A stretch of 64,000 nucleotides of DNA from Yuukianura sp. NJ FZ-2021. Taxonomy: Eukaryota. The stretch covers positions 372,001 through 436,000 of the forward strand of contig JAJCTO010000011.1 in the NCBI GenBank assembly GCA_046563655.1, read 5' to 3'. A program made the translations under genes and the position numbers. Under the pieces are notes generated by a model. The model saw only the letters and a program-made list of their open reading frames with translations. It did not search any database and was not told where the DNA came from. Positions 1-64,000 of the stretch are shown here, in pieces. The first letter of the stretch is position 1; each line of letters starts with the position of its first letter.

Positions 1-1842
1 GCGTGGAATTTTGTACTAGTTGGTCTCCATCGTAAATTTGTAAAATGTTTTGTAGTGTTCATAAGTTTTAGAGGCTGGTTCAGAGGAGTGGGTTTTTACA
101 GAGCGGTCTACATAACGTCAAATTTTTAAATGTTTCGTATACCTCCTAATGTCGCCTTAAAGTATCACATTTCGTGCTAGAAAGATTTCTTGCTACACCA
201 TGGTTTCTAAAAACCATGCCGGAAATCATGAAATGGAAGAATTCTACCCGCTGAACTAGTTGCTCTCTATTGCGTGAAATTTTGTAGTAGTAGGTCTCCA
301 TCGTGAATTTGTAAAATGTTTTGTAGTGTTCATAAGTTTTAGAGGCTGTTTCAAAGGATTGGGTTTTTACTGAGCGTTCTGATAACGTCAAAATCTAAAT
401 GTTCCGTATACCTCCTAATGTCGCCTTGAAGTATCACATTTCGTGTTAGAAATATTTCTTGCTACACCATGGTTTCTAAAAACCATGCCGGAAATCATGA
501 AATGGAAGAATTCTATCCGCTGAGCTAGTTGGTCTCTATAGCGTGAAATTTTGTACTAGTTGGTCTCCATCGTGAATTTGTAACATGTTTTGTAGTGTTC
601 ATAAGTTTTAGAGGCTGGTTCAGAGGAGTGGGTTTTTACAGAGCGGTCTGCATAACGTCAAATTTTAAAATGTTTTGTATACCTCCTAATGTCGCCTTGA
701 AGTATCACATTCCGTGTTAGAAATATTTCTTGCTACACCATGGTTTCTAAAAACCATGCCGGAAATCATGAAATGGAAGAATTCTATCCGCTGAGCTAGT
801 TGGTCTCTATAGCGTGGAATTTTGTACTAGTTGGTCTCCATCGTAAATTTGTAAAATGTTTTGTAGTGTTCATAAGTTTTAGAGGCTGGTTCAGAGGAGT
901 GGGTTTTTACAGAGCGGTCTACATAACGTCAAATTTTTAAATGTTTCGTATACCTCCTAATGTCGCCTTAAAGTATCACATTTCGTGCTAGAAAGATTTC
1001 TTGCTACACCATGGTTTCTAAAAACCATGCCGGAAATCATGAAATGGAAGAATTCTACCCGCTGAACTAGTTGCTCTCTATTGCGTGAAATTTTGTAGTA
1101 GTAGGTCTCCATCGTGAATTTGTAAAATGTTTTGTAGTGTTCATAAGTTTTAGAGGCTGTTTCAAAGGATTGGGTTTTTACTGAGCGTTCTGATAACGTC
1201 AAAATCTAAATGTTCCGTATACCTCCTAATGTCGCCTTGAAGTATCACATTTCGTGTTAGAAATATTTCTTGCTACACCATGGTTTCTAAAAACCATGCC
1301 GGAAATCATGAAATGGAAGAATTCTATCCGCTGAGCTAGTTGGTCTCTATAGCGTGAAATTTTGTACTAGTTGGTCTCCATCGTGAATTTGTAACATGTT
1401 TTGTAGTGTTCATAAGTTTTAGAGGCTGGTTCAGAGGAGTGGGTTTTTACAGAGCGGTCTGCATAACGTCAAATTTTAAAATGTTTTGTATACCTCCTAA
1501 TGTCGCCTTGAAGTATCACATTTCGTGTTAGAAATATTTCTTGCTACACCATGGTTTCTAAAAACCATGCCGGAAATCATGAAATGGAAGAATTCTACCC
1601 GCTGAACTAGTTGGTCTCTATTGCGTGAAATTTTGTACTAGTTGGTCTCCATCGTGAATTTTTAAGATGTTTTGTAGTGTTCATAAGTTTTAGAGGCTGT
1701 TTCAGAGGATTGGATTTTTACTGAGCTTTCTGATAACGTCAAAATCTAAATGTTCCGTATACCTCCTAATGTCGCCTTGAAGTATCACATTTCGTGTTAG
1801 AAAGATTTCTTGCTACACCATGGTTTCTAAAAACCATGCCGG
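1..1842. repeat. Satellite DNA, 269-271-bp monomer (left arm; runs off window start)
   Basis: CCATGGTTTCTAAAAACCATGCCGG recurs at 198, 467, 738, 1009...; 269+271+271 = 811-bp trimer is duplicated (identical spurious ORFs at 146 and 957). Confidence 0.98.
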
Positions 1843-1921
1843 AGTAGTAGCTAGGATAGGACTTTCACGTCAAATCGACCTTTGGACCCATAAGGTTTTA
1901 AACCCACTGACGTGAGATCCA
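1843..1921 (+). repeat. Left terminal inverted repeat of Polinton
   Basis: AGTAGTAGCTAGGATAGG...GTGAGATCCA is the exact reverse complement of 9453-9531. Confidence 0.97.
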
Positions 1922-2081
1922 AGTAGGACAAGTCCTGAAGGACAAATTAAGGACAAATTAGTTAAGACTAATTAACACTTCATGGGACCAGCATGAACAT
2001 TAATTAAGACTAATTAACATTAAATAAGACTAATTGACGCTTCCTGTCACCGAGTTAATTAGCACTTCCTGTTGGCTTTAA

Positions 2082-2381
2082 CCTGCAAAAATCCCTTAAT
2101 TGGTCATTTCTGGTCTCGGACTTAATTTCCGGTGTTAAGCCACAATTTTCGAAATCCCACCAAAAATTTTGTGCAAAAACTTTCGCGCCAAATTCTTTTC
2201 GCCTAATTTTTTTATCAAAGCTCTTTCAGCCAAGGTAATCGAGTAGCCCGGTCCAAAGTCCATTCAGACACCTGCACAAATCCCTTAATTGGTCATTTCC
2301 GGTCTCGAACTTAACCATTTCCGAAGCTACAATTTTCGAAATCCCGCCAGAAATTATGTGCAAAAACCTTCGCGCCAAATT
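2082..2381. repeat. Subterminal ~110-bp direct repeat pair (about 2082-2193 and 2271-2381)
   Basis: CCTGCA.AAATCCCTTAATTGGTCATTTC.GGTCTCG.ACTTAA...CAATTTTCGAAATCCC...TGTGCAAAAAC.TTCGCGCCAAATT occurs twice. Confidence 0.85.
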
Positions 2382-2550
2382 TCAAAAAAATTAGTGAACA
2401 TTAATTAATTAAACACTTCCTGCTGGCAAGATGCTTCCTAATGCCCTGACAGCCTTCCACTTTTAAACAATAAAGCAAAAAGAAAGGACTAGTCACAAAA
2501 TCTGGTAATCATTTTTTCATTTCAAATTTTTATTAACATTTGTAAATATA

Positions 2551-3249
2551 TTATACAGGAGTATTTTTGGTTAGCACACCATGAAATATGATGCTGTCAA
2601 TTACATCAGCACTGTACGGCTTCATTCGAAGTTCCTCGAGCGTAGAATACATGCTACGTGTAGAACCCTCCATAACAAAGGTTCTTCGACGGATCTGAAA
2701 TTGTTGGTGCTTTGTCAAATCCAGCAAATGGGTGGTATACAGTTCTCGAATGTGTTGATTTGTTTGTGGACAGCAGCAATTAGGACGATCGAAAACACTT
2801 CCATGGTTTTCTTTATTTCGACACTTATTCAAAGCCAATTCGCGTAGATCCTTCAAGTAGCTTCGCTTTGCTTCATGGATAACTCTATCCAAAGATTCGT
2901 CCAAATACGAAGTTGGAAATGATTTTAGAAGTCTCCCAACCAAATGAGGAATTTGATCCAATTTTATATAAGCAGCGCCACACGCTCGAATTAGGAATAC
3001 TTGATCATCTTGTCTTATGAAATGAATATCCGCTTCTCCGAATTTCTGAATTGAATCTACCTGACTCGCCTTCTTACGATTTTGAGCCAGAATTTTTTCA
3101 AAATACGGTAGGTCAGCCATCATTTTTCCCGCCCCAATGTATAGAACGACTAACTTCTCAACCACCGTCGTCAGTTCCTTCTCAGCAAAAGTAATGGAAA
3201 AAGATGAATTTCTGACTTCAATACCGGATGAGGACGAAAGTACTTCCAT
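2551..3249 (-). CDS. Polinton orphan protein A (232 aa), paralog of protein B
   Basis: Intact ATG ORF; aligns along its length with 3635-4351 (VRNS..SI.F....L.TVVE.LV..YI..G.M...LP.FEK.L.QNR; IHFI; L..IP.LV..LLK; YL.ESLD..IHE.KR.Y; NCCC; D.TKHQQ; YS.D.I..I.FHG). Confidence 0.85.
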   Translation of the reverse strand: MEVLSSSSGIEVRNSSFSITFAEKELTTVVEKLVVLYIGAGKMMADLPYFEKILAQNRKKASQVDSIQKFGEADIHFIRQDDQVFLIRACGAAYIKLDQIPHLVGRLLKSFPTSYLDESLDRVIHEAKRSYLKDLRELALNKCRNKENHGSVFDRPNCCCPQTNQHIRELYTTHLLDLTKHQQFQIRRRTFVMEGSTRSMYSTLEELRMKPYSADVIDSIIFHGVLTKNTPV

Positions 3250-3634
3250 GTTGAACTAATTTAAACTGATCGTCTAAAACAGCCGTTCAGAGTTCCTTCT
3301 TCTCAGGACTAGACGAGACTAAGTAAAACCAGTTAAGACTTCCAGTTAAGCACTAATTGGGACTAATTGATTTTCTTTTTTGTCCGTTAGCACTGGGTGG
3401 AGCTACCCTCGACAAATCGTTGGGATTGGCTCTTGTACAAAAACGTTTTTGTACGAATACCCTTTTAATGAACATGTGATTAGAGGGAATTTAATGCCAT
3501 CCACATTCAGCGCAGCACCCAGTGGTACCTATACAGTTCAGCCATCATCAGTTTTACTATTGTCTTAAAATTTACAATTGTTACTATTGTCCTAAAGTTT
3601 ACGATTGCTTTTACATATTTGCAGCATACCAAGG

Positions 3635-4351
3635 ATGGACGTAAACCTGCCGGAAGTCTATCTAAGCAAGGGTCTTATTGCCGTCAGGAATTCTGGAAAT
3701 TCAATTATGTTTTTATCCGAGCAGCTACCCACCGTTGTAGAAGAACTAGTCAAAGCATATATTGAAGAAGGAAGGATGATTAAGCATCTTCCACATTTTG
3801 AGAAGCTGTTATTGCAGAACCGTAATAATGCAGCAAAGCAAAATGAATACTCGCCGGATGAACCACTACTCCCGATTCATTTCATCAAGGACGCATCAGC
3901 TCGTGTCATCCTTATCCGAAGCGGCGCGCCTGTTATGATCGATTTGGACCATATTCCCCAGCTGGTTGAGTCACTTCTAAAATGTGGCTATTTTCCTATC
4001 ACTTATTTGGAGGAATCCTTGGACATGCTGATTCATGAAACTAAACGCGGCTACATCGAGAAACTCCGCAATGAGGCGTTCCGATCCTGTCACAACAAAT
4101 TGGAAATTGATCCTTGCAGGAGCATTTTTGGCGAGTTCAACTGTTGCTGCACAACACTTGATATATCAACCTACAGTCAACATGTACTGGACGTTACTAA
4201 GCACCAGCAAATCGAAATTAACAGATGGAAATGGGGAATAGATAGTTTCTATGGTAAGAGAGAACTTGCTGTACTTGAGAGTATTAGACTAGAGAGATAT
4301 TCCAGTGACATAATATGGAAAATTACTTTTCATGGTAAAAGAGATTGCTAA
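3635..4351 (+). CDS. Polinton orphan protein B (~238 aa from first ATG), paralog of protein A
   Basis: Intact ORF MDVNLPEV...; full-length similarity to protein A; AATAAA just downstream (~4371). Confidence 0.85.
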   Translation: MDVNLPEVYLSKGLIAVRNSGNSIMFLSEQLPTVVEELVKAYIEEGRMIKHLPHFEKLLLQNRNNAAKQNEYSPDEPLLPIHFIKDASARVILIRSGAPVMIDLDHIPQLVESLLKCGYFPITYLEESLDMLIHETKRGYIEKLRNEAFRSCHNKLEIDPCRSIFGEFNCCCTTLDISTYSQHVLDVTKHQQIEINRWKWGIDSFYGKRELAVLESIRLERYSSDIIWKITFHGKRDC

Positions 4352-4379
4352 ACAGTCTTTATTCAAGTCAAATAAATTA

Positions 4380-5144
4380 TCAATTATTTCTGTACACAGT
4401 ACATCCGACATCGGGAAATATATTATTACGTATTCTAAACCTATCATCCTGGGATTGGTGCAGGTCGATAAATACATGACCATACGGCTTTTTCATAACG
4501 TCTTCATAGCACGTTTCCAGAGCTTCGTTACGTTTTCCGTTTTTTGTTAGCTGACGTCCAAAGCAGAGAACTTGAGAGACTTCTCGAGGATTTTTTGTGA
4601 AACAAATATACTGGCAATTTGTTGTTATCGTTCGTTGTCCTTTCTCGAAGAAGTTTTGGGTGACGAAAATTATGCTCACATTCCTGTGGTGGCTCGTTCT
4701 AGTAAATGCTGAGACGATATCCGTACTAGCACAAACTTCATGCATAAGATCGTCAAGTACGACGATTCGATGAGTGTTGTAGGGGCTCGCAAAGTCGTCT
4801 GGTAATCCGTAGTGAAATTTAATTGTTGGGATGTGACTTTTCAGATCCTGAAAAAATTCATTCTCTGGCTCCCCATAACAATACAGAATATCATTAATCG
4901 GAACATCCACCATTTCAAAACGTCGAAGGAGTAATTCCTTAAGAACCGTCGACTTTCCACTTTGGCTTGCTCCGCTAATTGTCATGCAGAATGGCGCCTT
5001 TAGCCTATAATCAAAACACTCATCGCGTTCCGCCATGGTACCATGTTCCGCTGTGGGATCATCCGTTTGCTTATGTGCAGTGTATACATGGCGTTTAAGG
5101 TTATCCGAACGTGTGAACGTACTGCTGCAAACGCTACAATCCAT
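4380..5144 (-). CDS. FtsK/HerA-superfamily (A32-like) Polinton packaging ATPase with N-terminal C2H2 zinc finger
   Basis: Walker A GASQSGKS, Walker B IVVLDD, SHHRNVSIIFVTQN, KPYGHVFID typical of Polinton ATPases; N-terminal CSVC...FTRSDNLKRHVYTAH; first ATG at 5144. Confidence 0.9.
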   Translation of the reverse strand: MDCSVCSSTFTRSDNLKRHVYTAHKQTDDPTAEHGTMAERDECFDYRLKAPFCMTISGASQSGKSTVLKELLLRRFEMVDVPINDILYCYGEPENEFFQDLKSHIPTIKFHYGLPDDFASPYNTHRIVVLDDLMHEVCASTDIVSAFTRTSHHRNVSIIFVTQNFFEKGQRTITTNCQYICFTKNPREVSQVLCFGRQLTKNGKRNEALETCYEDVMKKPYGHVFIDLHQSQDDRFRIRNNIFPDVGCTVYRNN

Positions 5145-5212
5145 GCTGTTGTGAATGCTGGAACACAAATGATGAGGGACAGAAGTCGCTTACCTCCCTC
5201 ATCACACCAATG

Positions 5213-5486
5213 CTTTATATACACCACCACCAGTGTTGTTAGGAGGAGGAGGAGGAGGAGGAGGAGGAGGAGGAGGAAATGAGGAGGAGGAGGAGGAGGA
5301 AATGAGGAGGAGGAGGAGGAGGAGGTGAGGAGGAGGAGGAGGAGGAGGTGAGGAGGAGGAGGAGGAGGAGGAGGAGGAGGAGGAGGAGATGAGGAGGAGG
5401 AGGAGATGAGGAGGAGGAGGAGGAGGAGGCACCACCACCACCACCACCACTATAAAACTGCTGCAATCGGATAAAACTGTTCAGTT
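5213..5486. promoter_or_regulatory. Candidate bidirectional promoter: divergent TATA boxes flanking a (GGA)n tract
   Basis: Minus-strand TATATAAAG at 5221-5213; plus-strand TATAAAA at 5451 with initiator-like TCAGTT at 5481, 30 bp downstream. Confidence 0.6.
5241..5450. repeat. (GGA)n polypurine microsatellite (5241-5429) followed by (CAC)n
   Basis: About 190 bp of near-pure AGG repeats. Confidence 0.98.
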
Positions 5487-5499
5487 GCATTTGTACATA

Positions 5500-5934
5500 A
5501 TGCCGGTTTACTGTGACATTTGCTCCACGTCATTTTCCAGCGCATACGCATTAAATCAACATAATCGCGTTGCTCATTCAGACGAAGCTATGGAATCTGA
5601 GGCAGAAACGGAAAGTGAAACAGAAACGGAAACTGAAGAAGAAGAAGATGACTCTAAGGCACATTCTGGCATGAGTAAATCCAGCTTATCGTTAATCCTT
5701 CATGCGCTACACAATGCAGATGTTGGAGTTCAATGGCTGACTTTGGACAGTTTACGCAACCTTGTGGAAGGCACAGACGATTCTGATTCAGATGACGATG
5801 AAGAGGAATCATCCGACAAGTTGGATTCAAGTCAATTATATTATTTAATAGCCGTTGTAAAAGCCGGAATAAGAAATGTAATCAATATTAACAAAGCAGA
5901 ATTTTTAAAAATGCTGAACAAAATGGTTTTATAA
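5500..5934 (+). CDS. Small C2H2 zinc-finger / acidic protein (144 aa)
   Basis: MPVYCDICSTSFSSAYALNQHNRVAH, two D/E tracts, preceded by TATA/Inr, AATAAA at ~5985. Confidence 0.8.
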   Translation: MPVYCDICSTSFSSAYALNQHNRVAHSDEAMESEAETESETETETEEEEDDSKAHSGMSKSSLSLILHALHNADVGVQWLTLDSLRNLVEGTDDSDSDDDEEESSDKLDSSQLYYLIAVVKAGIRNVININKAEFLKMLNKMVL

Positions 5935-5990
5935 ACATTTATTGTTTTCAGTTTACAACCTAACATTTTTTTCACACAAGTCAAAATAAA

Positions 5991-8900
5991 TTATTGAGAA
6001 ATATCTCTATGTCCAAATGCTAATGTGTTAATTCTATCAACACCATATCGTTTGGTATCTAAACCGTTCAGAGCCCTTTTTAACGTTAATTCTGTGAAAA
6101 TTCTATGCTCTACACTTCTAAATCCTCTCATCCATACACGAGTTTGAACGTCTTCCTTGAGCACTTTTTCGAAATCTTCATATGCTATTTGGTTGTTGAC
6201 AGCAGTTTTAGTTATTCCTTTGACTTTCTTCGTGTATTCGTCTTTGATGAACCAGCTGCCGTCAGTCTTCTTTTGGTAAATATTTTTCCCATCAAAGCCT
6301 TTGCAGACTTGAAGTTTCAAGGACCTAATGGTGTACATTTTTGGACGAGGACAAAAGACGTAAGTGACTACAGAACCGGCAGCTTCATCTTTGAATTTTC
6401 CCAAAACTTTCTTGTTTGTGGGATCATGAAACTCTCCAAAAATGGGGTGATCGGATTCATATTCGCTCATGTCATACAAGTCCTTGTCATGGAGCATGTC
6501 TTGATAAACGTCATCAGTTTGGATGTGATAGATGAAGGAATCTGAAATAAAAAGTTAGCTTTAGTTTAAAGTTAAATTGTTGGATAGTTCAACATTTACC
6601 AGTGTCAGTATAAATAAGGCGACACTTGTCAACGCCGTATTTCGCCTGTATCGTATAGTGATGTCGATACATGATGCTCTTTGCTAGCTCAAGCACTGTG
6701 ACGCCCGTATATATTGGCTTGTTTAAAGTGACTTGAAGTCTCTTCATCATAAAGATGCACGTTGACTCGTTAATTGGAATTACATTCTGGACGGTGGGTT
6801 TCTTGTTGTAACGTAGAGCTTCTTCCATTGACGTAACGATACGAACATTTTGACGTTTTCGAACTTGCTCGATCGCTTTGCCAAATGCAGAATTGTTGAG
6901 CAGTTTCCAATAATCCTTTTCAAAGTCTGATGTAGCCCTTTTTCTCATTTCGGTGTTAAAGTCGATAAAATCCTTCATCCATGGTCTCTGAGTGAAGGAA
7001 ATTCCGCGGTGGAGTTTTGTAACTTTCACTCCAAGCTTCAGGTACTCCATCAAAATGGCGTGATGTAGAATATAATTCTTCTTATTATTCAGATCAGCCA
7101 CAAGTTTCTTAACTTTGAAAATTCCAGGACCTGTGTTGAGTTTTTCCGTCAATTGTAACTGATGACTGGATAACTCACTTTCTGCAACTGTACGGTTAAC
7201 TGGAGCCGGAGGAAAATCATTCAGCTTGTCATGCAATGAAGGATCAATTTCCAAATCCACTTCAAGCATGTATCCTTTTTCATTGTCCATGATGAAGTGG
7301 TTTTCTTGAAGTTTCATCAACTCTTTCTCTGTTAGCCATTGGAACTGACCAGTTGGAAGCGGAAGACTCATGCTTTTGCCCTAGTGAATAATTAAATTTT
7401 AGAAAATAATTTTTCATAGACGTTGTTGAATACTTACATATAAGTTGTTGGCATCAATGTAGATGAGGTAACTGGATTCCTTTTCTGGATCGTACTCATC
7501 TCCCATGTACTTGTTGTTCGCTCTAGCCTCTCGCATGGATCCAACGCTAACGTATCCACCTATAAATAAAATGAATTAGAAAATCTCTAGCATTTGACTT
7601 CTAGGTTTTACCTCTAATAGCATGCTCCAGCCAACAATGCATGGTTGGATCTGTGATTAGCTCCAATTCCACTCCTGATTTCTTGAGAACGCAATCCATT
7701 GAAATCATAGGTAACGAGAAGTAATGGGCCAGGTCCAATTCGTAAGCATCAAACATTATTTTTCGGATTCCCTCCATCACATCAGCCAGAAGCGAGACAT
7801 CTAGCCTAACGTACATGTCATGCCAGTCTCCCATATTTTGAATGTTGTAGCTCTTCCATACTTTTTGAGCGTGCTCATACACTTTATCTTCAATGTTTGT
7901 CTCCGTCAAGTCATTGTAGAAATCTTCTTTTGGCGGTAGAGTTGTGATTTCGAAATCCTTGCAAGACTTCATGAGAGAATAAGGGTAAACACCCTTTTCG
8001 AAGAGAAGTTCAATGTCATCGTGTTGTGCAAACTCTTGTCTTGTGATTGGAAACTTGGCATTAGGATCGGCTCGCATCACTTTCACTAATTTGTCTAAGG
8101 ATTTCAGTGTAAATCCAAGACTGTCTGTAAACCTCAACTTGAAGGGCTTCTTCTGTCAGCGTGGTGGTTCTTCATCCTCATCGAAATCATCGTGGTAACC
8201 AGGAACGATGCTCAGCGACATGTATTTTTCACTGCTTTTGGGAATAACAGTGATGTCCTTGATGATTCCTTCCTGCTTAAGCTTTCCAGCAGATTGTACA
8301 ATGAAGTGCACATCGTACGAGGAGAAGTTGTGCATAAAGACGGGAAACTCCTTCTTGATTTGCGCTTGGAGGTTGCAGTCTTGATGAGCCATTCCGATGT
8401 AGTTGAACGGTGGAAGATGCGAATGGTGTCGTACTTTGGTTCCATCCAATGTCTTCTCGCAAAAACAGCAATTTTTTTCAAGGGCGGCAGCACTTCTTTG
8501 CGATGGAGTCAGATTAAGCATATCTGGAGCAATTTTTTCATAGTACCGAACTTCCTCTTCCAGTGTTTTGGAGTACTCAGTAATGCTGTGAATGAATTTT
8601 GCAGCAACGTCTTCGTCATCGTTAGTGATATGATAATATTCGCCATGTCTTCGCTTTCCGTTGAAGTCGACACAAACCCAAGCATATCCACATGGCTTAT
8701 GAAGGTGAGTGCAACACTTATTTACAGGTTGTACTGGTCTTCCACGTATTTGTTCCTTATGCTCTCGGCGCTCCTCCTCTTCTATAGTTGAGGGATTAAA
8801 TTTTGGGAGGAAAGCTTCAAAATCAGCATAGAATCGAAAAGGCACTGGTTGAGTCCTGGCCCACTTGTTAAAAGTCAATTTGTTGTCTGTAGGATATACA

Positions 8901-9370
8901 ACTTTTTGAAGATCCAACGACGCGCAATACTTGATGTGCTGTTGAAGAGTTTGAGATGATTGAAAATTGGAGAGACAATTGCGACAAATGTGCAGTGTCG
9001 TATGCACATTTGGCGCTCTCATTAATGCTTCAAGGTTTCGAATCAGAATGAAGTGCGCGTTGTTTTCTTGCATTAGACACATGAGGTCGACGTGTATTTC
9101 CTTCGACTGTTGGGAATTGTACAGTATTGAGATCTTGCTTTGTATAAAATTGAATGATTCAATTTTGCTCAACTTCCGCGGTTGTGATTCATCCATGTCA
9201 TAACCAAGAACGGTTATAGAAATGTTCGGGTTGAGTTCTTCAAAGTGAGGGATCTGCTCCAAAGTCATCGGAAAATGGAGTCCTTTAGTGTTCAACTTGT
9301 GCTCATAAGGCTGGTATGTTTTAATAAGCTTGTCTACGCGACATCTGTTATTATTTCTTGAACGGAAGTG
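5991..9370 (-). pseudogene. Protein-primed family B DNA polymerase (pPolB), 4 exons, 5'-truncated, one in-frame stop
   Basis: ExoI YADFE, ExoII HNFSSYD, FTDS, KGVYPY, IRGG, YIDANNLYG, KLLNNSAFGK, YTDTDS, KGI motifs. Introns 7560-7611, 7381-7437 and 6542-6599 (all GT-AG) restore the frame. TGA at 8156-8158. Endonuclease-VII-like insert CCFC...VRHHSH...AHQDCN. Confidence 0.92.
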
Positions 9371-9452
9371 CTAATTAGTGTGCGCAGGAAGTATTTAATT
9401 AGTCTTAATTGATTCTAATTAGTATTAATTAATCCGACTTTGATAAGTCATA

Positions 9453-9531
9453 TGGATCTCACGTCAGTGGGTTTAAAACCTTATGGGTCCAAAGGTCGAT
9501 TTGACGTGAAAGTCCTATCCTAGCTACTACT
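9453..9531 (-). repeat. Right terminal inverted repeat of Polinton
   Basis: Reverse complement of 1843-1921. Confidence 0.97.
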
Positions 9532-12500
9532 GCCGGAAATCATGAAATGGAAGAATTCTACCCGCTGAACAAGTTGGTCTCTATTGCGTGCAATTTTGTA
9601 CAAGTTGGTCTCCATCGTGAATTTTTAAGACGTTTTGTAGTGTTCATAAGTTTTAGAGGCTGTTTCAGAGGATTGGGTTTTTACTGAGCTTTCTGATAAC
9701 GTCAAAATCTAAATGTTCCGTATACCTCCTAATGTCGCCTTGAAGTATCACATTTCGTGTTAGAAAGATTTCTTGCTACACCATGGTTTCTAAAAACCAT
9801 GCCGGAAATCATGAAATGGAAGAATTCTACCCGCTGAACAAGTTGGTCTCTATTGCGTGCAATTTTGTACTAGTTGGTCTCCATCGTGAATTTGTAAAAT
9901 GTTTTGTAGTGTTCATAAGTTTTAGAGGCTGGCTCAGAGGAGTGGGTTTTTACAGAGCGGTCTGCATAACGTCAAATTTTAAAGTGTTGCGTATACCTCC
10001 TAATGTCGAATGTCGCCTTAAAGTATCACATTTCGTGTTAGAAATATTTCTTGCTACACCATGGTTTCTAAAAACCATGCCGGAAATCATGAAATGGAAG
10101 AATTCTATCCGCTGAGCTAATTGGTCTCTATAGCGTGAAATTTTGTACTAGTTGGTCTCCATCGTGAATTTGTAAAATGTTTTGTAGTGTTCATAAGTTT
10201 TAGAGGCTGATTCAGAAGAGTGGGTTTTTACAGAGCTGTCTGCATAACGTCAAATTTCAAAATGTTCTGTATGCCTCCTAATGTCGCCTTGAAGTATCAG
10301 GTTTCGTGTTAGAAATATTTTTTGCTACACCGTGGTTTCTAAAAGCCATGCCGGAAGTCATGAAATGGAAGAATTCTATCCGCTGAGCTAGTTGGTCTCT
10401 ATAGCGTGAAATTTTGTACTAGTTGGTCTCCATCGTGAATTTGTAAAATGTTTTGTAGTGTTCATAAGTTTTAGAGGCTGATTCAGAAGAGTGGGTTTTT
10501 ACAGAGCGGTCTGCATAACGTCAAATTTTAAAATGTTCCGTATACCTCCTAATGTCGCCTTGAAGTATCACATTTCGTGTTAGAAATATTTCTTGCTACA
10601 CCATGGTTTCTAAAAACCATGCCGGAAATCATGAAATGGAAGAATTCTATCCGCTGAGCTAGTTGGTCTCTATTGCGTGAAATTTTGTACTAGTAGGTCT
10701 CCATCGTGAATTTGTAAAATGTTTTGTAGTGTTCATAAGTTTTAGACGCTGTTTCAAAGGATTGGGTTTTTACTGAGCGTTCTGATAACGTCAAAATCTA
10801 AATGTTCCGTATACCTCCTAATGTCGCCTTGAAGTATCACATTTCGTGTTAGAAAGATTTCTTGCTACACCACGGTTTCTAAAAACCATGCCGGAAAATA
10901 TGAAATGGAAGAATTCTACCCGCTGAACTAGTTGGTCTCTATTGCGTGAAATTTTGTACTAGTAGGTGTCCATCGTGAATTTGTAAAATGTTTTGTAGTG
11001 TTCATAAGTTTTAGAGGCTGATTCAGAAGAGCGGGTTTTTACAGAGCGGTGTGCATAACGTCAAATTTTAAAATGTTCCGTATACCTCCTAATGTCGCCT
11101 TGAAGTATCACATTTCGTGTTAGAAATATTTCTTGCTACACCATGGTTTTTAAAAACCATGCCGGAAATCATGAAATGGAAGAATTCTATCCGCTGAGCT
11201 AGTTGGTCTCTATAGCGTGAAATTTTGTACTAGTTGGTCTCCATCGTGAATTTGTAAAATGTTTTGTAATGTTCATAAGTTTTAGAGGCTGACTCAGAAG
11301 AGCGGGTTTTTACAGAGCGGTGTGCATAACGTCAAATTTTAAAATGTTCCGTATACCTAATAATGTCGCCTTGAAGTATCACATTCCGTGTTAGAAATAT
11401 TTCTTGCTACACCATGGTTTCTAAAAACCATGCCGGAAATCATGAAATGGAAGAATTCTATCCGCTGAGCTAGTTGGTCTCTAGCGTGAAATTTTGTACT
11501 AGTTGGTCTCCATCGTGAATTTGTAAAATGTTTTGTAGTGTTCATAAGTTTTAGAGGCTGATTCAGAAGAGCGGGTTTTTACAGAGCGGTGTGCATAACG
11601 TCAAATTTTAAAATGTTCCGTATACCTCCTAATGTCGCCTTGAAGTATCACATTTCGTGTTAGAAATATTTCTTGCTACACCATGGTTTTTAAAAACCAT
11701 GCCGGAAATCATGAAATGGAAGAATTCTATCCGCTGAGCTAGTTGGTCTCTATAGCGTGAAATTTTGTACTAGTTGGTCTCCATCGTGAATTTGTAAAAT
11801 GTTTTGTAATGTTCATAAGTTTTAGAGGCTGACTCAGAAGAGCGGGTTTTTACAGAGCGGTGTGCATAACGTCAAATTTTAAAATGTTCCGTATACCTGA
11901 TAATGTCGCCTTGAAGTATCACATTCCGTGTTAGAAATATTTCTTGCTACACCATGGTTTCTAAAAACCATGCCGGAAATCATGAAATGGAAGAATTCTA
12001 CCCGCTGAACTAGTTGGTCTCTATTGCGTGAAATTTTATACTAGTTGGTATCCATCGTGAATTTTTAAGACGTTTTGTAGTGTTCATAAGTTTTAGAGGC
12101 TGTTTCAGAGGATTGGGTTTTTACTGAGCTTTCTGATAACGTCAAAATCTAAATGTTCCGTATACCTCCTAATGTCGCCTTGAAGTATCACATTTCGTGT
12201 TAGAAAGATTTCTTGCTACACCATGGTTTCTAAAAACCATGCCGGAAATCATGAAATGGAAGAATTCTACCCGCTGAACAAGTTGGTCTCTATTGCGTGC
12301 AATTTTGTACTAGTTGGTCTCCATCGTGAATTTGTAAAATGTTTTGTAGTGTTCATAAGTTTTAGAGGCTGGCTCAGAGGAGTGGGTTTTTACAGAGCGG
12401 TCTGCATAACGTCAAATTTTAAAGTGTTGCGTATACCTCCTAATGTCGAATGTCGCCTTAAAGTATCACATTTCGTGTTAGAAATATTTCTTGCTACACC

Positions 12501-15500
12501 ATGGTTTCTAAAAGCCATGCCGGAAGTCATGAAATGGAAGAATTCTATCCGCTGAGCTAGTTGGTCTCTATAGCGTGAAATTTTGTACTAGTTGGTCTCC
12601 ATCGTGAATTTGTATAATGTTTTGAAATGATCATAAGTTTTAGAGGCTGATTCAGAAGAGTGGGTTTTTACAGAGCGGTGTGCATAACGTCAAATTTTAA
12701 AATGTTCCGTATACCTGATAATGTCGCCTTGAAGTATCACATTCCGTGTTAGAAATATTTCTTGCTACACCATGGTTTCTAAAAACCATGCCGGAAATCA
12801 TGAAATGGAAGAATTCTACCCGCTGAACTAGTTGGTCTCTATTGCGTGAAATTTTGTACTAGTTGGTCTCCATCGTGAATTTTGAAGATGTTTTGTAGTG
12901 TTCATAAGTTTTAGAGGCTGTTTCAGAGGATTGGATTTTTACTGAGCTTTCTGATAACGTCAAAATCTAAATGTTCCGTATACCTCCTAATGTCGCCTTG
13001 AAGTATCACATTTCGTGTTAGAAAGATTTCTTGCTACACCATGGTTTTTAAAAACCATGCCGGAAATCATGAAATGGAAGAATTCTATCCGCTGAGCTAG
13101 TTGGTCTCTATAGCGTGAAATTTTGTACTAGTTGGTCTCCATCGTGAATTTGTAAAATGTTTTGTAATGTTCATAAGTTTTAGAGGCTGACTCAGAAGAG
13201 CGGGTTTTTACAGAGCGGTGTGCATAACGTCAAATTTTAAAATGTTCCGTATACCTGATAATGTTGCCTTGAAGTATCACATTCCGTGTTAGAAATATTT
13301 CTTGCTACACCATGGTTTCTAAAAACCATGCCGGAAATCATGAAATTGAAGAAGTCTATCCGCTGAGCTAGTTGGTCTCTATTGCGTGAAATTTTGTACT
13401 AGTTGGTCTCCATAGTGAATTTGTAAAATGTTTTGTAGTGTTCATAAGTTTTAGAGGCTGATTCAGAAGAGTGGGTTTTAACAGAGCTGTCTGCATAACG
13501 TCAAATTTCAAAATGTTCCGTATGCCTCCTAATGTCGCCTTGAAGTATCAGGTTTCGTGTTAGAAATATTTTTTGCTACACCATGGTTTCTAAAAGCCAT
13601 GCCGGAAGTCATGAAATGGAAGAATTCTATCCGCTGAGCTAGTTGGTCTCTATAGCGTGAAATTTTGTACTAGTTGGTCTCCATCGTGAATTTGTAAAAT
13701 GTTTTGTAGTGTTCATAAGTTTTAGAGGCTGGTTCAGAGGAGTGGGTTTTTACAGAGCGGTCTGCATAACGTCAAATTTTAAAGTGTTTTGTATACCTCC
13801 TAATGTCGCCTTAAAGTATCACATTTCGTGTTAGAAAGATTTCTTGCTACACCACGGTTTCTAAAAACCATGCCGGAAATAATGAAATGGAAGAATTCTA
13901 CCCGCTGGACTAGTTGGTCTCTATTGCGTGAAATTTTGTACTAGTTGGTCTCCATCGTGAATTTGTAAAATGTTTTGTAGTGTTCATAAGTTTTAGAGGC
14001 TGATTCAGAAGAGTGGGTTTTTACAGGGCGGTCTGCATAACGTCAAATTTTAAAATGTTCCGTATACCTCCTAATGTCGCCTTGAAGTATCACATTTCGT
14101 GTTAGAAAGATGTCTTGCTACACCACGGTTTCTAAAAACCATGCCGGAAATCATGAAATGGAAGAATTCTATCCGCTGAGCTAGTTGGTCTCTATAGCGT
14201 GAAATTTTGTACTAGTAGGTCTCCATCGTGAATTTGTAAAATGTTTTGTAGTGTTCATAAGTTTTAGAGGCTGTTTCAAAGGATTGGGTTTTTACTGAGC
14301 GTTCTGATAACGTCAAAATCTAAATGTTCCGTATACCTCCTAATGTCGCCTTGAAGTATCACATTTCGGGTTAGAAATATTTCTTGCTACACCATGGTTT
14401 CTAAAAACCATGCCGGAAATCATGAAATGGAAGAATTCTATCCGCTGAGCTAGTTGGTCTCTATAGCGTGAAATTTTGTACTAGTTGGTCTCCATCGTGA
14501 ATTTGTAAAATGTTTTGTAGTGTTCATAAGTTTTAGAGGCTGATTCAGAAGAGTGGGTTTTTACAGAGCGGTCTGCATAACGTCAAATTTTAAAATGTTC
14601 CGTATACCTCCTAATGTCGCCTTGAAGTATCACATTTCGTGTTAGAAATATTTCTTGCTACACCATGGTTTCTAAAAACCATGCCGGAAATCATGAAATG
14701 GAAGAATTCTATCCGCTGAGCTAGTTGGTCTCTATAGCGTGCAATTTTGTACTAGTTGGTCTCCATCGTGAATTTGTAAAATGTTTTGTAGTGTTCATAA
14801 GTTTTAGAGGCAGGTTCAGAGGAGTGGGTTTTTACAGAGCGGTCTGCATAACGTCAAATTTTAAAATGTTCCGTATGCCTCCTAATGTCGCCTTGAAGTA
14901 TCACATTTCGTGTTAGAAAGATTTCTTGCTACACCACGGTTTCTAAAAACCATGCCGGAAATCATGAAATGGAAGAATTCTATCCGCTGAGCTAGTTGGT
15001 CTCTATAGCGTGAAATTTTGTACTAGTAGGTCTCCATCGTGGATTTGTAAAATGTTTTGTAGTGTTCATAAGTTTTAGAGGCTGTTTCAAAGGATTGGGT
15101 TTTTACTGAGCGTTCTGATAACGTCAAAATCTAAATGTTCCGTATACCTACTAATGTCGCCTTGAAGTATCACATTTCGTGTTAGAAATATTTCTTGCTA
15201 CACCATGGTTTCTAAAAACCATGCCGGAAATCATGAAATGGAAGAATTCTATCCGCTGAGCTAATTGGTCTCTATAGCGTGAAATTTTGTACTAGTTGGT
15301 CTCCATCGTGAATTTGTAAAATGTTTTGTAGTGTTCATAAGTTTTAGAGGCTGGTTCAGAGGAGTGGGTTTTTACAGAGCGGTCTGCATAACGTCAAATT
15401 TTAAAATGTTTCGTATACCTCCTAATGTCGCCTTAAAGTATCACATTTCGTGTTAGAAAGATTTCTTGCTACACCACGGTTTCTAAAAACCATGCCGGAA

Positions 15501-18079
15501 ATTATGAAATGGAAGAATTCTACCCACTGGACTAGTTGGTCTCTATAGCGTGAAATTTTGTACTAGTTGGTCTCCATCGTGAATTTGTAAAATGTTTTGT
15601 AGTGTTCATAAGTTTTAGAGGCTGATTCAGAAGAGTGGGTTTTTACAGAGCGGTCTGCATAACGTCAAATTTTAAAATGTTCCGTATACCTCCTAATGTC
15701 GCCTTGAAGTATCACATTTCGTGTTAGAAAGATTTCTTGCTACACCATGGTTTCTAAAAACCATGCCGGAAATCATGAAATGGAAGAATTCTACCCGCTG
15801 AACAAGTTGGTCTCTATTGCGTGCAATTTTGTACTAGTTGGTCTCCATCGTGAATTTGTAAAATGTTTTGTAGTGTTCATAAGTTTTAGAGGCTGGCTCA
15901 GAGGAGTGGGTTTTTACAGAGCGGTCTGCATAACGTCAAATTTTAAAGTGTTGCGTATACCTCCTAATGTCGAATGTCGCCTTAAAGTATCACATTTCGT
16001 GTTAGAAATATTTCTTGCTACACCATGGTTTCTAAAAACCATGCCGGAAATCATGAAATCGAAGAATTCTATCCGCTGAGCTAATTGGTCTCTATAGCGT
16101 GAAATTTTGTACTAGTTGGTCTCCATCGTGAATTTGTAAAATGTTTTGTAGTGTTCATAAGTTTTAGAGGCTGGTTCAGAGGAGTGGGTTTTAACAGAGC
16201 TGTCTGCATAACGTCAAATTTCAAAATGTTCCGTATGCCTCCTAATGTCGCCTTGAAGTATCAGGTTTCGTGTTAGAAATATTTTTTGCTACACCATGGT
16301 TTCTAAAAGCCATGCCGGAAGTCATGAAATGGAAGAATTCTATCCGCTGAGCTAGTTGGTCTCTATAGCGTGAAATTTTGTACTAGTTGGTCTCCATCGT
16401 GAATTTGTAAAATGTTTTGTAGTGTTCATAAGTTTTAGAGGCTGGTTCAGAGTAGTGGGTTTTTACAGAGCGGTCTGCATAACGTCAAATTTTAAAATGT
16501 TTCGTATACCTCCTAATGTCGCCTTAAAGTATCACATTTCGTGTTAGAAAGATTTCTTGCTACACCACGGTTTCTAAAAACCATGCCGGAAATTATGAAA
16601 TGGAAGAATTCTACCCACTGGACTAGTTGGTCTCTATAGCGTGAAATTTTGTACTAGTTGGTCTCCATCGTGAATTTGTAAAATGTTTTGTAGTGTTCAT
16701 AAGTTTTAGAGGCTGATTCAGAAGAGTGGGTTTTTACAGAGCGGTCTGCATAACGTCAAATTTTAAAATGTTCCGTATACCTCCTAATGTCGCCTTGAAG
16801 TATCACATTTCGTGTTAGAAAGATTTCTTGCTACACCATGGTTTCTAAAAACCATGCCGGAAATCATGAAATGGAAGAATTCTACCCGCTGAACAAGTTG
16901 GTCTCTATTGCGTGCAATTTTGTACTAGTTGGTCTCCATCGTGAATTTGTAAAATGTTTTGTAGTGTTCATAAGTTTTAGAGGCTGGCTCAGAGGAGTGG
17001 GTTTTTACAGAGCGGTCTGCATAACGTCAAATTTTAAAGTGTTGCGTATACCTCCTAATGTCGAATGTCGCCTTAAAGTATCACATTTCGTGTTAGAAAT
17101 ATTTCTTGCTACACCATGGTTTCTAAAAACCATGCCGGAAATCATGAAATCGAAGAATTCTATCCGCTGAGCTAATTGGTCTCTATAGCGTGAAATTTTG
17201 TACTAGTTGGTCTCCATCGTGAATTTGTAAAATGTTTTGTAGTGTTCATAAGTTTTAGAGGCTGGTTCAGAGGAGTGGGTTTTAACAGAGCTGTCTGCAT
17301 AACGTCAAATTTCAAAATGTTCCGTATGCCTCCTAATGTCGCCTTGAAGTATCAGGTTTCGTGTTAGAAATATTTTTTGCTACACCATGGTTTCTAAAAG
17401 CCATGCCGGAAGTCATGAAATGGAAGAATTCTATCCGCTGAGCTAGTTGGTCTCTATAGCGTGAAATTTTGTACTAGTTGGTCTCCATCGTGAATTTGTA
17501 AAATGTTTTGTAGTGTTCATAAGTTTTAGAGGCTGGTTCAGAGGAGTGGGTTTTTACAGAGCGGTCTGCATAACGTCAAATTTTAAAATGTTTTGTATAC
17601 CTCCTAATGTCGCCTTAAAGTATCACATTTCGTGTTAGAAAGATTTCTTGCTACACCATGGTTTCTAAAAACCATGCCGGAAATTATGAAATGGAAGAAT
17701 TCTACCCGCTGAACTAGTTGGTCTCTATTGCGTGAAATTTTGTACTAGTTGGTCTCCATCGTGAATTTGTAAAATGTTTTGTAGTGTTCATAAGTTTTAG
17801 AGGCTGGTTCAGAGGAGTGGGTTTTTACAGAGCGGTCTGCATAACGTCAAATTTTAAAATGTTTTGTATACCTCCTAATGTCGCCTTAAAGTATCACATT
17901 TCGTGTTAGAAAGATTTCTTGCTACACCATGGTTTCTAAAAACCATGCCGGAAATTATGAAATGGAAGAATTCTACCCGCTGAACTAGTTGGTCTCTATT
18001 GCGTGAAATTTTGTACTAGTTGGTCTCCATCGTGAATTTGTAAAATGTTTTGTAATGTTCATAAGTTTTAGAGGCTGAT
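9532..18079. repeat. Satellite DNA, ~270-bp monomer (right arm, ~31 copies)
   Basis: Same monomer as 1-1842; variant with AATGTCG duplication at ~10002, 12442, 15966, 17057; 1091-bp tetramer repeated (15747 vs 16838). Confidence 0.98.
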
Positions 18080-18639
18080 CACGGAATTAAGTTCTGTGAG
18101 GTTGTGCATCCATATCTACAAAAATTTTAGACAAGTCTTTTACAGTAGTGTCAAAGAATGAGTTCGAAGAGTATTGTACATCCAGAATGTAGCGTCGTTT
18201 CATGGCAAATCTGAAACACGTCGTTTTAAAAAATTAATCTATTATCATGAAGAGCATTAGTATATAATGTAAAATTTCATCATGTCCGAATAAATAAAAT
18301 AAAATATTCAAGACGTATACTTACTGAAATTCGTTTTTCCTACTGCTTTGGCTACTTGAGTAAACCTGTATTAGGCCGACAAAAGATACATCCCATGCCG
18401 TTTTGCTACGATTAATATAATACGTCTTCTCAGTCGCGTCCCGCTTTATACTAAAGAATATTTTAAAAAATTTAGTAATTTAAGGATTTTACCGTAAAAA
18501 TTAAAAAAAATTGACAAATATAAATTAACTAAAATGAAGATAAACAAGACTTATATTGACATAAATGATGAATACTAATTTAAATAAACTTCTTGCAAAG
18601 ACGATGTAAATAAGTATCGTAAGATCAATTATAGGGAGT

Positions 18640-19245
18640 TTCGGCGCGGGATATTGTTGACCTAGATCTCTGGTATTGTTAGAGGTCACTTGAGGTCAAA
18701 CAAAATTCCGAATCAGTCCTCGCGTCGTCTAACAGCGATGCGTGGAAACCACTTCCAAATCGGTCCATCCTTTTCCGAATTGTAGAGAAAAGGAGGAGCA
18801 TGAGCCAGGACAGTTTGACCCTGTTAGACGTCACTCAAAGTTATCAAATTCGGATCCCCGTAAACCGCTTCCAAATCCGTCTATCCGTTTCCCAATATGT
18901 ACAAGAAAAAGATGACCTTGACAATTGACCATTTTAGAGGTCACTCAAGGTCATCAAAATCTCCGCATACCCCTTTCGAGTCTGTCCATCCGTTCCCGTC
19001 ATGTAAATGGACAATAACCTTGACCTTTGACACCAATAGAGGTCACTTGAAGTGAATCCAGAAACTGATTTTTGGTCACCTGGTCAGTAGTTACTAATTA
19101 AAAAAAACTGCTTAAAAATCAGTGCAATGGTTATCGAGTTATAAGCATTACGGACGGACGGACGGACGGACGGACAGACAGACAGACAGACGGACGGACG
19201 GACGGACGGACAATACGATCCCTATAAGTATCTGACGATACTTAA
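18640..19245. mobile_element. Probable Helentron/DINE-1-like non-autonomous element (boundaries approximate)
   Basis: (GACG/GACA)n microsatellite at 19150-19212 and repeated GAGGTCA/TGACCT motifs, a layout typical of HINE/DINE-type repeats. Confidence 0.5.
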
Positions 19246-19526
19246 TAATGTGAATGTAATGTATAAATAATGTATAAATAATTTATTGTGACAACCTAAT
19301 GATAATAAGATAGTTTTGTAAACACGCAATTATATTAATTATTATTGTTTCAATAATTATATTAGCAACTTACAAACTGCATATGTTCACGAAGTGTTGA
19401 AGCTGCTTCGTAGGTTTCATACTTAAATACATTTTGACCTTCAAAGGCCAAATTCGTTGTTATTATCCTGAATGTAATTCTTGCACAGCGAGTACCTGAG
19501 AATATGTAAATTAATAAATATGTAAT
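18834..19526. repeat. 693-bp direct repeat, copy 1 (copy 2 at 21530-22222)
   Basis: Colinear at constant offset 2696 with only a few substitutions. Confidence 0.95.
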
Positions 19527-21529
19527 TTATTTATTTATTTATTTATTTATTTATTTCCACTGATACCCTGCATGCAGGTAGTTACATCGTGGGTGCTTTT
19601 AGTTAAATAGGATGTAGTGCTAGTGTAGTGAATTGTTGTAATATGCGTACTAAGTTAAATGGTGAAAATTGTAAAATTAAATTAAAATATAGAGGATGTA
19701 TTTTGATTAAGTTCGTTATTTTTAAGATAAGTTAAGATTGTACAGAAGTGATTCTAGGCTATCATCTAGAGAATTTAAGTAGTTAAGTTCCGAGATTTGC
19801 TGCAATTCAAGGAAGTACGATGCTAAAGTTGTTCGCAATTTGGAGGGGCAGGTACTGGTTAGTAGTGATTGATATTCCACGGGTAATAAGTTGATGAGAC
19901 GCGAAACGGTTTGAATGAACGATTTTGGGTGGTATTTCCTGTTATTAACAACGTATGTACCGGATCTGGTAGATGTTGTGTTAGATGAGTGCGACGAAAT
20001 TTCGGAGGTGATGGACTCAAAGTAGGGAATTTTGTTGCAAACCAAGTTTCGGTAAATAAGTAGTTGTTCTACAATGCCGATGTTAGTTGGAATTAGCCAG
20101 TTAAGAGTAGAGTTGATTTTAGAAAGAACGCAGTCTCTTTTACGCATCTTGAAAATGAATCGTACGGCTCGTCTAAATATTTTGTTGACGCAGTTGAATG
20201 TCGACTTGTTGCAGTTGGACCAAAGTATGATCATGTACTGTATAATTGGTAGAAAGTAAGAAGTGATCATCAGTTTTCTGTTGAACTCGGACAGAAAGTC
20301 TTGAATAGGGTAAAAAGACCACAAGATTCTGTTACACTTTTTAACCACTTCACTTATGTGTTCACACCATGTTAATGAGTTGTCAAGTATCAGTCCCAGT
20401 GTCTTGAAGGAAGTTACACTTGTGATTGTAGTATTTGCAACGTTTAGAGTGATTAGGCCAATTTTTTTCACTATGTTTTTGTTTCCAACCAGCAGTACTT
20501 TTGTTTTTTCAATATTGATGCTGAGATGATTGACTTTCATCCATTGAACGATTGAGGCAATGACTGTTTCTGCTCGAGAAATTAATTGATCAATCAATTT
20601 TGGGTCACCTCCAATGACAATGTTATTGTCATCAGCGAATAATATTGGAATTCCATCACCGATTATCCATGGTAAATCGTTGATCATGATTGAAAATAAT
20701 AGCGGGCCTAGGATGGATCCCTGTGGCACTGAGAGTATCGTTGATTTTCGTTGTGAAAAGTTCCCATTTAAGTTTACTTGCTGAGTTCTGTTGTTGAGGT
20801 AAGATTCAAACCATGGAGTTGAAACGTTGTACCACTTGAGTTTTTCAATTAAAATATTCTTGTCAACCGTGTCGAATGCTTTCTGCAAATCTAAGGAGAT
20901 GATTAGGCAGACCTCACCAAGATGTAATTTAGAATAAACTAACTCAGTTAGAGCCAATTGAGCGATGGTCGTGGAATGGTGTTGTCTGAAGCCGAATTGA
21001 TTTTTGTGTAATAGACAGTGACGACTGAAAAAAGTTTTCAGTTGCTGATGTGCGAATTTTTCACATAATTTTGCGATGAGTGGTTGCAGTGATATTGGCC
21101 GTGTTTCAGAAGGATGTTTGGGGTTGCAACCTTTTGGCAGCGGGATCACAACCGAGTTCTGAAGCGAATGTGGGAAGACTCCACTTAGCAAACTTTGGTT
21201 AATAATGTGAATTGATTTGAAATATTAGGTGCTTCAATGCAATGGGAAAGAATCCAATTGGAGAACCCACACTGATCTTTAGTTTTTTTCAGTTTGTTCT
21301 TGCTTGTCTTCCATGTTTTGATTAATGCCGATGCGGTGATTTTTCTGAAGTTGAATTTTTCAATGGGAGTAATGATTGCAGGCGGTTTGACAGGAAGTGC
21401 ACTTGAAATAAATTTTGGAGTTGTAATTGAAATATAGTAGTCATTAATTTCGTCAGGAGTGAAATGTAGGCACTCTTTTGATTTTTGTGCTTGTGGGCGA
21501 ATTTTGTTTATTGCCTTGTGAGGGCCAAG
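19527..21529 (-). mobile_element. 5'-truncated non-LTR retrotransposon (CR1/L2/Jockey-group RT), frameshifted
   Basis: RPISL, NQFGFR, LDLQKAFDTV, VPQGSILGP, LFADD motifs in 19722-21191; frameshift near 21205-21215; (TAAA)n tail at 19527-19556. Confidence 0.9.
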
Positions 21530-22222
21530 CTCAAAGTTATCAAATTCGGATCCCCGTAAACCGCTTCCAAATCCGTCTATCCGTTTCCCAATATGTACAA
21601 GAAAAAGATGACCTTGACAATTGACCATTTTAGAGGTCACTCAAGGTCATCAAAATCTCCGCATACCCCTTTCGAGTCTGTCCATCCGTTCCCGTCATGT
21701 AAATGGACAATAACCTTGACCTTTGACACCAATAGAGGTCACTTGAAGTGAATCCAGAAACTGATTTTTGGTCACCTGGTTAGTAGTTACTAATTAAAAA
21801 AAACTGCTTAAAAATCAGTGCAATGGTTACCGAGTTATAAGCATTACGGACGGACGGACGGACGGACGGACATACAGACAGACAGACGGACGGACGGACG
21901 GACGGACAATACGATCCCTATAAGTATCTGACAATACTTAATAATGTGAATGTAATGTATAAATAATGTATAAATAATTTATTGTGACAACCTAATGATA
22001 ATAAGATAGTTTTGTAAACACGCAATTATATTAATTATTATTGTTTCAATAATTATATTAGCAACTTACAAACTGCATATGTTCACGAAGTGTTGAAGCT
22101 GCTTCGTAGGTTTCATATTTAAATACATTTTGACCTTCAAAGGCCAAATTCGTTGTTATTATCCTGAATGTAATTCTTGCACAGCGAGTACCTGAGAATA
22201 TGTAAATTAATAAATATGTAAT
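21530..22222. repeat. 693-bp direct repeat, copy 2
   Basis: Matches 18834-19526. Confidence 0.95.
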
Positions 22223-24885
22223 AATTGAAGTATATAAAATATCTCTACTTGCAAACACCGTGTAACTTGCAGTGTAGGTTTTGGGTTTTGCGTGTAAGTC
22301 TCAATAAACTGTGTGTCTATTCACATGCAGGGAGTCACTCTCATGTAATCGTGCATGTATTTGATGCCTTGGAAAAAGTGCGGTAGAAATACACGCGTGC
22401 CAACATGCAATCCGAGGCATGTTGGCAGCACACAGTTTCCTCGCTGAGAGTGCAGCACCAAACACACGTTGCAAAAATGGGCACTTACACGACTTTACAA
22501 CGCTGCAAGATACTCAGCTTTCGACGTATGTAAAAGTCGTGCTATTGCAGGCTGGGATCGTGTGTAGCAAAACTCTATAAGGCCAAAAGAAAGCTACAAG
22601 CGAAGCTAAGAGAAAAGCCCGTTCTTCAATGCTGATTATAAAGCGTGCTCTTTTTTGGTAAGGAATTGATAAAACGGTAAAGCTTTACATGGATTTTTGT
22701 TACACCCGATATGTTGTATTATCTAATTACTATACAACTGAAATATTGTATATATTGTGATGACGTGTTCGTGGGCTTACCGTTTATTGAAATTTTCAGA
22801 ATCATTTTTCCTAAGAAGGCACCCACATCGATAATATTGAACTCCACAAAGAGCGTAGCATACACTTGTTGACGAATTTCCACAAATTCTCCGTACACAA
22901 GTGAACAGGGAGGTAACACAAATGGAAGATTGACGCCATCTTTTGGAATCCGAAAATTTGGGTCCCAGCGATCTCCTTTCCACAAAAACGGTGTTCCATC
23001 TTGGTTACCTAATTCAAATTCAAAATTTTAGTAAAGAATTCATAAAATTTTGAATAACGTAAGTGAAACTATATTATACAAATGAATGGACAGAGGTTCC
23101 GCCCCAAAATAAAAAAGAAAAAGTGGCAGTTGCCGTCACTAAGGTTTGTTGACCTTGATTTTCTTTAACAGTTTGAGTAATACCTGATGTTTTTTTTCTG
23201 ATTTTGCAAAAAAGTGTCTTTTCATTTCAAGCAATCGTAGTCATAACAATACAATTTTTTAAATTGTGCATACGAATTGGTAGCAATTTTTTTTTGATTG
23301 GTACTAAAATTGGTACCAATTTTTGTGTTTTTCGTTTTTCTGTCAACAAGCGATGTAGTACCCAACCTGTTAAAGAAAATTAACTTTTCATTTTCAAGGA
23401 ACCTTGGGCCGGCACTGTTTTTTACTCATCATCATTGAGCTAGAACTTTTTAATCGACGGAAAACTTTAAAAAGCTGCTAATGAGTACTGACTCAAATAA
23501 ATTCCAAGTCCTTTGTTCTGTATGGGAAATACAATCCATTGCTCCTTCCTAGAACTCTTTGGTGATGAGCCAATGAGTCGTCTTGGTCCGGAAGTTTTTC
23601 GAACAAGTTTTGTCGCGTCTTCCAAAAATGTCGTGTCAATGTCCGTCACAAGTGAATTAGGATCCACTGAAGTGGATTTGGGACGATGAGGTGACAGTTC
23701 GGCGTTCGGGTCAATCTGGTCCGGAAGCATGATGGATATTTTTTGAAGTTCCATTTCAATGTCCAACACTAGAATAGTGAAATATCCACTGTTTTATTTG
23801 GAACTATTAAAAATGGATAAGGACGCGCGAAAACCTTTTCTGTTTGCATATTGCTTTTGTTACAAGGTAAATTGTTACGGATCCAATTTTATAACAAGTC
23901 CCTTTTTAATCCAAAGTTTTAAGTGAAAATGTAATCTCAAAATAAGGTGATCTTTTAAAAGCTTATTTGTATAATCTAACACGCCACTTGGCTCAGCATT
24001 CACCTGAGTGTTCATTATGAGAACACCAAGTAAAATTGTTACTAATTTTCCAGACGCGAAACCTAAACTGTTAAAACGTTGGAAACGCCATACGCTAGTA
24101 GCGGGAGTGATGAGATGTAACCTTCAACATTTGTCAATTATCACTGTATAAAACGTGAGAGGTCACCTTCAAATTACCTAAAATCAGTCGAGATTCATGA
24201 ATATGAAACGGTAGGGACACTATTGATGAAAGACAGACAGACAGACGCGCTGCTTACGGCATACCTAAAGTATACCTAAAGGAACAGGAAGATCTTGGAG
24301 TAACTCTTTTTTTTTATAATTCTTGTACAACCAAAATCAAATACCTAAAGGGTAATTTATATATTGGTTCGCGTTTCCTCCTTTTTGGTGGCAGACGAAC
24401 AGACAGACGGATTAGATAAAATCGTAACGTAGGTTTCGCAAGTTAATAAATTAGGGCGTTTCTTTCTCTATTCTAAAGGTTCTATAAAATTATATCATGA
24501 AAAAACCAGCATTAAGTAACACATTGTTAACAAATTTCTCACCTTCTTCATTGATTTTTGGGCGTTGTTCGTGTTCTAACTTTTAAATTTTAAACCTAAG
24601 TTTTTCTCGCTTCAATGGAGGACTGAAGGCAGGAGCTTTCAAATTCCCGAGTTGGCAAATGCCCAGACGCCAGACGCTATATCAAATATTAATATTAATT
24701 GCATATTTAGTAAGAGTCGGCATCAAATTACTGGTGGAGTTATGTAATACCTTTATTCGGGCTCTATAAAATAGTGGAAGACTTACGAATTACGCTTATG
24801 GCGTAGACTGGTTATAATTTGGGTTTTCACGAGTAGGTATTTCAAAGCCGTTGTTGAAGCTAAGTTCGTCTTCTTATAAACGTTG

Positions 24886-27800
24886 TGTTATGAAAACACA
24901 ACGTCAACTTTTCTTAAAGTTCAAAGTAAAGTTCAAATGTAAATTATCTGTCTTTTCGTTAAAGTTCATTTTCTGCAAAACAAAAGACATTTTCCTTTTG
25001 TTAGAGATCTAAAATTAGAAGTCTAATTTACTCATGCTAATTTGGAGTTACTCGTAACTCCTCGTTTCCGGTTTAGCGTTTGTTTCTGACCGTATAAATA
25101 CGGCCAGAACCCAGCCTAGTACATCCATTCTTTTCCTTCCAGTCTTTCTGGAACATTCCCTACTTGTAAGGCCTCACTGCGAGGTCAAGGACTTAGTGTC
25201 CTTGTCCCTATTGTATTTAATAAAAGACAATAACTTCATTCTTATTGCAAACTTGCAAAGTCGTCTACGGAGTACATTCATTTCAGTACATTTGGTGGTA
25301 CGAGCTGCTGAAACCGATGGCTTCCACAGGAAGCGGAGATGCTCAACCTATGACCTCTGGGTCAACGCTAGCGTTGTCCAGAGGGAATGACCTTATGGCG
25401 GTGGTCTGCTCTGTGCCTCTTCGTGATGGCAAAGCGAGCATTGACCTGTTGACCCTGAGGTCGGATGCCCTATTGGCATCGAGTGCTTTGGCCAGAAAAT
25501 TCTGACCATATACCTTCACAAAGCGATGGAGGGAAAAGCACTGATAAGGTGACGTTAGTCACAAAATATCTGAGAGTAGTTCGGATATTTCAAACAATAA
25601 AATAATTTGAAAGAAAATTTCAAATCAAGTTGAAAATATGTATTAAATGTAACTTTAATTGTTCAATTGTTTAATTGAAAAAAAATCAAATAAGTTTGAC
25701 CCATATAAGGTCACAGGTCACATTTGACGAAAACAAAAATTAAAGTAAAATTTAGCTTGTGAGATCACTCAAAATTCAGAAAATTGAATATGAATCTAAA
25801 AAAAAATTTTTTTTTGGAAAAAGTACAATTTAAAATAGCAGAAACTTCAAAATCTACAAAATTGCTAAGTGGCAGTACGGCTAAAATGCCAAAATGTACC
25901 CACGGGTCGCTGTCAAGTCAAGCAATAAATAAAAGTAAAATAAAGTAAAAGGTAAAGTAAATAGTAGTTGTCCATTTAAATAATCTCAGGCGGTCATTAA
26001 CCTAAAAAGTCAGAATTCTACTGACAATAAGAAAGTTCCTTTCGCAATTAAAAAAAAATAAGCCACAGAAAATTCTGTTTTTCTTTATTATTGTTTCAAA
26101 AAATATCGACAGTTGGAATGTCCTTAGCAAAAAATACGCTGGAAAAAAAAAATTAATAAAAATTGCCAACTGACAGTACGGCTAAAAATGCCAAAATGAA
26201 CTCAAGAGTCGCTGTCAAGCCATGCAATAAATAATTCGAAACATTAACCATGTGTTATTTGCTAAAGATTTTGAAATAATTTAAAGAATTTAATGTTAGA
26301 TCAGCCATTCATGCCTGATAAATGAGACAAAAATCCAATTTCATTAAAGATTTTGTATTGAAAATTCAAGTATTGAGATATTTTAGTCTAAAATTCAAAC
26401 TCTCGCCGCTAAGAACTGACTAAATAATGACAAAACACTGGAAATTGCAAAATTTTTAAAACAAAAATTACCTCTGAAATTCGTTAATGACTAAAGAAAT
26501 TTAGCCCAGTTACAGAAGTACCTGCAAAAAAAAAGAAATTATAATTACTAAATTTGCCTCTGAGACTTGCTGAAAAATGTGGAAAACTTCAAAAGTCACT
26601 ATCAAATTCAAGTAATAACTGCCATCTAAAATTACCTCTGAGATTTGTCAAAAACTTGAGGGCAATGCGCCTCAGTTAACAAATCCAAGTAATACAGCCG
26701 TTAAAACTACCACTGAGATTTCCAAATACTGCGGATATTGAATCCCAGCAAAATATATCCAAGTAGTTAGGCTAAAACGAAATAAAAATTTTTTCATGAG
26801 AGTTACCGGAATTTGTTCCAAAACTGAGGTTAGTAAACCACGCCACAGTTGAATAAATCAAGTATCCTAATCAAGTAGCTAATATGCTAAACCCGAAATT
26901 ATAACCTTACCTCTGAGTTCGTCAATGGTTGAGGAAAATAAACCTCCATTGCACAAACCAAGTAAATAAAATGGCCGGCAAGCCAACAGAACTGCAGCAG
27001 CTAAACTCTACTTCAATAACTTGTCTCAAAATACAGAAAATTTGAATTGAAATAAGTTAGCTCAAAAATGCTGTAAATTCTGATTGTATTTCAAAAATTT
27101 AGACAAGAAACAAAAATCACAAAAATCTTGAGGAGGAATTGCTTCCGATTTGTTCTAAGGTGACAAAATTGTACACCGAACAAATTCGAGCTCACAGTTC
27201 GGCGAAAAGCTAAAAGAATTGTAGAGAAAAAGGCGTTCAGCGTCATGATTTTGTGATAAGTACTTGCTAAATTAATAAAAAGTACAATTCAGATTAATTT
27301 TTGCTTTAAAATTTTACGGTAAATTGAGAAACTTGCACAATTTAGTTGTGTCAAGAACCCAAAAACAGGGAAGGGTACAAGGAGTTGAAATCCCTCCTTA
27401 GTCAACTAAATGTTAATGAGAAAAAAAAAACAAATTTTAAATGGTAAAATTTTAATTGAAATTATCTCAATTTAAAACATAAAGAAAATAAAAATATTGG
27501 GTCATAAGATTTAGTCCTTAGTTTTGCCCAACTCTGCGAAGTGAGAGCGAATGTGCACGTAGACTCATTGATTAACGCAGAAAGTGTGAAAACCAAAAAT
27601 CCAAAAATAAGAGTCCTACGAAAAAGCCTAGCAGATATATAATGTCATTTATCTGTCATGCGAAACTGACAATAAAAAGTCAGAAACATAAAATTTAGCA
27701 AAACAGTTCCAGTATGGAAATTATTAGTCATAATAGATCGTTCACCGTTCCTCATCCAAAAGGCAAATTAGTTCAAATGACTCCAGGTCATTGACACGCC

Positions 27801-29212
27801 GTGTGCAAAATTCTGCTCCGGAAAGTGACAGTGACTGTGACAATGTGAGTGACCGCGAGGTGATAAATACCTCTGCAGACGAAAGACGACATGTCAGTTC
27901 ATCGTCGTCTTCGGAAGAAGAAGGAAGTACAGCCTGGAACCCTCCAAAGGTCAACTCCACTCCAAGGGTCATCTCTGTTCCGCCAAAGGTCACCGAGCCC
28001 GCCAGAAAGTCAACTCGCCAGAGGAAAGCCCCTGACAGATTCGGAGCTCGGGTCACGGACTACTAGAATGGACATTGAACAAGAAGAACAACTCTTGCAG
28101 ATGGACGAAGACTTAGGTAAGTCTAAATGTCCAGTTTTTCATGAAAGATCATGAAAGGTCATTGTTCTTTATCATATTTAGTCCATTCGTTGTGACATTC
28201 TATGTAATGTCACGGCAATGTTCAGTCATTGCCCCACTACTTCTACAATTTTCAAAATTTCTAATATTTCTTTTTATTTTTCCAGATTCCCTCCAGCCGA
28301 TGTCTCCTGTCTCTCTCAACACTACTTCGTCTACGATTCCGATGCCGTCTACGTCAAAACCGCCAACCGTTCCGACTCTAATCAACTGTAATCCACCGGA
28401 TGGAAAAATGGATTTCTCGAAATGGCGTATTCCTAAAAGACCGATGACGGACGGGGAGTCACAGACTGTGAGACAGCCGAGTAGAGCGGAGAAACGGACA
28501 TTCAACTTTGCCAGGATGTCAACGGCCTTGCCGCCGCGGGAACGTCCCCCAAAACACAACAACTCATCAACTTCTAACCAATCCTCGTCATCTTCAACTT
28601 CTGGAGATTCTCCAATTCTGGTCCTAAGCAACGTTGGTCAGCTCAAAGCCGCTGTGGAGTCGATGACCCATCATAGACCTCGACCCAGACGATGCTTCAC
28701 TTGTCAACGTGTTGGACATAGAGCAAAACACTGCTTCGTACGTCGACCCCGTCAAGTTCCACGTAACCCAGATGCTCCAGGAGAAACATCCATTTAAGGT
28801 GGTAGGAATGTTATGAAAACACAACATCAACTTTTCTTAAAGTTCAAAGTAAAGTTCAAATGTAAATTATCTGTCTTTTCGTTAAAGTTCATTTTCTGCA
28901 AAACAAAAGACATTTTCCTTTTGTTAGAGATCTAAAATTAGAAGTCTAATTTACTCATGCTAATTTGGAGTTACTCGTAACTCCTCGTTTCCGGTTTAGC
29001 GTTTGTTTCTGACCGTATAAATACGGCCAGAACCCAGCCTAGTACATCCATTCTTTTCCTTCCAGTCTTTCTGGAACATTCCCTCTTGTAAGGCCTCACT
29101 GCGAGGTCAAGGACTTAGTGTCCTTGTCCCTTCTTGTATTGAATAAAACAATAACTTCATTCTTATTGCAAACTTGCAAAGTCGTCTACGGAGTTACATT
29201 CATTTCAGTACA
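24886..29212 (+). mobile_element. Non-autonomous LTR retroelement (LTRs 24886-25290 and 28809-29212)
   Basis: ~405-bp TG...CA LTRs with few differences; 4-bp TSD GTTG; PBS-like TGGTGGTACG at 25293; PPT AAGGTGGTAGGAA 28796-28808; no gag/RT; only an integrase-tail-like remnant (RKSTRQRKAPDRFG, to 28066). Confidence 0.9.
28068..28797 (+). CDS. Spliced 186-aa low-complexity protein with C-terminal CCHC zinc knuckle (exons 28068-28116, 28286-28797)
   Basis: G|GTAAGT donor, CTAAT branch site, polypyrimidine + CCAG acceptor, in-frame junction; CFTCQRVGHRAKHC. Confidence 0.65.
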
Positions 29213-29501
29213 GTTGATTAACCTTAACAATATTAATTAAAAAGTTCAAGATGGCTTTAAATAGATTTTAGCCGTTTTGCTGTATTTAAAGATTTATACG
29301 TTTTCTAAAGGTAATGAAAATCTTAGTCAAGAAGTAATTTACGTGTTTTATTAATATACGGATAATAAATTACTAATTAATTAGATTATTGGCTGTTCTG
29401 GCTAATCAAGACGCACGCTCGTAGAAGACGAAACGTTTAAACCTACCTTATCCTGCGCCAAAACTGAGAAAATTAGAATCAATCGTAGAAGTGGAAAAAA
29501 A

Positions 29502-32500
29502 TGTAATGTTCTGCAAGAACATTTGTATGATAGACTTTACTCGTCTAATTACAAAACCAGAGTGACTAATTTATTTCCGAATTAAGAGAACTCAATTGAC
29601 ATTGTAGAAGTGTCAAGGGTGTGAAGATGCTTAGATTGCATTTCACACGACAGTAAGAGAGGAACAGAAAAAGATGCATGAATGCATATATTACACTATC
29701 TTCCCCTTTGGTTTTGAATACAAAGAAAGGAAAAGGGAACTACATCGTACTGTTCATTTGACGTGTCATGCTCCGGGTTTGGGGGCGGTGTGCCACTTTT
29801 GGAGGAGGGGGTGCCGCTCGCTGTGGACTGGCTGGAACTGGCGGTTGTACGCTCGGCAGGGTTGCTGGCGGTGTCGCTTGCGGGGAAAGGATCGGCATCG
29901 GGCGGATCGGCGATCCGGTGGGGGTCTGAAACGGTGAAGCCGTAGGGCTTCCTGGTAAGGATCGGGGAGAACTGGCAACATCTTGGCGCGGCGAAACAAG
30001 TGGTGTGACAGTCACCTCACTTCGTCCGGTATCCTGTGTCGTAGGAGGCGCATCAAGGATTTGATCCATGTGACGTTTGTGCAGCTTCCCTCCCACCTCG
30101 ATGTTGAATGTAACTGGACCGAGCTGGGTACGAATGACTCCCGGAGACCATTTCGGTTCGTTTTTGGAAAAGGTTCGGACCCAAACCTTTTGATCAATAC
30201 CGAATTGCCGATCTCTGGCGTGTGGGTCAAAACTCTCCTTTTGGTGAGCTTGAGCGCGGGACGCAGTCAGAGCGGAACCCGGATGCAGCAGGTGCAGTGT
30301 GTTTCGGAGCGGTCGGTTTTGAAGGAGTTCGCAAGGAGCTGCGGCCGTTGTAGGGTGCGGTGTGATACGGTACCGGAACAAGAACCTTTGCAGTGGTGTG
30401 GTTAAATCCCCATTGAAACCAGATAAGGAGGATTTAAATGTTTGGATAAATCGCTCCGCCTCGCCGTTGGAGCGGGGGTGATATACGGTACTCGTGGAGT
30501 GCCGAATACCATTTTGACGACAAAAGGACTAAAATTCGTAGGAAGTAAACTGTGGTCCGTTGTCGGAGACTATTTGATCCGGAAGTCCGAATCGACCGAT
30601 GCATTCCAGAATTCGGGAAATGACCGATCCCGAAGTGGAGTTGTTTCCGAAAGAAAAAATTTCCGGCCATTTGGAGTGGGCATCAACTATGACGAGCCAC
30701 ATCTTGTTTTTGAACGGACCGGCGAGGTCAATGTGCAGACGCTGCCACGGCCTTTCAGGGAATTCCCATGGGTGGAGCGGCGCGGACGGCGGATTCGGAC
30801 GGCGCTGGATGCAGAAGTTGCATGACCGACAAGCGTCTTCGATGTCCGAATCAATCCCAGGCCACCAGACATGTTGGCGGGCAATGGATTTCATGCGCAC
30901 TATTCCAGCATGAGTCTCGTGGAGGTTCGCCATAATCCGGGAGCTTAACGAACTGGGTATGACGATCCGACGACCCCAGAGAATCACGTCTTGAACTAGG
31001 GTTAACTCAGCACGACGACCGTAGAACGGAAACAGTGGATCGGTTTTGGATGGTGGGGTCGGGGACCAACCATCAATAATTTTGCGAAGGACGGCTGCAA
31101 GGATGGGATCCTTCCCCGTCGCAGTTCGGACTGTTTTGCTATCCACCGGTAAATGTTCCATGGTTTGGGCACTGATGAGATTCACCTCAGCTTCGGTGGT
31201 CGGATCGAGCTCGGTCGGATCGGTCGACGGGTGCCGGGAAAATGCATCGGCGTTGCCGTGATCGGTGGTGCGGCGATAGTCCATGGTGAAAGCGAACTGA
31301 CTTAAAAACAGAGTCCACTTCTGAATTCGAGTTGCAGTGAAACTCGGAACGGGCGATCCGGGTCCAAGGATCGAAGTAGGGGCTGGTGGTCGGTTATAAT
31401 TTGAAACGAACGACCACACAAAAACTGATGAAACTTTTTGACACCAAACACAATCGCCAGGGCTTCACGTTCTATTTGTGCGTAGCGACGTTCCGTCGGA
31501 GAAAGCAGCTTAGACGCGAATGCGATCGGGCGTTCCGTGTTGTCTGGGAAACGGTGAAAGAGTACAACTCCTAGTCCGATAGGTGAAGCGTCACAGCTTA
31601 TGCCTATGGGGAGTGAGGGGGTGTGATGGGCAAGCACTGGTGACTTGGACAGGGCCACTTTCACTTGGGAGAAAGCACGGTCACAGGCTTGATCCCATTT
31701 GAACACGACATCCTTCTGAGTCAATCGGTACAAGGGAGCACTAATGTGTGAAAGTCCAGGAACAAAACGTCCGTAGAAATTCACAAGTCCCATAAACGAA
31801 CGCACTTCCGTCACTGAAGTGGGACGTTGAATAGAATTGAGGGCTTTCACTTTCTCCGGGGAAGTGGAAACACCGTTCTGGTTAAGCACAAAGCCCATAA
31901 AATCAAGTGATTTTTGAAGAAACTGACACTTTGACATGGCAAGTTTGTAGTTTGCCTTGCGCATGCGCAGAAAAATTTGTTCAAGATTCTTGATATGGTC
32001 ACTGTCGGTGGCACCACTGGTCAACGAATCGTCCATAAAAGAGCCTGTCATCGGTATTCCCTTCAAAAGTTCGTCCATAAACTCTTGAAATATGGCGGGC
32101 GATGATGCAATTCCTTGTGGCAACACATTATACTGATACAAACCTTTATGTGTGTTAATCACCAAAAACTTTCTGCTGGACTCATCCAACTGAAGCTGGT
32201 GAAAGGCGTCTGGACCGTCGAGACGCGAGAAAGTCGAACCACCCGAAATCAAGGTCAAAAGGTCATCAACCCTTTGCAGTGTGTACTGGTTGACGTGGAG
32301 TTGGGAGTTCACTGTATGTTTAAAATCACCTGTGATACGCACTCTCCCATTGGCCTTTGGAACTACCACGAGTGGAGACGCCCACTCTGAATGGTCAATG
32401 CGAGAAATAACACCAGATTTCTCCATTCTGTCGAGTTCCGTGTCCACTTTTGCTCGTAGGGCAAAAGGGATTGGTCTGGCCTTGAGGAATCGCGGGGTAG

Positions 32501-34138
32501 CATCTTCCTTCAGCGTGACTTTGGCTTTAAAATTTTGAATTGTGCCACTTGGGGGTAAGAAAATGTCTGAGAACTCTGCAAGGAGAGACTTGAGTGTGGG
32601 CACTGGGGACACACTATTACACTTAGGTGAAAGTGAAAGGTTCAATTTAAACAACCGGATCAGATCTCTGCCGTAGAGTGATCGTCCTTTCACTACACAG
32701 AATGTATAATTCTTGGTTTGTCCATTGAGAGTCAGTTTAACGTCCAAATCCCCTCGGGGTTTGAAAGTGTGATCTGTGAACGACCGAAACACTTGGGTTG
32801 ACTTTCGCAACGGTGGAGAACCTAAACTTTCACTCCAAAAACTTTCACTGAGGAGACTCCGGCGACAGCCACTGTCAAATTCCATTTCATGGAGAAAGTC
32901 ATTGATTTTGACTTTTGCAATGTATTCAGCATCAACAGAATTTCCTTGGGAAATTGCGAATACATTTGAGACGTTGTAGTCCACTTCAACTACATTTCGT
33001 GTCTCGTTAGTCGCTTTCGGTAAACTGCGACCGTACTTTTTGAAATGGCCCTTTTTACCACACCCATGACACACAACGTCTTTGTGGGGGCAGTCCTTGG
33101 CCTTGAAATGTTCAGTTGACCCGCAGTTAGGGCAACTGCTGTTGGATTGGTTCTTCTTGGGCGGGGCACTCTTCCCACCGCGTTTTGAATTGTGTTGTCC
33201 GCCACCTCGGCCACGACCGGAAGGTGGACGCGGACCTGACCCACGACCGCGAGTAGAGGTGTAGTTGACCTCTGACTTGGTTTCTCGTATGGTCGAAGTG
33301 CCGGCTTCAGCTGCTTCTTGGGCTGTGGCTACTTGCAAAGCATCCGACAGGGTGAGGTTGTCGTCACGAATCAAGATTCGTTTCTGAGCAGGTTCGTTGA
33401 TGAGGCCAAAAATGAATTGATCGCGGAGACGATCCTCTAGAGCAGTGTCAAATTTACATGTTACTGCTAACTTACGTAATTCGGCTAAGAACATGGAAGC
33501 CGTTTCCCCATTCCGTTGTTTTCTGGAGGCAAATTTGAAGCGTTCCGACAAAGCCTTTGGAGGAGGTTTGAAATGGACACGAAGGGTCTCGACGAGAATC
33601 GGGAGATCCACTTCGGTGGGTTTTTTAGGAGACACTAAACTTGACAGTAGAGAGAAAGTGGGGAGTCCAACTGACGAAAGTAGAACACCCTTGGCACGGG
33701 ACTTGTGGCTATCCTTCGTTGGGTCAATGCCGTTGGCACACAAAAAGGATTCGAAAATCATTATCCAGTCCTCAAAATCGTCCGTGGTTGCACAAAACGG
33801 AGGAAGGACACCAACAGTTGCGGAGGTCATGGTTATGATACGTTCGCGTACAGCGTAATCTGATGGCTTTTCCTCTTTGGGTTGTTTTGGCACAGGCAAC
33901 ATGTAATGGGGACTACTTTAACTGGAAAGCACTCTCGTCGCCAATGTAATGTTCTGCTAGAACATTTGTATGATAGACTTTACTCGTCTAATTACAAAAC
34001 CAGAGTGACTAATTTATTTCCGAATTAAGAGAACTCAATTGACATTGTAGAAGTGTCAAGGGTGTGAAGATGCTTAGATTGCATTTCACACGACAGTAAG
34101 AAAGGAACAGAAAAAGATGCATGAATGCATATATTACA
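29502..34138 (-). mobile_element. Ty3/Gypsy LTR retrotransposon (Mag/K02A2.6-like), LTRs 29502-29695 and 33945-34138
   Basis: 194-bp TGTAAT...ATTACA LTRs differing at 2 sites; AAAAA TSD; PBS TGGCGACGAG (complementary to tRNA-Ser(GCU) 3' end); PPT AAGGGGAAGATAG. Confidence 0.96.
29740..33902 (-). pseudogene. Gag-Pol polyprotein (Gag-CCHC-PR-RT-RH-IN) with one frameshift and one nonsense codon
   Basis: FDSG protease, LPQG/FMDD RT, CDAS/EREALA RNase H, HHCC + DLAG/SDNG/NGEAE integrase; 1-bp deletion ~31380; TAG at 30529-30531 in frame with 29740-30381. Confidence 0.93.
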
Positions 34139-36444
34139 AAAAATATTCACAAACGCATTTTAAATATTTTCAAATATTAATTTTTTTTTACAATAAAAGA
34201 AGCCAAATATGTCTCAATGATTAGCATTAGGTTCACGGGGAAAATATATAAATATTTAGTTTATAAAGCCCCTAAAAGTTTTGCATTAACATTATAGGTT
34301 TTGGGCACTAAATATTTTTTCCCAGTCTAACCAAACCAAAAGCGAAGCTGTTCACATACATATAGACTCAACAACGAAGAACAAATCGAAATCAGAACAA
34401 CTCGAAATCACTAACTAATTCCTTCGGTGATCTCGTATGTCCGCGCCGGACAGAAATTTAGTCGTAGATTAGGCGGAAATAGCGCGCATGCGCACGAATG
34501 AGTTAATTTCACCAGAACTGGCACAGCAGACCAAAGGCACAAACAGACACAATAAACTAAGCTCCTGAAAGTCCAACATAGGGAATACAAAATAAGAATT
34601 AAGGTCAAACCACTTTAACCTCACTTACATACTATATTGTAACCTTTCTGCAGTTATAAACAAGAAGTATACTTAAATTATAGAAGTGATTGATCTCTGA
34701 ACTTGTGCGCGCCGCGTTATGATCATGATATCATCTCGTTTAAAATTTAAATAACCTGAACTTTTAGTTAATTTGACTTACCAACAATTTGTAGCGCGTA
34801 TCCAATAGCAAACCGAGATTATGTCGAAACTCATACAATGAAGTTTTAGTCAATTCACTTTTTTCTTTTCCATCCATGTTGTTCTAAATATAAGGTTTGA
34901 TCCAGGAAGAAACTGAGAATGTCAGGTTCAGCTATCAGTTACTATTATGAAAATAGAAACTACAGATACCGAAATGCAGAATTCAAAGGGTTACACCTAT
35001 TGTTACACTACTAGTTACAAGGTGTAACAAAGAGTGAGAGTAGGTCATTTCCTTTCCAATCCCAAACAGAAACTGAGACTGAGGGATTCCGGGCGAGAGG
35101 AGGAAATAATGGAATGGTTAATTACAGGACAAAACACAAAACCAAAGTTAAAACGGGTGAACGTTGAACGGGTCTCCACAGCGTTATGACAATAAGGTTT
35201 TAGCGTTATACGCTTTAAGCGCAAATCATAATAGTAACAAGTGCTGATATAACGATTGTATACGCGTTGTGTTTGTGTAGCAAGGAACCGGGATCTGTGT
35301 AGGAACTTTTTTTTTGCAAGTAATTTAAGTCCACGCGTTACAAGACTCCACTCCACGAGGTTTGCTTTTCTGGAAATCTTGTATGGAGCACCGCATTGCT
35401 CACTGAACTGTTTCACACGGACCAAATTGTATGGGCAAACGTTAAAATATTGGCAAAATTTCAAATACTGGTTGAATTCAGCGTAAACAGACGTAGTTAT
35501 TTAGGTTGCAGTTGGGTATTCTGAGTTCAAGAAAAGTGCTCTGTGAGAAATACTTGTTTTTGTTAAAGCTGCTTCAAAGAATTCTGTTTTGTTTCTGTTT
35601 TGAGTCGAAAATTGAAAAATTGTCATCACCATTCAGAGAGTTGTCAATAGAGGATTAATGTTAAAAATTTAAATATTGACATCGCCAGAATCTGCTTCAA
35701 GCTCCAAATTTGAATTCTTTACAAGCAAAAAACGCCAATGTTTTCAACCCTTAAAATTGGTGACTGAAATTTGTCGAAATTCCAAAGTCTAATTCTATTT
35801 TTGTGGGTCTGGTGGCCAAAACGGCCACCATATACTGACCGACACAAAAAAAAGTGTTTCACTTTTACGAAAATTATACGTCAAACGATAATAATTTGTG
35901 AAATTTAAATTATTTACATTCCAAAGGAATTTTTAGCAAGTGAATACTTTGTGTCATTGTTTTAATTTGTCAAGGACATCAACTGCAGTGGCCATATTCT
36001 TACATCAATTTTTTACTTCATCTTTAATCCGAATTAATGTTAATCTAATTCAAACTCATTTTAGTCAAACGAACTTAACTATCTCTAAGGTCTTCTTCGT
36101 TTTCACGCTTTTTTAAAGTCTTTCTTTGTTTTCTGCAACGCGAGAAGGTAAACGGGAAGCATTTGACATGAAATGACCTTTTAAACGCCTTAAACATTAT
36201 GCATTAAAGCTGCAAAAGAGCCTAAACAGTAAAAATCTGTAGACAAGCGTTTCATTCTATCGTTACTCAAAATGAGCATGCTACGAATTCCGTTACAAAG
36301 CCGAACGAATGTGCGCAAGATCAAGAAAAATAGGAACAGGAAACCGAGTGCGTCAGTGTTTTACATCCCAGCAATTATTACATTAGTAATTAATATCACA
36401 ATGAAGGCCTTTAGCTTCTGAAATTTCATATCCCGTTTTCCATG

Positions 36445-37400
36445 TCGCTTCAAAATTCCAGTCTATTTGCAAATGGAGCATCCGTCATCTTCACCTCATC
36501 AATGCCAATGTCAAATAGCAGGTAACTGATGTTGGACAATTTAGCTTTGAGATTAATCGGTTTCCACTTGGTTGCAAGGAATGTCATCTCTGGTCTAAAA
36601 GTGTTAATTACAATTGTCTAATTACTCTCTAATTGATAAACGAAGCTCTCTGATAGGTTAATTTTGACAACTTACGTATCGCAATTTTTCATTAGCGCTA
36701 GTTTCACTTAGAGCTTGACCAATTCCGTCGATAATTCCTCGTCTCTGTGTAGTTTTCCGCCAATTGACAAAAATGGCGGGAAAAGATCTAACATCGAAAC
36801 AAGTCATATTCGATAATTGACATAATTGACAAAAATTGAAAACCTTACTTCTAGTATGACTTGAGTCTCCCCATGAGCTGTATTATGTTTGTGAGCGTAA
36901 ATTCACCGCTGCAGTTGTTGTAGGCAAACTTTGGAGTATGCGCGGAGTGTAGGCTGGCAGCTCTTGTGATTCCAATGAAAAAATAGCGATCGGAGAAAAG
37001 TGTTGTCAAAATTTTAAAAAACTTGTCCCCTCCCAAAACTGCTACACATTTGGTTTTACCAAAGTAATACTCTTTCACTTTATCCGTCAACTGTTCGTTT
37101 TCTTTAGTGCAGTATAAACCTTTCATAGCCTGTGCTTTCAGAGCACTCAAAGAAGAATTTTGAATGACCACTGGAAATAAAACATATAAAAAATTGCAAG
37201 ATTTGCGAAAATTCATTCTAAAAACTTAGTTTCTAACATCAAAACGATACTTGTAGAGGCAACTAGAACTTCTGCCGAAGTAACTCCCGCCATCCAAGTG
37301 ACTTTGCAGATTCTAAGGATGATCGGTAAGAAAGGCACCGGAGTCCTTCACTACCTTGATACTTGGCGTGTAGACGCTGATTGGATCTCGAAGTATATTG
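36445..37400 (-). pseudogene. Decayed type-B carboxylesterase, C-terminal half
   Basis: Fragments DPISVYTPSI..AFLTDHP*, WMAGVTSAE, SDRYFFIGITRAASLHSAHTP, ELSTELVKL*, KWKP..YL..PFANRLEF*; stops fall at expected Trp positions; no catalytic GxSxG region seen. Confidence 0.55.
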
Positions 37401-39519
37401 ACTTCACAGAAAAAGAACAACAAGAAATGTCGCCTTGTTCAAACAGCATTGACTAGCAAATTATTGTTTCATATCAGTGCTTCTGAATATGTTGACTGGA
37501 GATTTTTTGAGACAATCATCATTTGCTCGTCGATACTACAGTTCAGTAAAAACCAGAGACGTGTTTAAAAAAAAAAGAGTTTAATCTCCTTTCTTACTGA
37601 GGCAGACGCGTACTGCGCTACCGACAGGGTTACAGTACCACAGTGCTACCGTCAGTTTTTCCAGATCTGTCTAATGGCGTACTTCGCGACATCCTAAGTT
37701 AGTATATAAATTCTGAAAGTTGTTTAAAAGGCAAACTTAATATTCAAACTTACGAGGACTGGCTCTTGGCCGTTTCTCGAAATCTGAAACTCTGAAATGA
37801 AAACAAAAGTATTTGAGCTTGCGGCTTTACCGAAAGGTTACCAATTCTTGTAAAACATAAATCCTGGACTGCGTCTATTTTAATAAGTTTTACAAAAAAA
37901 AACATTAAGGAAGAGAGTGCTTTTTATGTTTAGGAATCCAGGTGAGGACTGTGAATTTCAACAAAAGTTGGAAGGATGTGACAAAATTGGCCTTAAGCAG
38001 GAGAAAGCATTGCATTTCGTCGCTATTGAGAATTGGAAAAGTGAAAGAACACCAATCAGCTTAATGGAACATGTTACAAAACGGACTTTTCAACAACTTC
38101 ACGATTTTTTTATCCGGTCAAAAAGTCCCAGTTGTGCTTTGGAAAAAAAAAACAAACAAACAAACGACCATCTCAATTTAGTATTAGCGTTTAGATTCAA
38201 TTTGTGCAAATGGAAACAAATGACTTCCATCGTCTCAATCCTGTAGTCCATTCAAAGTATATCCTAAATTTGACAGGTTAATCCGTTTTAATTAAGCTTT
38301 CACCTTAAGATCTCAACATTTTTTAAGCAAAGTGAAGCGCGCTGACTTGGTATCTTGCACAATTCAAAGCATCTCATGTATTTCATAACTCATCATTGAG
38401 CATCTCATAACTTTTACAACAAAGTTGATGTAACAATGTAGTAGTTTTGGGTGTAAGAGTAGGAGATGTTCATTTTCATTTCTAAAAACAGAAATGGCGG
38501 CCAGTTCCGTTTCGAATTTTTTTATGAAAACTACGAAGACTCGATTTCGCTTTAATTTTTTTTTTCTTTTGTATTTATGAAACCATGCATCAAGTAGGAC
38601 GTGAATTAGCTCATTTAACATGAAATCTCAATTTCAGTTTCTGATTTTGCACTTTTTGAAAAAAAAAAATTACCTCATTGAAAAAAGAATGTTTTATAAC
38701 TTGGGGTTCCAACTTTGGATTTTTGCTTTCCGTGTTGCTTCAGATCTAACCTCATTGCTTCGGAATTTTTATATACGCAAACTCTTTTCCCGTTTCTTGT
38801 ACCAGTTTTTGTTGTTCCAAGCTCCCATGCATCTAGTTTCGGATTAATCCTTATTTTCTCCGTTCCGCTCCTGCCTGCTAAAGATTTCAGTTTCATTTTT
38901 GCCGGAAAACGAAACAACACTGAGCTGCAGCATCTCTAAACGTACAGGCTTTTCCGTTTCCAGTTTTAGTTCAAAATGAGGAGCGGAAGGAATTGTAACT
39001 AAATAAATGTTGATGCTCCTCTTGCTTCAAATTGTTTGGAGAAGGTCTCATTTCCTTTGTCTACTTTCTCTTTCGCAACTTAACTCGTAAGAAAGCATAA
39101 AAACAGAGAAAACTTTACCCCCAAAAATTGTGTTTTGTGCTACTGATTTTGTGCCTTTGACCGTTCAGAGGGAACCTTCTGGAGGTGTCATTTCGTTATT
39201 TTTCGAATTTCCCTGCTCTTAATGGTGATTACAACATTCCTTTCTTGTATTGAAGAGGATACAAAAGGAATAAAAGAAAACTTGCTAATCCATCCCCTCT
39301 CTCTCTCTTTCCAATCAACGACTTTCACTTCTTATTTTCTAGCTACACAACGGCTAACTAACCTAAGCTGGGTAAAACTGAATAACTAACCTAGAGCTAA
39401 CGAAAAACGGCAAGTAGCTGGCCGTATTACACTTGACAAGTCAACCTCATTTGACCTTTGACCTTTAGGAAATAACAACTCATATTCAAAAGATCGCCTT
39501 AAACATTAGGGTATGGGGT

Positions 39520-40041
39520 ACCCCACAATAAAGAGGTAGTTTCTCCCCCTGTGACTACTAGTAGTGGCAACTGATGAGCTAGATGCTGGCAACTCAATTT
39601 TGTAATTTCCAAGCATTTCCCACCTCCCTAGCCAAAGTTATGATAACTGCAGACAGTTACCCCCACCCTCCAATAAAGAGGTAGTTTCTCCCCCTGTGAC
39701 TTCCCACCATTATTTTCCAGCGGTGGAAAGTGAAGTAACAGATGCTGGGAACTCAGTTTTGTAACTTCCCAACATTTCGTAGCTTGCTACTAACTAGCCA
39801 AAATTTCAGCGAATACGAATGCGATTTCTGACGATTCAGCGGAATAGTGGGTCCACTTCAGACAGGAACTTCAGACAGTGTAATGGGGTAGTTTTTTCCC
39901 CAGTTACTTCCCAGCATTTCCCAGTGGTGGGATCGAGTGAGAAGGTGGTGGGAGAATTGTTTTTGTGGTTTCCAGTCAGTTCTGGAGTTCCTGGACAAAG
40001 TTAGGGGACTTCAGACAGCATATCAGACTTTTAGTCTTGTC
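39520..40041 (+). mobile_element. Truncated relic of the foldback-like family at 47674-60877 (one arm end with ~1.5 degenerate 157-bp units)
   Basis: 39790-40039 is the reverse complement of 47677-47925 (…CAGCGGAATAGTGGGTCCACTTCAGACAG…CAGACTTTTAGTCTTG). Confidence 0.8.
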
Positions 40042-40273
40042 GCAAATTTCAAATTGAACAATTCCTACCCTGGTAAAAGTCATCTGGACTGGTGTTCCTA
40101 ATCCTCTGAAAATTCGCATTCTCCATTCTACTGCGAAGTTACCGGCTTTTGTATTTTACTTCCAACTTTTGCATTTTGTGTACACGTCACTCACCTAACC
40201 GCATCCGGTTTCGCGACGGTAGCGATCTGCGTGCGTCATCAGCTGGCACTTTTGCTTCTAACGTTGTAACAAA

Positions 40274-43200
40274 ATGAAGCCAGATCTTTTGTCGTTGATA
40301 CTCAACCGAATAACGGACGCTTCTATCAAGTATCCCAGGAGTCATAACATTTTCCTTGGCTATGGAACTGCTGGAATTAGAAACAAGTAAACCTTCAATT
40401 AACTTCTTTCATTGCTTATTCTTCCTCCTGATAAATGTCTTTGGAAAAATTGTGTTAGTGTGTACTATTTTTGAAAATTCTGAAAATTTTTTTACAGACA
40501 CTACATGGATCCCTGATAACAAAAAACAAAAAAAATTTGACCGGAAATCAAAAAAAATTCTCAAAAAACTTAACCTAACCTAACCTAACTTGACACTAAA
40601 TAGCCTCTAACTTTTTTGTTGTTGACTTTTTTTGAAAAATTCTTCCAGAATCGTGTTCAGCATACTTTAGTTAGCCTAGAAACCAATTTTCATGCAATTC
40701 AGAAAAAAAAAAATTTTCAAAAAAAATTTTTTTTGGAAATTTTTTTTGATTTCCGGTCAAATTTTTTTTGTTTTCTGTTATCAGGGGTCCATGTAGTGTA
40801 TGCACAAAAAATTTCAGAATTTTCAAAAATAGTACACACTAACACAATTTTACCATGTCTTTTGCTAGAATTTTAACTAAAATTACAGGGAGTCCCTGTT
40901 GCACCATGTTATGTTTCGAATGGGGATTTTGGCTGCCCTCCGGTCTAAGAGTACTAATGGTAAGGTTAACACTTTCGTGCGTTGAATTCTAAAATCTTCG
41001 AACTTAGTTTTTAGGTACCTTACTTACCTTACTCCTGCTGTTGTTTCCTAACCCCCTGTTTTCTTTTTCAGCTACCGTGGGGGTTATGATTACGGCTTCT
41101 CACAATCCAGTAGGCGACAATGGCCTGAAGTTGATAGATCCTGCAGGTGATATGCTTACGGCGTCTTGGGAACTGCATGCCGCAGTGATCGCGAATGTTG
41201 GTGACGAAGATTTGTGTTCCGCGGTCCAGGAGGTCATAAGGAAAGAGAAGGTGGATATGAGTGTCAAAAGTTCGGTGTATTTGGGGAGAGACACAAGGTA
41301 AATTCAAGCTTAATGTACATCAACCAATCAATCTCCTCAGAGAATTGAAGTATGCTGTATTATGTCGAATTTGCAGGCAAAGTGGAATTGAATACTCAAA
41401 GGCTCTACAGTTCGGGGTGAATTCCGTTGACACTGACGCTCATTTTGTCGACTGCGGTGTCACAACAACTCCGTTGCTCCACTATCTGGTTGTCTGCGCC
41501 AACAATCCTCAAGATTTCAAGGAACCGTACGCCGATTGCTACTACTCGCAACTATCCGCAGCTTTCCGGAACATCATTGCCCTGGTAATACTATTATTAT
41601 AGTCGGGCCGTTTTCAAGATCCTAAGTTTTCTGTGGTTGGGAAAAAATACAACTCTCACTTCACGGATTCCACCCTTCCCGCGCTGGCTGGTATGGGCAG
41701 ATCAATGAGAATACTCATTGAGGTGCCCAAAGTGGAATTGAGTGGAACCCATGAAGTGAGAGTTGTATTTTTTCCCAACCACAGAAAACTTAGGATCTTG
41801 AAAACGGCCCGACTTTAGTAAACTAACCCACCCATTTTTCAAATCTACGTTTGAAATGCGAATTCATTAGCTTGCAAATCGGATTTCAGAAACCGAGAAC
41901 TGGAGCATATCTGCCTTCCCTTTTATTCGATGGCGCCAACGGTGTTGGTGCTGACGCTGTGTATGAAATAGCGAAGCGGATTACAGCCGAATCACTTGAC
42001 ATTAAAATCTTCAACGATGGAAAAAGCGGCGGAGTGCTGAATCACGAGGTAATCCATCCAAAGTAATGTTTTCTCACACGCCCTCACGACGACGAATTTT
42101 GGGTGTTCAGTTGCGTAATCAAGTCACTACTGTACAGTATGTGTATGTATAGTGCGGAGCAGACTTTGTAAAAGTTGAAATTCGTGGACCACAAAACTTC
42201 CCAGTTGAGCCGCTCGCACGTTGCGTCAGCTTCGATGGAGATGCTGATCGTGTCATTTACTTCTATTACGACAACCAAAAGACGTTCCGAATGCTTGACG
42301 GAGACAAGATTGGAGTTTTATTCGCGCAGCACTTGGGTGAGCTTGTTAGGGACTCTGGAATTTCCGGGCTCAGGTTCGGCCTTGTGCAAACTGCGTATGC
42401 AAATGGAAGTTCGACAAATTATGTTCAGAATCAACTCGTGAGACTAAAGAACATTATATTACTATATTTTAGCATTCATATACCTTGATATATTCATATA
42501 TTTTATTGTGTTCTGGCATCAGGGAATTCCTGTCTGCTTCGCTCGTACTGGAGTTAAGCACTTGCATCATGCAGCTATAACCAATTTCGATATTGGTGTT
42601 TACGTGGAAGCCAACGGACACGGCACAGTCGTTTTTAACAAAACAGCGGTGGATGCCATTACGCAAGCGGCGGAGTAGGTCTCATTTTTATCCGAATTAA
42701 TTGGCTCAATACCGCTCAGCCTCTATTTAGCAAAAGCGTTTCTCTGTGTATTCTAGAAAAGGAGGCAGCGTTGCTGCAATTGAGTTGTCTCGTTTCATGC
42801 AACTCATCAATCAGTATGTGGGAGATGCTCTTTCCGACATGCTAACAGTGGAAGCTATTTTACACTCTCGTGGTTGGAGTATCGAGGACTGGGATGCCAT
42901 TTATACGGATTTTCCAAATCGCCTTCTGAAGGTTTATGTAGAAGACAGAAATTCAATCGAAGTGAGGGATGATGGGCCAAAGGTCAATGTTGAAAGTCCA
43001 GCCGGAGTACAGGAGAAAGTAGACGCGCTTACAGCCAAGTATAAGAATGGGAGGAGCTTTTTCCGGTAAGTGCAGCGAGGTATTAGTTATGTTGAAAGTA
43101 AAATTGATGAAAGATATTTATTAAAGATGTTATTTATGCATGCGCCATGTGTAGACCATCAGGAACCGAGGATATCGTGCGAGTCTTTGCTGAGGCAGAC

Positions 43201-43308
43201 ACACAGGAGAATGCAGATTTGTTGGGAGCCGAAGTTTGTCAACTTGTGTACGACTTTTGCAAGGGAGTAGGTACACGACCAAACCTCCCATCTAAAGTGT
43301 TCAGCTAA
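40274..43308 (+). CDS. PGM3: Phosphoacetylglucosamine mutase (multi-exon)
   Basis: YGTAG (exon 1), GVMITASHNP active-site loop, DGANGVG, SFDGDADR metal loop, VQTAYANG, EANGHG, GDALSD, RPSGTED; GT-AG introns. Confidence 0.95.
40443..40854. mobile_element. MITE in PGM3 intron 1, GG...CC termini (Merlin- or MULE-like)
   Basis: ~115-bp imperfect TIRs, 8-bp TSD ATGTCTTT (40435-40442, 40855-40862), internal (AACCT)n. Confidence 0.88.
41600..41815. mobile_element. MITE in PGM3 intron (Tc1/mariner-like)
   Basis: ~70-bp near-perfect TIRs AGTCGGGCCGTTTTCAAGATCC.../...GGATCTTGAAAACGGCCCGACT flanked by TA. Confidence 0.85.
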
Positions 43309-44541
43309 TGGTTGCGTTGCAATTAATTACGGAAATCCCATGACATGGTGATTGTGCTAAAATTGAGTGCTGTGTATTATCAATTAAACTACCTATCGGT
43401 ACCACTTTAGAAGATGCCTAAATCCTTAGATACCTTATACCTTACAGTTATTTATCCTAATATCACTTAAGTTAATGCTCTACTATTCCAAAACATGATT
43501 CGCTCCTTTTTCTTGATTTACGTTTAGTTACTTTTTTTTTTATTCTAGGTGTCTTTTCCTTCTAGCAGTAAACAGATTATGGATATACTTGAATGCATGG
43601 ATATTGTTCAATATGTAATGTTCAATACACTAAACGCTTGGCATTTACGACGGTTGCGCTTAGACGTTTTTTTTCGGTTGCTTATTAATTTTTATTCATG
43701 AATCATGAGTTTCTGAAGGTTCCATGCCTTTAGCCCTAAACCTTTAGGCCCTAAAAATCCTACCAAAACTTCTTGTTTTCGTCTTCCAACAAGCGAAACC
43801 TATTCAAAAACCTAATCTAACCTAACCTTAATTTGAAACAGAAAAAAAAAAAATTAAAATTACATCAAAAGAAAGAGTGAGGGCCCAAAGTGCTTCTGCT
43901 TAGGCGCTGGGAGGGCCTAATGGCGCGCTTCGATTTCTGACATGTACGGGGAATAGTCAGGCGTTTTCTTCATCTTTTTTTTTGTGGGTTTTGGATAAGG
44001 CAAATTGGGGTAGGGATTAAGAATCATCATTGTAGCTACACTGCGTGACCAGTCCGGTCATTCATAAATTTCGCTTTACATTTCACTAACTTGAACTGAT
44101 ATAAATTGGCACGTTGCTAGTGGCAACATACAAAAGTTGCGTCCGCGTAGTCGGGAGCTGCGGTAGTAGATAGAACGGTGAAGTACAAAGGAGTATCGTA
44201 CAACCTTACCTCAACCAGCCTGTTTTTTTTTTTGTGCTTGCTTTAAAAACAAAAGCATTTTACACCGATAATTTTTGGTTTTTCATTTTTGGAACGATAT
44301 TGACTCTGGCTGGAGTGGAGGGACAGGGACAGGATACCTAGGACTCGTCGTCTGGACAATTCGACAATTATTGCTGAGGTTCGTTTGGATAATTCAATGC
44401 TGGTACTACCTTCAGTTCAGTTAAGCAAAAAGTAACTTTTGATCAAACTTTACCTTGCTGAAATATCAACAACCGCATCCTGGGATGTTGTAAAAATGTG
44501 TCGTGCATATTTTAGGAAGTGAAATTGGTGCCGGAGTAACG

Positions 44542-45681
44542 ATGCTGGACTTAGACTTAGACATAATCTACGACGCCCAAAGCTTCATAGTTTGGGTAAT
44601 GGGAACATTGGAATTTTTGCTTGGTGTAAGCTACGTCGCTGGAAAATGGTTAACATTCAACATTGTGGACGTTGTGTTACTTTTCTACCACGTGCTCACT
44701 GCAGTTGGATATTACGCCGAATTCTGCCTTCAAACAGTTGTTGGGATAGTAGAAACTGGATTCTTGATTTATTATGCAATTGGACATATTATAGATGGTA
44801 AGGCTAGTAACGGTCATTTATTTAAACTCAAATAGCAGCGTTAATGTACACCAAATTTAGTATTTAATTCGTATTTACAGCATTCGTGATTACATTCGCA
44901 GACGCAATCTCCTTCGTCCAGTACGTGTGGACTACAGTGGCGTTTGCGCTAAAGTCATGTTTCGACTTAATAACCACATCTATTACTTCACTTATCATTC
45001 TTCCGGAGCAAGTCGGTGTCGCTATTACTCTCACGCTCTCTCTAATCGGTGATTCCTTTTTATCATTTTGTAAGTTCATCACGAGTGCCTTGCTCAGCGC
45101 CTGGATCAATCTGATTTCAACGCCGCTCTACCTATTCAGCACCATCAAGGGCTTCTTATACGTTATCCTCACACTGCCACAGAAGTTGTCTTCGTCAATA
45201 ACGCTATCGTCTTACACCGGTTTGGCGATAGTGATAATCGCCTATATTGTATTTCGTCGCTTTCCTCTTCGGCAGTTATTTGCAGCCAGCTTCCAATGGA
45301 GTCGCAGAGTACTTACATTCTGTCATCATTTCGCTACATCTGTGTTTTCGTCTCACCGCCATCGGGCACAAATTAACGCGAGCCGGGACCCCGGCTTGAG
45401 TTCCAATGACACCTTTAAGCGAATGGAGCCCGACGCTCCAAGAAACGCTAGCGGTATATGTGTCGTTTGCTTCGAGAATCCTGTTACCTATTTAGCCACT
45501 CCGTGCAATCACATCTGTATCTGCAAGTAAGCATTTCTTGGTTTTATATGCCGTCGTAATACGTTATAACGTTATTTTGGTAATTTTTAGAGACTGCTGC
45601 CACGAATTGGTGAGAAGCGACAACCGTTGCCCTCTATGCCGGAAGACGGTCAGGACATACACGCGAGTTTACATCTCATGA
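44542..45681 (+). CDS. Multi-pass membrane RING E3 ligase, RNF26-like (exons 44542-44797, 44881-45526, 45591-45681)
   Basis: Long hydrophobic N-terminal region, C-terminal CVVC...PCNHICICKDC...CPLCR RING. Confidence 0.8.
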
Positions 45682-46126
45682 GACAAGAAGGCACGAGTCA
45701 GTCGTCAGTCACATTACGACACAATACAAATACTCCGGATCATACTGAACTCCGCCTGTAGTAAAATAAGAGTAAAACCCTCATCCACCTTCCGAGTTCC
45801 AAGTTCGGTCTACCATTGTTGTTTTTATTATCTCCCTTCTCCTGTACTACTTTTGTATTTTTTTAAAATTAGATTTGTTGATTATTATGTGGATGATGAG
45901 AACGATTATTATTATTATAAATCGTCTGTTCCCTTGTTAGAAATACGGTTAATAAAAGACGTGTAAGAGTACGTATTAGACCTAGAACCGTATCCGACAC
46001 AATTGTCGTTGACACAATTCAATTGATGCAACCAAGCACCTCACTTCTCTATTTTTTTTACAATTATTGTTTTTATTAACTTGGAACACACAAAATGAAT
46101 TAAAAGGTGGTAGCATGGAAATCGAT

Positions 46127-47618
46127 TTAACTGCGGTTAAAATCATAGCCAGGGAAAAACAAGGGTATCTTGTTTTGGTAAATTTTGAGATCCTTTGACA
46201 GGAAAACGCAGAAGGTAACTCCATCCACCTGTTTTTAACAGCAAATTAATACTAAATAAATCGGCGCCTTGGATGTTTCAGCCGGATTTCCCAAATTCCA
46301 AGGTCACGTTTCCAGCTTAGAAACTAGAAAGTTAGGTAATCTAACGAGTAAGCTTTTTAGGCTAAACTTACTGCTCCCAAAGCCTTAACTTTAAAGTTAG
46401 GGCTTAGCGAGCAGTATGTTAGAGCTGATAATGAGGTGAGACCGTGGGAAGCCAGGCTGAAACGTATTAGATGTCTGGGGGAAAACGAAATTATACTAAA
46501 AAAAAAACAAACCTGTTCATGATGTTTTTCCAGAAACAGTCGCGTCTCTTCAAGCGCAATTTCCGATGCCAACTGATTTGGGAATCCTAAGATTTGTTTT
46601 TTGTTTTGTTTAAATTACGACCAGAAGTTACCTTGCTTTCGTTCATACAATTCTAATGGTCGTTGACTCACCGTAAATTCCTGTGCCTACGCACGGAAAT
46701 GCCTGCAAACACAAATCACAAATCTTCAATTAACTTTTGCTTAATTCATAGTACTATTGGTGTTTTTTTTATTTGTACTAACGATTGATTTGAGGTTATT
46801 TTCTAATAGAACTTCAAAACAGCGTTTGTAGCAGCTGCGTAAAATGTCGGGTTTCTCGCCGCGTGGACCAACAGTATGGATAACATCTTCACCAAGATAA
46901 TTTTTCAATTAAACGCAACGCTCTGACTTGTGCTGTATAATCAGTTACTTCATTTTGCTTACGTTTCGCTGGAAGATCGTATCCTCCCGTGATTTTAGCG
47001 TCTCCCTCAGGGCAGCCATCTAGACTCACACACTCTTTGGCCAAGTCTTCCCCAGCTGCATCGTGGATGGCTCCGCACACTGCGAAATCATTGAACTGTT
47101 AATAAAATTGTAGATTTACGAGAATATACTGTTCCCAGCTTACCTCCGGCTCCCGGCAAGAGCTGATCGTTGGCAGCGTTCACAATGGCATCCACCTCCA
47201 GCTCAGTAATGTCGCCATGAATCAAGGCGACTTTCTTATTCAAAGCATCATTCACCTCGAATGGTTCTGGTTCGGAAGACTCTGTTAATAGACCCTCACA
47301 ATTATCGTTCATTTTTTTATTGTACAGTGGTTGATACTAATTTCTCGAGTGTAGCCCTTAGCAACTGCTTGGGTTGAAGTAATTCAATCACATCCACATG
47401 TATCCAGAAATCCAGCCGATCTGTGCCTGTGCATATTTATTTTCCGTATTTCTAACCTTAATTTTTGCAAATTGGAATTTAAATTAAAGTGAAGAACGAT
47501 GAATAATCAAACTTCATCCTCCGCCACCACTCTGAATTTATTGAAGTTACATAAGGTAGACATAATGGTTTGTACCAGGAATTTGGCGTTGCCACAAGCT
47601 TTTCGTTGAATCTGCCAT
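46127..47618 (-). CDS. Macrodomain ADP-ribose glycohydrolase, MacroD1/2-like (5' exon uncertain)
   Basis: [55 protein letters not shown] across short GT-AG introns; stop 46127-46129; start at 47618 is a guess. Confidence 0.85.
46273..46465. mobile_element. Possible small degenerate MITE in MacroD intron
   Basis: Imperfect ~20-bp inverted repeat GTTTCAGCC.../...GGCTGAAAC, internal GTTAGG motifs; no TSD established. Confidence 0.35.
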
Positions 47619-47944
47619 TCTGTGGAGTAGTCAGTCATCTGATAAGCAGTTCGTATTTGCATGGTGATTGGTGGGCCAAGACTAAAAGTCTGAAGTGCTG
47701 TCTGAAGTGCCTGTAACTTTCTCCAGAAACTCCAGAACTGACTGGAAACAACAAAAACAATTCTCCCACCTCCTTCTCACTCGATCCCACCACTGGGAAA
47801 TGCTGGGAAGTTACTGGGGAAAAAACTACCCCTTTCACTGTCTGAAGTTGCTGTCTGAAGTGGACCCACTATTCCGCTGATTCGTCAGAAATCGCAATCG
47901 CATTGGTTAAAATTTTCGCTAGTAGGAATGTGCGAAATACCAGG

Positions 47945-49449
47945 AAATGACAAAACTGAGTTCCCAGCATCTTGTTCATCATTTCCCAACACTGGGAAAT
48001 GGTGGGAAGTGTCTGGGGAAAAAACTACCTCTTTATTTTGGGGGTGGGAGGAAGTCTGAAGTGGGAATAACTTTGGCTAGAAAGGTGGGAAATGCCGGAA
48101 AACAATAAAACTGAGTTCCCAGCATCTAGCTCATTACTTCCCACTACTGGGAAATGGTGGGAAGTGACTAGGAAAGAAACTACCTCTTTATTTTGGGGGT
48201 GGGAGGAAAACTCTGAAGTAGGAATAACTTTGGCTAGGAAGGTGGGAAATGCTGGGAAATGACAAAAATGAGTTCCCAGCATCTAGTTCATCAGTTCCCA
48301 CTACTGGGAAATGGTGGGAAGTGACTAGGAAAGAAACTACCTCCTTATTGTGGGGGGTGGGAGGAAAACTCTGAAGTAGGAATAACTTTGGCTAGGAAGG
48401 TGGGAAATGCTGGGAAATGACAAAAATGAGTTCCCAGCATCTAGTTCATCAGTTCCCACTACTGGGAAATGGTGGGAAGTGACTAGGAAAGAAACTACCT
48501 CCTTATTGTGGGGGGTGGGAGGAAAACTCTGAAGTTGGAATAACTTTGGCTAGAAAGGTGGGAAATGCTGGAAAACAATAAAACTGAGTTCCCAGCATCT
48601 AGCTCATTACTTCCCACTACTGGGAAATGGTGGGAAGTGACTAGCGGAGAAACTACCTCCTTATTGTGGGGGGTGGGGGCAAAACTCTGAAGTTGGAGTA
48701 ACTCTGGCTAAGGAAGTGGGAAATGCCGGAAAACAATAAAACTGAGTTCCCAGCATCTAGCTCATTACTTCCCACTACTGGGAAATGGTGGGAAGTGACT
48801 AGGAAAGAAACTACCTCTTTATTTTGGGGGTGGGAGGAAAACTCTGAAGTTGGAATAACTTTGGCTAGAAAGGTGGGAAATGCTGGAAAACAATAAAACT
48901 GAGTTCCCAGCATCTGGCTCATTACTTCCCACTACTGGGAAATGGTGGGAAGTGACTAGGAAAGAAACTACCTCTTTATTTTGGGGGTGGGAGGAAAACT
49001 CTGAAGTAGGAATAACTTTGGCTAGAAAGGTGGGAAATGCTGGAAAACAATAAAACTGAGTTGCCAGCATCTGGCTCATTACTTCCCACTACTGGGAAAT
49101 GGTGGGAAGTGACTAGGAAAGAAACTACCTCTTTATTTTGGGGGTGGGAGGAAAACTCTGAAGTAGGAATAACTTTGGCTAGGAAGGTGGGAAATGCTGG
49201 GAAATGACAAAACTGAGTTCCCAGCATCTAGTTCATCAGTTCCCACTACTGGGAAATGGTGGGAGGTGACTAGGGGAGAAACTACCTCCTTATTGTGGGG
49301 GGTGGGGGCAAAACTCTGAAGTTGGAATAACTTTGGCTAGAAAGGTGGGAAATGCTGGGAAATCACAAAAATGAGTTCCCAGCATCTGGTTCATTAGTTC
49401 CCACTACTGGGAAATGGTGGGAAGTGACTAGGAAAGAAACTACCTCTTC
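47945..49449 (-). repeat. ~157-bp tandem repeat array (left arm, ~9-10 units)
   Basis: CCCACTACTGGGAAATGGTGGGAAGTGACTAGG recurs every ~157 bp. Confidence 0.95.
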
Positions 49450-52222
49450 AGTGGCGGTTTCGGTGCTTACTACATAGAAGACCAAAAGGGCCATTCGCAA
49501 CTTTCGATTTCCGACTCGGAAATTTTGAGTGAAATTTGACTTGTACTGTTTTCCGGTTTCCAGCCTTCCCACCTTCTGAAGAGAAACAGCGGATTCGTCT
49601 TCCAGTCTTCCGATTTCCGGCTTCCAGAGAATGTTTCGTCTTGCAGGCTTCTAACTTCCGGCTTTTAGAGAATGTTCTGCCTTCGAGGCTTCCAATCTCC
49701 GGGTTCAAAGGAATATCTTGTTTTCCGGGCTTCCGGACCCCGGCTTCAAGAGAATATTTTCTCTTCCAGGCTTCCGTCTTCAAAACTTCCGGAAGCCGGA
49801 AGACGCCTTCATTGGAAGAGTCTTCGCGAAGACACTACATCACTGAGTGCGAAATAAACGATGGCGTTGAAGAAACCAGGAATTAAAAAATTATGTAATC
49901 CGACTACATTGTTTCCTTGTTAACTTACTTCCGCAGAACCTTGTTTCTTCATCACCACACAATCTAGTTCACCTTGCAGAACTTACTTTGCTCATTACAG
50001 ATAAACACATTAGGATATTAACACAAAACTACCATCCCTTTAGCTATCATTACCGTATTTTCTGGCAGATAACCTTTGGACTTTCTGTGAAATTTTAATT
50101 TGGGATGAGCGAATTTTTGGTCTGCAAAACCTCATCATCACATAACCTCATTATTTTACTCGCGTAAAACCATATTTTTTGTTAAAAAACATCATCCTCC
50201 ACATGCATGATCGGGGTTCACGCAGACACGTTCACTCTTTTTAGTAGTTAGTTGGAGCACTAACTGCAAAAAGAGTGCGTATTCTCAAGTCGAAAATTCA
50301 AATCACATAAAGATTCAAACGTGCCTACTGTTTACTGGATTAGTTTCAATTTGAGGTTTTAAAACTTCTCAAGCTCCACATTTTTATTTCCAATTTATCA
50401 AAAATTTTTGATCTAAACTATTACACAATTTGTTTCCACAACACCTCCGCGCACTTTGGGATTAACATCAAAACGTTGCCACAAACATGTCATGTTTCGG
50501 TGGGCTCTATTTAAGTGTTAATACCAGACGTTTGAAAAGAAAGATAAATCTTTTTGGGGACTTCTTTGTCTTTAATAAGTTTTAAAGTCTTTAAAAATTT
50601 TGAAAAACTCTTTTTGCTATAAAAACACTCTCTTTTTTTAACGAAAATCAGGTAAAAACAGGAAAGAGTCAAAAAATGCAATTTTAGCAGAAATTTCCAC
50701 GATTTTTTGTTAGTCTTCCAGAATTGGGCGAAAATTTTAATTTCAAAACGGTGGGGTGAAAATTTAGTCAAAATTTTATAACATGTCTCATATTAACATC
50801 ATCTTTGATATGCATTAGATATTCAGTGACGGTTCGTCCAGTGAATATCTAGTGGATAATATATTTCATCCGGTTTTATCCGGAAGAAATGGCTGGATAA
50901 AATGGATATAAGTAGATACTTCCACTTATTTTGATGTAAGTGGAAGAAATACTTTATCCATCTAGCAAAAATGGTGTTTAGGAACAAAAGTTACGCTTAG
51001 TTTAACTATTTTTCCAATAACACATACAAATCTTTTATTGTATTTGGTTGATTCTAGGATTTTTATGTTTTTAGAGTTGCTTTTCTAGCCATTTTTAAGA
51101 ACATTTTTAGAACTTATTTGAGCAATTCTTTAAGGATTTTTAAGATTTTAAAATAAGGATTTTTGGAATTTTCTTTTCACAGGTCTGTTTATTACGAAAT
51201 CTAAACAACAGAGCACGTTCAGCTACACAAATTATACTTGGACATTTTCAATGTAACGTTAGGTATTCGCTTCCAAAGACTTACGTACACCAGTCCATCT
51301 TAATTAATGTTCGTCTAAAAATGCTCCGGATGCTTAAACACTTGAATATGAAAGTTTACTTTATGCTCATGGAAAAATTGATGGGAGACATTTTTTGTCG
51401 AACCGCCTCTTCTTCATTTGAAGAAGCCCCTCTTATCTCAGGTGAATTTTCAGTAATTCAATTACACAACAAAATTTGGATGTCAGTTCAGTTACTAAGA
51501 AACTAATTACCTCCAACAGTAAGTGTCGGGAAATGTATAAACTAAACGACTAAACCTAGAAATGGCAAAATCTTCTCATTTGATCTAACAACTAGGTCTA
51601 AAAATAATTTTATCCTTGACAAAGACATGTTCTCATTGAGTCATATGTATAGAAATAGAAGATAAATGAATGTGTGATTATTTTAAGGATTTGTGGTATT
51701 ACTAAAATGATTTGACCTTCAGAACTTCTGAAAGAATTCTGGGACTACAGTAAGCATTTTCGCATTTGTAGACAAATTCGGAGTTTTGAAAATTGAGAAT
51801 TTGCAGATAATCTTGCAAATGCATATCTCTTCTAAATTCTAAAGGAAAAATTCGAATTTAAATTACAAACTATAATCAAATGTGTTTCACTCATCACCAA
51901 AATTAACTAATTATTTGAAACTCATGCAGAAACAATATTTCCTTTGTTTTTGCACGGTATTTTGAATTTTTTAGGTTTTTTGTATCTAATTAATTCAAAC
52001 GCCGCAAACAAAGCTCCGTCCCTTTGAATTCATCCATTTCTTTCGCTGGGTTATTAGCCGTGGACAAAATGTCGAGCTAGCTGGAGAAGGACGTTGTTTA
52101 GCATTACAATAAAATTTTATAACACACCAGAACCAACAAAATTTAATTGAGGTGAATTACGGTATACGGTGTTTCGCAAGTGCTTGAAAAATATGGCAAC
52201 AATAAATAAAATATTTTAGTAA

Positions 52223-55200
52223 TTTTTTTTTTTTTTTTTTTTTTTAATGGTTCATAAAGTTTTTTCACAGTCACCTGCCAAAGGCAGGTTGAGAAAAGAA
52301 GTAGGATTTAAGTTAGATTATAATATGAATAACTCGTAAAGATCTTTTCCTGAGGGTAAGGTTCCCAAGATTGAGCAGGAGTTTCCGCGTTGAACAGCTA
52401 GGCTTATTCGTTGTAGGAAGAAGGTCGAGGCTCGTTTATCTCCAGATGCTTCTGACAGCCGATGTCCGATTTGTTTTAGTAGACGAAGACCTTCGGATCC
52501 GAATACACCTGATGTCTCGACGGCAATGATGGATACGACGAAGCGAGATTCTAGGTCACGATAGAGATGATGTTTGTGTGTCTCTGCTAATTCGGCAGCA
52601 TGACCATAGCGGGAAGACGATGTCGAGAGGTAGGAATTTGCATAAGTGTCACGGCAGGTAAAGTCCCAGCAGAGGCAGCGTCCTGAGCTCCAAGGAATGA
52701 GAGTAACACCATCTGGCCGTTTGCCATCGGATCTGCTGCAGCCGACAGGTTCTTTAATTGAAGGAAATCCAGCGGTTTGTAATGCTCTGAAGATTATGTC
52801 GTTGACTGAGTTGTGACGAGAGTGTCTTCCGGCGCTACGCTTACAGCTTAAACCGTGGAGACCGCTACTTGACACCGGAGCACCGCACGAGCAGATATGA
52901 GGTTGGCATATATCAGTTCCTAGGCGAAGAGCACAAGAAATCCTAAAAGATTCGTCCGAAAGTAGAGTTCCAAGTTGTCCGGAGGGAATTGCGTGTAACC
53001 AATCTCCAGAATGTGGTGCAGCGGCAGCCAGTAGTCTTGCTTTGTCGATAAGGGTTGAAGAGTTCTGAACTAGGGAAGAAGAAATTTGCTTAAAGACTTG
53101 AATTTCCCAGAGGTTTTGAGATTTTTTGTCCTGTGGAATAACGAAGCCCAATTGAGACCAGTTGAACAAAGCCAAATCCATTGAATTGTCGAAGGGTGAC
53201 AGGGAAGACGGCAGAAATGTAGAAATTAGCTCCGCACAACTATGGACTGATGCCAAAAACGAAAATGTAGCGCAGTCCTTAGCGTGGCGAACTCCTAATC
53301 CGCCCAAGTTCACCGGTAGACTTAACTGAGACCAAGCGTGTGAAGACAAAGTAGAATTGAGAATCGATTCCATCACTGCACGTAGTGCACAGTCGTATTC
53401 ATCGAGAAGGTCGGTTTCCAGAAACGAAGGAGCACATCTGAGAAAATATAGGAGTCTTGGGGTGGAAATTGAAGCCCGAAGCAGGTAGAACGCAATGTGG
53501 GCAGGTATGTCCGACAACTTAGATGAGAGTGACTTGAAGTTTTCTGTTTTGCATTTGAGAATCCGACGAGACGATTCTTTGAAAAGAGGCGCTCCTAGAA
53601 GTTCAGCTTGATCATAATCAGGGAAGATGATGTCTGGAGAAACAGATTGGAATGATTGGACGATTGAACGGGACTCAATTGCTTCTGCACTTAGAATGAT
53701 GACTTCACATTTTCTTAGGTTAAGTTCTAGTCCAAACGAAGAGGCTTCTCTTTGGATGTATTTGAGATTTTCGAGAACGACATCCGGAGTATCGGCAATC
53801 GTTGCGTCATCTAAATACCAGATGTTGACATCAGTGGATAATGAAGAGGCCAATTGGTGGATGGTTAAAGCGAAAAGAGCAGGACCAAGGGGATCCCCTT
53901 GTTGCACTCCTAGTTTCGATTTGATGCAAGCAGAGTCGTAGTAGAGATCTGAATCGTGCGAATAAGCTTCAGAGACGAATTTGTAGAAGTCTGGAAGTAT
54001 GGTCTTCACAATGTCCAGCATACGATCTCTTCTAATTAAGTTGAAGGCATTGCGAAAGTCGATCTTGAGTAGAACCTTGGCAGAAACATGGTTGGCATTA
54101 CAGAAGATTCTGGCAGCGTGGGCGACGGCTTCAGCACCATTCTTGATTCCAACGCCAACTTGGATCGGGCTTAAGGTTGAAGTAATGACATTCAACGAGT
54201 GAGATAGGATAAGTTTAGACACGAGGCGTCTCCAGGTAAGGCCGATTGCGATAGGACGAATGCCTCCTTTCTTCTTTTGGATTGCTAATAGAGTTGCGCC
54301 AAAAAAAATTCGTCTCACTTCATCGGGAAGAGAACCATTTGTAATGAAGTTACACAATCCAGAAACTGATGTTAGAAGAGCTGCTCCTTCATCGCCTGAG
54401 GACTTTGAAGTTAGTTCCTTTAGAATCTGTGGACGAAAAGAGTCCAGGCCTCCGGCGGATCCATTTGGGAATGACGAGATGGCTTTGATGACGTGACAGT
54501 TTTCAAAGATAACCTCAGATCTCGGAGGTGCGGCAGGAAACGAGGTTGGTAGTGGATGATCGGGATGCAATTGGTGGAGAATGTTTAAAGTATCAGAGTC
54601 TTTGGAGGCTATGCAATCTTCGGAGACCAGGATTCGAACTGCACCGCGTATATCCCCGTCGGCTAGTTTAGATTGAATGACCTTTGAGGAGTTACAGTGA
54701 TGTGAGGACGGGTGATGGCCACGAGAGAATTGCTTGAATTGATGATGGGAGATGCTTGCAGGCGCCTCAGAAGTGATACGGCTAGCGTTTGTCTTCACCC
54801 ATTTGGTTAGATTTGTGACAGCATCGTCTTTTGACGGAATGGGAAAAACTTGGTAGGGGAAGTAGAATAACTTTGCCCAAGAATCTGTAGAGTTGTGCTC
54901 TATTGCTTGGTCGATGATGGTGGACAGGGCAGAGGCGGTCGTTCTTCTTGCTCCTTTTGGAATGTGTTTGAGTGTGGACGTAGATTTTCTTAAGTCAGCA
55001 AGCTTTAGCCCAAGAGAAGTTGTAGAGATATCCTCATTGGAAGGAGCGGACCAAGTGATGTCGAAGTAAGATTGTTGAGAATGTTTGCGTCCGCCGGCTC
55101 GTGTTTTGGTAATGTTTGGAAAAGCTTTTAATAGTTTCAATCCAATTGTCGCGTCGGCTAAAGGTTTGATCTTCACATCAGAGCAAAATGAATGGTATTT

Positions 55201-55843
55201 ATCTTTTAGATCTTGTTTCTTGATCAAAGCTCCAGAAGCCTCCTGAATGTTGTTCTTGATCCAGTCGTCAGTTAGTTTAGAAATTTGTGATTTTCTTAAG
55301 CACCCAGTGGATGATGTAGTAGATGACGATGATGTAGATGATGAACCACTGAACTCCAATCCGCAGTCATCGGATGATGACCCGATTCCGGGGTTCTCCG
55401 TGGTTGTGTCCAGGGTGTTATCACAAATAAAATTGATCGTTGAATTTTCTGGAAAATTGAGTTGGATGTTTGTTTCACAACTTCCGAGGTATCTCAACGG
55501 TCGTTCAGTTGCCATGAAGAGCAGAAAAGGTTGTCTAAATCCGTGAATTTTCAAGATTTAAAGTTGAATTTGATAATTTGTTGACAAGGTAACGCTTAGC
55601 AGCACAAGTAGTTGTTTGTTTGAAAACGTCCTTCGAGTTGTCCTGAGATGAGAGACGACTTGGACGACGAAGATGGCCGGGTTGACAGATATCCGGAGAC
55701 AAATTGACCAAACAAGTATGTCAAAAGATGCGCCAGAGATGGAGGAACAGTTTAATACCAAAAAACCTCGATAACACTCGCAATTTCTATTTCGGTAAAT
55801 GGATAAGCAGGGAGCAACTTTTGCGTGTCGTCAAAACGATTAC
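52223..55843 (-). mobile_element. Apparently full-length RLE-type (R2-group: CRE/NeSL/HERO-like) non-LTR retrotransposon
   Basis: Poly(A) tail (T run 52223-52245), 13-bp TSD AATATTTTAGTAA (52210-52222, 55844-55856), single intact ORF, 3' UTR hairpin ACCTGCC-AAA-GGCAGGT. Confidence 0.92.
52318..55515 (-). CDS. RFX-like winged helix + reverse transcriptase + CCHC + restriction-like endonuclease (~1065 aa from first ATG)
   Basis: IRPIAIG, KIDFRNAFN, GVQQGDPLGP, WYLDD; CSCG...HGLSC; RHNSV, KRPDG, WDFTC, AE..KH RLE motifs. Confidence 0.92.
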   Translation of the reverse strand: MATERPLRYLGSCETNIQLNFPENSTINFICDNTLDTTTENPGIGSSSDDCGLEFSGSSSTSSSSTTSSTGCLRKSQISKLTDDWIKNNIQEASGALIKKQDLKDKYHSFCSDVKIKPLADATIGLKLLKAFPNITKTRAGGRKHSQQSYFDITWSAPSNEDISTTSLGLKLADLRKSTSTLKHIPKGARRTTASALSTIIDQAIEHNSTDSWAKLFYFPYQVFPIPSKDDAVTNLTKWVKTNASRITSEAPASISHHQFKQFSRGHHPSSHHCNSSKVIQSKLADGDIRGAVRILVSEDCIASKDSDTLNILHQLHPDHPLPTSFPAAPPRSEVIFENCHVIKAISSFPNGSAGGLDSFRPQILKELTSKSSGDEGAALLTSVSGLCNFITNGSLPDEVRRIFFGATLLAIQKKKGGIRPIAIGLTWRRLVSKLILSHSLNVITSTLSPIQVGVGIKNGAEAVAHAARIFCNANHVSAKVLLKIDFRNAFNLIRRDRMLDIVKTILPDFYKFVSEAYSHDSDLYYDSACIKSKLGVQQGDPLGPALFALTIHQLASSLSTDVNIWYLDDATIADTPDVVLENLKYIQREASSFGLELNLRKCEVIILSAEAIESRSIVQSFQSVSPDIIFPDYDQAELLGAPLFKESSRRILKCKTENFKSLSSKLSDIPAHIAFYLLRASISTPRLLYFLRCAPSFLETDLLDEYDCALRAVMESILNSTLSSHAWSQLSLPVNLGGLGVRHAKDCATFSFLASVHSCAELISTFLPSSLSPFDNSMDLALFNWSQLGFVIPQDKKSQNLWEIQVFKQISSSLVQNSSTLIDKARLLAAAAPHSGDWLHAIPSGQLGTLLSDESFRISCALRLGTDICQPHICSCGAPVSSSGLHGLSCKRSAGRHSRHNSVNDIIFRALQTAGFPSIKEPVGCSRSDGKRPDGVTLIPWSSGRCLCWDFTCRDTYANSYLSTSSSRYGHAAELAETHKHHLYRDLESRFVVSIIAVETSGVFGSEGLRLLKQIGHRLSEASGDKRASTFFLQRISLAVQRGNSCSILGTLPSGKDLYELFIL

Positions 55844-56034
55844 AATATTTTAGTAAATATATTGCCAGTTTTTAGTATCTATTAAAAATATATTTTGCCA
55901 GATTTTAGTAAATATTTTTCTCATACATGATACTAAACGAGAAAGTCGCATTTCTTTATATTCGAAATCATTGTTTCTATGCGCGTGGCCCTTTCACGCT
56001 TCCGAAAAGTAGAAACCAAGTTTTTTCAGCCCAC

Positions 56035-59000
56035 AGTAAACAGGTAGTTTCAGCCCGTGTGACTTCCCACCATTTCCCAGTAGTAGGAACTCATAGACTA
56101 GTTACTGGGAACTCTGTTTTATTATTTCCCAGCATTTCCCACTTCCCTAGCCCAAGTTATTACAACTTGAGACAGTAAAAAAGTATCCCCTCACCCTCCC
56201 AATAAAGAGGTAGTTTCTTTCCTAGTCACTTCCCACCATTTCCCAGTAGTGGGAAGTAATGAGCTAGATGCTGGGAACTCAGTTTTGTGATTTAAGAGCA
56301 TTTCCCACCTTCCTAGCCAAAGTTATTCCAACTTCAGAGTTTTGCCCCCACCCCCCCCCCCCCAATAAGGAGGTAGTTTCTCCCCTAGTCACTTCCCACC
56401 ATTTCCCAGTAGTGAGAAGTAATGAGCTAGATGCTGGGAACTCATTTTTGTCATTTCCCAGCATTTCCCACTTCTCTGGCCAAAGTTATTCCAACTTCAG
56501 AGTTTTCCTCCTACCCCCAAAATAAAGAGGTAGTTTCTTTCCTAGTCACTTCCCACAATTTCCCAGTAGTGGGAAGTAATGAGCTGGATGCTGGGAAGTC
56601 AGTTTTGTGATTTAAGAGCATTTCCCACCTTCCTAGCCAAAGTTATTCCAACTTCAGAGTTTTGCCCCCACCCCCCACAATAAGGAGGTAGTTTCTCCCC
56701 TAGTCACTTCCCACCATTTCCCAGTAGTGGGAACTGATGAACTAGATGCTGGGAACTCAGTTTTGTCATTTCCCAGCATTTCCCACCTTCCTTGCCAAAG
56801 TTATTCCTACTTCAGAGTTTTCCTCCCACCCCCAAAATAAAGAGGTAGTTTCTTTCCTAGTCACTTCCCACCATTTCCCAGTAGTGGGAAGTAATGAGCT
56901 GGATGCTGGGAACTCAGTTTTGTGATTTAAGAGCATTTCCCACCTTCCTAGCCAAAGTTATTCCAACTTCAGACAGTAAAAAAGTATCCCCTCACCCTCC
57001 CAATAAAGAGGTAGTTTTTTCCCCAGGGACTTCCCACCATTTCCCAGTAGTGGGAACTGATGGCCTAGGTGCTGGCAACTCAGATTTATTACTTCCCAGC
57101 ATTTCCCACTTCCCTAGCCAAAGTTATTTCAACTTCAGACAGTAAAAAAGTATCCCCTCACCCTCCCAATAAAGAGGTAGTTTTTCCCCAGGGACTTCCC
57201 ACCATTTCCCAGTGGTGGGAAATGATGAACTAGGTGCTGGGAACTCATTTGTGTTGTTTCCCAGCATTTCCCACCTCCTTAGCCAGAGTTATTCCCACTT
57301 CAGCATTTTGCCCCCCACCCCCCGCAATAAAGAGGTAGTTTCTCCCCTAGTCACTTCCCACCATTTCCCAGTAGTGGGAACTGATGAACCAGATGCTGGG
57401 AATTCATTTTTGTCATTTCCCAGCATTTCCCACTTCTCTGGCCAAAGTTATTCCAACTTCAGACTTTTGCCCCCACCCCCCACAATAAAGAGGTAGTTTC
57501 TTCCCTAGTCACTTCCCACCATTTCCCAGTAGTGGGAACTGGTGAACTAGATGCTGGGAACTCAGTTTTGTGATTTAAGAGCATTTCCCACCTTCCTAGC
57601 CAAAGTTATTCCAACTTCAGAGTTTTGCCCCCACCCCCCACAATAAGGAGGTAGTTTCTCCCCTAGTCACTTCCCACCATTTCCCAGTAGTGGGAACTGA
57701 TGAACTAGATGCTGGGAACTCAGTTTTGTCATTTCCCAGCATTTCCCACCTTCCTTGCCAAAGTTATTCCTACTTCAGAGTTTTCCTCCCACCCCCAAAA
57801 TAAAGAGGTAGTTTCTTTCCTAGTCACTTCCCACCATTTCCCAGTAGTGGGAAGTAATGAGCTGGATGCTGGGAACTCAGTTTTGTGATTTAAGAGCATT
57901 TCCCACCTTCCTAGCCAAAGTTATTCCAACTTCAGACAGTAAAAAAGTATCCCCTCACCCTCCCAATAAAGAGGTAGTTTTTTCCCCAGAGACTTCCCAC
58001 CATTTCCCAGTAGTGGGAACTGATGGCCTAGGTGCTGGCAACTCAGATTTATTACTTCCCAGCATTTCCCACTTCCCTAGCCAAATTTATTTCAACTTCA
58101 GACAGTAAAAAAGTATCCCCCCACCCTCCACGATAAAGGGGTAGTTTTTTCCCCAGAGACTTCCCACCATTTCCCAGTGGTGGGAAATGATGAACTAGGT
58201 GCTGGGAACTCAGTTGTGTTGTTTCCCAGCATTTCCCACCTCCTTAGCCAGAGTTATTCCCACTTCAGCATTTTGCCCCCCACCCCCCGCAATAAAGAGG
58301 TAGTTTCTCCCCTAGTCACTTCCCACCATTTCCCAGTAGTGGGAACTGATGAACCAGATGCTGGGAATTCATTTTTGTCATTTCCCAGCATTTCCCACTT
58401 CTCTGGCCAAAGTTATTCCAACTTCAGACTTTTGCCCCCACCCCCCACAATAAAGAGGTAGTTTCTTCCCTAGTCACTTCCCACCATTTCCCAGTAGTGG
58501 GAACTGGTGAACTAGATGCTGGGAACTCAGTTTTGTGATTTAAGAGCATTTCCCACCTTCCTAGCCAAAGTTATTCCAACTTCAGAGTTTTGCCCCCACC
58601 CCCCACAATAAGGAGGTAGTTTCTCCCCTAGTCACTTCCCACCATTTCCCAGTAGTGGGAACTGATGAACTAGATGCTGGGAACTCAGTTTTGTCATTTC
58701 CCAGCATTTCCCACCTTCCTTGCCAAAGTTATTCCTACTTCAGAGTTTTCCTCCCACCCCCAAAATAAAGAGGTAGTTTCTTTCCTAGTCACTTCCCACC
58801 ATTTCCCAGTAGTGGGAAGTAATGAGCTGGATGCTGGGAACTCAGTTTTGTGATTTAAGAGCATTTCCCACCTTCCTAGCCAAAGTTATTCCAACTTCAG
58901 ACAGTAAAAAAGTATCCCCTCACCCTCCCAATAAAGAGGTAGTTTTTTCCCCAGGGACTTCCCACCATTTCCCAGTAGTGGGAACTGATGGCCTAGGTGC

Positions 59001-60710
59001 TGGCAACTCAGATTTATTACTTCCCAGCATTTCCCACTTCCCTAGCCAAAGTTATTTCAACTTCAGACAGTAAAAAAGTGTCCCCTCACCCTTCCAATAA
59101 AGAGGTAGTTTTTTCCCCAGAGACTTCCCACCATTTCCCAGTGGTGGGAAATGATGAACTAGGTGCTGGGAACTCAGTTGTGTTGTTTCCCAGCATTTCC
59201 CACCTCCTTAGCCAGAGTTATTCCCACTTCAGCATTTTGCCCCCCACCCCCCGCAATAAAGAGGTAGTTTCTCCCCTAGTCACTTCCCACCATTTCCCAG
59301 TAGTGGGAACTGATGAACCAGATGCTGGGAATTCAGTTTTGTCATTTCCCATCATTCCCCTCCTTCCTAGCCAAAGTTATTCCAACTTCAGACTTTTCCT
59401 CCCACCCCCAAAATAAAGAGGTAGTTTTTTCCCTAGTCACTTCCCACCATTTCCCATTAGTGGGAAGTAATGAACTCGATGCTGGGAACTCAGTTTTGTT
59501 GTTTTCCAGCATTTCCCACCTCCTTAGCCAAAGTTTTTCCAACTTCAGACAGTAAAAAAGTGTCCCCTCACCCTTCCAATAAAGAGGTATTTTTTTCCTC
59601 AGAGACTTCCCACCATTTCCCAGTGGTGGGAAATGATGAACTAGATCATGGGAACTCTGTTTTCTAGTTTGCAAGCATTTCCCACCTCCGTAGCCAGAGT
59701 TATTCCAACTTCAGCATTTTGCCCCCCACCCCCCCGCAATAAAGAGGTAGTTTCTCCCCTAGTCACTTCCCACCATTTCCCAGTAGTGGGAACTAATGAA
59801 GCAGATGCTGGGAACTCATTTTTGTCATTTCCCAGCATTTCCCACCTTCCTAGCCAAAGTTATTCCAACTTCAGACTTTTCCTCCCACCCCCAAAATAAA
59901 GAGGTAGTTTCTTCCCTGGTCACTTCCCACCATTTCCCAGTAGTTGCAAGTAATCACCTGGATGCTGGGAACTCAGTTTTGTGATTTTCCAGCATTTCCC
60001 ACTTCCTTAGCCAAAGTTATTCCAACTTCAGAGTTTTCCTCCCACCCCCAAAATAAAGAGGTAGTTTCTTTCCTAGTCACTTCCCACCATTTCCCAGTAG
60101 TGGGAACTGATGAACCAGAGGCTGGGAACTCAGTTTTGTGATTTCCCAGCATTTCCCACCTCTCTAGCCAAAGTTATGCCAACTTCAGACAGTAGCCCCC
60201 ACCCCCCACTATAAAGAGGTAGTTTCTCCCCTGGTCACTTCCCACCATTTCCCAGTAGTGGGAACTGATGAACCAGATGCTGGAAATTCAGTTTTGTCAT
60301 TTCCCAGCATTTCCCACCTTCCTAGCCAAAGTTATTCCAACTTCAGACTTTTGCCCCCACCCCCCACAATAAAGAGGTAGTTTCTTCCCTAGTCACTTCC
60401 CACCATTTCCCAGTAGTGGGAAGTAATGAACTCGATGCTGGGAACTCAGTTTTGTTGTTTTCCAGCATTTCCCACCTCCTTAGCCAAAGTTATTCCAACT
60501 TCAGACAGTAAAAAAGTATCCCCTCACCCTCACAATAAAGAGGTAGTTTTTCCCACAGAGACTTCCCACCATTTCCCAGTGGTGGGGACTGATGGGCTGG
60601 ATGTTGGGAACTCAGATTTATGACTTCCCAGCATTTCCCACTTCCCTGGCCAAAGTTATTACAACTTCAGACAGTAAAAAAGTATCCCCCCACCCTCCAC
60701 GATAAAGGGG
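56035..60710 (+). repeat. ~157-163-bp tandem repeat array (right arm, ~29 units) with ~964-bp hexamer higher-order repeat
   Basis: Near-identical spurious ORFs at 56894, 57857 and 58822 give periods of 963 and 965 bp. Confidence 0.96.
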
Positions 60711-61133
60711 TAGTTCTTTACCCAGTGACTTCCCAGCATTTCCCAGTGGTGGAAACTAACAAGGAGGTCACGGGAGAATTGTTTTTGTAGTTTCCAGTCA
60801 TTTCCCACGTTCCTGGACGAAGTTACGTCACTTCAGACAGTAACTTCAGATAGCACTTCAGACTTTTAGTCAGGGCCGATTGGTGAAGACATTGGCAGAC
60901 AGAGGGTCATTTACATTCTCGATAAACGTAAAGATTATTTATTTAATCTGGAAGGAGTTCGTTGTTGTTGTTAAGCTGTTGCGTTTCCGACAATTGGATA
61001 ATTATTGACAATTTGAGATTCAATTTCGTATTCGTTGTTTTAATACGAGCAATCTTGCGAGGAGGAAGGGAATCAGGTGAGCTGGTGTTTATCAGTTGAT
61101 TGATGGCATCTTGCCTCACCACGAGTAAGAGCA

Positions 61134-64000
<2,867 letters not shown>

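Follow-up and report, generated by a model that had tools for sequence, protein, structure and literature searches.

In the 64,000 nucleotides of contig JAJCTO010000011.1 from Yuukianura sp. NJ FZ-2021 that were analysed (hereafter the window), a Polinton-like element was found within a 271-bp satellite array. The array occupies positions 1-1843 and 9531-18079, and the element splits one of its monomers; the satellite consensus holds the sequence ..TGCCGGAAATC.. once. The two arms of the terminal inverted repeat are complementary at 79 of 79 positions (100%), and these perfect ends, together with the intact 5-bp target-site duplication, suggest that the element was inserted recently. Its genes, including that of the protein-primed DNA polymerase B (pPolB), are listed in Table 1.

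Table 1. Coordinates of the element, its genes, and the parts of the pPolB gene within the window.
Feature	Position	Strand	Remarks
Polinton-like element, whole	1843..9531	minus	7,689 bp, termini 5'-AG...CT-3'
Target-site duplication GCCGG	left 1838..1842, right 9532-9536		5 bp, intact
Left terminal inverted repeat	1843..1921		79 nt
Right terminal inverted repeat	9453..9531		79 nt
ORF-A	2551..3249	minus	232 aa, no assigned function; paralogue of ORF-A', 44% identity
ORF-A'	3635..4351	plus	238 aa, no assigned function; paralogue of ORF-A
A32-like packaging ATPase	4380..5144	minus	N-terminal C2H2 finger; PF04665
Acidic C2H2 zinc-finger ORF	5500..5934	plus	divergent from ATPase
pPolB gene, protein-primed polymerase B	9268..5991	minus	three GT-AG blocks inside
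pPolB exon 1	7612..9268	minus	exonuclease half to IRG; first in-frame ATG 9268-9266
In-frame TGA, pPolB codon 371	8158-8156	minus	in variable acidic loop
In-frame GT..AG block around TGA	8206..8153	minus	54 nt; weak fourth-intron candidate
pPolB intron 1 (J1)	7611..7560	minus	52 nt, GTAAAA...TTTATAG, phase 1
pPolB exon 2	7438..7559	minus	122 nt
pPolB intron 2 (J2)	7437..7381	minus	57 nt, GTAAGT...TCACTAG, phase 0, motif A
pPolB exon 3	6600..7380	minus	781 nt
pPolB intron 3 (J3)	6599..6542	minus	58 nt, GTAAAT...TATTTCAG, phase 1, motif C
pPolB exon 4	5991..6541	minus	TAA stop 5993-5991

The ATPase matched PF04665 with an E value of 1.5e-06 and 28.3 bits (cut-off 22.8), and it is 51-53% identical to the ORF following pPolB in the related loci L051 and L001. 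Compared with these homologues the ATPase gene is uninterrupted, which for this gene bears out the original prediction that the other genes of the element carry no coding introns. A (CCT)n tract at 5241-5429 separates it from the acidic C2H2 zinc-finger ORF. Neither ORF-A nor ORF-A' gave a family match in Pfam or PHROGs. For ORF-A', no usable Atlas match and no PDB match by sequence were obtained, and its AlphaFold model (pLDDT 60.5) matched no solved fold, the best Foldseek result having an E value of 0.037 and a TM of 0.13.

No rve integrase was detected by Pfam in the four ORFs of at least 174 aa outside pPolB within 1843-9531, and no capsid or protease match was obtained with Pfam or PHROGs in the ORFs of the element, where weak models or divergent capsids could mask a relative. 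When 1,031 ORFs from 101 related loci were compared with the element by tblastn, pPolB and the ATPase were matched and nothing else. An LTR retroelement at 29.7-33.9 kb accounts for the rve matches present in the window.

Members of the Polinton family usually show a target duplication of 5-6 bp and AG termini. Of the features by which Polintons/Mavericks are recognized, a protein-primed polymerase B, an A32/FtsK-type ATPase, and terminal inverted repeats with a 5-bp target duplication were found; an rve integrase and a capsid were not, and the length of 7,689 bp falls outside the range of about 15-20 kb. Judged by its length and gene content, the element looks like a non-autonomous deletion derivative.

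The polymerase gene and its defects

The frame of pPolB exon 1 is open from 9370, and the stretch at 7613-8155 matched PF03175 with an E value of 8.6e-05, which is under the curated cut-off. Counted from the ATG at 9268 with the three blocks skipped, the coding parts amount to 3111 nt, or 1037 codons including the TAA, and an AATAAA follows the stop at 5943-5938. A search with pPolB yielded 9,476 matches at E<=0.001; homologues in insects, recorded as 'uncharacterized protein', are 37-41% identical.

Two defects were observed in this copy. The first is the in-frame TGA at codon 371, and the second is a truncated N-terminus: homology extends 27 codons 5' of the first ATG and then ends near the terminal repeat, and the match to P0307 begins at residue 319 of that protein, about 318 N-terminal residues being missing.

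If the GT..AG block surrounding it were a fourth intron, the TGA would no longer count as a defect. This was judged unlikely, given an A+T content of 0.50, which is exon-like, the poor donor GTTCCT, and a variable coding loop at this site in homologues (6-55 residues long, as measured in 74 of them). For the block, a coding role is the more likely one. With its in-frame TGA and without its N-terminal third, this copy appears unlikely to give an active polymerase, whatever the splicing. The proposal that polymerase activity hinges on splicing is therefore not upheld for this copy.

Three probable introns in the catalytic core

The three blocks fall in the YxGG-like, A, and C motifs, as these are named in protein-primed B polymerases. 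J1 cuts the first glycine codon of IRG|G between G and GT, J2 lies between DANNLY and G, and J3 cuts the aspartate codon of YTDT|DS between G and AT. The A+T content of J1, J2, and J3 is 0.75, 0.79, and 0.76, respectively, that is, 15-20 points above the pPolB exons (0.56-0.62). The length of J2 keeps the frame, yet three in-frame stops occur inside it. Retention of any one intron would end the frame in 3-8 codons, the conceptual products closing with AIRGKT, ..NLYVSIQQRL, and YTDTGKC, each followed by a stop.

Comparison with homologues located the edges of the blocks closely. At J1, the tblastn pieces on the two sides meet on the same or an adjacent residue, to within 0-2 residues in 8 of 9 homologues; the exception was P0024, whose pieces overlap by 30 residues. 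The pieces likewise meet at J3 in all eight homologues that reach it, while J2 appears as a 19-residue homologue gap within one alignment. When all three blocks were skipped, the homologues aligned gap-free, and the motifs IRGG, DANNLYG, and YTDTDS were restored. Several of the alternative GT-AG pairs that were enumerated also leave frames open, so an open frame is a weak control; the pairs reported here are the only ones in that enumeration that keep all homologous residues.

Repeats or introner-like copies were considered as a source of the blocks and rejected. Searches with blastn-short against the window, against each other, and against 101 related loci (L001-L101) found no copies of J1-J3 elsewhere, all matches being of 9-19 nt and at chance level.

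Host introns for comparison were available from two genes in the window (n=10, 64-502 nt); the model of one of these genes, AGM1, is open over 558 aa after removal of eight introns. The AGM1 exon compared shows only 58-64% identity to molluscs, insects, a collembolan, an annelid, and others alike, so that this comparison does not by itself point to an arthropod host. J1-J3 resemble the ten host introns in base composition, and their splice-site hexamers fall into the same kinds. Taken together, these results support the view that J1-J3 behave as U2-type spliceosomal introns, which would be removed by splicing.

As regards the original prediction, the coordinates and lengths of its three GT-AG introns (52, 57, and 58 nt) proved exact, and homologues are continuous across all three. 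Its statement that their removal gives a continuous canonical polymerase is right for the frame and the motifs, and it missed the in-frame TGA at 8158-8156 as well as the homology that extends 5' of the first ATG. The description 'host-sized' is only roughly apt, since all three introns (52-58 nt) fall below the shortest of the ten host introns in the window.

Intron positions in related polymerases

All three intron positions recur in relatives, J3 in DNA (L099) and the others by read-through signatures in predicted proteins, which indicates that this lineage is not alone in having them. This recurrence is a new result. In L099, which is only 27-31% identical, an intron of 132 nt at 5825-5956 (GTAAAT..TTTTCAG) could be read in DNA at the codon position and phase of J3, the exon sequence being ..CAG|AT.. 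there and ..CTG|AT.. in the window. The same locus has an intron in motif A, three codons from J2, and one further intron absent from the pPolB of the window. Among 106 related loci examined as DNA, introns were found in L099 only.

At the J3 site, 148 of 186 homologous proteins are continuous through ..DT-D.. and five are broken exactly there; a further 32 have no recognisable motif, and P0026 was a false motif match. In the five broken proteins the next residue is G, and after it comes K, N, M, or a stop, which is what reading through G|GTAAR, GTAAY, or GTATG would produce. P0308 represents a sixth interrupted lineage, so that G follows ..DT in 6/6 interrupted proteins. Altogether, the identical codon and phase were interrupted at J3 in at least eight lineages.

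The J1 and J2 sites each recur in one lineage. At J1, P0159 reads 'MFL|GGYVSVG' and P0308 reads 'MLNPFFLLFL|GGYVSVG', where the residues before the site look like a read-through pyrimidine tract ending in ..TA|G. At J2, P0311 reads 'MCQ|GVAMSMPLP', with Q corresponding to CAG, and the lineage comprises the P0160 cluster of 15 members. P0211 and P0235 begin at a conserved Met three residues past J2 and end at J3, as reading frames of exon 3 only. The sharing of J1 and J2 falls within one polymerase clade with a support of 93/93. The polymerases sharing an intron position are 27-57% identical and their exons are open and conserved, and this speaks for removal of the introns in life.

The distribution of the J3 intron is patchy. 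The closest relative, P0027 (74% identity), is continuous through motif C, as are L001 and L051, both read in DNA, and P0307 is continuous even though it is 91% identical to the interrupted P0002. On trees, the J3 state requires 2-4 changes, with inner branches poorly resolved. Such a patchwork could reflect introns that are easily lost, parallel gains, or 'continuous' records that are in fact transcripts or gene models. The metagenome scan covered the best 80 of 548 confirmed relatives (597 pattern matches), with the contigs behind P0002, P0027, and others outside this set, and scans of genome and viral contigs with the clade alignment returned loci of 34-38% identity only. Frameshifts or deletions were observed in many metagenomic relatives, for example in L056, L057, and L073.

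Because all three positions recur in relatives, the introns appear to be inherited features of the family, older than this insertion. The original prediction that this lineage gained them is not supported, each position being common to other polymerases of 27-57% identity.

A different history of the same introns would be parallel gain at favoured sites, with no single intron-bearing ancestor. The 2-4 tree changes at J3 speak for it, as do the distance of L099, the offset of its motif A intron and its extra intron, and the apparent interruption of P0031 and P0032 at another site, after FIDYNT. However, gains at one codon and one phase would have to be assumed in at least eight lineages, J1 and J2 are shared inside a single well-supported clade, and the exon context of J3 in the window is not a strong proto-splice site. 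Parallel gain is a possible but less probable account of the shared positions.

Probable origin of the introns and comparison with known systems

We consider it probable that the blocks are genuine U2-type spliceosomal introns, old in this clade, and that the copy in the window is a recent, defective deletion derivative. Under this reading, minus-strand transcription of pPolB would take place in the host nucleus, the message being polyadenylated after the AATAAA, and the host spliceosome would remove 7611-7560, 7437-7381, and 6599-6542, the polymerase frame becoming continuous only then. The introns would be copied along with the element because it multiplies as DNA. Proteins acting in trans probably mobilised the copy, since it retains perfect inverted ends and the target duplication; most likely it yields no active polymerase itself, having no integrase or capsid gene, a lost N-terminal third, and the TGA.

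A stronger version, in which the polymerase of a whole Polinton-like clade diverged by 40-70% at the protein level and yet kept the same introns in its catalytic core, is doubtful. If it were true, these elements would have resided in the nucleus for long, or be nuclear viruses, and would rely on host splicing for their replication enzyme, and the patchwork, including the 91% identical pair that differs at motif C, would point to repeated precise loss via spliced RNA copies or to control by intron retention.

Regulated retention in some tissues, put forward in the original prediction after the manner of the Drosophila P element, would confine the full polymerase to sites of complete splicing and leave a truncated, exonuclease-only protein in all others. 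The P element is likewise a DNA transposon with short introns in its enzyme gene, in which retention would truncate the protein; retention of its third intron has been demonstrated by experiment and requires the binding of splicing repressors. An N-terminal product would indeed follow from any retained intron in pPolB, and the introns are located in catalytic motifs. However, neither the donors (GTAAAA, GTAAGT, and GTAAAT) nor the acceptors differ in kind from those of constitutive host introns, and, unlike in the P element, a stop codon lies 5' of all three introns, so that this copy itself cannot be such a switch. The chance that retention explains the introns is slim.

It is even less likely that the host domesticated the polymerase gene and that introns entered it after this takeover, with no mobile element involved. 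Introns and long exon conservation are typical of host genes, and integrase and capsid genes are absent, but the gene lies within perfect 79-nt inverted ends and a 5-bp duplication that split a satellite monomer, has a viral A32-type ATPase next after it, an order seen also in L001 and L051, and contains an in-frame stop. The view that the blocks are three small insertions with chance GT/AG ends in a decaying pseudogene could draw on the damage elsewhere in this copy and on the frameshifts and deletions common in metagenomic relatives, but it is close to refuted by the way all three blocks run from GT to AG, leave both the frame and each conserved residue intact when skipped, exceed the exons in A+T and have no counterpart elsewhere in the window or in L001-L101, by the interruption of the same codons in other lineages, with G after ..DT throughout, and by the clean GT-AG intron at J3 in L099 DNA.

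If the introns are genuine and old, as preferred here, they also bear on how such elements are catalogued. Surveys of Polintons, Mavericks, and polinton-like viruses usually use intron-blind, prokaryote-type gene finders, a choice grounded, in a passage of PMC10120064, on the absence of introns. Intron-blind calling splits the polymerase of this clade into exon-sized pieces, and such pieces are present in protein databases (P0211 and P0235, both with exon 3 only, as well as P0308 and members of the P0160 cluster); for this reason, some copies may be counted wrongly, as fragments or as pseudogenes. If conserved, the introns would further indicate long-term expression of the polymerase through the host nuclear RNA machinery, and would bear on the choice between a viral and a resident-transposon way of life for animal Polintons. 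The single copy in the window, taken by itself, tells the biology of a defective derivative.

In its polymerase, A32-type ATPase, inverted repeats, 5-bp duplication, and AG..CT ends, the element resembles animal Polintons/Mavericks with an adintovirus-type pPolB; it differs in the three pPolB introns, in its length of 7.7 kb, and in that no integrase, protease, or capsid was found here. The original prediction described Polinton genes as intron-poor, and passages in the literature agree in calling the core genes intronless: intact vertebrate Mavericks are so reported (PMC8097293), and in a nematode Maverick the core genes are intronless while the cargo genes bear introns (bioRxiv 10.1101/2022.07.12.499685). 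The literature searches turned up no description of a Polinton pPolB interrupted by spliceosomal introns, though Kapitonov & Jurka 2006, Pritham et al. 2007, a 2024 MMBR review, Repbase, or supplements may carry one.

Spliceosomal-type introns inside integrated Polinton-like elements are described for polinton-like viruses of dinoflagellates (PMC12166617), where 25% of the viral elements, full-length ones included, hold introners. Those introners are repeated, made by transposons, and young relative to their hosts (PMC12166617). J1-J3 are unlike them in being unique sequences, as judged against the window and L001-L101, and in occupying codon positions common to polymerases of 27-57% identity.

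A further comparison is offered by adenovirus, a nuclear DNA virus related to Polintons, in which the messenger for the protein-primed DNA polymerase (E2B) is made by host splicing. There, a short upstream leader is joined to one long coding body, whereas in the element described here three short introns cut the pPolB coding body itself, at its catalytic motifs.

The element and its interrupted polymerase gene

A 271-bp satellite occupies positions 1-1843 and 9531-18079 of the window, and a unit of 7,689 bp lies between the two parts, inside one monomer. The unit ends in perfect 79-nt inverted repeats (1843-1921 and 9453-9531) with termini AG..CT, and it is flanked on both sides by GCCGG, which is single in the satellite. 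The insertion is clean and therefore recent. The satellite itself comprises about 38 monomers, 93% alike, several with an open frame of 123 codons.

The polymerase gene (pPolB) lies on the minus strand; its open frame starts at 9370, and an ATG first occurs in that frame at 9268-9266. Reading of the sequence and rechecking of coordinates confirmed exactly the three intron blocks of the original prediction, listed in the table together with the other features. Their removal restores ..AIRG/GYVS.., ..DANNLY/GKSM.. and ..YTDT/DSF.. (slash, junction). The four coding parts then total 3111 nt (1037 codons) up to a TAA at 5993-5991, with AATAAA 48 nt downstream of the stop. The predicted continuous polymerase was recovered with its motifs rejoined, but with an in-frame TGA at codon 371 (8158-8156), 5' of all three introns.

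Features of the window and of the related locus L099
Feature	Coordinates	Strand	Description
Intron 1 (site J1)	7611-7560	minus	52 nt, GTAAAA...TTTATAG, phase 1
Intron 2 (site J2, motif A)	7437-7381	minus	57 nt, GTAAGT...TCACTAG, phase 0
Intron 3 (site J3, motif C)	6599-6542	minus	58 nt, GTAAAT...TATTTCAG, phase 1
ORF-A	2551-3249	minus	function unknown; divergent paralogue of ORF-A'
ORF-A'	3635-4351	plus	function unknown; 44% identical to ORF-A
A32-type ATPase	5144-4380	minus	PF04665 above cut-off
Small acidic zinc-finger ORF	5500-5934		in element
Phosphoacetylglucosamine mutase gene (AGM1)	40274-43308		host; eight GT-AG introns, model open (558 aa) after removal
RING-finger membrane protein gene	about 44.5-45.7 kb		host; intron-bearing
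L099 intron	4836-4928 (L099)		93 nt, phase 0, between DAN and NLYG, three codons from J2
L099 intron	5631-5736 (L099)		106 nt, phase 0
L099 intron	5825-5956 (L099)		132 nt, GTAAAT..TTTTCAG, phase 1, exactly at the J3 codon position

In tblastn with nine homologues, the pieces abutted at one homologue residue or at the next in eight of nine cases at J1 (P0024 overlaps by 30) and in all eight homologues reaching the block at J3. The J2 block, in frame with three stop codons, corresponded to a 19-residue gap in the homologue within one alignment. A+T content was 0.75-0.79 in the blocks vs 0.56-0.62 in the exons. Listing alternative GT-AG pairs around the junctions proved a weak control, as several pairs likewise keep the frames open; every homologous residue is retained only with the reported pairs. 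Each block is a unique sequence: none is a copy of another, and none recurs in the window or in 101 related loci (L001-L101).

The TGA lies in a loop ranging from 6 to 55 residues among 74 measurable homologues. It is enclosed by a 54-nt, in-frame GT..AG block (8206-8153), which is a conceivable fourth intron; because of its A+T content of 0.50 and poor donor, the block was read as probably coding, with the TGA a nonsense codon. Alignment to P0307, a homologue of 1,264 residues, starts at its residue 319 (window position 9349). This point precedes the first ATG by 27 codons and leaves about 100 nt before the terminal repeat, which indicates that the N-terminal third is missing. Pfam, PHROGs and tblastn with 1,031 ORFs of related loci revealed neither an integrase nor a protease nor a capsid gene in the element. 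Given the TGA, the lost N-terminal third and these missing genes, the window copy is a defective deletion derivative, probably moved in trans.

The ATPase is uninterrupted and 51-53% identical to the ORF directly after the polymerase in L001 and L051, the closest DNA loci among the matches listed. Searches of the Atlas, of PDB sequences and of known folds gave no match to ORF-A or ORF-A'. The ATPase gene and the zinc-finger ORF are divergently oriented, and the space between them (5190-5500) is filled by an imperfect (CCT)n tract (5241-5429); both proteins start with a similar C2H2 finger. The interval from polymerase start to right terminal repeat (9269-9452) may be the promoter region; about six TAATTA/CAATTA-like words, resembling homeodomain sites, were seen there by eye.

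Intron sites in related polymerases

Reading frames called regardless of introns betray interruptions, because they run on into the intron. Among 186 homologous proteins, J3 was continuous (..DT-D..) in 148, the motif was absent in 32, one match was false, and five were broken. All five go on with G and then with K, N, M or a stop: GKSILFSEF-end (P0002), GNISIV... (P0038), GKLNIEMF... (P0210), GM-end (P0211) and G-end (P0235). A sixth protein from a separate search, P0308, continued GKS-end. This pattern is the expectation from G/GTAAR, GTAAY or GTATG, and six G residues out of six are very unlikely by chance.

At J1, P0159 and P0308, which form a single lineage with 53-57% identity to the window, start with 'MFL/GGYVSVG' and 'MLNPFFLLFL/GGYVSVG', as if a pyrimidine tract that ends in ..TA/G had been read through; 129 others were continuous (116 by pattern match, 13 variants judged by eye). 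At J2, P0311, from a cluster of 15 members about 51-54% identical, starts with 'MCQ/GVAMSMPLP', Q being CAG immediately before the Gly codon. A further 14 frames (by eye, from 21 flagged) begin at the conserved Met three residues past J2; P0211 and P0235, which are among these, terminate at J3 as well and thus consist of exon 3 alone. Site combinations differed by lineage: P0308 has J1 and J3 without J2, the P0160 cluster J2 without J3, and P0002 only J3. In the 51-53% identical relatives P0031 and P0032, homology breaks off at the end of FIDYNT and the sequence goes on with G, suggesting another phase-1 site, absent from the window.

Site states were also scored in DNA from 106 related loci, to which a metagenome scan supplied the best 80 of 548 confirmed relatives. 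Continuous, uncovered and flagged loci numbered 89, 15 and 2 at J1, 95, 8 and 3 at J2, and 102, 2 and 2 at J3; L001 and L051 were continuous at J3. Apart from L099, the flags trace to simple indels, a frameshift, a deletion or an absent segment. In L099, an A+T-rich contig catalogued under viruses, the polymerase is 27-31% identical to the intron-free query relative P0001, and its gene contains three clean GT-AG introns (table). ORFs neighbouring this gene match dUTPase, TBP and TFIIB families.

An intron gain private to this lineage was not borne out, given J3 in L099 DNA and signatures of all three sites in relatives, although most loci are continuous. So is P0027, the nearest relative (74% identical), at J3; P0307, 91% identical to the interrupted P0002, reads YTDTDS straight on. 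Such continuous protein records may represent intron-free DNA, transcripts or gene models. In trees, the window groups with P0027 (97/87) within a clade supported at 93/93. J3 requires two to four state changes on these trees, in which the inner branches are poorly resolved, and close relatives are continuous. Either a single ancient set of introns that was lost several times or independent gains at identical codons would therefore account for the pattern.

Host introns and possible role

The three introns are best read as ordinary and constitutively spliced, in a polymerase gene that polymerase II would transcribe in the nucleus; since the element multiplies as DNA, they would be propagated with it. 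The open, conserved exons of lineages sharing the positions indirectly suggest removal in life. Retention of any one intron is predicted to stop translation within 3-8 codons, which makes the suggested tissue or germline switch conceivable; the window copy could not serve as one.

Two host genes in the window bear ten introns (502, 112, 79, 305, 104, 85, 82, 89, 83 and 64 nt; A+T 0.58-0.74) with donors GTAAAC, GTAAGG, GTAAAT, GTAATA, GTAATC, GTGAGA, GTAGGT, GTAAGT, GTAAGG and GTAAGC. The polymerase introns have splice sites of the same kinds but are shorter than all ten, so that 'host-sized' is only approximate. A 95-residue AGM1 exon matched molluscs, insects, a collembolan, an annelid, a brachiopod and a priapulid best, at 58-64% identity, and fungi at 54-58%. 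This spread across phyla does not bear out an arthropod host; the probable host is an invertebrate to which no species in the protein collection is closely related.

By eye, the long AGM1 introns (40387-40888 and 41585-41889) each contain one palindromic, MITE-like insert. Elsewhere, an open frame of 1,079 codons (52321-55557, minus) encodes both a reverse transcriptase and an RFX DNA-binding domain (PF02257, E 6e-10), which are seldom paired in retroelements. On either side of this ORF, at 52-55 kb, stand large arrays of a different repeat family in inverted orientation (48015-49453 vs 56351-60505, 88-95% complementary).

Comparison with known elements

The premise that Polinton genes are intron-poor agrees with three sources, in which core genes are stated to be intronless in intact vertebrate Mavericks (PMC8097293) and in a nematode Maverick with intron-bearing cargo genes (10.1101/2022.07.12.499685), as are endogenous viruses generally (PMC10120064). 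The full-text literature searched, a scope outside which lie Kapitonov & Jurka 2006, the 2024 review, Repbase and supplements, yielded no account of a Polinton polymerase with conserved spliceosomal introns. The original observation is right and its interpretation right in part; intron positions shared within one polymerase clade are a modestly novel pattern in an otherwise known kind of element. The nearest precedent comes from dinoflagellates, whose integrated polinton-like viruses harbour repeated 'introner' elements (PMC12166617).

Follow-up and report, generated by a model that had tools for sequence, protein, structure and literature searches.

An R2-group LINE from Yuukianura sp. with an RFX-type winged helix in the slot of the R2 zinc-finger/Myb module

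A 64,000-nucleotide stretch of the Yuukianura sp. NJ FZ-2021 assembly (GCA_046563655.1, contig JAJCTO010000011.1, positions 372,001 to 436,000; hereafter the window, whose numbering is used throughout) contains on its minus strand, at 52223-55843, a non-LTR retrotransposon of 3,621 bp in which an RFX-type winged helix precedes a reverse transcriptase (RT) and a restriction-like endonuclease (RLE). The element is probably a full-length, recently inserted R2-group LINE whose RFX architecture is that of a clade, and whose RFX domain binds target DNA, most plausibly at short, frequent sites or as a general anchor.

The element ends in a poly(A) tail and is flanked by a perfect TSD of 13 bp, taken as the longest exact word common to the flanks (Table 1), which agrees with the compact element of 3.6 kb proposed in a preliminary description made from the sequence. 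The minus-strand frame 52318-55557 is open over 1,079 codons and provides a single ORF of 1,065 codons counted from the first ATG. The preliminary description had located the RFX peptide at 55051..55266 without assigning it to the minus strand; these bases encode the quoted peptide on the minus strand, within this open frame, and the plus-strand frame there is riddled with stops. The hairpin of the 3' UTR has a minimum free energy of -14.6 kcal/mol (z -3.82), and 0 of 200 shuffles folded equally well. An 18-bp repeat is present at 55310-55344, inside the disordered leader region.

Table 1. Features of the element and its flanks, in window coordinates.
Feature	Position	Strand	Basis or remark
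Upstream TSD copy, 13 bp (TTACTAAAATATT, element orientation)	55844..55856	(-)	Longest exact word common to flanks
5' UTR, 328 nt	55516..55843	(-)	5' end set by TSD; run contigs stop at 55831-55836
ORF	52318..55515	(-)	First ATG is residue 15 of the 1,079-codon stop-to-stop frame; stop codon 52318-52320
Disordered Ser-rich N-terminal leader, residues 15-84	55306..55515	(-)	pLDDT 22-33
RFX-type winged helix	55054..55272	(-)	Pfam residues 96-168; folded unit residues 89-170
Helical region between RFX and RT, residues 182-425	54283..55014	(-)	Structure model, profile and structure alignment
RT fingers/palm, RVT_1 residues 426-621	53695..54282	(-)	Pfam; YLDD at 581-584
CCHC zinc knuckle (C889, C891, H901, C905)	52843..52893	(-)	68-row conservation; aligns with R2Tg knuckle
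PD-(D/E)XK restriction-like endonuclease, residues 910-1017	52507..52830	(-)	R914, H915, E936, D949, D965, K995
3' UTR, 72 nt; hairpin ~52262-52297	52246..52317	(-)	Stable fold
Poly(A) tail, 23 nt	52223..52245	(-)	
Downstream TSD copy, 13 bp	52210..52222	(-)	
GTTGCC, X-box half-site match, 9 nt downstream of TSD	52195..52200	(-)	Lead only

The Pfam family RFX_DNA_binding (PF02257; curated cut-off 27 bits) matched the whole protein at residues 96-168 (E 6e-10, 40.1 bits) and the N-terminal 238 aa alone with E 7.8e-11 (42.9 bits). A phmmer search of PDB sequences returned RFX5 (8zjr_M; E 8.3e-8) and RFX1 (1dp7_P; E 0.01). An AlphaFold model of residues 80-189, built from an 8-row alignment (mean pLDDT 79.6), matched the same two structures, 1dp7_P with E 1.3e-5, TMt 0.84 and rmsd 2.2 A over 75 columns, and 8zjr_M with E 1.6e-5, TMt 0.86 and rmsd 2.2 A over 83 columns; these were the sole structure matches at E<=0.001, and the third stood at E 0.19. 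The RFX models show the secondary-structure order H-E-H-H-E-E, corresponding to the H1-S1-H2-H3-S2-wing-S3 arrangement, and the wing residues R153, G155, R157, S160 and Y164 align with R, G, R, S and Y of RFX1 and RFX5. The match in sequence and fold far exceeds chance, and the winged helix proposed in the preliminary description is borne out by Pfam, by the PDB sequence search and by the AlphaFold fold match.

The same description had noted that no N-terminal C2H2 or Myb module is evident. In keeping with this, Pfam gave no C2H2 or Myb family in the element protein at E<=10, and a C2H2 pattern search upstream of the conserved motif that follows the RFX domain had no match in P0001. Residues 1-84 are predicted to be disordered (pLDDT 22-33). 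Within this leader the stretch FICDNT aligns with a W-I-x-C-D stretch of PHD-bearing relatives, and the leader may still contain traces of a PHD finger that was lost.

The RFX domain lies in frame with RVT_1 (Pfam; E 2.3e-17) and with the conserved CCHC and PD-(D/E)XK endonuclease. Both RT and RLE are intact, as had been claimed: D583 and D584 of the YLDD motif are invariant across 68 aligned rows, as are C889, E936, D965 and K995, and C891, H901, C905 and D949 are kept in at least 90%. A profile of the 68 rows matched R2Tg with E 6.1e-31, from the pre-RT region through the knuckle to the RLE. The full-length model (pLDDT 88.3, pTM 0.82) had R2 and LINE-1 ORF2p as its top structural matches, with R2Tg (9nl3_A; E 5.3e-22, 923 columns) and R2Bm (8gh6_A; E 1.1e-21) as the best by Foldseek, and residues 182-425 align with the N-terminal extension that precedes the RT in R2 and LINE-1 proteins. 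In the ESM Atlas, RVT_1 clusters only were returned as leads (scores 0.84-0.89).

R2Bm (8gh6), R2Tg (9nl3/9dou) and R2Pm (9nl2) share with the element a single ORF with an N-terminal DNA-binding slot, extension, RT, linker, CCHC and RLE, and they align over 700-760 residues (VIA Z 22-24), although identity is only 14-18%. In the VIA alignment the R2 chains cover only model residues 213/284 to ~1075, with rows starting beyond residues 1-184, so that the RFX segment falls outside their coverage; since the R2 structures align from residue 213-284 onward, the RFX domain sits where R2 has its zinc fingers and Myb. The element thus has the hallmarks of an RLE-type non-LTR retrotransposon, namely a LINE-type RT, a C-terminal CCHC with PD-(D/E)XK, and a TPRT footprint, and Pfam at E<=10 gave no endonuclease/exonuclease/phosphatase match for an N-terminal APE. 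However, it departs from the R2 clade sensu stricto. R2 has N-terminal C2H2 fingers and Myb, whereas residues 89-170 of the element form the RFX winged helix; R2 inserts in 28S rDNA at a conserved position, whereas the element, poly(A)-tailed and flanked by a 13-bp TSD, lies in AT-rich DNA, and no Rfam family reached gathering score in the 64-kb window to indicate rDNA at the insertion.

The RFX-RT architecture recurs. Pfam detected both domains in eight of 94 homologues (8/44 in one set, 0/50 in the other), three of which bear the name Folsomia candida, and found the RFX-RT order in four of 80 metagenome loci. Two further loci fell short of this, L020 with an RFX score of 25.3 bits, below the cut-off of 27, and L004 with a 4-residue wing deletion and no Pfam RFX match. 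All nine RFX-bearing rows in the trees fall inside one 19-row clade (SH-aLRT 100 in the 68-row tree; 100/99 in the 26-row tree); W99, Y121, G139, F146, P147 and R153 are invariant in these nine, at 41-51% overall identity. A PHD finger is also found in three of the eight Pfam RFX relatives, and P0008 has one by eye.

Zinc fingers occupy the same slot in near relatives. P0014, P0015 and P0016, within the same 100/99 clade, have CX2CX12HX4H fingers immediately before the shared conserved motif found after RFX in the element protein, and P0020, in the sister clade, has such a finger upstream of the motif as well. The suggestion that RFX stands in place of zinc fingers is therefore upheld within a single clade. 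Because C2H2 fingers take the RFX slot in sister lineages, these sequences indicate that the N-terminal slot tolerates natural domain exchange. Elsewhere in the wider family the N-termini carry PHD, PWWP, SAP or OTU modules, and P0093, a distant match, has a Peptidase_C48 domain at residues 1179-1358, C-terminal to RVT_1 (302-513).

To the author of the preliminary description no RFX-bearing lineage was known. In respect of the literature this stands, as no paper linking RFX to a non-LTR retrotransposon protein was found in full-text literature searches, and papers with both RFX and retrotransposon wording were unrelated in subject; an RLE survey (Fell et al., cited in PMC13580325) may list such elements. 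It does not stand for public protein databases, where homologues from beyond this genome are already deposited under transcription-factor or R2 names, e.g., P0009, which NCBI names 'RFX-like transcription factor daf-19 [Folsomia candida]'. The homologues found are either unnamed or bear names given automatically.

Among described RLE LINEs, the HERO clade includes many non-specific families (PMC4640811; PMC3636483), and in BLAG of Blattella germanica the number of zinc fingers at the N-terminus varies, a variation ascribed to recombination (PMC7650587). These 'R2-like' LINEs resemble the element in inserting at many sites, and the available text of the three papers mentions no RFX domain; the label 'HERO-like' for the element would be a guess from behaviour only. 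NeSL/Utopia elements, with 1-3 zinc fingers and in some an Ulp1-like protease (PMC4640811), offer a precedent for RLE LINEs that vary their accessory N-terminal domains. However, they target U2 snRNA or spliced-leader genes, none of which was found by Rfam in the 64-kb window, and no RFX domain is reported for them in that text. Cellular RFX factors (RFX5/RFX7 and RFX1-3 types) share the fold and Pfam family of the element domain, and the best single-domain matches reach 31-38% identity. As a difference, Pfam finds neither an RFX5_N nor a BCD dimerisation domain in the element protein, and RVT_1 was present in 0 of the 72 other database matches to the RFX segment.

The preliminary description judged the element probably recently active, and the available copies are in line with this. 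Contigs from three public DNA runs under two organism labels stop at 55831, 55833 and 55836, as against 55843 in the window copy, and continue into three different T-rich loose ends at the 5' end of the element. Between the listed run pieces and the window copy the divergence is 0-2.4% (contig-based word depth does not amount to a copy number; run X6 is a metagenome, share 0.10, with 6 short contigs only), and single contigs span the RFX-RT junction, e.g., 54546-55831 and 54735-55480. No RNA run figures among the 6 runs listed, which carries no information on expression. The TPRT footprint of 3' tail, TSD and variable 5' ends is present, and the element looks young and apparently recently inserted. 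The window copy is flanked by AT-rich, non-genic DNA adjoining a 158-bp satellite. Within the window, tblastn and blastn found only the copy itself. The joint 52048>56628 of one X1 contig, considered as an empty site, was rejected because its position differs from that of the TSD. In metagenome loci L001, L004 and L020 the sequence past the stop codon showed neither a clear poly(A) nor a clear end of the element.

By analogy with the zinc-finger/Myb module of R2, we infer that the RFX domain may be a determinant of target choice. It would bind the target DNA duplex next to the site of insertion and hold the ribonucleoprotein there while the endonuclease nicks the bottom strand, after which the RT would prime on the 3' UTR/poly(A) RNA. 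Because the flanks are AT-rich and vary from copy to copy, the domain probably favours short sites that occur often, perhaps half-sites of the X-box type, or serves as a general DNA anchor, and probably does not confer single-locus specificity of the R2 kind. A GTTGCC half-site near the downstream TSD (Table 1) is a lead in this direction. Strict half-sites number 21 in 64 kb on both strands, giving ~0.02-0.03 expected within 30 bp of the insertion; the lead is post hoc with n=1 (one copy with both flanks), and its chance is ~2-3% under the strict pattern and ~10% under the relaxed pattern GTTRCY/RGYAAC. In a 240-nt reconstructed empty site the half-site pattern matches only this GTTGCC and three TGGCAA/TTGCCA words, and no half-site was seen in the three other 5' flanks, which are 17-25 nt each and T-rich on the plus strand. 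The full X-box pattern, GTNRCC N0-3 RGYAAC, occurs once per strand in 64 kb, as a whole-window count without positions.

The RFX domain, together with PHD in some relatives, might instead be a chromatin or nuclear tether and not a reader of target sequence, an explanation that we consider possible but on the unlikely side. The ribonucleoprotein would then be brought to nucleosomal or promoter-proximal DNA, as with RFX5, and the endonuclease and AT-richness would choose the nick. This would accord with nucleosome-bound RFX5 being the nearest solved relative by sequence, with nearest single-domain database matches of RFX5/RFX7 type (RFX5_N in 25/72, BCD_RFX in 5/72), with the PHD fingers of RFX-bearing relatives and with flanks of separate copies that are AT/T-rich and mutually unlike. 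Furthermore, PHD, PWWP and SAP are histone or scaffold readers, and the modules of the wider family, OTU included, fit tethering as well as sequence reading. However, the element protein has lost the PHD finger yet retained RFX, and its wing keeps the motif R-x-G-x-R-x-x-S-x-x-x-Y in alignment with RFX1 and RFX5. Moreover, the C2H2 fingers in the same slot of sister lineages are the classic sequence readers of R2.

It is quite improbable that the domain acts on the RNA side, on the element's own UTR, or in protein dimerisation and not on target DNA. R2 proteins bind structured 3' UTR RNA, according to published abstracts, and the element has a strong hairpin in its 3' UTR; in addition, nicking of the second strand is described as involving the recruitment of another R2 protein (PMC13486585). 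However, R2 RNA is held by the RT and the N-terminal extension, both of which the element protein possesses, and the matched RFX structures are complexes with double-stranded DNA (1dp7 with X-box DNA; 8zjr with a nucleosome). The daf-19 name of P0009 might lend some colour to a non-mobile origin, in which an assembly error or a chance insertion fused a host RFX exon to a LINE, or a host RFX-RT gene was domesticated. Such an origin is already contradicted by the position of RFX, in the same frame, within a TSD-bounded and poly(A)-tailed unit, by the recurrence of the RFX-RT order among homologues from several sources and metagenome loci, by run contigs of two organism labels that span the junction and by the several different flanks of the element, and it is by far the least probable of the explanations weighed here.

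R2-type elements serve as the model of site-specific DNA insertion from an RNA template and are currently being engineered; in R2 the target is read by the N-terminal zinc-finger/Myb module. The present element keeps an R2-like engine whole with a different class of DNA-binding domain in the target-reading slot, and its RFX-bearing and C2H2-bearing sister elements form a concrete pair for measuring how the module affects site choice, which touches on the interest in RNA-templated insertion tools expressed in the preliminary description. In springtail genomes, transposon ORFs of this kind are annotated as RFX/daf-19 transcription factors, which can distort gene-family counts. A more far-reaching reading, which we hold only tentatively and think rather unlikely, is that the clade represents a natural retargeting of an R2-type element, in which C2H2 was exchanged for RFX, with or without PHD, and insertion moved beside X-box-like half-sites such as GTTGCC. 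Should it be true, the element would be a compact, structurally confident scaffold of 3.6 kb and would show that RLE LINEs have a naturally interchangeable DNA-reading module.

The RFX domain of the window protein, the ORF product of the element, is real both by sequence and by fold. Pfam places RFX_DNA_binding at residues 96-168 (40.1 bits, E 6e-10, cut-off 27), and the first 238 residues alone score 42.9 bits, which bears out the winged helix proposed in the preliminary description. Among PDB sequences the top match is RFX5 (8zjr_M, E 8.3e-8), followed by RFX1 (1dp7_P, E 0.01), and the wing residues R-x-G-x-R-x-x-S-x-x-x-Y align with both. A full-length AlphaFold model (68-row alignment; pLDDT 88.3, pTM 0.82) has residues 1-84 disordered and residues 89-170 mostly at pLDDT >90, in the order helix-strand-helix-helix-strand-strand. 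A separate model of residues 80-189 (8-row alignment, pLDDT 79.6) superposes on RFX1 with TMt 0.84 and on RFX5 with TMt 0.86 (rmsd 2.2 Å in each case), and the structure search gave no other match at E<=0.001 (third, E 0.19).

The peptide does not belong to the plus strand, where bases 55051-55266 give a stop-filled frame, but to the minus strand, in an open frame of 1,079 codons. The limits of the element follow from its poly(A) tract and flanking direct repeat (table), and its UTRs measure 328 nt (5') and 72 nt (3'). The 3' UTR holds a hairpin (z -3.82; matched in stability by 0/200 shuffles), a candidate recognition element for the reverse transcriptase (RT). No second copy was found in the 64-kb window by tblastn or blastn.

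Features of the element and the surrounding window
Feature	Position	Strand	Basis or remark
Whole element, 3,621 bp	52223-55843	-	poly(A) and flanking direct repeat
Open frame, 1,079 codons	52318-55557	-	first ATG = residue 15, window 55515
Poly(A) tract, 23 nt	52223-52245	-	minus-strand reading and flank comparison
Target-site duplication (TSD), perfect 13-bp direct repeat TTACTAAAATATT	55844-55856 and 52210-52222		flank comparison
3' UTR hairpin, stem CCUGCC/GGCAGG core	52262-52297	-	folding vs shuffles
Satellite array, 158-bp unit, 29.4 copies, 84% match	56030-60757		starts 187 bp upstream of element 5' end
LTR-retrotransposon pol region	29743-33917	-	RVT_1 and RT_RNaseH_2 in 871-aa frame, then Integrase_H2C2/rve frames
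Another RT frame, 500 aa	19725-21224	-	RVT_1 E 9.3e-30
Nine-ORF cluster, 150-400 aa each	2551-9370	both	
ORF within the cluster	4383-5189	-	Pox_A32-type packaging-ATPase match, E 1.5e-6, 28.3 bits

Downstream of the RFX domain lies an R2-type engine. RVT_1 covers residues 426-621, and every conserved catalytic and knuckle residue is present, so that the RT and restriction-like endonuclease (RLE) are intact as described. In an alignment of 68 rows (which takes in 67 of the 94 homologues; the other 27, short or of low coverage, were dropped by eye), the RT aspartates D583 and D584, endonuclease E936, D965 and K995 and knuckle C889 are invariant, and C891, H901, C905 and D949 are kept in >=90% of rows. 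The profile of this alignment matches R2Tg at E 6.1e-31, over a span that starts in the pre-RT region and takes in the knuckle and endonuclease, then R2Pm (7.3e-27) and R2Bm (9.5e-17); LINE-1 ORF2p ranks after these, at about 1e-10 and over the RT part only. Foldseek with the whole model returned R2Tg first (E 5.3e-22) and R2Bm (E 1.1e-21), over 923-964 columns. By VIA-align, R2 chains reached Z 22-24 across 700-760 residues, and LINE-1 ORF2p Z up to 29. The R2 chains start at model residue 213-284 (chain residue 246-555); since no R2 row begins before residue 213, RFX is N-terminal to all R2-alignable sequence. R2 carries a zinc finger/Myb region N-terminal to the part that aligns with the window protein, whereas the window protein has RFX in that position, and Pfam at E<=10 gave neither C2H2 nor Myb in it, as had been read by eye.

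The RFX-RT fusion represents a lineage rather than an accident, and its architecture is seen directly in the element and its relatives. A word-indexed protein search (E<=1e-5) returned 94 homologues, the closest at 52% identity, and Pfam found RFX_DNA_binding together with RVT_1 in eight (P0002, P0003, P0004, P0005, P0008, P0009, P0012, P0017; 8/44 and 0/50 in the two scan batches). An in-house HMM built from nine RFX segments, whose own nine rows it matches by construction, also picks P0081 (E 3.4e-9) and gives a weak match to P0010 (E 0.044), which scores below the Pfam threshold (16.4 bits). A PHD finger precedes RFX in P0003, P0004 and P0005 (Pfam) and was recognised by eye in P0008; the disordered leader of the window protein possibly retains a PHD remnant only. 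Among 80 metagenome loci kept from 240 confirmed, the in-house HMM detects an RFX segment in seven (against Pfam, four above cut-off, one at 25.3 bits, two without a match). L001 very probably is the contig of P0002, and L008 that of P0081, so that these two are not independent. In the closest relative, L001:80-1230 (+), the frame remains open over ~380 codons before RFX, a stretch made up of a 14-residue serine/histidine-rich repeat and lacking PHD.

Trees built on RT-to-RLE columns, RFX columns excluded, place all nine RFX rows within one clade of 19 (SH-aLRT 100 in a quick 68-row tree; support 100/99 in a careful 26-row tree); the remaining ten are mainly N-terminally truncated gene models. 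Three complete rows of this clade, P0014, P0015 and P0016, have CX2CX12HX4H fingers directly upstream of an 'L-K/R-x-x-P-K/R-G-A-R' motif, in the exact position of RFX in the window protein, and a finger of this kind also precedes the motif in P0020, from the sister clade; Pfam scores for all four are below threshold. The branching order in the 26-row tree is P0008 (PHD+RFX), P0014 (C2H2), the P0015/P0016 group (C2H2) and the remaining RFX rows, which requires at least three changes among RFX, zinc finger and other states, the tree giving no direction of change. Other N-termini in the family include PHD (P0022, P0029, P0045), OTU (P0032, P0051), SAP (P0046, P0061, P0078, P0079) and PWWP (P0048; 25.0 bits vs cut-off 25.6). 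The N-terminal slot is evidently a place of repeated domain exchange.

The RFX segment was also searched against 1.84 billion representatives. The only transposon protein among 73 matches was P0002, and RVT_1 was absent at E<=1e-5 from the other 72, of which 25 carry RFX5_N and five the RFX BCD domain; with these partner domains, the nearest cellular relatives are of RFX5/RFX7 type. Top matches P0096, P0097, P0098, P0100, P0102 and P0104 are ~870-1,090 aa long, with 4-5 tandem RFX domains and no RT, to our knowledge not a recognised RFX protein architecture.

Five DNA runs under two organism labels each contain half or more of the words sampled from the element; no RNA run is among those listed. 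The RFX-RT junction is covered by single pieces (54546-55831, 54735-55480) in contigs assembled from public sequencing runs X1, X2 and X4, and the pieces listed are 0 to 2.4% divergent from the copy in the window. Pieces stop at 55831-55836 and run on into three different T-rich loose ends. Summed word depth, which is not a copy number, is several-fold to tens-fold higher over the element than over its left flank. Taken with the unbroken frame, the tail and the perfect TSD, the run contigs fit a young family occupying several sites. One X2 contig omits 55286-55355 (Ser-rich linker) and 55400-55713 (start-codon/5' UTR region), and X1, X2 and X4 all show loose ends at 55356 and 55399, which suggests subfamilies with another N-terminal leader.

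The insertion lies in AT-rich DNA near the satellite array, for which the runs show very high word depth; Rfam gave no rRNA, tRNA or snRNA gene in the 64-kb window. The word GTTGCC, identical to an X-box half-site, occurs 9 nt past the TSD, with two TGGCAA words upstream. Strict half-sites number 21 in 64 kb, so that ~0.02-0.03 would be expected <=30 bp from the insertion; as a target clue this is a post hoc lead (n=1). Elsewhere in the window, the LTR-retrotransposon pol region is broken across several frames, the other RT frame shows no relation to the RFX element by tblastn, and the ORF cluster may be a Polinton/Maverick-like element.

Since RFX sits within the TSD-bounded unit and the fusion recurs, both an artefact and a host gene are excluded. 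RFX would serve as a DNA-anchoring or target-reading module, to judge from where it lies, from its conservation and from the zinc fingers that sister elements carry in that slot. The main rival, favoured by the RFX5-type affinity of the domain, the PHD partners in relatives and the unlike flanks of the copies, is that it acts as a chromatin tether.

Zinc fingers, Myb and an Ulp1-like protease are described for the wider RLE group in PMC4640811, PMC3636483, PMC7650587 and PMC13580325. Full-text literature searches, not including Repbase, Dfam and the survey of Fell et al., turned up no account of a non-LTR retrotransposon that carries an RFX domain. Three of the eight RFX+RT homologues (P0009, P0004, P0012) are named Folsomia candida proteins, entered as 'RFX-like transcription factor daf-19', 'Pol polyprotein from R2DM' and a hypothetical protein (in UniRef 'RFX-type winged-helix domain-containing protein'); on RT-bearing transposon ORFs such names are probably misannotations. 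Public databases already contain the RFX-RT proteins, but the names given there mislead.
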